From positions 1-64,000 of the forward strand of contig JAHHHD010000019.1 in the NCBI GenBank assembly GCA_019359505.1: 64,000 nucleotides of DNA. The letters are read 5' to 3'. The position numbers and the translations under genes are program-made. The stretch is from Drouetiella hepatica Uher 2000/2452. GTDB lineage: Bacteria > Cyanobacteriota > Cyanobacteriia > Elainellales > Elainellaceae. Positions 1 to 64,000 of the stretch are shown here, one piece after another. How positions within the stretch are numbered: position 1 is the stretch's first letter; each line of letters starts with the position of its first letter. The notes beneath the pieces are model-generated. The model had not been told where the DNA came from. It was given only the letters and a program-made list of their open reading frames with translations, and searched no databases.

Positions 1-147
1 TATCAATTTCCGTATATACAAATAACTTATAATAAGGATATACTTGACATTTAATATGCATCAATATAGTTTCAGAAACTATATTGATGCATATTAAATG
101 TCAAGTATATCCTTATTATAAGTTATTTGTATATACGGAAATTGATA
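1..147. repeat. Perfect 147-bp palindrome (73-nt arms around A74) abutting the window start
   Basis: Positions 1-73 are the exact reverse complement of 75-147, checked base by base. The arm could continue beyond the window edge. Confidence 0.95.
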
Positions 148-240
148 AGGACTATGTATGGCACCGTTTCACTCCTCAACTATGCGATCGCCTGTGTAAT
201 CTGTGAAAGCCTTGTATATCAATAGTTGTGGCGTTTACTG

Positions 241-546
241 GGTTTATCCATATCAGAAATTGTATATACATCTATATTTGTATTCATATCAATGATAGGC
301 ATATCTATATCAGGATTGTATATACATGACACATCTATATCAGAACTGCTTATCCTTATTTGTATTTTTGTTGGGCGACTGATAGAGATATAAGAGATTT
401 ATATCGGTCGAATTATCAAGGTTTTAGCCTAAAGCTATGTACTTAGAGCTTTCCACGGTTTGAATGTATATGTGTATCTTTACTAAATAGTTTAGATAGT
501 GATTGCAATTTGATATAGATAACACTATGATATAGATGTGGATAAG
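241..546. promoter_or_regulatory. Iteron-like repeat cluster with a consensus DnaA box; candidate origin or operator region
   Basis: There are two copies of ATATCAGRAWTTGTATATACAT (249-274, 305-328). The ATCTATATC core recurs at about 270, 303 and 333, and inverted (GATATAGAT) at about 511 and 529. TGTGGATAA at 537-545 is TTATCCACA on the minus strand. Confidence 0.5.
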
Positions 547-619
547 TTGATACGTTTCAAGTTCTTCTTCGGCTCACCTCCAGCGGCTCTCGCTTCACTA
601 GCCGATCATCCTTTCATCA

Positions 620-994
620 ATGGAGTTTCAAACCATGACCGCTCAAGACTTCCTAACTGCTCTCTCGATCTCGACTTTGATTTTCTCTGTTCTCAACTTT
701 GGTTTATTGTTCGTCATCGGCATGGCTGACCGTTCACGGCTCCTCAGCCAGACGGCTAAGCTTCCTCATTCACCTACGCCCACTATCGCCCTTCCTGCTC
801 TTATCCTGCCTTCCATATCGGTAAATCAAGCAGACCAAAACCTAGATTCTCAGCTAAGACAGATTGCACAGCTCGATCAGGTAGCAACTGATTCACGCTT
901 AACCGCTATCGCTCTTCGCTCTACAGCAAAGAAGAGCCGCAAGACAACAACTAAGGCTAAGACCCTCAACAAAACCTCTACAGCCTCTCTATAG
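620..994 (+). CDS. Hypothetical protein with an N-terminal TM helix; an in-frame TAG at 992-994 is followed by 50 more open codons to 1147
   Basis: From the ORF track. A hydrophobic stretch LSISTLIFSVLNFGLLFVIG sits near the N-terminus. The in-frame extension encodes a HeH/SAP-like motif (SDLRNLCSTHQIAWRDANGKNQYLTKAQMLSAL). Confidence 0.5.
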   Translation: MEFQTMTAQDFLTALSISTLIFSVLNFGLLFVIGMADRSRLLSQTAKLPHSPTPTIALPALILPSISVNQADQNLDSQLRQIAQLDQVATDSRLTAIALRSTAKKSRKTTTKAKTLNKTSTASL

Positions 995-1248
995 ACCAAC
1001 TCAGTCAAAAAGCACCCATCTGTCAGTGATCTACGAAACCTCTGCTCAACACATCAGATCGCATGGCGTGACGCCAACGGCAAAAATCAATACCTGACTA
1101 AGGCTCAAATGCTCTCAGCTCTTTCGCAAAAAGGAGTAAGAGTCTAACAGCACCCTACGCCTGTCTGCTAGGAGCGGGCAGGCAGAAATAGAAACTGTTA
1201 TCAGGGATAAGACAAATCTCAGACAAACAACTATAGGACTCTCAACTC

Positions 1249-1656
1249 ATGGCTAGACCTGTTTACGAAATCATCTATTCCAAGCTTCAGAAAGTTTTAG
1301 GAGACCTCTCTCAGCTACCTGACTCTATGAAGCTTGAAGCTCCTGGCTTTATGGATCTAAGTATGAACGTTCTGGAGAGAGAATCTGACCATATCAGAAT
1401 TGCACTCTCTCACTACTACTCGCAAAACGGGGATCTAGTTCCTGATCCAGATATGGAAATTCGCATTTTTCCAGAGTCGGAAATGGCAGAAGCTATGACA
1501 TATCAAGACTCTTACAGCTATCAGGAAGTCTATCCTACACCTCAAACCGTTAGCCCTCGACTAAAGGTTGAACTAAACCGTTTTCTTAACCAGTGGCTTA
1601 CAAACATCATTGACCAGAAGCACAAGCCAGTACAAAGCAAGTCTCATACTGCCTAA
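1249..1656 (+). CDS. Hypothetical protein (135 aa)
   Basis: Clean ORF with an ATG start and no overlapping competitor. No motif recognised with confidence. Confidence 0.55.
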   Translation: MARPVYEIIYSKLQKVLGDLSQLPDSMKLEAPGFMDLSMNVLERESDHIRIALSHYYSQNGDLVPDPDMEIRIFPESEMAEAMTYQDSYSYQEVYPTPQTVSPRLKVELNRFLNQWLTNIIDQKHKPVQSKSHTA

Positions 1657-2051
1657 CCCTCATATATCACTCTAGGGAAGGAAAATTATCTTATGTACTG
1701 TGCAATTCCTGTATCAACCTAACTGATTAACATAACTCATTAGTCTCTAAAAGCCTTGCGTAAAGGGACTTTCAAGAATCCTAATATCGTCCATTTTATG
1801 TCTAATAAGTATCATCTAGTTGACAATTTATCGTTCACAGACCATTCGCAGTAAGTCAGGAGTGTTAAGGAAAGATTGGGAATACTAAATTACCATCTAA
1901 ATGATGATAAATAGATGTAAAATGGATGATTCTATAACTGCTGAAAGCTATGTAGGATAGGCTTTTAAGCTGTTATGACGAGCATACTTAAATAGTGCTC
2001 TTATAGATAATTTTTACAGCATAACTTGTTTTTCTTTTTCTAGAGTGATTA

Positions 2052-2535
2052 ATGAGGGCTAAGATGCAAAACTCTATTTTTGACCTATCACAAGATGAAA
2101 TAGAGGCATTCTCTGAGCCGATCGCCTTAAAGCCTCTCTTGAGCTTTAAGGCGATCGCTCATAGCGACCTTAACTGCTGGACAACTGAAGCTGCCAAAAT
2201 CTGCTCTCTAAAAGAGCTACAGACGCTCTATCGTATAATCGGCATTCCTCGCAGTGGGAACCTCAACAAGGTTCTCTTTCGCCCGGTCATCGGTCGAATC
2301 GGCGGAGATGCTCTATCGGCTCAGACAGTTCGACCGAAACCCAGACAAGGATCACACAGTCCAGCAGGTTCAGTTCTTGGCTCAAGCCTACAGCGGCGAA
2401 GAGCTAAAGACATTCTGCAAGATTGCGGGTATCTATGCTCCATCCACTAAGTACGGAATGGCAGCAGCACTGATCAAATTCAGAAGAGCTGCTAGAAGAA
2501 GAGGAATGGAGTTTATCGCACAAGCTCAAAAATAA
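2052..2535 (+). pseudogene. HeH/SAP-motif protein split between two overlapping frames (2052-2450 and 2254-2535); frameshift near 2300
   Basis: Frame 1 carries SLKELQTLYRIIGIPRSGNLNK. The +1 frame carries a second similar motif, YSGEELKTFCKIAGIYAPSTKYGMAAALIKF. Both frames look protein-like only on their respective sides of about 2300. Confidence 0.45.
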
Positions 2536-2752
2536 CCACGAAAGAACAGACAGCTTAGGCTTTTCTAAAGACACCTCAACCCCATACCTGGCAAGCCAAG
2601 TATCTGTCCATAGACCTAATGCAAAAGTAAAAGAGTAGATTTCAACCAAAAACACTGCCCTAAAAGGTCTTAGAAAAGAATCTCAAACTCATTAACACTG
2701 CTTCTAAGAAGAGAAAAACAAGGCTACAAGCCAGTATTATCAACGGTTTACG

Positions 2753-2930
2753 TGAATTACACAATTTGATAATTGTGTAATTCATTAATTGTGTAATTAA
2801 CATATTGCATAATTCAATAATTGTGTAATGATTAAATGATGTAATTGTTAAATAATGTAATGATGCAATTTAATCATTATGTAATGATGTAATTTAATAA
2901 TTACATCATTTGTAAATTACATCATTCAGG
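2753..2930. repeat. Centromere-like (parS/parC) repeat array upstream of parA
   Basis: Multiple copies of AATTGTGTAATT / AATTACACAATT and ATGATGTAATT / AATTACATCAT occur in both orientations, directly abutting the parA start. Confidence 0.6.
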
Positions 2931-2935
2931 ATTTT

Positions 2936-3736
2936 ATGCTAATAATCTCTGCTATGTCTCTGTCCGGTGGACAAGGAAAAAGCAGCACAATTTTATTTAC
3001 GGCTAAAATGCTTGCCGAAGCTGGTTACACAGTTTTAGCAGTAGATGCAGATCCACAAGGCAATTTATCTACGTTTTTACAGCATGACTTACAGCCGAAC
3101 GAGCCAACCTTGCTTGAAGTTGTGAAAGGCTCCGTAGCTTTGGAAGACGGCATTTATCCCGTAAAGGACTACGATCGCTTGTTCCTCATCCCTGCTGACG
3201 ATGCCTTAGAAGGGTTGCAAGACTACCTCAGCACTAGCGGAATAGGGGCTTTGATGATGAAGCAGCGGCTAGAGCCAGCCAAGGGCAATTTTGATATTTG
3301 CCTAATAGACCCTCCTCCTCAGAGATTCCAGCTAAGTCGCTCAGTTATAGGAGCATCAGAGCAAATCATCATTCCAGTAGAGCTAAATGTTAAGGGCTTT
3401 GGAAGCTTAATCAGAACTACTGCCGCAATTCAAGAATTCATTGAATTCAAAATTTGCCATCCTGAAATTCTAGGGGTGCTGCCCTTTAGAGATCGTTGGA
3501 CTGGACTAAACAGGACTATTGAATGTGAGACATGGTTAAACCATATGCAAGGAGAGATAGCGCCTGAATTGTTTCTACCCTCTTTGCGAGAATCGACAAA
3601 AGTAGTACGGGCGATCAGTTCAGGTTTGCCTCTATCGGCTCTGACTTCACCAGAAGACAAATACCCGTTAGATGAGCCATTCAAGGAATTGCTAAAAAGA
3701 GTGACAAGTAAGATGGAGAAACATTCTAATGTCTGA
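2936..3736 (+). CDS. parA: ParA/Soj-family partition ATPase
   Basis: Deviant Walker A SLSGGQGKSST, the DADPQGNLS motif, a 266-aa size, and repeat arrays on both sides of the operon. Confidence 0.9.
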   Translation: MLIISAMSLSGGQGKSSTILFTAKMLAEAGYTVLAVDADPQGNLSTFLQHDLQPNEPTLLEVVKGSVALEDGIYPVKDYDRLFLIPADDALEGLQDYLSTSGIGALMMKQRLEPAKGNFDICLIDPPPQRFQLSRSVIGASEQIIIPVELNVKGFGSLIRTTAAIQEFIEFKICHPEILGVLPFRDRWTGLNRTIECETWLNHMQGEIAPELFLPSLRESTKVVRAISSGLPLSALTSPEDKYPLDEPFKELLKRVTSKMEKHSNV

Positions 3737-4136
3737 CGCCAGTAAAGACATGGTAGATCGCATCAAGAATCGTGCGGGAAGGGCAACCGTCCCAGAGCGT
3801 AATATGTCACTTGTTGAAATCTCTCCGAGTAAACCAGAAGCCCCTAACACACCAAGCTCTCTCCCTTCTAGTTCTGAACTAAAAGGGCTTCCTGAAGTTG
3901 GATCAAGGAGGCAGATTAGACTGGAAACCGTGTTAGATTCTGAAATTGAAGATTTTTGCAAGCGGAATAAAATAACGATGGAAACCTACTTTGAAGCACT
4001 TCACCTTGTCTGTAAAGGCAATGCCGGACTGGTTGAAGAAGCTATAAAGGAGGCTAAGGAGAGACTTTTAGCTAGGAAAAAAGCGGGTAGAATCAGACGT
4101 TTACAGACCCAGATAAAACAAGAATTCACTGAGTGA
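3729..4136 (+). CDS. Probable centromere-binding partner of ParA (ParB/ParG-like adaptor, family unrecognised)
   Basis: 8-nt overlap with the parA stop suggests translational coupling. It is a small charged protein in the position expected of a par adaptor. Confidence 0.5.
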   Translation: MSDASKDMVDRIKNRAGRATVPERNMSLVEISPSKPEAPNTPSSLPSSSELKGLPEVGSRRQIRLETVLDSEIEDFCKRNKITMETYFEALHLVCKGNAGLVEEAIKEAKERLLARKKAGRIRRLQTQIKQEFTE

Positions 4137-4206
4137 TTTGTAAATTACATCATTTATGAATTACACAATTTGATAATGATGTAATTTACAAATTGTGTAA
4201 TTCATA
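4137..4206. repeat. Second centromere-like repeat block downstream of the par operon
   Basis: Blocks TTTGTAAATTACATCAT and TTATGAATTACACAATT are followed by their reverse complements in the same order (1,2,1',2'). These are the same two motif families as at 2753-2930. Confidence 0.55.
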
Positions 4207-4267
4207 AATAAATCAGTTTATTGTTTCTAGTTTATGGTTTATTGTTCTGTCGAGCCTTTTAATTTTT

Positions 4268-4298
4268 CAGACTGAACTTACTTCAGTCTGAATTTTTT
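4268..4298 (+). terminator. Rho-independent-type hairpin between the par operon and repA
   Basis: CAGACTGAA / CTTAC loop / TTCAGTCTG, followed by AATTTTTT. An A/T run also lies 5' of the stem, so it could act bidirectionally. Confidence 0.5.
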
Positions 4299-4308
4299 AT
4301 GAGTCACT

Positions 4309-5220
4309 ATGAAAAAGCAAAGTCAAACTATTCCAATACTTATCGAAGTTTTTTCTGTTGACTCAGAGAGTCAGAATAGACTGGATCTGTTCATCTGCAA
4401 TACTATCAATTTCAGTCCTAAAGACGATCTGGGAAGTATGGAGTATCCTGTCTTCACATTATCAACTAAGCGAAAATACAATGTCAGACGATATGAGAGA
4501 AATGGAACTTTTATTGAGATAACTCCAAGTGTATTAGGTCATGCAACTATTTTTGATAATGATATTTTAATTTATTGCATAAGCCAGCTAGTTGCAGGTC
4601 TAAATGCAGGTCGACAAATTGGAAGAACTGTAAGGTTTCCGGCTTTTAATTTTTTTGCTAACACTCATCGAGATGCAGGCGGTAAGGAATATTCTCTATT
4701 AGCCCAATCACTTGTGCGATTGAGAGGTACAACCATAACTTCAAATTTAACCACTGAAGATCCCATCACAAAAGAAGTTACCAAACTTGTTGGAGCAGGG
4801 TTAATTGAAAATTTTACAATCTATAAAAAATCAGCAGAAACAGAGGAAATAGGTACAGTCGAAATTACTCTATCTAAATGGCTCTATAACGCCGTACAAG
4901 CCAAAGAGGTTTTAACCCTTGATCAGAAATATTTTGAGTTACGGAAAGCCTTAGAACGTCGGATATACCTTTTAGTGCGTAAGCATTGCGGAAATCAACC
5001 AAGCTGGAAAATTAGCCTTAAGCTGTTACTGGAAAAAAGTGGTTCTGAATCGGAAAGAAGAGAGTTTAGAAGAATGATAAAATTTATTTGCGATAGTGAC
5101 ACTCTTCCAGGCTACAAAATGAACTATGTTGAGACAGAAGACTTTGTTTTATTTCAAAATAGAATTAATAAAGAAACTGTAAAAGATGCAATCACACAAC
5201 TCGTTCTAAACCTAAAATAG
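4309..5220 (+). CDS. repA: Replication initiator protein A (RPA / PF10134-like RepA)
   Basis: N-terminal pattern MEYPVFTLSTKRK...IEITPSVLGHATIFDNDILIYCISQL...RTVRFPAFNFF...GGKEYSLLAQSLVRLRGTTITSN matches my recollection of the RPA family consensus. Iterons lie immediately downstream. Confidence 0.8.
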   Translation: MKKQSQTIPILIEVFSVDSESQNRLDLFICNTINFSPKDDLGSMEYPVFTLSTKRKYNVRRYERNGTFIEITPSVLGHATIFDNDILIYCISQLVAGLNAGRQIGRTVRFPAFNFFANTHRDAGGKEYSLLAQSLVRLRGTTITSNLTTEDPITKEVTKLVGAGLIENFTIYKKSAETEEIGTVEITLSKWLYNAVQAKEVLTLDQKYFELRKALERRIYLLVRKHCGNQPSWKISLKLLLEKSGSESERREFRRMIKFICDSDTLPGYKMNYVETEDFVLFQNRINKETVKDAITQLVLNLK

Positions 5221-5287
5221 AATCTTGTTTTATAAATTTTTTTAGGGCTTCAAATATCCAAAAAACAACATCAAATTTAGAAGGTCT

Positions 5288-5493
5288 ACCTGTGAATCAC
5301 TACGGGATATCACACACGCTTACCTGTGAATCACCACGGGATATCACACACACACCCGCACGGGATATCACACACACCTCTTATTTTATTAATTAGTTAA
5401 TTCAAATAGTTACGCCCTCTTTTTTTTGCTTAACTACGTGCGCGCGTTTCTTAACTTCTTTTATAAATCTTTAACACGATCGCCTGTGGATAA
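5288..5493. promoter_or_regulatory. Candidate oriV: RepA iterons, an AT-rich stretch and a DnaA box
   Basis: TACCTGTGAATCACYACGGGATATCACACAC occurs twice (5288-5318, 5321-5353), with a partial third copy GCACGGGATATCACACACAC (5358-5377). An AT-rich tract at 5380-5420 follows, then TGTGGATAA at 5485-5493 (TTATCCACA on the minus strand). Confidence 0.65.
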
Positions 5494-6072
5494 CTCTTCA
5501 CTTCACCAAACCCAAAAAAGTGCTGTGGTTGACCCGGAGTGACTTCGTAACTTCACCCACGGTCTTTGGCTTTTAAGGTGGGGAAATAGAACTAGATAAG
5601 CTTTGGTTAGCTCCAATCTTCCCCTTAGACCATCCTCTAGCAGGCACCTATGGGGCTAAAGCACAACTTTATACTCCAACCCATACAATCCTACGCCTTA
5701 GCTAAATAACGTAGCTTAAAAAGGATTTTACGAGGTCGGCTAAACCTAGTTTTCCAGATCTTCCCTTTCTACTCTCTGAGTGGCTCACTACCTCAGCATC
5801 TTTCAGTACGGTGCTTTAGCGTCTCCTCTCTGTGACTATTTCGAGACTTTTTACCTTAGTCCATACAGATCCATGTTAATTCCTTAAACTCTCAACTATG
5901 GGGCAACTAGACGGCTCTGAGCATAAATCAAAAGATGAATCTCTTTCCACTAAAAACTTACAGACTTCGAGCGACACAAAATCACCTCAATAAAACACCA
6001 ACTGAATCATTGAAAAAACTCAATAAATAAACTATGTTTCCAGAAATGCTGTTTTGAAGTGACTAAAGGAGT

Positions 6073-6384
6073 ATGTACACGAAACCCAAACTAATTTCAT
6101 TCAGGATGGAAGGCAGAGAACTCACAAAGCTAACTAATCGAGCTGCTGAGTTTGGAATAAGCCCTGCTGTTTTTGCTAAAAAGCTTGTCAGCGATAATCT
6201 TGAAAGGAAAACGGATGAAGAGCTAACAGAGCAGTTTGAGCTGTTGCAAAGCAAGATTGAGGCTTCAAATGAACGGGTTCTCTCCTACATCAAAGAAGTC
6301 TTCTATGTGCTAAGCGATATTCCACGAGAAGAGCTTGATAAAATACTCACCCCAGATACCCTTACTTCAGCAACAGATGATTAA
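6073..6384 (+). CDS. Relaxosome accessory protein, ribbon-helix-helix / MobC-like
   Basis: AAGGAG RBS 6 nt upstream. The N-terminal KPKLISFRMEGRELTKLTNRAAEFGISPAVFAKKLV fits an RHH pattern, and the gene sits directly upstream of the relaxase. Confidence 0.6.
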   Translation: MYTKPKLISFRMEGRELTKLTNRAAEFGISPAVFAKKLVSDNLERKTDEELTEQFELLQSKIEASNERVLSYIKEVFYVLSDIPREELDKILTPDTLTSATDD

Positions 6385-6401
6385 TTTTTTCAAATACTTA
6401 G

Positions 6402-7679
6402 ATGTTGACAATCTCTGCCGTTGGTGGTGGCAAATGGAAATACTTCCTCTCGATCGCTAAAGAAGAGCTTCTCAGCGAGGAAGAGATAGAAGGGTACTGG
6501 CTTGGGGCTGGGGCTGAGAAGATTGGGCTTAAAGGAAACGTCAAAAAGCAGCATTTTAAGAACGTTTTTGAGGGGTTTGCACCCAGAAACAAGCAAATAA
6601 AGCTTGTTAGGAATGCAGGTGGTGCTGACAGACAGGGCGGCTGGGACTTAGTTTTCTCTGCTCCAAAATCGGTAAGCGTTGCCTTTAGTCAGCTCTCAGA
6701 TAAAGTGCCAGAAAAAAAGACAATTCTTGAGATCCATCACAGAGCTTTAGAGAAGGGAATTGATTTTCTAACTGAGCAGACCTACACAAGACGTTTTGAA
6801 ACTGGGGTAGGGAAAAGCGAGGAAAGAGCGGGACTTGTCATTGCTGCCTTTACTCACCAAACCTCAAGACTCAATGACCCACTACTTCACACCCATGCCC
6901 TCTTTATCAATCTTTGCTCACGCGCGGATGGCTCTACAGGCTCAATTAACAGCCGTCAACTGTATGTACTCCAAAAAGAAGCCGGAACGTTATACAGGGC
7001 AGAATTAGCCCTCGGGCTAGAGCATCATTTAGGGCTTCGCCTGCACCGTAAAGAGAGCTGGTTTGAGATTGACGGTATCCCGGATGAAGCCATAGATTTC
7101 TTCTCAAAGCGTCGAAATGAGATAGAAGCACGGCTTAATAAGCTTGGCTTTCACTCAGCTCAGGCTAAAGAGTACGCAAACTTTGATACTCGGAAAGCCA
7201 AGGGATACAAGAGCAGGCATGAGCTTTTCTTGGACTGGCAGGAACAGGGAAAGGCTTTAGGACTCTCAGAAGGGCTTATTCTTGACCTGTTTGGGAAAGA
7301 GCAGATCAGACGCGATCGCACTGAACAAATTCAAATCGTTGTGGATGAGGTCTCTAAGCGTCTGGCTCAGAGCAATAAACCGTTCACTAACCGGGATGTT
7401 TATCGCCTGGTCGCAGAAGAGTCACAATGCAGAGGGGTAGGGCTTGAACTTGCCTGCTCGATCGCTAAAGGCTATCTGGCTTCTGATGATGTCCAGATGA
7501 TAAAAGAATTCCAGAAGAGCCAACTTTACGAGAGTAAGCGTCAAGAGCCTCTAATCCAAGCATCTCAAAATATTGATACGGATAGGGATAGAGATTACAT
7601 CTCACATCGACCCATCATAGAAATTCCAAGGGCTTCAAACATGGGTCAAATCGAGCATACTCTTATCATTCAACGGTAG
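6402..7679 (+). CDS. MOBF / TrwC-type conjugative relaxase domain protein (no helicase domain)
   Basis: N-terminal MLTISAV...GYWLGAGAEKIGLKG and the histidine triad HQTSRLNDPLLHTHALF. Confidence 0.85.
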   Translation: MLTISAVGGGKWKYFLSIAKEELLSEEEIEGYWLGAGAEKIGLKGNVKKQHFKNVFEGFAPRNKQIKLVRNAGGADRQGGWDLVFSAPKSVSVAFSQLSDKVPEKKTILEIHHRALEKGIDFLTEQTYTRRFETGVGKSEERAGLVIAAFTHQTSRLNDPLLHTHALFINLCSRADGSTGSINSRQLYVLQKEAGTLYRAELALGLEHHLGLRLHRKESWFEIDGIPDEAIDFFSKRRNEIEARLNKLGFHSAQAKEYANFDTRKAKGYKSRHELFLDWQEQGKALGLSEGLILDLFGKEQIRRDRTEQIQIVVDEVSKRLAQSNKPFTNRDVYRLVAEESQCRGVGLELACSIAKGYLASDDVQMIKEFQKSQLYESKRQEPLIQASQNIDTDRDRDYISHRPIIEIPRASNMGQIEHTLIIQR

Positions 7680-7684
7680 GAGAT

Positions 7685-36739: not shown

Positions 36740-37534
36740 TTAAGCTCCTACTCGACCGTAGGCAGGCATATCATAGGTTTCAGCTCTACGGGCTTCATTC
36801 CAGGCTCTAGCAATCTGAGACTTGTGATCAGGAACATCATCCTGCTGTGCATATGCAAGCCGTCTTCCCTGCTTTACTGTTGTGCTGGAGATTGAGCCTA
36901 TGACTTCGCCTGCGTCGGCTGAAAGCTTTGCTAACTGCTCTCCAAAGTCTTTTTGAATAGCAGATCTTAGCTGTACATAGTCTGTCCGGGAAGGGTGGTC
37001 TTGTCCGTGCAGGTCAGAAATTCTAGCTTCAGTCTCGCTTCTTATGGAGGAAAGCTCCTTACTGTATAGACTTGTGAGCTGCTGCTTGTCAGCCTGGGTC
37101 AAGTTTGACTTTTCAATAGCTCTGATAGCTCCAAGGACTGGCTTACCGTTTATCTCAAGTTCACCTGTCTGAAGGGATAGAGCAGCGTTTACAAGACCAT
37201 TTCTCACAAGCTGTAAGTCTTGACCAATATCGGTTTTAATCTCCTCAACTAAAGCACCTCTTGCTTTTCTGTCTGCCTCCAGACCATCAGAAACAAACTT
37301 CTCAACCCTTCCACCGATCGCCCGTGCCGTCGAAGTCACAAGCTCAAGTGCTTCCTCTTTGAACTGCTCAGGCTTGGTTATGACTGTGACGGCTGCTCCA
37401 AGTCCAAACTTTGCAACTGTTGAGACAAGAGAGAATCTTGAGGCTAGATTGCCTAGAGTGTTTCCTGCCTGCTCCAGGGCTTTTTCACCTGCTTGAACGA
37501 AACTTTGAGAATTAGAATTTACTGCCTGAGACAT
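36740..37534 (-). CDS. Hypothetical helical protein (264 aa)
   Basis: Clean ORF with no recognised motif. Confidence 0.5.
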   Translation of the reverse strand: MSQAVNSNSQSFVQAGEKALEQAGNTLGNLASRFSLVSTVAKFGLGAAVTVITKPEQFKEEALELVTSTARAIGGRVEKFVSDGLEADRKARGALVEEIKTDIGQDLQLVRNGLVNAALSLQTGELEINGKPVLGAIRAIEKSNLTQADKQQLTSLYSKELSSIRSETEARISDLHGQDHPSRTDYVQLRSAIQKDFGEQLAKLSADAGEVIGSISSTTVKQGRRLAYAQQDDVPDHKSQIARAWNEARRAETYDMPAYGRVGA

Positions 37535-38026
37535 ACAACAACCAATTAATGAATGATTTTTAGAATAAAAAAGATACTGTTTTATAACTAAGTTTTAGTC
37601 AGTAATCAAGGATTGTCTTGGTAGTAGTGAGAGGGTTCTTATCTGTGAGTTTTCGGAAGGCTTTTACGGTCATTAACAAAAACATGACTTTACAAAAAAA
37701 AGAGACGTTACCTCTAGGTCGATGAAAACCTAGAAGTAACGTCTGAAAACAAAGTGTGTTTGACAAACAAAGCACATCTTTACAAGGACTTATAGTATCA
37801 ACAATTTTTTTAGATTAATCAATATTTTTTATAAAAATAACTCTCGCAGTAGCCATTTAATAAGAAAGCAGAGTTTAAGCGTTTAATTTGCTCATTCCAG
37901 TTTAATCCTGTCTTCATTCTCATTAATTTTCCCATTCTAAAAGCTTGGTACAGATACACCTATGCAGCAGAGCTGTAAAAAGTGCGTTTTTGAACCAAAA
38001 ATTAATTACTTTAATATGGAAAATAT

Positions 38027-38581
38027 ATGGGAAAGAGATTTGATAAAAAAATAGGATTATATACAGTACCATCCGAAAGAACATCAATTTATATTGCAGA
38101 CTTAGCAGAATACAATGATGGAAACTTAGAAGGGGATTGGTTTGAGATTGATGATAGTACAACAGTTGAAGATGTACATGCAGCAATTAAAGAAATTTTA
38201 GAACGAGGCGTTTCAGATGGCTCACCGCATGAAGAATGGGCAATTCATGACTATAACAACATTCCGCTTGATAGTGAGTATCCAGACATTGAGTTAGTTT
38301 TGAAAGTTGCTAGTTTAGTGAGAAAACATAGTTACGAAGAAGTAGCAGCATTTCTAAAGCATTTTGATGAGACCCAAATTGATGATTTTGAAAGGCGTGC
38401 AATGGGTATATACAGCTCAGAAGAAGAATACTTAGATGAGGTAAACGATTTTTCAAGTATCCCCGAAAAATTCTTGACTTATTTAGACTATAAAAAAATG
38501 TTTAGAGATTATGAGCTGTCTGGAGAGATTATTCGAGAAGATGTATTCGGCGGCGATTTCATTCTTTTTTACAATCATTAA
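38027..38581 (+). CDS. ardA: ArdA-family antirestriction protein
   Basis: IYIADLAEYNDGNLEGDWFEIDD...HEEWAIHDYNNIP matches the ArdA N-terminal pattern. The protein is acidic. Confidence 0.9.
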   Translation: MGKRFDKKIGLYTVPSERTSIYIADLAEYNDGNLEGDWFEIDDSTTVEDVHAAIKEILERGVSDGSPHEEWAIHDYNNIPLDSEYPDIELVLKVASLVRKHSYEEVAAFLKHFDETQIDDFERRAMGIYSSEEEYLDEVNDFSSIPEKFLTYLDYKKMFRDYELSGEIIREDVFGGDFILFYNH

Positions 38582-38619
38582 AAAAGGGATTTTAACATCA
38601 TTTTTACAAGGAAATAAAC

Positions 38620-39048
38620 ATGATAAAAAACAAAGAAAGTGTACGTATTAAGGCAACACAGTCAGACAAACAAGAAACGCTCGTTAAAACACTTAAAGAA
38701 CGAGATTTATTTAGATTCTATGGTACGGAACAATATTTTAAGCACTGGCTTGGAATATATATATATACAGATGGAATTAAATACTTAGCTGAGCATGGTA
38801 AAGCTCATTGGCTTATTGATGAAATAGTTTTTTACCAAAAAGACTTAAGAATCAAAAATGATGAAATGCTTCAAAGTATTCAATTTTGGAATTTAATTGT
38901 GAACAAAGACTCAACAGCAGAATTAATATGTGAAAGAGACGAGGGAGACGTAGCGTTAAAGAAGGATATTGATTATACAGACTTTCCTTTAGAAAAAGTT
39001 ACTATTTACGTTCAAGAAAATGTAATTTTACTTCCTAGTGAATACTAA
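38620..39048 (+). CDS. Conserved plasmid protein downstream of ardA (tentatively DUF6876-like)
   Basis: LFRFYGTEQYFKHWLGIYIYTDGIKYLAEHGKAHWLIDEI resembles a family I recall being adjacent to antirestriction genes. The assignment is tentative. Confidence 0.5.
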   Translation: MIKNKESVRIKATQSDKQETLVKTLKERDLFRFYGTEQYFKHWLGIYIYTDGIKYLAEHGKAHWLIDEIVFYQKDLRIKNDEMLQSIQFWNLIVNKDSTAELICERDEGDVALKKDIDYTDFPLEKVTIYVQENVILLPSEY

Positions 39049-39106
39049 CTTACATAAATAATATAAACAAAATAATTTTAATATCACTTTCTACACACAC
39101 CGCGAA

Positions 39107-39180
39107 AGAGTTATTAACAGGGCTAAAGGCTTACGAGGCTTTTAATTGCCTCTCCAGCCTAAAGCCCTGTTAATAACTCT
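39107..39180. other. Long imperfect hairpin (~74 nt) in the ardA-side intergenic region
   Basis: AGAGTTATTAACAGGGC (39107-39123) pairs perfectly with GCCCTGTTAATAACTCT (39164-39180). Further partial pairing and an inner GAGGC/GCCTC stem extend it. Confidence 0.7.
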
Positions 39181-39299
39181 AACGCTCCTGCACTTGTAAC
39201 GCACACAGCAGCAATACACCCATGCAGCAAAGCTGCCTTTGTGCATATACAAAAGTATATGCATTTTACAAAAACAAAAAAAATTACAAGGAAACACAA

Positions 39300-39577
39300 T
39301 GAACACAGAAACTACAGAAACTATAGAGGAATTCATCCCAAACAAACCATTTCTAGTACAGAACATAAACTTCTTATCAGCTTCAGAGCTTATGGAAGAA
39401 GTTCAAAAAAGAGACTTCCTAATCGGCAGTTTATACGAGCAAGTCGAAGAAGGGAAAAACCAGTATGAATTTTCAAGCGAGAAAATGTACATACAGTACA
39501 AAAAGTATCTATTATTAAATACTCTGTACTTCATTTCAATTTTTACTCTTTTTCTGCTCTTAGAAGGCGGCTCTTAA
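39300..39577 (+). CDS. Small hypothetical protein with a C-terminal TM helix (92 aa from ATG 39300)
   Basis: ATG 39300 is chosen over the track start at 39239. The C-terminus is LLLNTLYFISIFTLFLLL. Confidence 0.4.
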
Positions 39578-39863
39578 TTAATCAAATAATTTATTTTTTA
39601 CCTGAAAAAAAGCTTGATTTTATTAAGAATTTCAGGTACTTTATTTCTTCACACCCATGCACCCAAGTAGATACAAAATCAACCAAGTGCATATACGAAA
39701 CCATTACACAGCAAGCTCTTTTCCTGGTATACACATTCGATCGCCCCAGTAACTACCCAGGTTAACCACCATCTTCCAACTACTTCCAATACACACAAAA
39801 ACTAACCTGTAACAAGTAAAATGCTTTAGCTATAAGGTTATTTTCTTAAGGCAGAATCCGATC

Positions 39864-40202
39864 GTGTCTAAAAACAACCAAAAGCGACCATGCGGGGGTA
39901 GGACTAAAAGGGCAAACTACAAAACGGTAGTGATCCGAGTGCCGGTTCCGTTAAAAGCTCAGGTAGAAGGGCTGATTTCTGCCTTCCATGAAGAGAACGA
40001 TCGCTATTTGGCTCTACCTATCGCCGGCTCCTGGTGGGAAGTGCTAGGGGTGTCTCCTGGTGCGTCTGTTGATGAAGTGAAGCAGTCTTATCGATCGCTT
40101 GCTCGTCTGTATCATCCAGATAGCAACAAGCGGAGAGACGCGGAAGCAAGATTTGCTGCTCTCAATGAGGCTTACAGAGCTTTCCAGGCAGGTAACAGCT
40201 AA
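39864..40202 (+). CDS. J-domain (DnaJ-like) protein
   Basis: WWEVLGVSPGASVDEVKQSYRSLARLYHPDSNKRRDAEARFAALNEAYRAF contains the HPD motif. The start is GTG. Confidence 0.8.
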   Translation: MSKNNQKRPCGGRTKRANYKTVVIRVPVPLKAQVEGLISAFHEENDRYLALPIAGSWWEVLGVSPGASVDEVKQSYRSLARLYHPDSNKRRDAEARFAALNEAYRAFQAGNS

Positions 40203-40483
40203 GAAAGGATGATTAGGTTAGGCAATACGCCTGTAGGAGCTGCTGCTCCTCTTAAGAGACCTTCAGAGCTTAAATCCTCGTCGATCGCTTCCCAGTGAAT
40301 GCCATAACCACCACCGCACACTTGCCACTGTTGCCTTTGCTCCTCAGTTGCATTCATAAGCCTTGGATACCAAACAAGGGGAACGGTTATGGTGCGTCCG
40401 TCCATTAGTGACACGCTTAAAGTGTCTTCAGAAAGTTTTACATCGGTGATTCTTTCATCTGATGCTGGAGCCAAAATACCCAT
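40199..40483 (-). CDS. DUF2442-family protein
   Basis: LMDGRTITVPLVWYPRLMNATEEQRQQWQVCGGGYGIHWEAIDEDLSSEGLL. Confidence 0.75.
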   Translation of the reverse strand: MGILAPASDERITDVKLSEDTLSVSLMDGRTITVPLVWYPRLMNATEEQRQQWQVCGGGYGIHWEAIDEDLSSEGLLRGAAAPTGVLPNLIILS

Positions 40484-40700
40484 ACCATCCTTCTAATAAA
40501 GTCTTTTTATGTTCGTTGACCAGTTTTGTGAGTGTCATCAGCTCTGTAGGGCTAAATCCATTACTACGTGCAAGTTGAATAGATTTCAACCAGAACTTTG
40601 CAGAGTTATTATCTCTATCAATATGTATATGAGGAGGTTCGCTACCTTCGTGACTATAAAAGTAGAATCTGTACGCTCCTATTCTAAGAATCGTCGGCAT
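40455..40700 (-). CDS. DUF4160-family protein
   Basis: MPTILRIGAYRFYFYSHEGSEPPHIHIDRDNNSAKFWL. It overlaps the downstream DUF2442 gene, the usual pairing. Confidence 0.75.
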   Translation of the reverse strand: MPTILRIGAYRFYFYSHEGSEPPHIHIDRDNNSAKFWLKSIQLARSNGFSPTELMTLTKLVNEHKKTLLEGWYGYFGSSIR

Positions 40701-40884
40701 GAATTCTTATCTACATGAATTTATGCCAGTTGTCACGGGCTTTTTTTAGGAAGGATTTGAAAACTCAAAGTATTTTTTTAGCCATGTTCCTTGACTAGCT
40801 TAAAGAGATCAGTAAATTGAGGACTTAAAAAACAGCTTTAGGGGGCGACACTGCTTTACCTGGAGTTTCTTTGAGTGGAATTTT

Positions 40885-41361
40885 ATGGCGATTGAAGAAG
40901 ACAGTAGAAATTTGAATCAAAATGCTGGGATTGGTGAGCAGCCTGACCTTTCACAAAGCTTTGCTCCTAGAGAGGAAAGTGCAGTCTTAAACCAGGGTCA
41001 ACTCAATCAAGGAGAAGTTATCTTCCAGATAAAACAAGACCTAACTTTGCTTTTAGAGTCGTTAGGGATAATGAGAGAAAAATTTAAGATTGTAAGCAAT
41101 ATTGTAAATCAGCAATCAATGGAGGAAACAGAATTTCCTGCTGGCACTTCTACAAAAGGAGAGAAAAGTCTTGCTGATTTATTAGATGATTGTGCAGCAG
41201 ACATGAGAGATGTGATGATTGAGTTGATTGGCGAATCTGTCGAAAAGACCGGAGCAAGAGATTTATATGAAGCGGTAACGGAAATGGAAACTGCTTTTCA
41301 AACAACTGTTCGTTTACAACAACTAGCAGAAACCCTTTATGACGAAAATATTAATCACTAA
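40885..41361 (+). CDS. Hypothetical protein; its N-terminus and promoter region are paralogous to those of the 41603 ORF
   Basis: NLNQNAGIGEQPDLSQSFAP here compares with NLDQGEKLSGAVPDLSQSSLP in the neighbour. Both are preceded by TTCCTTGACTA. Confidence 0.5.
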   Translation: MAIEEDSRNLNQNAGIGEQPDLSQSFAPREESAVLNQGQLNQGEVIFQIKQDLTLLLESLGIMREKFKIVSNIVNQQSMEETEFPAGTSTKGEKSLADLLDDCAADMRDVMIELIGESVEKTGARDLYEAVTEMETAFQTTVRLQQLAETLYDENINH

Positions 41362-41602
41362 AGATGAACACGCCAAGTAAAGTATTTGACCGTCTATAAA
41401 GGCAAGGATCTCTATCGCTGTTCTAGAGATGACTTCACTAAGAGGACGATCGCACTTTAAGAGTGGTGTGGTGGGCTGTTAGGCTATCCCAGTGCAGTGA
41501 AATTAGCTGAACCATTTCCTTGACTATGCAAGAGATTTAGGTAGGCTTAAAGGCTCAAATATTAGCTCCTGAAAGCAGATGTGCTTTGCGGGAGTTTTTT
41601 TA

Positions 41603-42327
41603 TGTGGGGATTTGTGACGATCGAGGGAGATAAGAGAGGGCAAGAAAATTTAGATCAAGGTGAAAAACTGTCTGGGGCAGTACCTGACCTCTCACAATCT
41701 TCTTTACCATTAAATGAGATCAGCATAGATCAAGGAGAAGCTCATACTGCTGTACTTGATCGACAGACTTCTCTAACCCTGCTAGGTTCACTAGCTGGAG
41801 CGGATCGAATACAAAGAGAAGCAGAAGCCAGTAGTCTTGTCTGTAAGATTCTAGGGGATACTGAGTACGGCATAGAGATAGCAGGGGGATATTTAGCTCA
41901 TCATCCTGAGATTGCGGTTTCAGAGCTGCTCTCTAAAATTCAAGAAAAAATGAGTCAGGTGGGAGGAGGGCGATCAGGATCTAGTCTTGAGGGTAATTTG
42001 GAGGAAAGTTCCTCTGTTTTAGAAAGTACTTATGCTCTACTCGAATGCAGTTGGGAGAAGCTCGATTCTCCTACCCAAGAGATTGCCATCTTCATAGGGC
42101 ATCTTCCTCCCCACACAGATATTGCTTGGACAGTTGTAGAATTAATGAAGCAGATCGAACTAGAAGAGAATTCCGAAACTGACAGCGTTAATTTAATTAA
42201 TCTTGATAGAAGCAAAGAAAAGCTTATTCACTTAAATCTACTAAAACCAGTTGAAGATGAGAAGTATAGTATGCACTTAAATATTCGTAAATTCTTCCTC
42301 GATAAAGCATCTAATTTAGAAGTTTAA
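41603..42327 (+). pseudogene. P-loop-less paralog or fragment of the NB-ARC gene (ARC/winged-helix part only)
   Basis: GIEIAGGYLAHHPEIAVSELL and the C-terminal ...TQEIAIFIGHLPPHTDIAWTVVELMKQIELEENS... align with residues ~295-450 of the 44020-45372 protein. No Walker A or B motif is present. The ATG at 41603 is preferred over the GTG at 41581. Confidence 0.5.
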
Positions 42328-42332
42328 TATCT

Positions 42333-44027
42333 TTATTCTATTGATAATTTGTCTCTATCAATTTCATCAAACACATGGCTCTGGAGATCAGTATCTAAAT
42401 CGTTTTCATCAAAATCATTGCTCTTGAGAGCTGCAAAGAATTCAGTTAAGTACTCTGCATAGTCGAATTTATATTCAATACTTTTCTTATTTAAGTCTTT
42501 CAAACGATTGTTAAGGGAATTCGTCCTGAAAGACTCATATAGTGTAGTTTCTCTAAAACGAGTAACGGCAGCGTATAAATGAGAATACTCACGTAGTGCT
42601 CTTTTCAGGTTATAAGCTATTGGTGTAGCGTTTTCTTTCAAAAACCTCAAAGTACTTAGCCTCATAACAGCAATGGTAAAGTCAGGATGTATATAATACA
42701 ATAAAGTTCTGATCGCTGTTTCAAAGTAAGATGCTGAGTAAAAATACAACATCTCTATTTCATATAAAATCTCATATATCTGAAGAGTATCGGCAGTTTG
42801 AAGTTTTTTAGTTTCTCGACTAGCCAGATCATAAAGCAACCTCCCAAATAGAGTATAAAAATATGGGAAACCTCCATACTCTGTATCTACACCTTCTGTA
42901 ATTCTTTTATAAGCTTCCTCATAATAAGCTTTAGCAATATCCAGGTCTCCTTTATATTGAGCTATGAGTCCTTCTGTAAAAGGATTTTCAAACCCATACA
43001 TTCTTCTCAAATCATCATAATAATCTAGCTCCTTACGTATAGATAATTCTTGTGCTTCTGCAAAAAAGAACATTCCATATCGATCCGCCATTAGGGCGGA
43101 TATCTTCAATTGGTCAAAATGCTCAAAAAGAATACTCGGAGGCTTAGGTGCATATATGTAAAATAATCTATATGATTTTGCTAAGTAATTAACAGCGGCA
43201 CTAAAACGCATTTTCCGTATGAGAAACTTTCCAAATTGGAAGCAAACCATTCTTTCCTGATCGTTCCCAAAAGGGAGATCTAAATGTTGGTATATCTCAT
43301 AAGTTTTATTAAAGACCTCCATTAGTTCTGGTTGAGTAACCTCCGGTTCGACTTTTTTTAGCTCATTAAGGGCATCTGAAAAATTATTTAGAACTTGTCG
43401 ATAACTCAAATCTTCGTCTGTATCCAACTGAGCTAAAAAAAGATATGCGTTTGCTCTGATAAGTCCAAGAGTAGGGATATCTTCTGATGGGCTTATGTGC
43501 TTCAAATGTAGTATAGCTAAAGACAGAATTTTCCTAGCTGTATAATATTTTTTCCTGATTTTATAGTACAGTCCAAGGTAGCTCAGGCAAACGAGATATT
43601 GGATGGAATTTTTAAGTCCACCTTTGACATAAATACGTATGCCTTGAGTGCATAACTGTTTTGCTTCCTCATTATGCTCTCTTGCAAAGTAAAGCCCAAT
43701 TAATTTTGTCGATAGATGGTTGAAACTTTGTAAATAGAAAGGCTCATTTTTTTGAAGCAGTGATAACCCCTTCTTCAAATAATGAACTGCGTCATCGTCT
43801 CTGTCATAGTCTTCATAATGGCAGCCTAAGAGATGCCCCAAGAATGAAACTTCTAAATTAGTTAAAAGGTGACTAAAATCTGAGAAATAATAATTTATGT
43901 CTTCTATAAAAGGAGAAATATGTAAGAAAGCAAACCGAGCCTGGCTCGTCCATAATCTCTTAGGCACCTGCGAACATTTACGTACAAATGCCTTTATCGC
44001 AAGTTTGTACACTTTATCATTACTCAT
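42333..44027 (-). CDS. TPR-like helical-repeat protein, the probable sensor half of a split STAND NTPase
   Basis: 8-nt overlap with the upstream NB-ARC gene. Repeated amphipathic helix pairs occur throughout (e.g. AKAYYEEAYKRITEG), in 564 aa. Confidence 0.65.
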   Translation of the reverse strand: MSNDKVYKLAIKAFVRKCSQVPKRLWTSQARFAFLHISPFIEDINYYFSDFSHLLTNLEVSFLGHLLGCHYEDYDRDDDAVHYLKKGLSLLQKNEPFYLQSFNHLSTKLIGLYFAREHNEEAKQLCTQGIRIYVKGGLKNSIQYLVCLSYLGLYYKIRKKYYTARKILSLAILHLKHISPSEDIPTLGLIRANAYLFLAQLDTDEDLSYRQVLNNFSDALNELKKVEPEVTQPELMEVFNKTYEIYQHLDLPFGNDQERMVCFQFGKFLIRKMRFSAAVNYLAKSYRLFYIYAPKPPSILFEHFDQLKISALMADRYGMFFFAEAQELSIRKELDYYDDLRRMYGFENPFTEGLIAQYKGDLDIAKAYYEEAYKRITEGVDTEYGGFPYFYTLFGRLLYDLASRETKKLQTADTLQIYEILYEIEMLYFYSASYFETAIRTLLYYIHPDFTIAVMRLSTLRFLKENATPIAYNLKRALREYSHLYAAVTRFRETTLYESFRTNSLNNRLKDLNKKSIEYKFDYAEYLTEFFAALKSNDFDENDLDTDLQSHVFDEIDRDKLSIE

Positions 44028-45372
44028 AATCTTGATTAGACACTTTATTTCGGAAAAACTCGCGAAGTAATGGATGAAGCCGATAAGTTAAATCTTTAAC
44101 TGGTTTTAGTAAATTCAAGCTAATAAATTTACTCCTACTTTTATCAAGATTAACAAGTTCATCAGTGTTTATTGCAGAATTTTCTTCTAGTTCGATCTGC
44201 TTCATTAATTCTACAACTGTCCAAGCAATATCTGTTCGGGGTGGAAGATGCCCTATAAAGATGGCAATCTCTTGGGTCTCTGAATCAAGAATCTTCCAAG
44301 TTAATTCAAAAGCAGCATCGAGACCTCTACGTGCAGTAAGAGACCAATTAGGATTTTGCTGGAAATCTCCCTGAAAAGCTTCATGATGAAGGGCTTCTTT
44401 CCTGGAGGCAAATTCTTTTAATTGGGATAGAAGAAGTGAGGTTGGAATGCCAGACTCAATCGCTAAATATCTCCCTGCCAACTCAATCCCTAATGGCAGG
44501 TCTCCAAGAAATTCACACAGTTCTTGTGAGAGTGGATCGTCATAGAAAATGGTTTCATTTTCTGACAACCATTTAAGAAGTTCTATTGAATCAATTCGGT
44601 CAAGCACATCTAAATCAAAAAATATAAATGGATCTCTAAGTTTCAAACGAGTTGTAACTACAACCTTAAAACGATTATCACTAAATAATTCAAGAAAAGA
44701 CTTAATTTCTTCGTATTTTTCAATATCATCAAAAATGATAAGAACATTACCCTTAGTCCAATTATCTATACAAAACTGAACCTGATCAGAAGTGCTCAGA
44801 GGAATATTTAGCTTAAGCTTATTTTTAGAGAAAGATATAATCTGGGAAGCGATGCTTAGTTGATTTGAATCATCTGTTCTTACAGAAATCCAGCAAATAC
44901 CCCCAGGATAGTGCTGAAAGTATTTTTTGGCATATTGGATAGAAAACTCAGTTTTGCCAACTCCGCCCATACCGGATACTGCAACCCTCATCCTCCCTGG
45001 CTTTTGAAGTTCGGCGTGTAATTTCTTAAGTCTGTCGTCTCGTCCAAAGAAACCACCATCTCGAACCCCGCTTTCCAAAACGTTATGTGGTGGTTCAGAA
45101 AAGGAATGCTCAGGCTCTACTTCCTGTTCATCGCCCCAGTCCACTATAGACTCCCAATCTGTAATACCTAATTTTTCGCAGATAGCCAGAAATTTCTTAG
45201 CATCAACAGGCTCTCCCTTGAAAAACTGCCTTACTGCGTCCTTACGGGCATTTGGAGAGTCAGTTATGAAAGCTTCTAGGGTAGGGTACAACCTCTCTCG
45301 AAGACGAATGACAAAATCTAGCTTGCCCTTGCGAACAGAATACTTAGTCCTGTGGCGAGTCTGCTTGGTCAT
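44020..45372 (-). CDS. NB-ARC (STAND) NTPase with an N-terminal HTH-like domain
   Basis: Walker A VSGMGGVGKTEF, Walker B VLIIFDDIE, VVVTTR, and the GLPLAL-equivalent GDLPLGIELAGRYL. An XRE-like segment lies at the N-terminus. Confidence 0.85.
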   Translation of the reverse strand: MTKQTRHRTKYSVRKGKLDFVIRLRERLYPTLEAFITDSPNARKDAVRQFFKGEPVDAKKFLAICEKLGITDWESIVDWGDEQEVEPEHSFSEPPHNVLESGVRDGGFFGRDDRLKKLHAELQKPGRMRVAVSGMGGVGKTEFSIQYAKKYFQHYPGGICWISVRTDDSNQLSIASQIISFSKNKLKLNIPLSTSDQVQFCIDNWTKGNVLIIFDDIEKYEEIKSFLELFSDNRFKVVVTTRLKLRDPFIFFDLDVLDRIDSIELLKWLSENETIFYDDPLSQELCEFLGDLPLGIELAGRYLAIESGIPTSLLLSQLKEFASRKEALHHEAFQGDFQQNPNWSLTARRGLDAAFELTWKILDSETQEIAIFIGHLPPRTDIAWTVVELMKQIELEENSAINTDELVNLDKSRSKFISLNLLKPVKDLTYRLHPLLREFFRNKVSNQDYE

Positions 45373-45848
45373 GTTATGAGTGCCAACTCTTTTTAAGAGT
45401 ATACATTAGGTTTTTTGCTTAAATCCGACATAAATCCGACTTAGCTGGAATCTCCGCCTTAAAACAGTTTTCAGTCAGGTATTTTGCAAATTTACCAATG
45501 TTACTCTTCCTTTTAGTGAAGGAGCCTTTGGTAATACCAAAGACCTATCCACCAACCTAAGTCACTCCCAACCGCCCAAACCAACCCGTTAGCCTGGAGA
45601 GCGATCGCACATCCTGGCACAGGGTTCTTGTAACCAAAAATCAAGGAGGTGAGCAGCCCACTATGCATAACGGTCACTTTGACCAACCAGGGGAAAGGAA
45701 ACCATAGAGAGAGAAGAGATTAGGGAAAGAGAGATTCAAAACGCAAGGCTAGATATGTTTTGGCGACCAGATCTAGCGTTAAAACGTTGAAAAACCTCCT
45801 CTCTTTCCCTAAAAAAGCTTAAACCACATTTATTAGGAGAATTGTAAG

Positions 45849-46118
45849 ATGCCACCTACCAAACTGGCAATTGCTGGAGCAGACAAGCCTCAAAGGTACT
45901 CAGCCTTCTCTGAATTTACCTTTAACCAGAAGATGCTTTTAGCCGAGCTTATTCTGGAAAGCCTTAGAACTGGGCAGTCAACTGAAGAAAGCTTAGAGAC
46001 TCTTGATCCGGATGCAACCCTTTCGGAAGAAGGGGAAACGTTTATCAATCTTCATGCAGACGAACCTATTGATGGAGCGATCGGAGTTGTCCAGGCTCTT
46101 ATACTTTCACTCCGCTAG
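45849..46118 (+). CDS. Hypothetical small protein (89 aa)
   Basis: ORF only. Weak similarity to the next ORF (LLLAELILESLRTG vs LLLLEATARKIRLG). Confidence 0.35.
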   Translation: MPPTKLAIAGADKPQRYSAFSEFTFNQKMLLAELILESLRTGQSTEESLETLDPDATLSEEGETFINLHADEPIDGAIGVVQALILSLR

Positions 46119-46163
46119 TCACAACACTAAAAGCAAACCATATCCACAAGGAAGAACTGATTC

Positions 46164-46472
46164 ATGACTACACCCACAATGACCACTCGACAGCCCTCAG
46201 CCGTGCAAGAGATCGTGTCGGCTGCTGACCAGGCAAGCAAACTAATTGAAAGTCTACCTGCCTGCTCAAGTCTGACTAAAGACCGAAAACTTCTTCTATT
46301 AGAAGCAACGGCAAGAAAAATACGCCTGGGGCTATCGCTTGAAGAAGCCCTTAAGGGGGTTGAACCAATGGCTGAATATGTGCCTGTTGAAGTTGAAAGT
46401 CTGATATTTCCTGCTCAGACCGATTCAAATACGATGCTTGGGCTTCTTTTTGCCCTCGTATTATCTATCTAA
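46164..46472 (+). CDS. Hypothetical small protein (102 aa)
   Basis: ORF only. Confidence 0.35.
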   Translation: MTTPTMTTRQPSAVQEIVSAADQASKLIESLPACSSLTKDRKLLLLEATARKIRLGLSLEEALKGVEPMAEYVPVEVESLIFPAQTDSNTMLGLLFALVLSI

Positions 46473-46588
46473 TTGCCACTAGGATAAAACGCTTAAAAAA
46501 GGAGCCAAGACTTCCATAAGCCCCTTGGCTCCCTCAACTTAACTGTTAAACCATACATAGCTCTTCCAAGCAAAGGACAGTCACTCAA

Positions 46589-46837
46589 ATGAACAATATC
46601 GACCTAAGAAAACGCATGGTTCTGTTTGTTTTAGGCATGGGCTTAATCGGTGGAGCATTAGGCTATGCCGTAGGCTGTAAAGATGGTGCTTCTTGCAAAC
46701 TTAATCCAACATTACGCTTAGTAGCCATAGCTCAAGGAGCTGGTGCTGGCTGCGGTGCCGCAATTGGTGCAAGCCTGCCTGCCTTACTCTCCTCAAATGC
46801 TTCTGAATCAAATAGGAGAAAAAAAGGCACTAAATGA
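46589..46837 (+). CDS. Small Gly/Ala-rich membrane protein (82 aa)
   Basis: MVLFVLGMGLIGGALGYAVG and AQGAGAGCGAAIGASLPALL hydrophobic segments. Confidence 0.5.
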   Translation: MNNIDLRKRMVLFVLGMGLIGGALGYAVGCKDGASCKLNPTLRLVAIAQGAGAGCGAAIGASLPALLSSNASESNRRKKGTK

Positions 46838-46942
46838 TACCTCTTAAGCGATAAAGGCAATCGCCAGGTCATCACACATGATCTTTTTACTCAATCTAGT
46901 TCTGTAGATACAGCACTCCAAAAAAACTAGAAAGATAACAAA

Positions 46943-47254
46943 GCAAAGGACTGTCACTCAAATGATCGATATCGACCAAAGAAAATGAATAATTCTATTC
47001 ATTTTAGTTACAGGGCTAGTAGGTGCGTCGTTATTCTTAGCCATACGCTGCAAAAATAGTGCCTCTTGCAAACATAATCCAACATCTTGTGCAAGCCTTA
47101 ATGCCTTAAAACCTGCAAAGGCTTCTGAACTAAATAGGAGAAGGAAAAAGGCAGTAGATGATATCTCTTAAGCGATAGCGGAAGCTTATCGCCAGGTCAT
47201 CACATACGGTCTTTTCTGCTCAATTTAGTGCTGTATATACAGCACTCCAAAAAA
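46943..47254 (+). pseudogene. Decayed tandem duplicate of the 46570-46942 unit
   Basis: Copy 2 starts with GCAAAGGACTGTCACTCAAATGATCGATATCGACC, against GCAAAGGACAGTCACTCAAATGAACAATATCGACC in copy 1. It reaches a TGA after 8 codons, has internal deletions, and its 3' flank is conserved through ACAGCACTCCAAAAAAA. Confidence 0.6.
47227..47246. promoter_or_regulatory. Perfect 20-bp palindrome AGTGCTGTATATACAGCACT upstream of MOB module 2; oriT or operator candidate
   Basis: Exact 10+10 inverted repeat, 8 nt before the RHH gene ATG. An imperfect copy lies at 46898-46917. Confidence 0.3.
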
Positions 47255-47614
47255 ATGAGAAGCAAGCAGATAGAAACTATTAGTTTCAAACTAGATGAGC
47301 AAACAACCGACAAGCTTAAAGCAATAGCTCTTCAAAGCAACATATCTCATCACGGAGCAGCAAGGGCAATTATTATAACTGCCCTTTGCTCCTCGCCGGC
47401 TGAAGCTAGCACAACTTCTCTTCCAGGTGCATCAGGTGAACTAAAAGCTGACCTGTCTTACCTCAACTCGCACTTAGAGCAGATAACCTCTGCTCTAGCC
47501 GCTCAGAGTAAATTCTCAAGCCTTCTAGCAATCTTGCTACTTGTGAATATGGGGGTAGCTTCCGAGGAAGCAGAAAATGCCGTTTCAGAGCTTCTGGAGG
47601 CAAGCAGATGGTAG
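47255..47614 (+). CDS. Relaxosome accessory RHH protein (module 2)
   Basis: MRSKQIETISFKLDEQTTDKLKAIALQSNISHHGAARAIIITAL parallels the module-1 RHH protein. The ATG at 47255 is preferred over the GTG at 47228. The gene overlaps the relaxase start. Confidence 0.55.
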   Translation: MRSKQIETISFKLDEQTTDKLKAIALQSNISHHGAARAIIITALCSSPAEASTTSLPGASGELKADLSYLNSHLEQITSALAAQSKFSSLLAILLLVNMGVASEEAENAVSELLEASRW

Positions 47615-49493
47615 CGTCCGTGAGTATTATAAGTGGCTCTAGCGGTGATTACTTCACAAGAGCAATTGTCTATTACAAAAGTGAGGATCGAGAACCTGAA
47701 AAGGGTGAGCTTCAAGGTGAGTTTTATGGCTCCTTTGCAAAGAGTCTTGAGCTAGATAGGCAGGCGATCGCACACAAGGATAGACGCTTAAGTTCGCTAA
47801 TGCAGGGGATAGATCCGACAACGGGGAAGGTGCTGAGAAAAGGTGGCAAAACGGTTGATGAAAGTGGAGTTGAGAAGAAAAAGAATTCGTCGGTTGGAGC
47901 AATTGATATTACCTTTTCAGCTCCAAAAGATGTGTCAATTGCAGCCTTTTTAGCCCCGGAGAAGGAACGGCTTCAAATTGAGAAAGCTCATAACGAATCC
48001 GTTAAAGCTGCCCTTACTCATCTTGAAGAAAACTATGCCTTTCTGAGAACAGCTTCAGGCAATGAGAAGGCTCAAATTGTAGCAGGCATCTTTGCACATA
48101 CAACTTCTCGTGATGGAGATCCACAATTACACTCTCATGGCGTAGTGCTTAATTCCTGCCAGGGCAAGGAGTCAGGGAAAACTGGGGCACTTGATGGCAT
48201 GGCTATTTTACAAGCTCAGCACAGGCTTGGAGAAATCTATCGGAACGAATTACAGCACAAGCTAGAAAATTTAGGCTACATAACGCGACAAGTCTCTCTC
48301 CAGAGAGGCTACAGCTTCGAGATTACTAATATCGGGCTTACCCAGGAAGTAAGAGACCATTTTTCAAAACGAAGCGAAGCGATCGATAAAGAAGTAAGTG
48401 AGCATCCTGAAAAGTCACGCTCAAAAGCTGCTGTAGATACACGAAAAAAAAAGAGGAGAAAGTTGATAGAGCTGCTTGCTTTAAGCGGTGGAAAGCTGAA
48501 GGACTAGCTTTAGGGCTTGATCTAGAAAAGCTTAAATTAAAAGAGAAATCTTTAACTCAAGGACAAAAAGAAACTACTAAAGGAGAACTTGAAAAGAATG
48601 TTCTAAGAACACTTGTAAAAAAAGAAGCTCTTAAAGCTTTTACCGAGAAAGAGGTTTCATCAGCAGTCTTGAGACAAAGTAAGGGGCAATTTTCAAGTAA
48701 AGAATGTGAACAAATATCTAAAGAAATAATCAACAAGAATCTTCGAGAGATTGGGAGTGATTTAGAAAGATGGAAAAGACAAGACAAGGAAAAGCCACTT
48801 CACCTACGTATTAAAACAAATAAATCTTACACGTTAAGGAGAATGAGCAATGAGATTCAAAAAAGGCTTGGAACAGTTGAGCAGCAAAGACTTTCAGATA
48901 TCTATTCAAAGAGAGAAGAGCTTAAAGCTAAAAGCCTTGAGAAGCAAACCCTTGAAGGCAATAAGGCACGTCTATACACATTAAATAAAGAAGGAAGAGA
49001 AAAAGTAAAAGACTCTGCATATGCAATAGTGCGATCGAACTTTGCGCCCTGGCTTCAAAAGCTTTTACCAGAAGGGCAAGCTTTAAGTTATGAGTATCGA
49101 CAAAAACAGTTTGAGAAATCAAAACAAAAATTTGCTAAAAAGCAAAAACGATTTGAGAAAAGACAAAAACAGTTCAAAAGAAAAATGTTCTTTGCCTACA
49201 TGAAAGGGCATATCTCAAGGTCAAAGTATATACAAATTCGAGACGGCAAGAAACAAGAAAAATCAAAGATTTTGATACAAGTAAAATACGCAACGCACAA
49301 CATGAACAAAAAACAACGTGATTACTTACTCCGAAAACTTGATAAAGCCCAAACAAAAGTTGAAGAGAAAAAGCTGTCAAGCAGATTTTCAACTACTCCG
49401 CAAAAAGAACCAGTTAAGGAGAGAGAAAAAGAGAAGCCCAAAGAGCAGCCGAAAGAAAAGCAAAAAGAAAAGTCAAAAGAACGTGATAGGTAA
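47608..49493 (+). CDS. MOBF/TrwC-type relaxase (module 2) interrupted at an A9 run; the zero frame stops at 48507 and the -1 frame continues to 49493
   Basis: HTTSRDGDPQLHSHGVVLN histidine triad. After the A9 run (48444-48452), the -1 frame reads KKEEKVDRAACFKRWKAEGLALGLDLEKL. This parallels relaxase 1 RKAKGYKSRHELFLDWQEQGKALGLSEGL. The -1 frame is open from 48447 through the track ORF 48669-49493. Confidence 0.75.
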
Positions 49494-49499
49494 CTAACA

Positions 49500-50192
49500 A
49501 TGCAAACACGTAGTGAAACAAAAAGACGACTTAAGAAAACACTGGGAAGCCTTCTATGTCTGGCATTTGGAGTATATACAGGAAGAGTAATAGGGTTATT
49601 TATCGGAAGATTAGTTTTTTACACCTTACAGGCACATTCAACGTATGGGTTCTTTACCTGGATTGTGTCAGTGGCAATAGGAGTTAGAACTGAAGAGTTA
49701 ACAGCAGAAAGCTTAGCTCAAGCAATGAGTAGCTTTGAAAACTTTTTTCGCCTACTTGGAATGGTTTTCTTTGGAGAAGCGGGGGTAAGAGTTCATTACT
49801 GGTACTACTATTTAAGAGGCATTAAAACTTACCATGCATTTACGTTTGATAGCTTTAGAAAGCACTTTTTCCATATTGATAACGCCTATGTTGATATGCT
49901 CTGGGCTTTAATCTATGTGGTAAGCCTTGATACGGTGCGGGGTGTTTTGTGCTTTGTAGCAGGAAACGCTGTGTATGGTTACTTTTCTGGCATCTTGGGG
50001 TTTTACGCTATATTTCCAACACTTTTTGCAATCATACTAATTTTTCAGTGGGCAACTGAAACTGTAAAAAACGTTCTTCATCCACATCGAATTGAGTGGG
50101 AAATTCAAGATAGTTCGCTCATTAAAGCAGTGCTTTCAAAACGAGAGGAAGAGAACCTTTTAGGCAGAGGTCGAGAAGAGGAGGATGAATAA
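49500..50192 (+). CDS. Polytopic membrane protein, the likely detached TM domain of the downstream T4CP
   Basis: 4-5 hydrophobic helices and an 8-nt overlap with the T4CP gene. T4CP 1 carries an equivalent TM region fused to it. Confidence 0.55.
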   Translation: MQTRSETKRRLKKTLGSLLCLAFGVYTGRVIGLFIGRLVFYTLQAHSTYGFFTWIVSVAIGVRTEELTAESLAQAMSSFENFFRLLGMVFFGEAGVRVHYWYYYLRGIKTYHAFTFDSFRKHFFHIDNAYVDMLWALIYVVSLDTVRGVLCFVAGNAVYGYFSGILGFYAIFPTLFAIILIFQWATETVKNVLHPHRIEWEIQDSSLIKAVLSKREEENLLGRGREEEDE

Positions 50193-51924
50193 AAAGCTCT
50201 GCTGGAAGCTTCTTAAAGTCGCTAAAACGTTACTTAAAGCACTCTCAAAGATTATTTACAGCATTTTAGCTGACATGAGGCGAGATTCTTCGCTCGAATA
50301 TCGGCATGGTCATTCAATCATTGATACTGCCTGGGATATTCATCGTGAGAATCAAACGGAACTTGTTGCTAGTAAGGATCGCCAGATTAAGCAAAGTGAG
50401 GCAGCTCAAAAAGGCATACTGGCGGATCATCAATCGCCGGCTCTTCCAGCAGATTACGATCGAGAAAAGTACGTTCCCTTTGGACTAGGTTTTCAAAAGA
50501 TTGATGAGACTGAGGGGCATTTCCTTATAAGCGGCGTTACAGGCTCTGGTAAGGGCTTACTGACCCAAATTACAATGGCTCACGTCTTATCTCTTCAGAA
50601 AAGGCGAGTAGTCATTATCGACCCTAAGAACGATACACTAGGAATTCTTCATGGGATGAATATCCCTTATAAGTATTTTAATATTGCATCTACTCGTGGG
50701 ATTGCCTGGGATATTGCAAAAGATGCTGGAAGCTACACCAAACTTCCCCAAATAGCAGCAATTCTTCTTCCTGCTGATGAAAAAGCTACTGATAATTTTT
50801 GGCTCTTTGCATCTCGTGCCTTGCTTGTTGCAATCATGCGAGTCTTTATCTATCTCTTTCAAGATGAATGGGCATTCCATGACGTTGTTAAGGCTGCAAC
50901 ATTTCTTTCAAGAGAAGAGCTAATTACGTTCCTTAAGCAATGCCCTGGAAATGAGGCAATTATTCTTTCACTCTTTAGTGAAGAAGTTGAAAAGGCTTCA
51001 GCAAACGTGATGCTTGAAGTATTTACAAAGCTTGAAAGGCTAAACACTGCTGCGGTTCATAGTCAGCAGGCGACAGAAAAAATTAGCTTAAAAGAATTCA
51101 TGCAGCAAGATGATGGAGTGCTTGTTATTGGAATGGATCTAACTGAGAAAGAAGCTCATATGCCAATGATTCATGCAATCTTTAGGCGGCTGTGTGATTT
51201 TATCTTAGCCCTACCTGAGTACCCGGATGTTAAAACTTGGTTTTTTATAGATGAGGTAATTTTTCTAGGCTACTTGCCTGGGCTATTAGATTTGATGGTT
51301 TTTGCACGTTCTAAAAATGCCCTTGTCACTTTAGCTATTCAAGGGATGGAAGGGATGGAAGAGATTTACAAAAAAAACTTCTCAGAAATTATTGTTGAGA
51401 TGTGTAGATACAAAGCAATTTTACGCTCAACTGCGAGGACTGCTAGATGGGTCTCATCACTTTTTGGAAAAGTTGAAGTATACGATTCAACATCAAGCGA
51501 TAATTTTGGCTCTCAAGGCGTATCAGGTGGAAGCCAGGTGCGAAAAGAAGGCAGAGAAAAGTTCTACGATTCAACTTTTTTGGAGCTTCCTTTTCCGAGC
51601 AAGGCAAAAAAATTAGGATTAACGGGATTTTTTATCACGCCTGATAAGGCAGAAACAAGGAAAATTTCAAGCGAAAGGCTTGAAGCCTTAATGCCTAAAA
51701 AAGTAGAAGTTGCAAAGGAGGAATCTATAGACAATGAACAGCAATTACTTGTGCCGTGGAGTGAAAAAGAGAAGGCGAGATTTATCTATGGAGATAGAGA
51801 AAAGGAGGAGGTAACAATTGATGATTTACTAGATGAGCAGGTAGTTGAATATTTCTTAAATTTCACTGAAGAATTCGCAAGGAAGCTAAAACAAAAAGAT
51901 GAGCATGAAAAAACAGAAGATTGA
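50185..51924 (+). CDS. Type IV coupling protein ATPase domain (TraG/VirD4 family), lacking an N-terminal TM region
   Basis: Walker A ISGVTGSGKG, Walker B WFFIDEV, and a GAGGAGG RBS. Confidence 0.85.
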   Translation: MNKKLCWKLLKVAKTLLKALSKIIYSILADMRRDSSLEYRHGHSIIDTAWDIHRENQTELVASKDRQIKQSEAAQKGILADHQSPALPADYDREKYVPFGLGFQKIDETEGHFLISGVTGSGKGLLTQITMAHVLSLQKRRVVIIDPKNDTLGILHGMNIPYKYFNIASTRGIAWDIAKDAGSYTKLPQIAAILLPADEKATDNFWLFASRALLVAIMRVFIYLFQDEWAFHDVVKAATFLSREELITFLKQCPGNEAIILSLFSEEVEKASANVMLEVFTKLERLNTAAVHSQQATEKISLKEFMQQDDGVLVIGMDLTEKEAHMPMIHAIFRRLCDFILALPEYPDVKTWFFIDEVIFLGYLPGLLDLMVFARSKNALVTLAIQGMEGMEEIYKKNFSEIIVEMCRYKAILRSTARTARWVSSLFGKVEVYDSTSSDNFGSQGVSGGSQVRKEGREKFYDSTFLELPFPSKAKKLGLTGFFITPDKAETRKISSERLEALMPKKVEVAKEESIDNEQQLLVPWSEKEKARFIYGDREKEEVTIDDLLDEQVVEYFLNFTEEFARKLKQKDEHEKTED

Positions 51925-52051
51925 AATAGCTCTTAAAGCTATGTTGCCTGATGTGTTACTTACGAAAAAACAGATTGAGGAAATCACAGGCTTATCTGAC
52001 AACACTGTAGTTACAACCATTAATCCACTGAAGAATTTGCAAGGAAGCTAG
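51899..52051 (+). pseudogene. Truncated duplicate (50 codons) of the 5' end of the 52061 gene, created by a 162-bp tandem duplication
   Basis: MSMKKQKIEIALKAMLPDVLLTKKQIEEITGLSDNTVVTT here, against MSMKKQKTAIEIEAAFTALPLETLLTKKQIEEITGLSDNTVVTT in the full gene. It overlaps the T4CP 3' end in another frame. Confidence 0.45.
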
Positions 52052-52060
52052 AGCAAAAAG

Positions 52061-52639
52061 ATGAGCATGAAAAAACAGAAGACGGCAATTGAAATTGAAG
52101 CGGCTTTTACAGCCCTGCCTCTTGAAACTTTACTCACCAAAAAACAGATTGAGGAAATCACAGGCTTATCTGACAACACTGTAGTCACAACACTTGCTAA
52201 ATGCGGAATCCCGACTAGCAGCAGAACCTACTCAGTGGCTCTTTTACTAGAAAGGTTTGTGCCTGCAAGAAAAATCTTAGATGACGGAGGAACATATGAA
52301 AAAGTAGAGCAGTTTGTAAAAACCCTATCGCCTCTTGAAAGTGCAGAAGATGAAGAAGATGGAGGGGCGTTAATTGACGCATTAGATCAGCTTGAAGAAG
52401 ATGCTGCACAGGTTCTCTACGGTGCAATAGAAGAGAGAGCTGAGAGGCTAGTAGGGTATATGCCCAAAATGCTTATGAAGGCTGTCTCAGGGGCAATTCT
52501 TAAGGGTGCAGGCAGACAAAAGTTTAAGACTGAACTAATGCAAATACTAAAAGTTGAAAACTCAACTGGACAGCAAAAACGATTAGCTAATCCAGAAGAA
52601 GCACAGAAGCTTTTACCGTCTGAGACCCAAGACTCATAA
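52061..52639 (+). CDS. Hypothetical protein with a probable N-terminal HTH (192 aa)
   Basis: TKKQIEEITGLSDNTVVTTLAKCGIP resembles an HTH. The C-terminal half is acidic. Confidence 0.5.
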   Translation: MSMKKQKTAIEIEAAFTALPLETLLTKKQIEEITGLSDNTVVTTLAKCGIPTSSRTYSVALLLERFVPARKILDDGGTYEKVEQFVKTLSPLESAEDEEDGGALIDALDQLEEDAAQVLYGAIEERAERLVGYMPKMLMKAVSGAILKGAGRQKFKTELMQILKVENSTGQQKRLANPEEAQKLLPSETQDS

Positions 52640-52663
52640 AAACAAAAAGAGGATTCAATCACC

Positions 52664-52876
52664 ATGAAACGCTTAGTAACAACGTGCGGATTAGTAGCTT
52701 CACTACTCCTAACTTCTTGCTCAAAACCAGAGCCAAAAACAGTGTATTTAGCCTTAGAGACGCAGACTGAGAAACAAAGAGAGCTTAATCAAGACATAAC
52801 TCACGAGCTAGCTAGAAAAATGCACTCAGGGGACTTTGTAATAGTTGATCAGTTAGTTGGAGGAAGCGAGGAATGA
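52664..52876 (+). CDS. Short lipoprotein, a truncated paralog of the 53192 gene
   Basis: Lipobox LLLTSC. KTVYLALETQTEKQ parallels QTVYVALESNTSEE in the 194-aa protein. Confidence 0.5.
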   Translation: MKRLVTTCGLVASLLLTSCSKPEPKTVYLALETQTEKQRELNQDITHELARKMHSGDFVIVDQLVGGSEE

Positions 52877-53191
52877 GCGAGAGTGCAACTGCTGCTAATG
52901 ATGAAGCTGGAAGTCTAGAGCTTCTTGATTCAATGCTCTTTGAGGGGACGACAACTCTCATAGAGGGAAGACTTAAACAGTTTATTTTGCATACACCTCA
53001 ATATTTTATCGGGTGCCGTGGTGAGGCTTCTCAATAATCCTAAAATCCGTGCTGAGATCCTTAAAAAAGTTGCAATCAGCGTGAAAAGTGAGCCGATCGC
53101 TCTCGAAGCTAAAACCGTTCGGCTTGAGAGCATGAATCTTTTGCCTGAGTCCAAGTCCGAAGAATAGTTATTTCAAGAGGTTTTTTCCATT

Positions 53192-53776
53192 ATGTTCCAA
53201 CCGAAATTGCTACTTGGGTTTTCGTTGCTGTGTATACCTTTTATCCCTGGATGTGACTCTCCACCGGAGAGACATCAAACTGTGTATGTCGCTCTTGAAA
53301 GTAATACCAGTGAGGAAAAGCTCTTTAGTCAGGATGTTCTTTACGAAATGTCTGAGAACTTCTCAGGACGATCGCAAATTGTGATTGATGAATTAAAAGG
53401 GAAAAGTACGGTTAATGTGTTCTCCGATAAGGCATCATCCCACGCTCTAAGAGAGGCTATTGACGTAGTTGAGATTACGCTCTCAGATGATGAAGCCTTA
53501 GTGTCTGCGATTCATAGAGCAGCTCTGCTGGGGCAAGACAATAAGCCTGTGTTTGCCGTCCTTGTAACCTCTGGAACCATTGATAAACAGTCGATAGCAA
53601 AGATTAGAGCAGCTACAAAAGACATCAAGGAAAACACGTTTCTCTACGTGATTGGGGTTACAGAAGAGAACAGGCTCCCTATGTCAAATGCGTTCTCTGA
53701 GGTTAGAGGGAACGTAAAACTTGGAAGCTCTGAAACTGAAATGCTGTCCGTTGCTTCAAAACTAAAGGGGAAATAG
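53192..53776 (+). CDS. Lipoprotein (194 aa)
   Basis: Signal peptide with lipobox FIPGC. Confidence 0.6.
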   Translation: MFQPKLLLGFSLLCIPFIPGCDSPPERHQTVYVALESNTSEEKLFSQDVLYEMSENFSGRSQIVIDELKGKSTVNVFSDKASSHALREAIDVVEITLSDDEALVSAIHRAALLGQDNKPVFAVLVTSGTIDKQSIAKIRAATKDIKENTFLYVIGVTEENRLPMSNAFSEVRGNVKLGSSETEMLSVASKLKGK

Positions 53777-53778
53777 TC

Positions 53779-54801
53779 ATGGAATACTCTATTAACGAAG
53801 TCGCAAAGCTCCCAGATGATCTGTTTCAAGATCCGCATACTCGCCCGTTAGCTATTGCTCTTTCGCACTTAAGCCCTGATGAGCTGTCGCTCTGGTGGGA
53901 TGAGGTGAGACCGCTTAGAGCAATTTGGATTAGCGAGTGTAAGAAGTATGAGGATTTGCTCACCTCTCGTAAAATCGCTGAAGGAGTGATCATTAGCCAC
54001 ACGACAAGAGAGGCTGAGAATGTTTTGGTCAAGTGGATTAAAGCTTTTGCCATAGACACACTCCGGCTTAAGAAGACATCCAAAGGGATTGATTTTAAGC
54101 AGTTCATGACCAAAAAAGGAGGATTGCAGGTAGTAGCCGCAGGCTTAAGCTTCATGCAGATTCTAGCAATTAGCGAACTGCTGGGGGTGCAGATTGATAA
54201 TTTAGAGCCTTCAGACATTCCGTTGGCGGTGGTCTCTATAATCGCTGCTCTAAGCCTTACATTTGGCTCTAAGGAGGCTCTTGTCTTCTGGGTTAAGGCA
54301 AAACGGTATGATGGGGTCTCCCAACCCTTCTGGAAGCGTTTAACAAGTGGAGATAGCCTGTTTTTATGCTCCCTTACTCTAATTGTCCTAGAGATGGCTT
54401 TTGCCGCACCTGGGCTTATCTCTCTTTTGCCTCCGCGTCAGGCTAGTCAATTTCTGCCACAGGTCACGGCTTACTGTGCATCTGGGCTTGGAGCCTTCGT
54501 GAACATTATGCTTTCCTACGGGATTGCCTACGACGAAATCGCCTTTGAGAAGAAGTTTTCACTAAAAGTTGAGGTAGAGCCAGACCCAAGAGAGCAGATT
54601 ATCGATACCTTCAATATTGACCTTGAAACGGCTCGGCTAATCCGGGCTAACTACGATAAGGAAGCAAGGTTTCAGGAGAGAATTGTCCATCAGGCTGAAA
54701 AGCGGTATATGAGAGCATTAGAGCGGTGGCGAAAGCAGGTTAAGCGGATTGTGCGATCTCGTGAGTTTCGTCGGGGGGAATTTGGGAAAGGGTCTGTTTA
54801 A
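53779..54801 (+). CDS. Hypothetical membrane protein (340 aa)
   Basis: Several central hydrophobic helices. The start lies 2 nt after the upstream stop. Confidence 0.55.
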   Translation: MEYSINEVAKLPDDLFQDPHTRPLAIALSHLSPDELSLWWDEVRPLRAIWISECKKYEDLLTSRKIAEGVIISHTTREAENVLVKWIKAFAIDTLRLKKTSKGIDFKQFMTKKGGLQVVAAGLSFMQILAISELLGVQIDNLEPSDIPLAVVSIIAALSLTFGSKEALVFWVKAKRYDGVSQPFWKRLTSGDSLFLCSLTLIVLEMAFAAPGLISLLPPRQASQFLPQVTAYCASGLGAFVNIMLSYGIAYDEIAFEKKFSLKVEVEPDPREQIIDTFNIDLETARLIRANYDKEARFQERIVHQAEKRYMRALERWRKQVKRIVRSREFRRGEFGKGSV

Positions 54802-54828
54802 CAGATCATCTCCTTCCGTTTTACCTGC

Positions 54829-54865
54829 AATTTGTGCTACAACCCGTAGCACAAATTTCTTTTGG
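54829..54865 (+). terminator. Rho-independent terminator
   Basis: AATTTGTGCTAC / AACCC / GTAGCACAAATT (12-bp perfect stem), followed by TCTTTTGG. Confidence 0.6.
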
Positions 54866-54874
54866 ACATAATTT

Positions 54875-55438
54875 ATGCCAACGGTGTACGTAATAGGTGG
54901 GGCGAATGGAGCAGGAAAGACTACCACATCTCTAATTCTCTTACCGACCAGCTTGAACGTGATCGAGTTTGTTAATGCTGACGCTATTGCTGCTGGAATT
55001 TCTCCATTAAATCCTGAGTCAATGGCAATGCAAGCAGGAAGAATCATGCTTGAGCGCTTAGAGCTGCTCTCATCCTCTGGAGCCAATTTTGCATTCGAGA
55101 CAACGTTGGCATCCCGGACTTTTGCCCCGTTTCTGCGAAAATGCAAGGATAGAGGCTATGCGATCGCTCTAATCTACTTTTGGCTTCGTAGCGCTGATCT
55201 GGCGATTGAGCGGGTATCAAGGCGAGTTGCAGCAGGAGGACACTCAATACCAGATGATGTAGTGCGACGACGATATGAGAGAGGGCGAACTAATCTAACA
55301 AGCCTATATCTTCCTTTGGTTGATGAATGGATGATTTTTGATAATTCAGAGTCAGAATCAATACTTGTTGCAGAACAAGAATTAGGACAAAATCAAGTTA
55401 TCTACAATAACGATATATGGAGTCAAATTAGAAGGTAA
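54875..55438 (+). CDS. Zeta-toxin-like P-loop kinase (COG4185-type)
   Basis: VYVIGGANGAGKTT Walker A. FVNADAIAAGISPLNPE...FAFETTLASR...GGHSIPDDVVRRRYERG matches the family pattern. Confidence 0.8.
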   Translation: MPTVYVIGGANGAGKTTTSLILLPTSLNVIEFVNADAIAAGISPLNPESMAMQAGRIMLERLELLSSSGANFAFETTLASRTFAPFLRKCKDRGYAIALIYFWLRSADLAIERVSRRVAAGGHSIPDDVVRRRYERGRTNLTSLYLPLVDEWMIFDNSESESILVAEQELGQNQVIYNNDIWSQIRR

Positions 55439-55441
55439 AAC

Positions 55442-55609
55442 ATGGAACAGAATCAAAATAAACATCGCTTGATCGAAGCTGGAGTTAAAAAGGCAGTAGC
55501 TCTTGCTCTTGAGAGGCACAGACGACTCGGTGAATCAATCGCTGTCTGGAAAGATGGTCAGGTTGTTATTGTACCTCCTGAGGAAATCCCATCAAATCCA
55601 GGTAGTTAG
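55442..55609 (+). CDS. Small ORF (55 aa) 3 nt downstream of the zeta-like gene; possible partner or antitoxin
   Basis: ATG 55442 to TAG 55607-55609, below the ORF-track cutoff. A decayed copy of it, together with the zeta 3' end, recurs at 61184-61378. Confidence 0.4.
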   Translation: MEQNQNKHRLIEAGVKKAVALALERHRRLGESIAVWKDGQVVIVPPEEIPSNPGS

Positions 55610-55695
55610 TTTGATTCGATTCGTACTTGAAAATTTAGTCAACAGCTTGTTGCTCAAATTCTATGGAGACATAACAAATGAAAAACAGCATGGCT

Positions 55696-64000: not shown

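Follow-up and report, generated by a model that had tools for sequence, protein, structure and literature searches.

A palindromic contig edge as a probable physical terminus, and candidate hairpin telomere, of a conjugative plasmid from the cyanobacterium Drouetiella hepatica

What kind of DNA lies behind a perfect palindrome placed exactly at the edge of a contig? We addressed this question for the first 64 kb (hereafter the window) of a 114,606-nt contig from the metagenome-assembled genome (MAG) of Drouetiella hepatica Uher 2000/2452. A sequence-only reading of the window had described a perfect 147-base palindrome at its edge, and this description is exact: bases 1-73 and 75-147 are 100% complementary, A74 is the single base between the arms and the sole unpaired position, and the symmetry centre is odd. 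As a single strand, the 147 nt fold with −73.1 kcal/mol, versus −9.2 ± 2.4 kcal/mol for shuffles (z = −26.5), and no inverted repeat of comparable size was found elsewhere in the 64 kb. Because the left arm ends at base 1 only where the sequence itself ends, 147 bp is the size of the assembled part and not an intrinsic size of the palindrome. The contig edge comprises the following elements, in which L001 denotes a contig from an independent k=31 assembly described below.

1-73, no strand assigned: most likely a loop-back copy, the exact reverse complement of 75-147; bases 1-67 are absent from L001
74, + strand: apex base A, which is also A in L001
68-80, + strand: 13-nt core AGTTTC-A-GAAACT; the k=31 contig starts exactly at 68
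75-147, + strand: probable real terminal 73 bp of the replicon, AT-rich, with one GTATATAC site at 129-136

Segment 75-147 also holds an ATGCAT palindrome, located 13-18 nt from the apex. No second copy of the terminal sequence was found within the 64-kb window, and exact 24-mers of the arm gave 0 matches in the genome and metagenome contig collections. A search of viral contigs for the centre motif returned two unrelated short palindromes, both in phage contigs, and 16-mer matches attributable to chance.

Three explanations had been proposed for this palindrome: a hairpin telomere, a cruciform origin, and a fold-back created by long-read assembly. The last one is refuted by the origin of the data. 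For the culture metagenome, SRR12347860, DNA was sheared to 300 bp, made into a library by ligation and sequenced on an Illumina NovaSeq as 2x150 reads, and the MAG was assembled with metaSPAdes 3.13.0 alone, without long reads, the k-mer setting being given only as 'default kmer options' (PMC8354539). A missed SMRTbell adapter, or a nanopore read running from template into complement, would fit the position of the palindrome at the contig edge and nothing else; against it stand the NovaSeq 2x150 reads, the use of metaSPAdes 3.13.0 and the absence of adapter sequence at the palindrome centre. Since the data are Illumina only, a long-read fold-back is excluded, and we give it practically no weight. 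The second arm most likely stems from short-read loop-back.

The Logan collection holds an independent k=31 assembly of SRR12347860, with two contigs from this plasmid. L001 corresponds to window 68-1749 and SRR12347860_1961 to window 2187-27139, both being identical to the window over their readable parts. L001 dead-ends 6 nt beyond the symmetry centre, runs unbroken across 147/148 and shows no second flank. We simulated the k=31 unitig containing base 300 under alternative physical structures. An internal 147-bp palindrome with its own left flank yields a unitig that starts at 118, while a closed hairpin or an unresolved junction with full read-through yields a start at 75, as does any simulation that includes both centre bases. 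When the + strand of the DNA simply terminates at 68, the unitig starts at 68 and is 1682 nt long, as observed; among the simulated scenarios, this is the only one that matches L001. The other Logan contig served as a control: SRR12347860_1961 ends at 27139, exactly where a 32-nt direct repeat (27110-27141/27143-27174) should cause a break under the unitig rule, indicating that this Logan assembly breaks at repeats and not from thin coverage. As only the simulations in which the DNA ends at this point fit L001, we conclude that well-covered DNA stops at this contig end, which is probably a true physical end of the replicon, whatever its kind. We also considered that a repeat boundary lying at base 97 might cause the start at 68, and rejected this: a repeat to the left of base 98 would appear at 44-67 of the metaSPAdes contig, where the mirror image is found instead, the fold-back mirroring unique sequence out to 147.

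The replicon is a cyanobacterial plasmid, marked by HIP1 sites (GCGATCGC) and by its gene content. Its first 10 kb carry the following features.

620-994, + strand: small predicted membrane ORF without a family match
1249-1656, + strand: DUF6908/DUF1249 protein, identical to MBW4660232.1
2811-5220, + strand: maintenance module, consisting of AT-rich arrays and ParA/McdA-like, McdB-like and RepA genes
2936-3736, + strand: ParA/McdA-like ATPase of the maintenance module
3729-4136, + strand: McdB-like protein, which matches the carboxysome-positioning McdB family PF26392 though plasmid-borne
4309-5220, + strand: RepA of family PF10134, with 45-49% identity to alphaproteobacterial plasmid RepA proteins
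6073-9664, + strand: first transfer module, with a small ORF, a TrwC-type (MOBF) relaxase and a TrwB-type coupling protein

The two genes nearest the end, 620-994 and the DUF6908 gene, are similar to genes of the 'leading region', which conjugative plasmids transfer early. Among relatives, DUF6908 genes lie within conjugative elements, beside RadC and relaxases, and inside contigs; the contig of a close relative of this gene (JGI 3300033063) stops about 700 nt before the end. No relatives of the RepA were found in the genome contig collection, and neither the first 3 kb nor the first 620 nt had a match in PLSDB by megablast or blastn. A segment of about 0.4-0.5 kb (about 1646-2216) is missing from both Logan contigs (gap 1750-2186). 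The same segment is absent from the related plasmid of JGI 3300033063, where the sequence L004 joins window 1645 to 2059. It lacks terminal inverted repeats and contains only a 15-nt HIP1-containing hairpin at 2119-2157; probably, it represents a small repeat or insertion that also occurs elsewhere in the metagenome.

Two separate modules of a MOBF relaxase with a TrwB-type protein are present on this one replicon, at 6402-9664 and 47608-51924, and both relaxases (425 and 299 aa) consist of the TrwC domain only, with no helicase domain. Between the two modules, the plasmid carries a Tc-type (ABC) toxin complex, which occupies 10011-17978 and 21496-31434. The TcB/TcC-like ORF encodes 2655 aa with SpvB, TcdB mid-N, mid-C and FG-GAP domains, and the TcA-like ORF encodes 3312 aa with ABC_toxin_N, neuraminidase-like and TcA_TcB_BD domains and an N-terminal peptidoglycan-binding domain. 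Between these toxin ORFs lie a GH5 cellulase with a peptidoglycan-binding domain and a linocin/encapsulin-like ORF. The TcA-like coding region includes a perfect 32-nt direct tandem repeat with a 33-nt period (27110-27174), which encodes a Lys/Glu-rich stretch. Further along, a cluster of the anti-restriction/leading-region type (35080-40202) contains a RadC-like JAB protein, ArdA, DUF6876 and a DnaJ-domain protein; a 38-nt imperfect palindrome is found at 39102-39185. Defence-like genes, located at 42333-45372, 54875-55438, 55696-60117 and 62100-64000, include an NB-ARC ATPase with a TPR partner and a zeta toxin. There is also a Strawberry-notch-like helicase of 1473 aa (AAA_34 and Helicase_C_4), and a helicase-like ORF runs off the window end.

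Short motifs of the terminal palindrome had been reported to recur in the neighbouring iterons and at a distant palindrome, and we found this recurrence as described: GTATATAC occurs at 12, 129, 262, 318 and 47233, with a total of 8 occurrences versus 0.25 expected, and the longer TGTATATACA occurs at 261, 317 and 47232 (3 versus 0.02 expected). If the left arm is a loop-back copy, the GTATATAC sites at 12-19 and 129-136 are one site written twice. The link between GTATATAC and the iterons is real but not specific to the palindrome, because the arms carry a single site seen twice. The two other elements concerned are these.

246-545, no strand assigned: subterminal iteron array of ATCTATATCA-type repeats, with two TGTATATACA palindromes (261 and 317)
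47227-47246, no strand assigned: 20-nt palindrome AGTGCTGTATATACAGCACT with a TGTATATACA core, located just upstream of the second relaxase operon (47256-51924)

Three of the ATCTATATCA-type repeats (at 246, 303 and 333) lie on the + strand and three (at 380, 511 and 528) on the − strand, and 6 of the 15 one-mismatch matches in the 64 kb fall inside this 300-nt array. The array is probably a protein-binding array, for a regulator or an initiator. The TGTATATACA core common to the array and to 47227-47246 suggests a shared DNA-binding regulator, which would not be specific to the terminal palindrome. About 360 nt are duplicated in tandem at 46550-47260, upstream of the second relaxase operon; each copy encodes a small Gly/Ala-rich membrane peptide, and the first copy ends in the degenerate palindrome GTTCTGTAGATACAGCAC and the second in the perfect AGTGCTGTATATACAGCACT. 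The AT-rich arrays of the maintenance module (2811-2926 and 4141-4220) are made of AATTACATCATT-type inverted repeats that flank the ParA/McdA-like and McdB-like genes, and are probably centromere or operator sites.

How, then, does the plasmid end? The reading that we favour, with somewhat better than even confidence, is that a linear conjugative plasmid of the MOBF type physically ends, on its left, at base 74, and that it does so in a closed hairpin telomere. The terminal DNA would then comprise no more than 75-147 and the apex base, with 1-73 being the same strand after the turn-around; most likely, 1-73 is indeed a second reading of this DNA around the end, and not a separate duplex segment. 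A sheared fragment that contains a closed tip would have one ligatable end, so that both arms of the Y-adapter would be attached to one continuous strand, and a read would go down one arm, around the tip and up the other arm. A hairpin thus requires no coincidence, every tip-crossing read being palindromic automatically. Replication initiated close to RepA (4.3-5.2 kb) would pass around the hairpin and leave a head-to-head junction, which a telomere resolvase would cut and reseal into two hairpins. Cumulative GC skew reaches its lowest value near RepA, at about 3-6 kb, and from there climbs as far as 64 kb without a further reversal, a profile weakly in line with the linear-replicon reading. 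Of the three explanations proposed initially, the hairpin telomere is the one that is best supported, while the covalent closure of the tip and the existence of a resolvase are what we infer from it. Since no DNA beyond 75-147 and the apex base need be present, the accompanying premise of a palindrome that the cell must keep stable probably does not apply.

The hairpin reading also offers an account of the arm length. In a second simulation, we ran an iterative multi-k de Bruijn assembly on abundant DNA ending at 68 together with one loop-back insert, a fully read fragment with a 73-nt stem and a length of 147 nt, just below that of a 150-nt read. The simulated contig begins at base 1 when the final k is at least 77; if the final k is 55, closure of the loop puts the start at 75. 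The usual JGI k series presumably extends up to k=127. One 147-nt fragment with a 73-nt stem would thus suffice for a multi-k de Bruijn contig to end in this palindrome, and, in this model, the arm length would most simply correspond to the stem length of one sequenced loop-back fragment. A crossing limit of about 74 nt for a 150-nt read at the tip was considered and rejected, as reads that start farther out supply the missing k-mers.

The centre of the palindrome makes additional demands on this reading. Instead of the even centre with cuts 6 bp apart that characterises validated resolvase sites, a single unpaired A lies between the 73-nt arms, and such an odd centre would require an odd stagger of the resolvase. 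Moreover, if intact loop-backs had stems of 75-149 nt, A as well as T would appear beside 75, and the k=31 contig would stop at 75. The hairpin model therefore requires that most tip reads derive from hairpins broken open no more than about 6 nt from the apex and then filled in, and that intact loop-back fragments are rare. A bolder version takes the odd apex at face value, as an odd-apex hairpin or self-priming end that is kept by a resolvase with an odd stagger (7 or 11 nt), or without a protelomerase, for example by rolling-hairpin replication. We hold this version, set on a conjugative MOBF plasmid with Tc-toxin genes in a terrestrial cyanobacterium, to be a long shot.

The start of L001 at 68 also bears on explanations that dispense with a closed tip. 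The end might be open, or capped by a terminal protein, at 68, with the last 13 nt forming a small palindrome and the 3' end occasionally snapping back and being extended; the snap-back would take place during end repair of the library, or in vivo as rolling-hairpin replication, and the assembler would have used the rare fold-back. Without further assumptions, such an end predicts that the k=31 contig stops at 68 and shows A alone at the centre. A short terminal repeat with an interruption would naturally have an odd centre, and the deep fold-back does appear to depend on rare fragments. However, a 6+1+6 palindrome would fall exactly at the terminus with a chance of about 1 in 4096 unless it is functional, and a 1-nt loop is impossible, the best available fold being a 5-bp stem with a 3-nt loop. 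Genes for a terminal protein or a protein-primed polymerase were not seen in the 64 kb, and we know of no open-ended or terminal-protein plasmids in cyanobacteria. We consider an open or protein-capped end unlikely, and the same holds for its explanation by snap-back, whether in the library or in vivo.

A circular or unfinished replicon, to which one chimeric inverted read at the short AGTTTCAGAAACT repeat added an arm, is about equally doubtful. Library preparation is known to generate inverted chimeras at short inverted repeats, a single read pair can explain a 73-nt arm, and no protelomerase was found among the ORFs of the 64 kb, nor a Drouetiella name among the profile matches listed. Yet leftward DNA at normal coverage would have been followed by both assemblers, leaving no dead end at 68, and the other Logan contig breaks occur only at repeats. 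A repeat to the left of 98 would show at 44-67, a stretch that is instead the reverse complement of unique sequence out to 147. Finally, the plasmid could be a circle that contains a real duplex palindrome of at least 147 bp, which would serve as a cruciform origin, as a structure of the oriT type or as an operator. A contig built of whole graph edges would begin exactly at the outer edge of such a palindrome, and both iterons and relaxase-linked TGTATATACA motifs adjoin it. But the k=31 contig would then start at 118, from the branch at 147/148, and break at 75, whereas it starts at 68 and runs through 147, and nothing comparable exists in relatives of the neighbouring genes. A duplex palindrome is thus highly improbable, and the cruciform origin suggested initially, which needs duplex arms and a separate left flank, is contradicted by the observed start.

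Returning to the closed hairpin, we searched for the enzyme that would resolve it. No protelomerase (PF16684, the ResT/TelK catalytic domain) and no tyrosine recombinase was found among the ORFs of at least 90 aa in the 64 kb, using Pfam, PHROGs and NCBIfam for the former. A profile built from three cyanobacterial protelomerases gave 145 matches; no Drouetiella name appears among the 120 listed, most of which are nameless, and two protelomerase candidates from these matches belong to other cultures. In metagenome contigs, only 4 protelomerase loci were found, none of them with a terminal loop-back.

Cyanobacterial linear replicons with protelomerase-generated hairpins have been documented, loop-back NGS reads have been reported at hairpin ends, and inverted repeats at contig ends have been explained as hairpin read-through (Hsieh et al., bioRxiv 10.1101/2024.11.13.623437). 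In the same work, the validated TelT site of Leptolyngbya ohadii needs 28-bp half-sites (bioRxiv 10.1101/2024.11.13.623437). Like the L. ohadii TelT telomere, the Drouetiella end belongs to a filamentous cyanobacterial host and places an inverted repeat exactly at the contig end; both are AT-rich with TATA-type motifs, and in both AATATAG/CTATATT lies beside the centre. By contrast, the TelT site has an even centre, ATATA^GAATTC^TATAT, with a 6-bp stagger, where the Drouetiella end reads ATATA-GTTTCAGAAAC-TATAT, with 11 nt and an odd centre, and neither a protelomerase nor a TnsBCQ transposon is seen in the 64 kb. The similarity to the TelT site is confined to AATATAG/CTATATT: local alignment to the L. 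ohadii telomere arm scored 19, a score reached by 159 of 2000 shuffles, and alignment of the first 30 nt to the L. ohadii telomere scored 14, reached by 840 of 5000 shuffles, neither of which is significant.

Another parallel is provided by plasmid Cy782202 (NC_014534.1) of Gloeothece verrucosa PCC 7822, which is recorded in PLSDB as linear, as conjugative (MOBF/MPF_T) and as encoding a protelomerase; being both linear and MOBF, it sets a precedent for a linear MOBF conjugative plasmid. Cy782202 differs from the Drouetiella plasmid in its size (474 kb), in its replication module and in its deposited ends, which carry no loop-back, unlike the Drouetiella contig, and no DNA similarity was found between it and the first 620 bases of the window. 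In another Gloeothece plasmid, pP742401 of G. citriformis PCC 7424 (L010, NC_011738.1 325084-327630), a protelomerase gene lies about 1 kb from the end of the record and adjoins an IS4 transposase. This plasmid was deposited as circular, and its topology may deserve a second look.

In phage N15 (telRL/TelN), in Agrobacterium (TelA) and in Borrelia (ResT), the replicated hairpin forms a palindromic junction that a tyrosine-recombinase-like resolvase converts into two hairpins, as is well established (see also PMC3558466). The junction proposed here would likewise be cut and resealed by a resolvase; those three systems have even palindromes, cuts 6 bp apart and a known resolvase gene, whereas the Drouetiella centre is odd. 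Hairpin termini are also found in poxviruses and parvoviruses, where they occur in flip and flop forms, are replicated by a rolling-hairpin mechanism and have an apex that is not necessarily fully paired. An odd apex of this kind would give two forms, with A or T, after each round of replication; these are eukaryotic viruses with other enzymes, and in Drouetiella only the A form is present, in both assemblies.

Hairpin ends are already known in cyanobacteria, and the odd apex is the one unusual detail here. If the hairpin reading is true, the contig is the complete left end of a linear conjugative plasmid and not a fragment of a circle, and both the annotation and the closing of this MAG would change. 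An Oculatellaceae plasmid with two MOBF modules and a Tc-toxin locus would then join the few linear cyanobacterial replicons, bringing with it a candidate telomere sequence (GAAACTATATTGATGC) with an unusual odd centre. Should the odd-apex version prove true, this end would represent a new variant of bacterial telomere chemistry, in which a stagger of 6 is universal. More generally, where a short-read contig has at its edge a perfect palindrome about as long as one read, this would be a usable signature of a hairpin end, and not the mark of an unstable duplex palindrome.

Follow-up and report, generated by a model that had tools for sequence, protein, structure and literature searches.

Layout of the locus and its plasmid setting

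Three genes lie together in the 64,000-nucleotide stretch of DNA analysed here (the window): an NB-ARC NTPase gene, a separately encoded sensor half, and a paralogue that retains only the ARC part of the NTPase. The source is a MAG of Drouetiella hepatica Uher 2000/2452, and the locus belongs to a cyanobacterial conjugative plasmid. Its features are listed below.

40885–41361, plus strand: 158-aa ORF with the same X-type promoter and leader as the ARC-only gene and a different, non-ARC body
41520–41601, plus strand: conserved promoter/leader block 5′ of the ARC-only gene (from alignments and a hairpin)
41581–42327, plus strand: ARC-only paralogue, 248 aa from GTG (annotated as KME15_16410, 241 aa, from the ATG at 41602)
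42073–42173, plus strand: left patch arm, in the ARC-only gene (53-mer 42115–42167; wider arm 42032–42258)
42333–44027, minus strand: partner gene, 564 aa, all-alpha, strongly diverged TPR-like; its start overlaps the NB-ARC stop
44020–45372, minus strand: split STAND NTPase gene, 450 aa (ORF, Pfam NB-ARC, AF2, Foldseek, family alignment)
44177–44277, minus strand: right patch arm, in the NB-ARC gene (53-mer 44183–44235; wider arm 44092–44318)
44950–44973, minus strand: Walker A/P-loop GMGGVGKT, aa 134–141, invariant in 13 of 13 relatives
45127–45372, minus strand: N-terminal ~82 residues, candidate Xre/Cro-type helix-turn-helix

The NB-ARC protein consists of the helix-turn-helix (HTH) candidate (aa 1–82), the NBD (aa ~105–255), HD1 (aa 256–330) and a winged-helix domain (aa 345–450), after which it ends without sensor repeats. 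Pfam NB-ARC matches residues 112–244 (E 1.6e-10), and the Walker A sequence is accompanied by Walker B (LIIFDD), TTR, GLPL (GDLPLG) and MHD-like (LHP) motifs. The best Foldseek matches of its AF2 model (pLDDT 78) are Apaf-1 (1z6t, E 4e-12) and the NB-ARC of NRC1. The signals at the N-terminus are weak but mutually consistent: HTH_3 (best E 4e-4, in 2 of 11 family members), weak matches to HTH_19 and HTH_26, a plausible alignment to the transcriptional regulator of PDB entry 3tyr at a weak E of 0.23, and three helices in the AF2 model (pLDDT 58–74). Together they are suggestive only of a candidate Xre-like HTH. NCBIfam gave partial matches to AfsR (E 6e-7) and FxSxx_TPR with scores far under the family cut-offs. 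As the preliminary description had noted, the NB-ARC/TPR pair has no obvious effector domain: Pfam found none, and the N-terminus of the NB-ARC protein is no more than a short HTH-like candidate.

The ORF coordinates bear out the described split of the NB-ARC gene from the 564-aa gene, with an overlap of 8 nt (44020–44027). The partner is only faintly TPR-like (TPR_12 at E 3.6e-4, under the Pfam cut-off), and in relatives the genes at this position encode canonical TPR_12 arrays (E 1e-94 to 1e-157). Apart from P0123 (E 6e-20), a full HMMER scan with the partner matched nothing but TPR halves of STAND proteins (E ~5e-4); its single-sequence AF2 model contains ~29 helices, but at a pLDDT of 44 it is unreliable. 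Judged from its sequence, the partner is a separately encoded, fast-diverging sensor half, translationally coupled to the NB-ARC gene by the overlap.

The preliminary description knew of no report of a split and invertible arrangement of this kind. The split itself is a trait of the clade and not unique to the window locus: of 69 classifiable loci, 10 have a split NB-ARC and TPR pair, and a RefSeq plasmid already carries the annotation of two separate genes. Across a family of cyanobacterial conjugative plasmids the pair adjoins T4CP and relaxase genes, and in at least eight loci it occupies a fixed place with the T4SS/T4CP operon on one side and the relaxase on the other, so it resembles a backbone regulator more than a defence system.

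The ARC-only gene converges on the partner gene, with 5 nt between the two stops, and its chimeric product joins an X-type leader (aa 1–~46) to an HD1/winged-helix part without a P-loop (aa 57–245). The latter is alignable solely to NB-ARC residues 256–446 (48% identity, E 2e-51), in agreement with the P-loop-less paralogue reported to face the TPR gene. No remnant of a nucleotide-binding domain was found by tblastn and the family HMM in any frame of 40600–42340, and the ORF has no Pfam match. It keeps 15 of 33 family-invariant positions; the 18 lost include GLPL, TARRG and YRLHPL. The leader is homologous to X, a 216-aa gene of the L085 locus, and to the 158-aa ORF. The latter is related to X over 67 aa (39%, E 6e-10), has a promoter-like site at 40791–40818 and does not match the NB-ARC family HMM (E 2.3). 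The promoter/leader block, which comprises a −35-like TTGACT (41520–41525), a −10-like TAGGCT (41542–41547), a small hairpin and a T-run to the ATG, shares 67–72% identity with its counterpart 5′ of X in L085. The probability that a frame of 248 codons at 52% nucleotide identity would stay open under neutral decay is low (P ≤ 0.0004), and the ORF has a coding-like codon periodicity that matches real genes. Among 5.8 billion proteins its only homologue, apart from the L087 orthologue described below, is the product of the neighbouring gene.

The near-identical patch and its counterpart in a second plasmid

Realignment reproduced the reported identity between 42073–42173 and the reverse complement of 44177–44277, which differ at 5 of 101 positions and contain a 53-bp perfect run, with only loose similarity elsewhere. 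The patch is part of a 227-nt inverted repeat formed by the wider arms (79% identity). Nucleotide identity is 94% and dS 0.24 inside the patch; outside it, nucleotide identity is 52%, amino-acid identity is 39% and dS is saturated at 1.4. The probability of a 53-nt perfect run by chance is ~1e-8 to 1e-13, and the 53-mer arose in 0 of 100 shuffles of the window. The right arm codes for aa 366–399, spanning the end of one helix of the winged-helix domain (364–374), a loop and a second helix (384–398).

In the NB-ARC proteins of both the window and the plasmid L087, the patch is the most family-divergent stretch (ratio 0.44–0.53), and the same region has a normal ratio (0.92–1.06) in ten relatives without the paralogue. 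Purifying selection on a conserved motif, which the preliminary description had raised against its own reading, is excluded as the cause of the patch, because no other part of the protein resembles the family so little.

L087 is a syntenic metagenomic plasmid represented by a 3x long-read assembly, in which the partner gene is frameshifted. As in the window, the NB-ARC gene is followed by an 8-nt-overlapping partner, a convergent 230-aa gene, DUF2442, DnaJ, ArdA and DUF6876. The 230-aa gene is a full-length orthologue of the ARC-only ORF (42% over 240 aa, E 5e-50), and the two share the leader and a degenerate GLPL motif (GDMKYG against GDTEYG). In HD1, 5′ of the patch, the orthologues are 53% identical to each other and 29–35% identical to their own neighbours. 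L087 also has a patch shared with its own NB-ARC gene, with a 56-nt perfect run whose sequence is unlike that of the window; identity is 82% over 137 nt versus 46% in the flanks, and the two patches occupy matching positions of the winged-helix alignment (aa 383–401 against 380–397).

With the patch masked, the ARC-only genes were monophyletic in 100% of 300 bootstraps, and in 0% did they join the NB-ARC genes beside them. Within the patch, each ARC-only gene joins that neighbouring gene, to which it is 83% or 72% identical, and identity across the plasmids is 30–35%. That the patch and the remainder of the gene give discordant phylogenies, independently in two plasmids, strongly supports the interpretation of the patch as recurrent, site-restricted gene conversion in two plasmid lineages. 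The NB-ARC proteins of the two plasmids are 42% identical, and since the ARC-only lineage is older than the split of these plasmids, the exchange is recurrent and long-lived; of the recent gene conversion originally proposed, the conversion stands and ‘recent’ describes it too narrowly. Diverged flanks are known to stop conversion tracts (PMC5485169).

On these sequence grounds, we regard the ARC-only gene as an old, conserved paralogue and not a relic. In both lineages that bear it, the partner is a degenerate, hyper-divergent TPR protein. These are the only two loci with an ARC-only gene. Because of their common ancestry, the association of the paralogue with the diverged patch and the degenerate partner rests on one origin.

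Comparison with known systems

The NB-ARC/TPR NLR-like STANDs of filamentous cyanobacteria and actinobacteria have in common with the window locus the NB-ARC module, the Apaf-1/NRC-like fold, the motifs, the TPR sensor and the taxonomic setting, and fused NB-ARC/TPR relatives are abundant at 35–38% identity. The window locus differs in that its sensor is a separate, coupled gene, that no death or effector domain is recognisable, and that it lies in a conjugative transfer region together with an NBD-less paralogue. AfsR/SARP, GutR and MalT combine a DNA-binding domain, for which the window protein has the HTH candidate, with a NOD and TPR-like repeats; the window gene, moreover, is divergent beside an operon possibly under its control. 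In contrast to these regulators, the window sensor is encoded in trans, and the profile scores are far under the cut-offs. Avs proteins share the logic of a STAND NTPase with a C-terminal TPR-type sensor, whereas the window system is made of two genes in a plasmid backbone and lacks both an N-terminal effector and a PADLOC Avs match.

The homogenisation resembles that of tufA and tufB (PMC5485169, PMC6053082), paralogues of one replicon that are kept alike by non-reciprocal exchange, with within-genome copies closer than orthologues and tracts limited by divergence. In the window, however, only ~100 nt of two saturated, functionally different genes are homogenised, and these encode the fastest-evolving part of the protein and not a highly conserved one. 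The hsdS ‘epigenetic invertons’ and intragenic invertons (PMC7672463; 10.1101/2023.03.11.532203) likewise have an inverted partial copy and an internal repeat in common with an expressed gene, such that recombination at the repeat would exchange C-terminal parts; unlike them, the window has no adjacent invertase, a long homology patch instead of a short recombinase site, and a single silent partner. The working analogy for the ARC-only protein is TrlR of octopine-type Ti plasmids, a plasmid-borne truncated regulator paralogue that arose by duplication, has lost its output domain and inhibits via inactive hetero-complexes (PMC3907764). TrlR differs in belonging to the LuxR family, and conversion-matching is not known for it.

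Possible roles of the ARC-only protein

The ARC-only ORF could be a decaying NB-ARC duplicate and the patch a chance or self-perpetuating tract without function. The loss of more than half of the invariant positions and the scarcity of matches (none in Pfam; no homologue beyond the neighbouring gene and the L087 orthologue) agree with decay, and the identity island is probably the sole remaining recombination start point (compare PMC5485169), so it can perpetuate itself. Yet the survival of the frame, the coding-like periodicity and the retained promoter/leader block speak against a relic, which is largely refuted by an orthologue in L087 at the equal position with shared derived motifs and the HD1 identity given above; the patch also recurs at the matching site there, where the NB-ARC copy has strongly diverged. 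We consider this explanation very improbable. Another alternative is a role in Avs-like anti-phage or anti-plasmid defence. The pair would be an abortive-infection sensor with the ARC-only protein as an accessory or decoy, and an arms race would account for how quickly the sensor evolves. This alternative addresses the biological role and can hold together with the conversion mechanism. Filamentous cyanobacteria have an abundance of NB-ARC/TPR NLR-like proteins, which are tied to conflict and cell death (10.1101/2020.01.06.895854). The hyper-divergent partner, the ArdA gene and toxin-antitoxin-like pair that adjoin the locus, a weak PADLOC match to the candidate system PDC-S01 (E 3e-5) and the differing cargo that two 97%-identical backbones bear at the site, a pattern like that of a defence hotspot, are all in its favour. 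The Avs-like label of the preliminary description is nevertheless not sustained, as an effector domain is missing from the short, HTH-like N-terminus, PADLOC gave no match to Avs or any other named defence HMM, and the pair keeps its fixed place beside transfer genes. STAND transcription regulators, AfsR and GutR among them, are moreover built as HTH-NOD-TPR. A defence role is unlikely, though the least so of the alternatives.

The patch was also described as an inversion substrate, and the island might be kept because crossovers invert 42174–44176. Such inversion would reversibly hand the coupled sensor gene from the P-loop protein to the P-loop-less one and exchange their C-terminal tails, so that an NLR-like system would show phase variation, ON/OFF or A/B, with no dedicated invertase. 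The geometry holds: a simulated crossover leaves both frames open (449 and 249 aa) and passes the 8-nt overlap to the ARC-only gene. Perfect inverted repeats of 53–56 nt, long enough for RecA-type recombination, flank the sensor gene in two independent lineages, and conversion and crossover share intermediates. The breaks in the Logan k=31 assembly fall precisely at the repeats, and therefore no existing assembly decides the orientation. Invertons are known that have no local invertase or that invert ‘spontaneously’ (PMC7672463). No evidence points to programmed inversion, however: around the locus, neither the window nor L087 has a gene for a tyrosine or serine recombinase, the two known loci do not differ in orientation state, and each has one silent partner and no cassette array. 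Furthermore, the ARC-only tails share derived losses (Y-S for Y-R, the arginine of FFR) and lack the invariant YRLHPL, and so have evolved within the ARC-only protein rather than as an alternative NTPase tail; each tail has remained with its gene. An inversion switch is improbable, somewhat less so than the relic; inversion of this segment may instead be a by-product of recombination at the patch and not a selected function.

The best explanation as a whole, to which we give about even credence, is a split switch with a conversion-matched ARC-only modulator. The NB-ARC and TPR proteins would come together in trans as an NLR-like switch. With neither an NTPase domain nor an N-terminal output domain, the ARC-only protein would display the winged-helix surface of the switch and compete for, or cap, a shared contact, whether this is made with the sensor or a further NB-ARC subunit. 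TrlR, which lacks a DNA-binding domain, offers a precedent, as its inactive dimers block TraR (PMC3907764). Whenever the fast-evolving surface changed, convertants that restore the match would be favoured, although the homology island may also be self-sustaining without selection. We infer that the ARC-only protein may be an NBD-less modulator that gene conversion keeps interface-matched to its switch.

The split NB-ARC/TPR pair and its plasmid

The NB-ARC gene, its partner gene, the facing ARC-only ORF and the near-identical inverted patch all lie where the preliminary description had placed them. These genes and the related features used below are as follows.

Features of the locus and of the two transfer gene sets
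44020-45372, minus strand: NB-ARC gene, ORF of 450 aa
42333-44027, minus strand: partner gene, ORF of 564 aa, annotated KME15_16415
41581-42327, plus strand: ARC-only gene, ORF of 248 aa, annotated KME15_16410
40780-40884 and 41500-41601 of the window; 1810-1930, minus strand, of contig L085; 4702-4830, minus strand, of contig L087: promoter/leader cassette, from sequence comparison
6402-9664: relaxase/T4CP set 1, TrwC of 425 aa and T4CP of 659 aa
47608-51924: relaxase/T4CP set 2, TrwC domain of 299 aa and T4CP of 579 aa

By its Pfam score, its motifs and its NBD-HD1-WHD fold, the NB-ARC protein belongs to the STAND NB-ARC (AP-ATPase) NTPases. It matches PF00931 over residues 112-244 (41.1 bits against a cut-off of 23.5, E 1.6e-10) and carries GMGGVGKT (Walker A), LIIFDD (Walker B), VVTTR (sensor-1 TTR), GDLPLG (GLPL) and YRLHPL (MHD-like), five motifs that are invariant across 13 relatives. 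An AF2 model built on 13 relatives (pLDDT 78) retrieved Apaf-1 (1z6t, E 3.8e-12, TM 0.55), and, with weaker E values, the NB-ARC domain of plant NRC1 (8bv0) and CED-4 in a Foldseek search. As had been proposed, there is no obvious effector domain: the N-terminal 82 residues match no effector (nuclease, protease, SIR2 or similar) and give only weak Xre-type HTH signals. Within the family, HTH_3 was matched at E 4e-4 in two of 11 N-termini and PDB entry 3tyr at E 0.23, and the N-terminus of the window protein itself has no significant match to a DNA-binding domain. Exact-sequence look-ups of the 450-aa and 423-aa NB-ARC products found neither on record, probably because start codons differ.

The NB-ARC ORF stops four residues past the WHD homology and the sensor is a separate ORF, which departs from the one-chain tripartite NLR-like architecture (effector, NOD, repeat sensor) with its fused C-terminal sensor. 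The ATG of the partner begins 8 nt before the NB-ARC stop codon ends, which gives the 8-nt overlap that had been reported. The nearest NB-ARC relatives (40-46% identity) are likewise short and NB-ARC-only, and the remoter ones (~35%) have NB-ARC and TPR fused in the ordinary way. At 10 of 69 classifiable genome loci a gene of 400-560 aa comes after a short NB-ARC gene, the remainder being fused; in nine of the ten the two genes overlap by 17-47 nt. As a pair of this kind on a RefSeq Nostoc plasmid is already annotated as two genes, the split is real and conserved, a trait of the clade that is not peculiar to the window.

In the split relatives the second gene encodes a canonical TPR_12/TPR_10 array (E 1e-94 to 1e-157). 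The window partner has drifted below the Pfam threshold for TPR; a word-indexed homologue search returned the partner alone, and its one true relative, P0123 (E 6e-20), surfaced only in a full HMMER scan, together with weak matches to the TPR halves of STAND proteins. The AF2 model of the partner, computed from the single sequence, was too poor for a fold search (pLDDT 44). Seven distinct plasmid-like loci (L001, L003, L005, L088, L089, L090 and L093) have the pair in one constant location: it is divergent from a T4SS/T4CP operon, and after it usually come a TrwC relaxase in convergent orientation, DnaJ and DUF6876. One of these loci, L089, has a CBASS-like pair at positions 1-1259 (the C-terminal domain of a CD-NTase, with a Cap15-type effector), which a few kb separate from the NB-ARC/TPR pair. 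A megablast of 40700-45600 against PLSDB plasmids gave no match, and an Rfam search of 38-48 kb of the window found nothing.

The window is a plasmid of the Drouetiella hepatica Uher 2000/2452 MAG and encodes ParA, a RepA-type initiator, ArdA, DUF6876, DnaJ, a DUF4160/DUF2442 pair, RadC and a zeta toxin. Its two TrwC relaxases are only 30% identical. Related plasmids have a TrwC of ~840 aa, next to which the second TrwC ORF of the window is short, and unassigned ORFs come after it at 48669-50192. Diverged direct repeats (82-86%; 51864-52191, 55482-55616/61251-61385 and 46568-46626/46941-46999) lie in the surroundings of the second T4CP gene, on its downstream side, and within the group of small ORFs that precede the relaxase gene, which suggests local duplications in the transfer region. 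Iteron-like repeats with a spacing of 16 nt (TGTGTAATT / ATGTAATT) at 2753-2917 and 4141-4225 flank a parA-like gene (2936-3736), lie upstream of the RepA (RPA) gene (4309-5220) and probably mark the region of partition or of the replication origin. The very start of the window (1-147) is a perfect 147-nt palindrome with 100% complementary arms (1-73 and 75-147), which could be a contig-end fold-back assembly artefact or a real hairpin. Two genes of a Tc-type ABC toxin, at 10011-17978 (plus strand) and 21496-31434 (plus strand), encode a TcB/SpvB-like protein of 2,655 aa (SpvB, TcdB_mid) and a TcA-like protein of 3,312 aa (TcA_TcB_BD, ABC_toxin_N, neuraminidase-like) with an N-terminal peptidoglycan-binding domain. 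Between them are a PG-binding GH5 cellulase-like gene and an encapsulin/linocin-like gene (19060-20247 and 20397-21434), and short direct-repeat arrays of the GGATTTACAGGATTTAAGGATT and AAAATCCTGAAAATCCT types (18057-18407 and 18447-18962). The GC content of the toxin region is 52-55%, against ~42% elsewhere in the window.

The ARC-only gene and its leader cassette

The ARC-only gene converges on the partner gene, with 5 nt separating the two stop codons. That it keeps only the ARC/winged-helix part is borne out: the ORF aligns to NB-ARC residues 256-446 alone (48% identity, E 2e-51) and covers only positions 267-456 of the family HMM, and no remnant of an N-terminal or nucleotide-binding domain was found in any frame of 40600-42340 by tblastn or the family HMM. 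Walker A, Walker B and TTR are missing, and the GLPL and MHD-like motifs are degenerate (GDLPLG to GDTEYG, YRLHPL to YSMHLN; also TARRG to SVLES); 15 of the 33 positions invariant in 13 full-length relatives are retained. In a protein-database search the sole homologue of the ORF was the neighbouring NB-ARC gene.

Synteny supplied a second copy. P0123 sits on a metagenomic contig, L085, with the gene order of the window but with its upstream part missing, and P0004, among the closest NB-ARC relatives, sits on L087, a contig of the same sample (ERZ26165376). The order in L087 (a 3x-coverage assembly) is NB-ARC, partner (with an 8-nt overlap), a convergent gene of 230 aa, DUF2442, DnaJ, ArdA, DUF6876 and RadC. 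Over its full length the 230-aa gene is orthologous to the window ARC-only ORF (42% identity over 240 aa, E 5e-50), with a leader in common and equivalent degenerate motifs such as GDMKYG and YSLPLL. The ARC-only gene is known from the window and L087 only; its alignment, scanned against metagenome and viral contigs, yielded no confirmed relatives, and two apparent P-loop-less relatives, P0011 and P0024, proved to be contig-end fragments of full-length genes.

The first ~46 residues of the ARC-only protein and ~100 nt upstream form a separate module. It comprises a -35-like TTGACT, 16-17 nt, a -10-like TAGGCT (general form TAnnnT), a hairpin with a T-run, and a leader peptide of the form WG(F/Y)V(A/T)IEGD(R/K)R...P(E/D)LS; the hairpin and T-run, placed right before the start codon, look like an attenuator. 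The same module precedes other gene bodies, namely a 158-aa ORF at 40885-41361 and gene X, a 216-aa gene of L085. L085 and L087 are 90% identical in the cassette and 97% identical over 3.8 kb of backbone, and wholly different downstream of the cassette. The 158-aa ORF was considered as a third ARC fragment and dismissed (HMM E 2.3; only the leader is in common), and tblastn of gene X against plasmids gave no match. A promoter/terminator scan found no enrichment over shuffles, and the idea of a leading-region ssDNA promoter was rejected on the ssDNA folding of the leader block (z -0.3 to +0.9).

Two further elements adjoin the locus. A non-coding block of ~115 nt at ~45558-45670 of the window (~600-712 of L087), which separates the NB-ARC gene from a divergent small-ORF/relaxase operon, is shared by the window and L087 at ~85% identity, in contrast to a protein identity of only ~42% for the flanking genes; this block is a candidate operator, promoter or oriT-type element. 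At 40199-40700 (minus strand), DUF2442 (94 aa) and DUF4160 (81 aa) form an overlapping toxin-antitoxin-like pair whose position is kept in L085 and L087.

The lost invariant positions, the altered motifs and the single database homologue at first suggested a decaying relic. In simulations of neutral decay, however, a 153-codon frame at the observed divergence stayed open in at most 0.04% of runs, and the ORF has the codon periodicity of the NB-ARC gene (GC1 > GC2 > GC3); synteny with the L087 orthologue decides the matter against a relic. A remnant of a cointegrated second module, tied to the second relaxase/T4CP set, was likewise rejected, because the two relaxases are so dissimilar and because L087 has the orthologue in a single transfer context. 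The orthologue and the shared leader module argue instead that the facing ORF is a maintained chimera, in which a putative leading-region promoter and leader were joined to the HD1/winged-helix half of the NB-ARC gene, and which has been kept since before the window and L087 lineages parted.

Concerted evolution of the winged-helix patch

The patch differs at 5 of 101 positions, as had been reported, and contains a perfect 53-mer (42115-42167 and 44183-44235), for which the chance probability is 1e-8 to 1e-13. Single-nucleotide differences lie at 42093, 42108, 42113, 42114 and 42168 of the left arm and at 44257, 44242, 44237, 44236 and 44182 of the right arm. The patch is embedded in a 227-nt inverted repeat of 79% identity, and the 64-kb window has no other long inverted repeat between genes. 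Inside the patch the two window copies have 94-95% nucleotide identity (dS 0.24, dN 0.019); outside it they have 52% nucleotide and 39% protein identity, and dS is saturated. L087 has a patch of its own between its NB-ARC and ARC-only genes, with a 56-nt perfect run (2003-2058 against 4215-4160) and 82% identity over 137 nt, against 46% in the flanks; it forms a 149-nt inverted repeat that also brackets the partner gene. In window numbering it covers residues 383-401, the perfect run of the window covering 380-397, and the sequences differ: SWKLVDGMKQAQARMNPEF in L087 and TDIAWTVVELMKQIELEE in the window.

With the patch masked, a neighbour-joining tree of the ARC halves placed the two ARC-only genes together in all 300 bootstraps and an ARC-only gene with its own neighbour in none. 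Inside the patch the ARC-only genes match their own neighbours at 83% and 72% identity, and the comparison across plasmids gives 30-35%, so that within this segment paralogues of one genome are closer than orthologues. The discordance between tree and patch, seen in the window and again in L087, upholds the gene conversion that had been suggested. The counter-explanation named at the time, purifying selection on a motif conserved in all homologues, is excluded, because in both NB-ARC proteins with an ARC-only neighbour no other stretch of the protein departs as far from the family as the patch (0.44-0.53 relative to the family baseline), and in ten relatives that have no paralogue it is unremarkable (0.92-1.06). 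From its divergence between plasmids and its identity within each, it follows that the winged-helix element changes fast and yet is matched in each plasmid.

The locus clearly illustrates concerted evolution limited to a short segment shared by two genes that have diverged in function, and the patch itself reads as recurrent, site-restricted gene conversion. The restricted tract agrees with the report that gene conversion is processive and is halted by diverged sequence (PMC5485169). From the patch to the 3′ end the two genes of one locus remain more alike than the orthologues are, an indication of older and longer conversion tracts.

Inversion and the possible role of the locus

In both the window (42073-42173/44177-44277) and L087 the inverted repeats flank the partner gene, and the inversion geometry that had been predicted is sound: a simulated crossover in the 53-mer leaves open products, with (i) a 449-aa NB-ARC protein that has the other tail, (ii) a 249-aa ARC-only protein that gains the native 8-nt overlap with the partner gene and (iii) an unchanged 5-nt convergent junction at the opposite end. 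Invertons made up of partial copies of genes are already known (PMC7672463; 10.1101/2023.03.11.532203). The locus resembles programmed invertons (hsdS type, shufflons, intragenic) in its flanking inverted repeats but differs from them in having no adjacent invertase: no site-specific recombinase was found among the ORFs tested in 31.8-62 kb of the window, where the sole such match is the IS transposase at 31833-33497, or among the called genes of L087; an invertase could be encoded elsewhere. The assembly shows one orientation. The flip yields no new 31-mers, 42 new 75-mers and 192 new 150-mers, so that reads of at least 60-75 nt can phase the differing sites. A Logan k=31 contig of SRR12347860 (L004) stops 30 nt inside each copy of the 53-mer, exactly where a k=31 graph must break. 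A scan of metagenome contigs with the 53-mer, seeking the other orientation, gave no match.

The homology island could be a selected device, in which RecA-type crossovers within an identical stretch of 53-56 nt, set in two genes that otherwise look unrelated, would reversibly flip the sensor gene between NTPase-competent and NTPase-less scaffolds, an invertase-free phase variation of an NLR-like system of a conjugative plasmid, of which the conversion patches would be the footprints. We consider this improbable. Each locus has a single partial copy, the window and L087 are in the same orientation state, and both ARC-only tails have derived losses in common (Y-S for Y-R; the arginine of FFR gone) and therefore evolved with the ARC-only gene and not as an alternative NTPase tail; together with the want of a nearby invertase, these observations argue against a selected switch. 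Crossovers are nevertheless an expected by-product of the same recombination that converts the patch, and orientation isomers may exist at low frequency.

With the three-gene architecture, its conservation in two lineages and the localised concerted evolution settled, we propose the following model. The NB-ARC and TPR proteins would assemble in trans as an NLR-like switch. The ARC-only protein, which has no NTPase or output domain, would display the same winged-helix surface and so might compete for, or cap, the contact that this surface makes; whenever the surface changed, convertants that restore the match would be favoured. Gene conversion between paralogues and truncated dominant-negative paralogues are both known phenomena. 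A precedent is TrlR, a TraR paralogue that has no DNA-binding domain and poisons TraR dimers (PMC3907764), and the ARC-only ORF, having neither HTH nor NBD, is likewise a paralogue without catalytic or output domains that keeps the interaction domains.

The Avs-like label given to the system finds no support, as PADLOC found no match to an Avs model and the N-terminal effector is missing; the NB-ARC protein has a weak match to the candidate PDC-S01 over its P-loop region (E 3.2e-5), and the partner and the ARC-only ORF have no PADLOC matches. In favour of a regulator of tra genes are the short HTH-like N-terminus (weak evidence), the missing effector domain and the fixed position in the backbone. 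STAND transcription regulators (AfsR/GutR/MalT) have a DNA-binding domain, for which this N-terminus is a candidate counterpart. In favour of a conflict system are the hyper-divergent sensor and the two 97%-identical backbones with different cargo at the site.

NB-ARC/TPR NLR-like proteins are already known in cyanobacteria (10.1101/2020.01.06.895854). The view that the split and invertible arrangement is undescribed fails for the split alone, given the 10 of 69 loci and the Nostoc pair. It stands for the whole combination: in the literature we found no description of a split NLR-like pair with a conserved inverted NBD-less paralogue across the sensor gene and a small homology island, maintained and renewed independently in the fastest-evolving helix.

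For bacteria, plants and animals alike, much turns on how the nucleotide-binding module of NLR/STAND switches communicates with the sensor and on how truncated family members tune these switches; the question is a central one. Here module and sensor are already two proteins, accompanied by a natural copy that has no NBD. A winged-helix element of ~30 residues is marked twice, by its fast change between plasmids and by being copied back and forth so as to be identical within each, and this pattern nominates it as a surface for specificity or contact. Inverted patches that are short and identical can also render plasmid segments invertible in a way that is invisible to k-mer assemblies. If the ARC-only protein turns out to be an antagonist expressed from a leading-region promoter, NLR-like switches would be linked to the control of plasmid establishment or transfer.

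Follow-up and report, generated by a model that had tools for sequence, protein, structure and literature searches.

Recoding at slippery A-runs is already well known from insertion sequence (IS) transposases, dnaX and some secretion-system genes. The heptamer A_AAA_AAG is used by E. coli dnaX (tau/gamma), where high efficiency requires an upstream SD and a downstream hairpin (PMC5389563), and by the OrfA/OrfAB pair of the IS3 family (IS911, IS150). Runs of nine A's (A9) serve the transcriptional slippage of further IS elements (PMC1088944) and of Thermus thermophilus dnaX. How readily A_AAA_AAG shifts depends on whether tRNA-Lys(UUU) is the only lysine tRNA of the cell (PMC5009743). In many bacteria, nine A's is the length where transcriptional slippage and the counter-selection of runs become evident, and the accepted criterion for purposeful slippage is a run length conserved among homologs (PMC1088944).

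Secretion and conjugation systems offer further examples. In C. rodentium tssM1 (A11), slippage is needed for the long product, and both length variants and their ratio have been experimentally shown to be necessary (PMC4256274). The full-length product of Shigella mxiE (A9) likewise requires transcriptional slippage, according to work cited in PMC1088944. Other genes disrupted at 9A runs, the 'pseudo-pseudogenes', are mostly single-genome events of uncertain value (PMC1088944). On the conjugative element ICEMlSymR7A, FseA (msi172-msi171) is produced by +1 programmed ribosomal frameshifting (PRF) at 4-13% (PMC4755241).

Here we examine relaxase 2, an interrupted gene in a 64,000-nt stretch of DNA (the window) from Drouetiella hepatica Uher 2000/2452, a MAG assembled with metaSPAdes from Illumina NovaSeq 2x150 reads. 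On balance, relaxase 2 appears to be a live gene that is decoded via a selectively maintained recoding site. A full-text literature search for slippery A-run recoding of a conjugative relaxase found no report. The locus is organised as follows (L009 is a close relative described below).

47228..47614, + strand: 128-aa ORF upstream, whose stop overlaps the relaxase start (ATGGTAG)
47608..48453, + strand: zero-frame part of relaxase 2, codons 1-282 (ORF list, Pfam TrwC, NCBIfam MobF, TrwC 1omh alignment)
48444..48452, + strand: A9 homopolymer, a candidate site for slippage of RNA polymerase and a candidate hot spot for slippage during replication
48447..48453, + strand: zero-frame heptamer A_AAA_AAG, a candidate site of -1 ribosomal frameshifting
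48453..49493, + strand: -1 frame continuation, 346 codons plus stop (translation, gapless ortholog alignment, dN/dS vs L009)
48454..48507, + strand: zero-frame tail RRKLIELLALSGGKLKD then TAG, end of the 299-aa product; not conserved
49500..50192, + strand: conserved 230-aa hydrophobic protein between relaxase and coupling protein (dN/dS vs L009 0.26)
50185..51924, + strand: type IV coupling protein 2 (T4CP2; TrwB/VirD4-like), intact (Pfam TrwB_AAD_bind, 1e-38)

The heptamer is identical to that of E. coli dnaX and the IS3 family, and the run to the A9 of T. thermophilus dnaX and the slipping IS elements. The likeness to IS3 OrfAB extends to the layout: a mobile element encodes a DNA-processing enzyme with a short N-terminal product, and slippage would fuse a downstream -1 ORF to it to give the long enzyme. 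Where IS3 encodes a DDE transposase, the predicted product of this gene belongs to the HUH-type MOBF conjugative relaxases, and the shift falls inside a folded domain (in its last helix) and not between two modules. Relaxase 2 also differs from IS3/IS911 in that a search for a stimulatory SD or structure found none and that its short-product tail is not conserved. An earlier note on this DNA, made from the sequence alone, had called the site 'dnaX-type', which stands for the heptamer but not for the rest: the upstream SD and downstream hairpin that stimulate E. coli dnaX are not seen, and the polarity is reversed, since the shift would yield the long product, as in IS3 OrfAB, whereas shifting in dnaX makes the shorter one.

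As in tssM1 and mxiE, a poly-A run interrupts a gene that has single-ORF homologs, and an extra A in the mRNA would restore a protein of a secretion or transfer machine. Unlike in tssM1, the short form of relaxase 2 bears no sign of selection. The gene also resembles the 'pseudo-pseudogenes', being disrupted at 9A with one-ORF homologs elsewhere and a product that slippage would restore, but its disruption is common to two lineages (dS ~0.3), with purifying selection downstream. Like FseA, it would be a case of recoding on a conjugative element that limits a protein required for transfer; FseA, however, is a transcriptional activator and not a relaxase, and its +1 shift occurs at UUUC without an A-run.

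The interrupted gene and its predicted product

The interruption of relaxase 2 is real. Nine A's (48444-48452) are followed by a G at 48453 and, read from the ATG at 47608, the codons are CGA (48442-44) AAA AAA AAG (48451-53), in agreement with the earlier note's placing of A_AAA_AAG at 48447-48453 in the zero frame. Its account of the two frames likewise holds. After 17 sense codons (RRKLIELLALSGGKLKD) the zero frame meets a TAG at 48505-48507, for a product of 299 aa; in the -1 frame no stop intervenes between 48411 and the one at 49491-49493; and the fusion of both, predicted at about 628 aa, comes to 628 aa with a Lys-rich C-terminal domain. The frame transition is placed at 48444-48453 by tblastn. 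This is the one A9/T9 in the 64-kb window (shuffles give 4.6). By itself, the heptamer is nothing special at relaxase 2, as the window holds three further in-frame copies, all inside intact genes; the significance of the site derives from the comparison with L009. Loss of one base from CGA AAA AAA AAA GAG would create the heptamer automatically.

By homology, relaxase 2 qualifies as a MOBF (TrwC/TraI-type) conjugative relaxase. Pfam TrwC (PF08751) covers fused residues 14-298 (210 bits; cutoff 25), NCBIfam MobF (NF041492) scores 195 bits (cutoff 100), and the TrwC and TraI structures are matched at E 2e-23 to 5e-19. The catalytic tyrosine and the histidine-triad metal site are present, all upstream of the shift: Y15 is nearly invariant in the family alignment, and H164, S167, R168, D171, P172, H175 and H177 (HTTSRDGDPQLHSH) are conserved residues that line up with the HETSRERDPQLHTH motif of TrwC. 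No helicase Pfam domains were found in relaxase 2, which is a relaxase-domain member and not a relaxase-helicase.

The -1 frame is supported as the true continuation of the relaxase. The fusion aligns gaplessly across the site to uninterrupted orthologs of 598-627 aa and is, judged by alignment, the ancestral protein. The family-invariant residues R288, R294, W295, K296 and E298 all lie in the -1 segment, and the MobF profile reaches 294/299 in the fusion vs 281/299 in the 299-aa product. In the alignment to 1omh, the shift falls at TrwC K268 and TrwC N293 corresponds to fused residue 306 (a literature search on TrwC N275 gave no match). Fused residues 97-304 can be aligned with relaxase 1 (6402-7679), which bears out the similarity past the site that had been reported between the two relaxases. 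The -1 part comprises the relaxase domain's last helix and a conserved helical, Lys-rich C-terminal domain; the 299-aa product is without that last conserved helix and the whole C-terminal domain. The C-terminal 330 aa form a small family, with 20 representatives in 1.84 billion in an exhaustive HMMER search. The AF2 model of the domain has moderate confidence (pLDDT 68), and Foldseek against the PDB returned nothing below E 0.1, with faint winged-helix-like resemblances that were unusable.

Relaxase 2 sits on a Tc-toxin-carrying cyanobacterial mobile element. The 128-aa ORF upstream has syntenic orthologs in L001, L002 and L004 (68-74% identity) and no match in Pfam or NCBIfam; it is possibly a relaxosome accessory protein. 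T4CP2 is the partner of relaxase 2 and is 78% identical to its L002 and L004 orthologs, and the relaxase-T4CP synteny is also found in L002, L003, L004, L006 and L011. Another relaxase/T4CP module lies on the same contig (6402-9664). Rearrangement scars are present in the relaxase 2 module at 51864-52191 and 52864-53164.

A close relative and selection on the two frames

The only close relative found, L009 (run SRR14578319), is 89-93% identical to the window at the nucleotide level. It has an identical CGA AAA AAA AAG in the same phase (heptamer at L009 283-289), and a 3-nt in-frame indel separates the two sequences near the site. The zero-frame tail of L009 reads SQR*, with its stop 4 codons past the heptamer, and the -1 frame is open for 347 codons. 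More distant orthologs, at 40-65% identity, are uninterrupted and have no A-run. The earlier note had proposed checking whether orthologs keep the heptamer and the two-frame layout, which L009 does, and had named uninterrupted orthologs without the motif as evidence against the idea, which is what every ortholog at 65% identity or less turned out to be. The site is therefore young and clade-specific, and its conservation is that between two lineages only, the window and L009. A private recent one-base deletion (a 'pseudo-pseudogene'), considered in view of the uninterrupted 65% orthologs, was dropped once L009 was found.

Searches for additional relatives covered several collections. PLSDB plasmids (blastn), IMG/VR and the GTDB species genomes (protein patterns plus a site pattern allowing 7-12 bases for the run) gave no match, and the JGI metagenome contigs gave two 65% orthologs and nothing closer. 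Word-indexed searches of protein collections, with the N-terminal part and the downstream gene of L009 as queries, found no more close relatives, and the 20 HMMER representatives of the C-terminal part include no further interpretable split member. L010 (P0137) was considered as a second split relaxase and discarded because a 10-N scaffold gap exactly between its N- and C-terminal parts leaves the frame relation undefined. P0004 (406 aa) was set aside as its sequence is cut by the contig end.

Past the site, the -1 frames of the window and L009 differ with dS 0.27 and dN 0.028 (dN/dS 0.10). The synonymous excess has p=3e-17, and the differences by codon position are distributed 14:8:47 (p=5e-9). 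For the 130 codons that follow the site, dN/dS is 0.13 in the -1 frame (p=1e-6) vs ~1.5 in the other two frames; the value for the zero-frame part (codons 1-282) is 0.14. These rates indicate strong purifying selection on the -1 frame, beginning at the site itself. A low dN/dS would also be expected if an in-frame A10 were functional and one A had been lost separately in each of the two samples.

The zero-frame tails are wholly different between the two lineages (17 aa in the window vs 3 aa in L009), and a functional short isoform is therefore not indicated. On this point the earlier suggestion of two relaxase isoforms finds no support; the short product is probably a by-product and not a selected isoform.

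Decoding routes and rival explanations

Three options had been put forward in the earlier note: recoding (frameshifting or transcriptional slippage), a pseudogene and a one-base miscall. Recoding fits best, given A9G and the same layout in L009 and the selection on the -1 frame. The full relaxase is probably made by slippage at A9, from a gene neither dead nor mis-sequenced. Standard decoding would give the truncated 299-aa relaxase domain. If RNA polymerase adds one A on A9, the resulting A10 mRNA would encode the 628-aa relaxase; alternatively, or also, a ribosome slipping back one base on A_AAA_AAG would make it. Both routes would lead to the same protein (...DTRKKK-EEKVDRAACFKRWK...). Transfer-competent relaxase would then come from only a fraction of expression, likely throttling the transfer module.

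We lean slightly towards transcriptional over ribosomal slippage as the larger contributor because the run is kept at nine A's (the heptamer needs six) and no ribosomal stimulators are seen. No SD-like element was found in the 20 nt upstream of the heptamer (10-14 nt position included). Downstream RNA folds are no better than shuffles in both lineages (z -0.8 to +1.3), with the nearest downstream hairpin beginning 17 nt past the heptamer, and the upstream hairpin is weak and not significant (z 0.06 in the window, -1.85 in L009). Between the two parts of relaxase 2, nothing resembling a promoter or a terminator was found. With regard to -1 PRF, then, the heptamer is in the zero frame, conservation and selection on the -1 ORF are seen within the L009 clade, and no stimulators were found. 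With regard to transcriptional slippage, a run of at least 9 A/T lies at the transition, and its length is A9 in 2/2 lineages. The site, its phase, the homology across it, its presence in L009 and the selection on the -1 frame are observed, and we infer from them that slippage occurs in D. hepatica, whether it acts in transcription or translation, and what purpose it serves.

The main rival to recoding is switching or recurrent hot-spot mutation at the DNA level, which we consider unlikely but worth taking seriously. Replication slippage would toggle the gene between A10 (on; the in-frame functional allele CGA AAA AAA AAA GAG) and A9 (off; e.g. cheap or favoured within the host), with both samples caught in the off state and selection on the C-terminal part acting solely through on-state copies that transfer. 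One base lost from A10 gives exactly the observed sequence and phase, the ortholog alignment is gapless, and homopolymers this long are hypermutable, with heterogeneous populations described (PMC1088944). The low dN/dS is explained as well as by recoding. Selection on relaxase 2 could also be relaxed by the second relaxase/T4CP module, and the scars noted above lie in its own module. On the other hand, tract polymorphism, the mark of a phase-variable locus, is not seen between the lineages: both independently sampled lineages have the same off length, A9, and neither A10 nor A11. A fitter A10 should moreover revert fast in a hypermutable tract, yet A9 is the consensus across dS ~0.3. By analogy with other bacteria, RNA-level leakage at an A9 tract should anyway be far more frequent than replication slippage.

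Recoding also has to be weighed against a sequencing or assembly artefact, that is, a true A10 in both samples and an ordinary in-frame relaxase. The break does fall at the window's longest homopolymer, a classic signature of indel miscalls, and one library lies behind all window assemblies. However, the window was sequenced on Illumina NovaSeq, and the Logan assembly, made independently from that run (SRR12347860), agrees with metaSPAdes, being 100% identical over 7,789 nt with A9 included; a miscall, one of the three original options, is therefore unlikely. The NCBI and JGI records carry the same 299-aa product, and A9 recurs in a different lineage from a different run (L009). In addition, relaxase 2 is the sole frame-broken gene of the syntenic block, where neither the A8 in T4CP2 (51370) nor any A7 run disturbs the reading frame. 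We regard an artefact as very improbable.

Equally improbable, in our view, is a split gene, in which the C-terminal protein has its own translation start and is made independently of the 299-aa relaxase domain. The NCBI, JGI and Logan gene callers each place two ORFs at the locus; NCBI has MBW4660266.1 ('relaxase domain-containing protein') and MBW4660267.1 ('hypothetical protein'), the latter starting at a TTG at 48669. Separated TrwC domains reportedly complement each other in trans, which would suit such an arrangement. Against it, that TTG is not conserved (TTA in L009), and the first -1-frame start codon common to the window and L009 lies 130 codons downstream of the site. In the 130 codons before this start, the -1 frame shows purifying selection and holds family-invariant residues including W295, and every other assessable family member is a single polypeptide.

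Least probable of all is a plain pseudogene, in which the ancestor shared by the window and L009 already had the frameshift and the C-terminal part is no longer translated. The uninterrupted orthologs, the lack of any stimulatory signals found and the decay-like scars close by would suit it. An untranslated part should evolve neutrally, whereas dN/dS is 0.13 in the first 130 codons and 0.10 across all 347, differences are biased to third positions (14:8:47), and the ORF stays open in merely 0.7-2.4% of simulations of neutral substitution at the observed level. In the relative-rate test against orthologs, the C-terminal part of the window branch (0.19-0.20) is not accelerated over the N-terminal part (0.20-0.23), a result that by itself would suit a recent event as well as a compensated one. 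A dN/dS of 0.10-0.13 vs ~1.5 in the other frames therefore rules out a decaying pseudogene, another of the options first proposed.

Meaning for conjugative elements

More tentatively, and with distinctly less confidence than we place in recoding itself, relaxase 2 could be without precedent among conjugative relaxases in that its transfer-competent form arises only by programmed slippage, either as a fixed-low-ratio throttle on conjugation or, as with TssM, with both forms required. If this is true, A9G sets a fixed low ratio of the full-length protein to a truncated product that is nickase-only or inactive. The site arose after the 65%-identity split and was kept over dS ~0.3, and would therefore be useful for studying the origins of recoding sites. 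Relaxase-based typing of plasmid mobility, or pipelines that take a frameshifted gene for dead, would misjudge such elements. If confirmed, slippage at relaxase 2 would be a new post-transcriptional/translational control point in conjugation.

Relaxase 2 and its frame break

Relaxase 2 starts at ATG 47608 and breaks frame at a run of nine adenines. The earlier note had reported a dnaX-type frameshift heptamer here, leaving recoding, a pseudogene or a miscall as options; its heptamer, frames and product lengths all proved correct when the sequence was re-read. The site is laid out on the forward strand as follows:

48444-48452: A9 run, followed by G at 48453
48447-48453: A_AAA_AAG, the zero frame reading CGA AAA AAA AAG at the run
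48505-48507: TAG closing the zero frame after 17 sense codons (299-aa product)
48411 to stop 49491-49493: open -1 frame

Joined at the run, the two frames encode a 628-aa protein (the fusion). NCBI annotates two CDS instead, MBW4660266.1 (299 aa, 'relaxase domain-containing protein') and MBW4660267.1 (274 aa, 'hypothetical protein'). The heptamer by itself is unremarkable in the window, where intact genes hold three others in frame (one in relaxase 1, two in the ORF at 10011). This is the only A9/T9 run in the 64 kb, against 4.6 in dinucleotide shuffles. Loss of one base from CGA AAA AAA AAA GAG would yield the same heptamer in exactly the same phase.

Profile matches identify the fusion as a MOBF/TrwC-type relaxase (Pfam TrwC, 210 bits, residues 14-298; NCBIfam MobF, 195 bits, cutoff 100), and the domain models extend across the frame shift. 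The 299-aa product ends at 281/299 of the MobF profile and 266/286 of TIGR02686, the fusion at 294/299 and 285/286. Alignment of the fusion to TrwC N293 (1omh) places the shift at K268. The -1 segment EEKVDRAACFKRWKAEGLALGLDL corresponds to TrwC 269-292, the closing stretch of the relaxase domain that was crystallised. The alignment of relaxase 1 (6402-7679) to the fusion also spans the site. The module order (128-aa ORF, relaxase 2, 230-aa protein, coupling protein) is conserved.

A domain search found no helicase domain in the fusion. Its C-terminal 330 aa are predicted to be helical, and their family is very small, with 20 representatives among 1.84 billion proteins; a PDB fold search with a predicted model gave no significant structural match. 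This domain (48453-49493; homologs P0001-P0018) carries the motifs LYTLN and GKISRxQY and a basic tail ending R-D/E-R, and Pfam has no model for it in these cyanobacterial relaxases.

The window lies on a 114.6-kb contig of the Drouetiella hepatica Uher 2000/2452 MAG, to which exact protein matches assign it; metaSPAdes built this MAG from Illumina NovaSeq 2x150 reads (run SRR12347860; PMC8354539). Window 44206-51994, A9 included, has 100% identity to L008, which Logan assembled independently from the same run, and no other gene of the syntenic block is frame-broken, its A8 and A7 runs being in frame. A simple miscall of A9 is therefore unlikely.

Orthologs and selection on the two frames

The closest full-length homologs of relaxase 2 are all single ORFs. 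Their alignment across the site is gapless, and either one added base or a -1 shift restores exact collinearity.

Homologous relaxases (identity to the fusion or to its C-terminal part)
P0001: 627 aa, 65%
P0002: 622 aa, 65%
P0003: 598 aa, 44%
P0136: 625 aa, about 41%
P0005-P0018: 563-631 aa, lower

Codons at the homologous site
L001, L002, L004: CGG CAA AAG AAA GAG
L003: CGC AAA GCA AAA GAG
L011: CGC CAA GAA AAG GAG
L006: AGG GAA AAA AAG GAT

In L006 (protein P0004, 39-40% identical), A_AAA_AAG also stands in frame at this position, yet the zero frame continues; the Lys-rich motif TRxKK readily yields the heptamer with no frame break. In L010, a 38%-identical relative, a 10-N scaffold gap (562-571) coincides exactly with the homologous Lys-rich site (...GAAAC NNNNNNNNNN GGGCTAAAAAAGAGGAG...), so that the apparent split of this gene is purely technical, which calls for care in automated surveys of frameshifts.

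Taken alone, these distant orthologs pointed most simply to one base lost privately from an A-tract specific to this lineage, making the gene a 'pseudo-pseudogene' as Baranov et al. 2005 use the term (PMC1088944). This reading was overturned by L009, which shares A9 and the layout. Clustering at 90% identity groups the 274-aa ORF with one protein of another run (SRR14578319), encoded on this 2,046-nt Logan contig. The contig matches window 48162-50200 at 89-93% nucleotide identity and shows a 3-nt in-frame indel 40 nt before the run. Sequence and phase of ...GATACACGAAAAAAAAAGAG... are the same in L009, where the zero frame is CGA AAA AAA AAG AGC CAA AGG TAG, stopping four codons past the heptamer, and the -1 frame (EPKVDRAACFKRWKAEG...) runs without a stop for 347 codons up to the usual end. 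Two lineages from independent data sets thus have the run, its length and the two-frame layout in common.

Around the run, the 31 nt upstream are identical. The 12 nt following GAG hold six differences (48454-48468 against 290-304 in L009; GAG AAA GTT GAT against CCA AAG GTA GAC), on a background divergence of about 7%; one of them makes L009's early TAG in the zero frame.

Substitution rates between the window and L009 (Nei-Gojobori)
N-terminal part, zero frame: dS 0.39, dN 0.056, dN/dS 0.14
C-terminal part, -1 frame: dS 0.27, dN 0.028, dN/dS 0.10
Downstream 230-aa gene: dN/dS 0.26

By codon position, the 69 differences of the C-terminal part are distributed 14:8:47 (chi-square p=5e-9), with an excess of synonymous changes (p=3e-17), and the window's branch length for this part does not exceed that for the N-terminal one. 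Under random substitution at the observed level, the 347-codon ORF stays open in only 0.7-2.4% of trials. The window's first canonical -1-frame start codon, TTG 48669, is TTA in L009, and the first start common to both lies 130 codons past the site. These 130 codons are the decisive stretch: in the -1 frame their dN/dS is 0.13 (p=1e-6), against about 1.5 for the same DNA in the other two frames. Selection from the site onward without a shared start codon indicates that the -1 frame has been translated, beginning at the slip site, throughout the divergence of both lineages.

In the main rival to such recoding, the tract switches at the DNA level or repeatedly loses a base from an in-frame A10, which predicts the same dN/dS; against this stand the single off length found in both lineages and the lack of reversion of a hypermutable tract over a dS of about 0.3. 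An artefact in both data sets is very improbable given the L008 agreement, the intact neighbouring genes and the same A9 in the L009 run. Equally improbable are a plain pseudogene, since purifying selection on the -1 frame starts at the site and its translation throughout the divergence excludes a shared dead gene, and a split gene with two separately initiated proteins, against which stand the 130 codons selected before any shared start.

The surrounding element

The contig carries two MOBF relaxase/T4CP modules (6402-9664 and 47608-51924), a layout also seen in metagenome contig L003 (1-2316, 10001-14173). Relaxase 1 (425 aa) is without the Lys-rich C-terminal domain of relaxase 2 and its relatives. 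Directly upstream of the relaxase-2 module, and divergent from it, lies a STAND-type NB-ARC/TPR or NACHT/WD40 gene (42333-45372, reverse strand), an association conserved in every related locus (L001, L002, L003, L011).

Further features are:

10011-17978 and 21496-31434 (also 19060-20247, 20397-21434): Tc toxin complex-like cargo on a cyanobacterial mobile element, with a 2655-aa protein bearing SpvB and TcdB-middle domains (TcB/TcC-like), a 3312-aa TcA-like protein and, between them, a GH5 protein with a peptidoglycan-binding domain and a linocin/encapsulin-like protein
51864-52191: tandem duplication of the T4CP2 3' end and the next gene's 5' end, with diverged copies (82-86% identity, period about 162-174 nt), leaving a 50-aa N-terminal stub ORF (51899-52051; 'transcriptional antiterminator' in JGI) in front of that 192-aa gene, which is intact (52061-52639)
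52864-53164: remains of a 179-aa gene of the L003 type, namely its C-terminal half, divided between two frames (tblastn 59-62% identity), between a 70-aa and a 194-aa gene of transfer module 2, where it looks like a recombination or mosaic scar

Possible routes to the full-length relaxase

Either of two RNA-level events would yield one and the same full-length protein: RNA polymerase adding one A on the A9 run, or the ribosome slipping -1 on A_AAA_AAG. In many bacteria, slippage becomes evident once a run reaches nine A's, as does selection against such runs (PMC1088944), and A-runs are used by T. thermophilus dnaX (A9), Shigella mxiE and C. rodentium tssM1 (A11) (PMC1088944; PMC4256274). Efficient -1 frameshifting at the dnaX heptamer needs an upstream SD and a downstream hairpin (84% in vitro, 20% without the hairpin, 50% without the SD; PMC5389563), and also depends on a single tRNA-Lys (PMC5009743). 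No SD-like sequence was seen upstream of the relaxase 2 heptamer, and downstream RNA folds were not better than shuffles, the nearest hairpin beginning 17 nt past it; an imperfect, weak upstream hairpin ends 5 nt before the run. Because these stimulators are missing and the run has nine A's, transcriptional slippage is tentatively favoured as the larger contributor.

In layout, relaxase 2 matches IS3-family OrfA/OrfAB and the slippage-dependent tssM and mxiE, in which standard decoding gives a short product and slippage on an A-rich site the complete protein. It shares the heptamer with dnaX, but with reversed polarity and without the stimulators. Recoding restricts ICE transfer through FseA (PMC4755241), which, unlike the present case, is not in a relaxase; a full-text literature search turned up no relaxase described as a product of frameshifting or slippage. 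The evidence for relaxase 2 is comparative, from two lineages, and the site is clade-specific and young. Since the zero-frame tails are wholly different (17 aa in the window, 3 aa in L009) and no constraint is seen in that frame, the short product appears to be a by-product, or perhaps a means of attenuation, and not an isoform maintained by selection.
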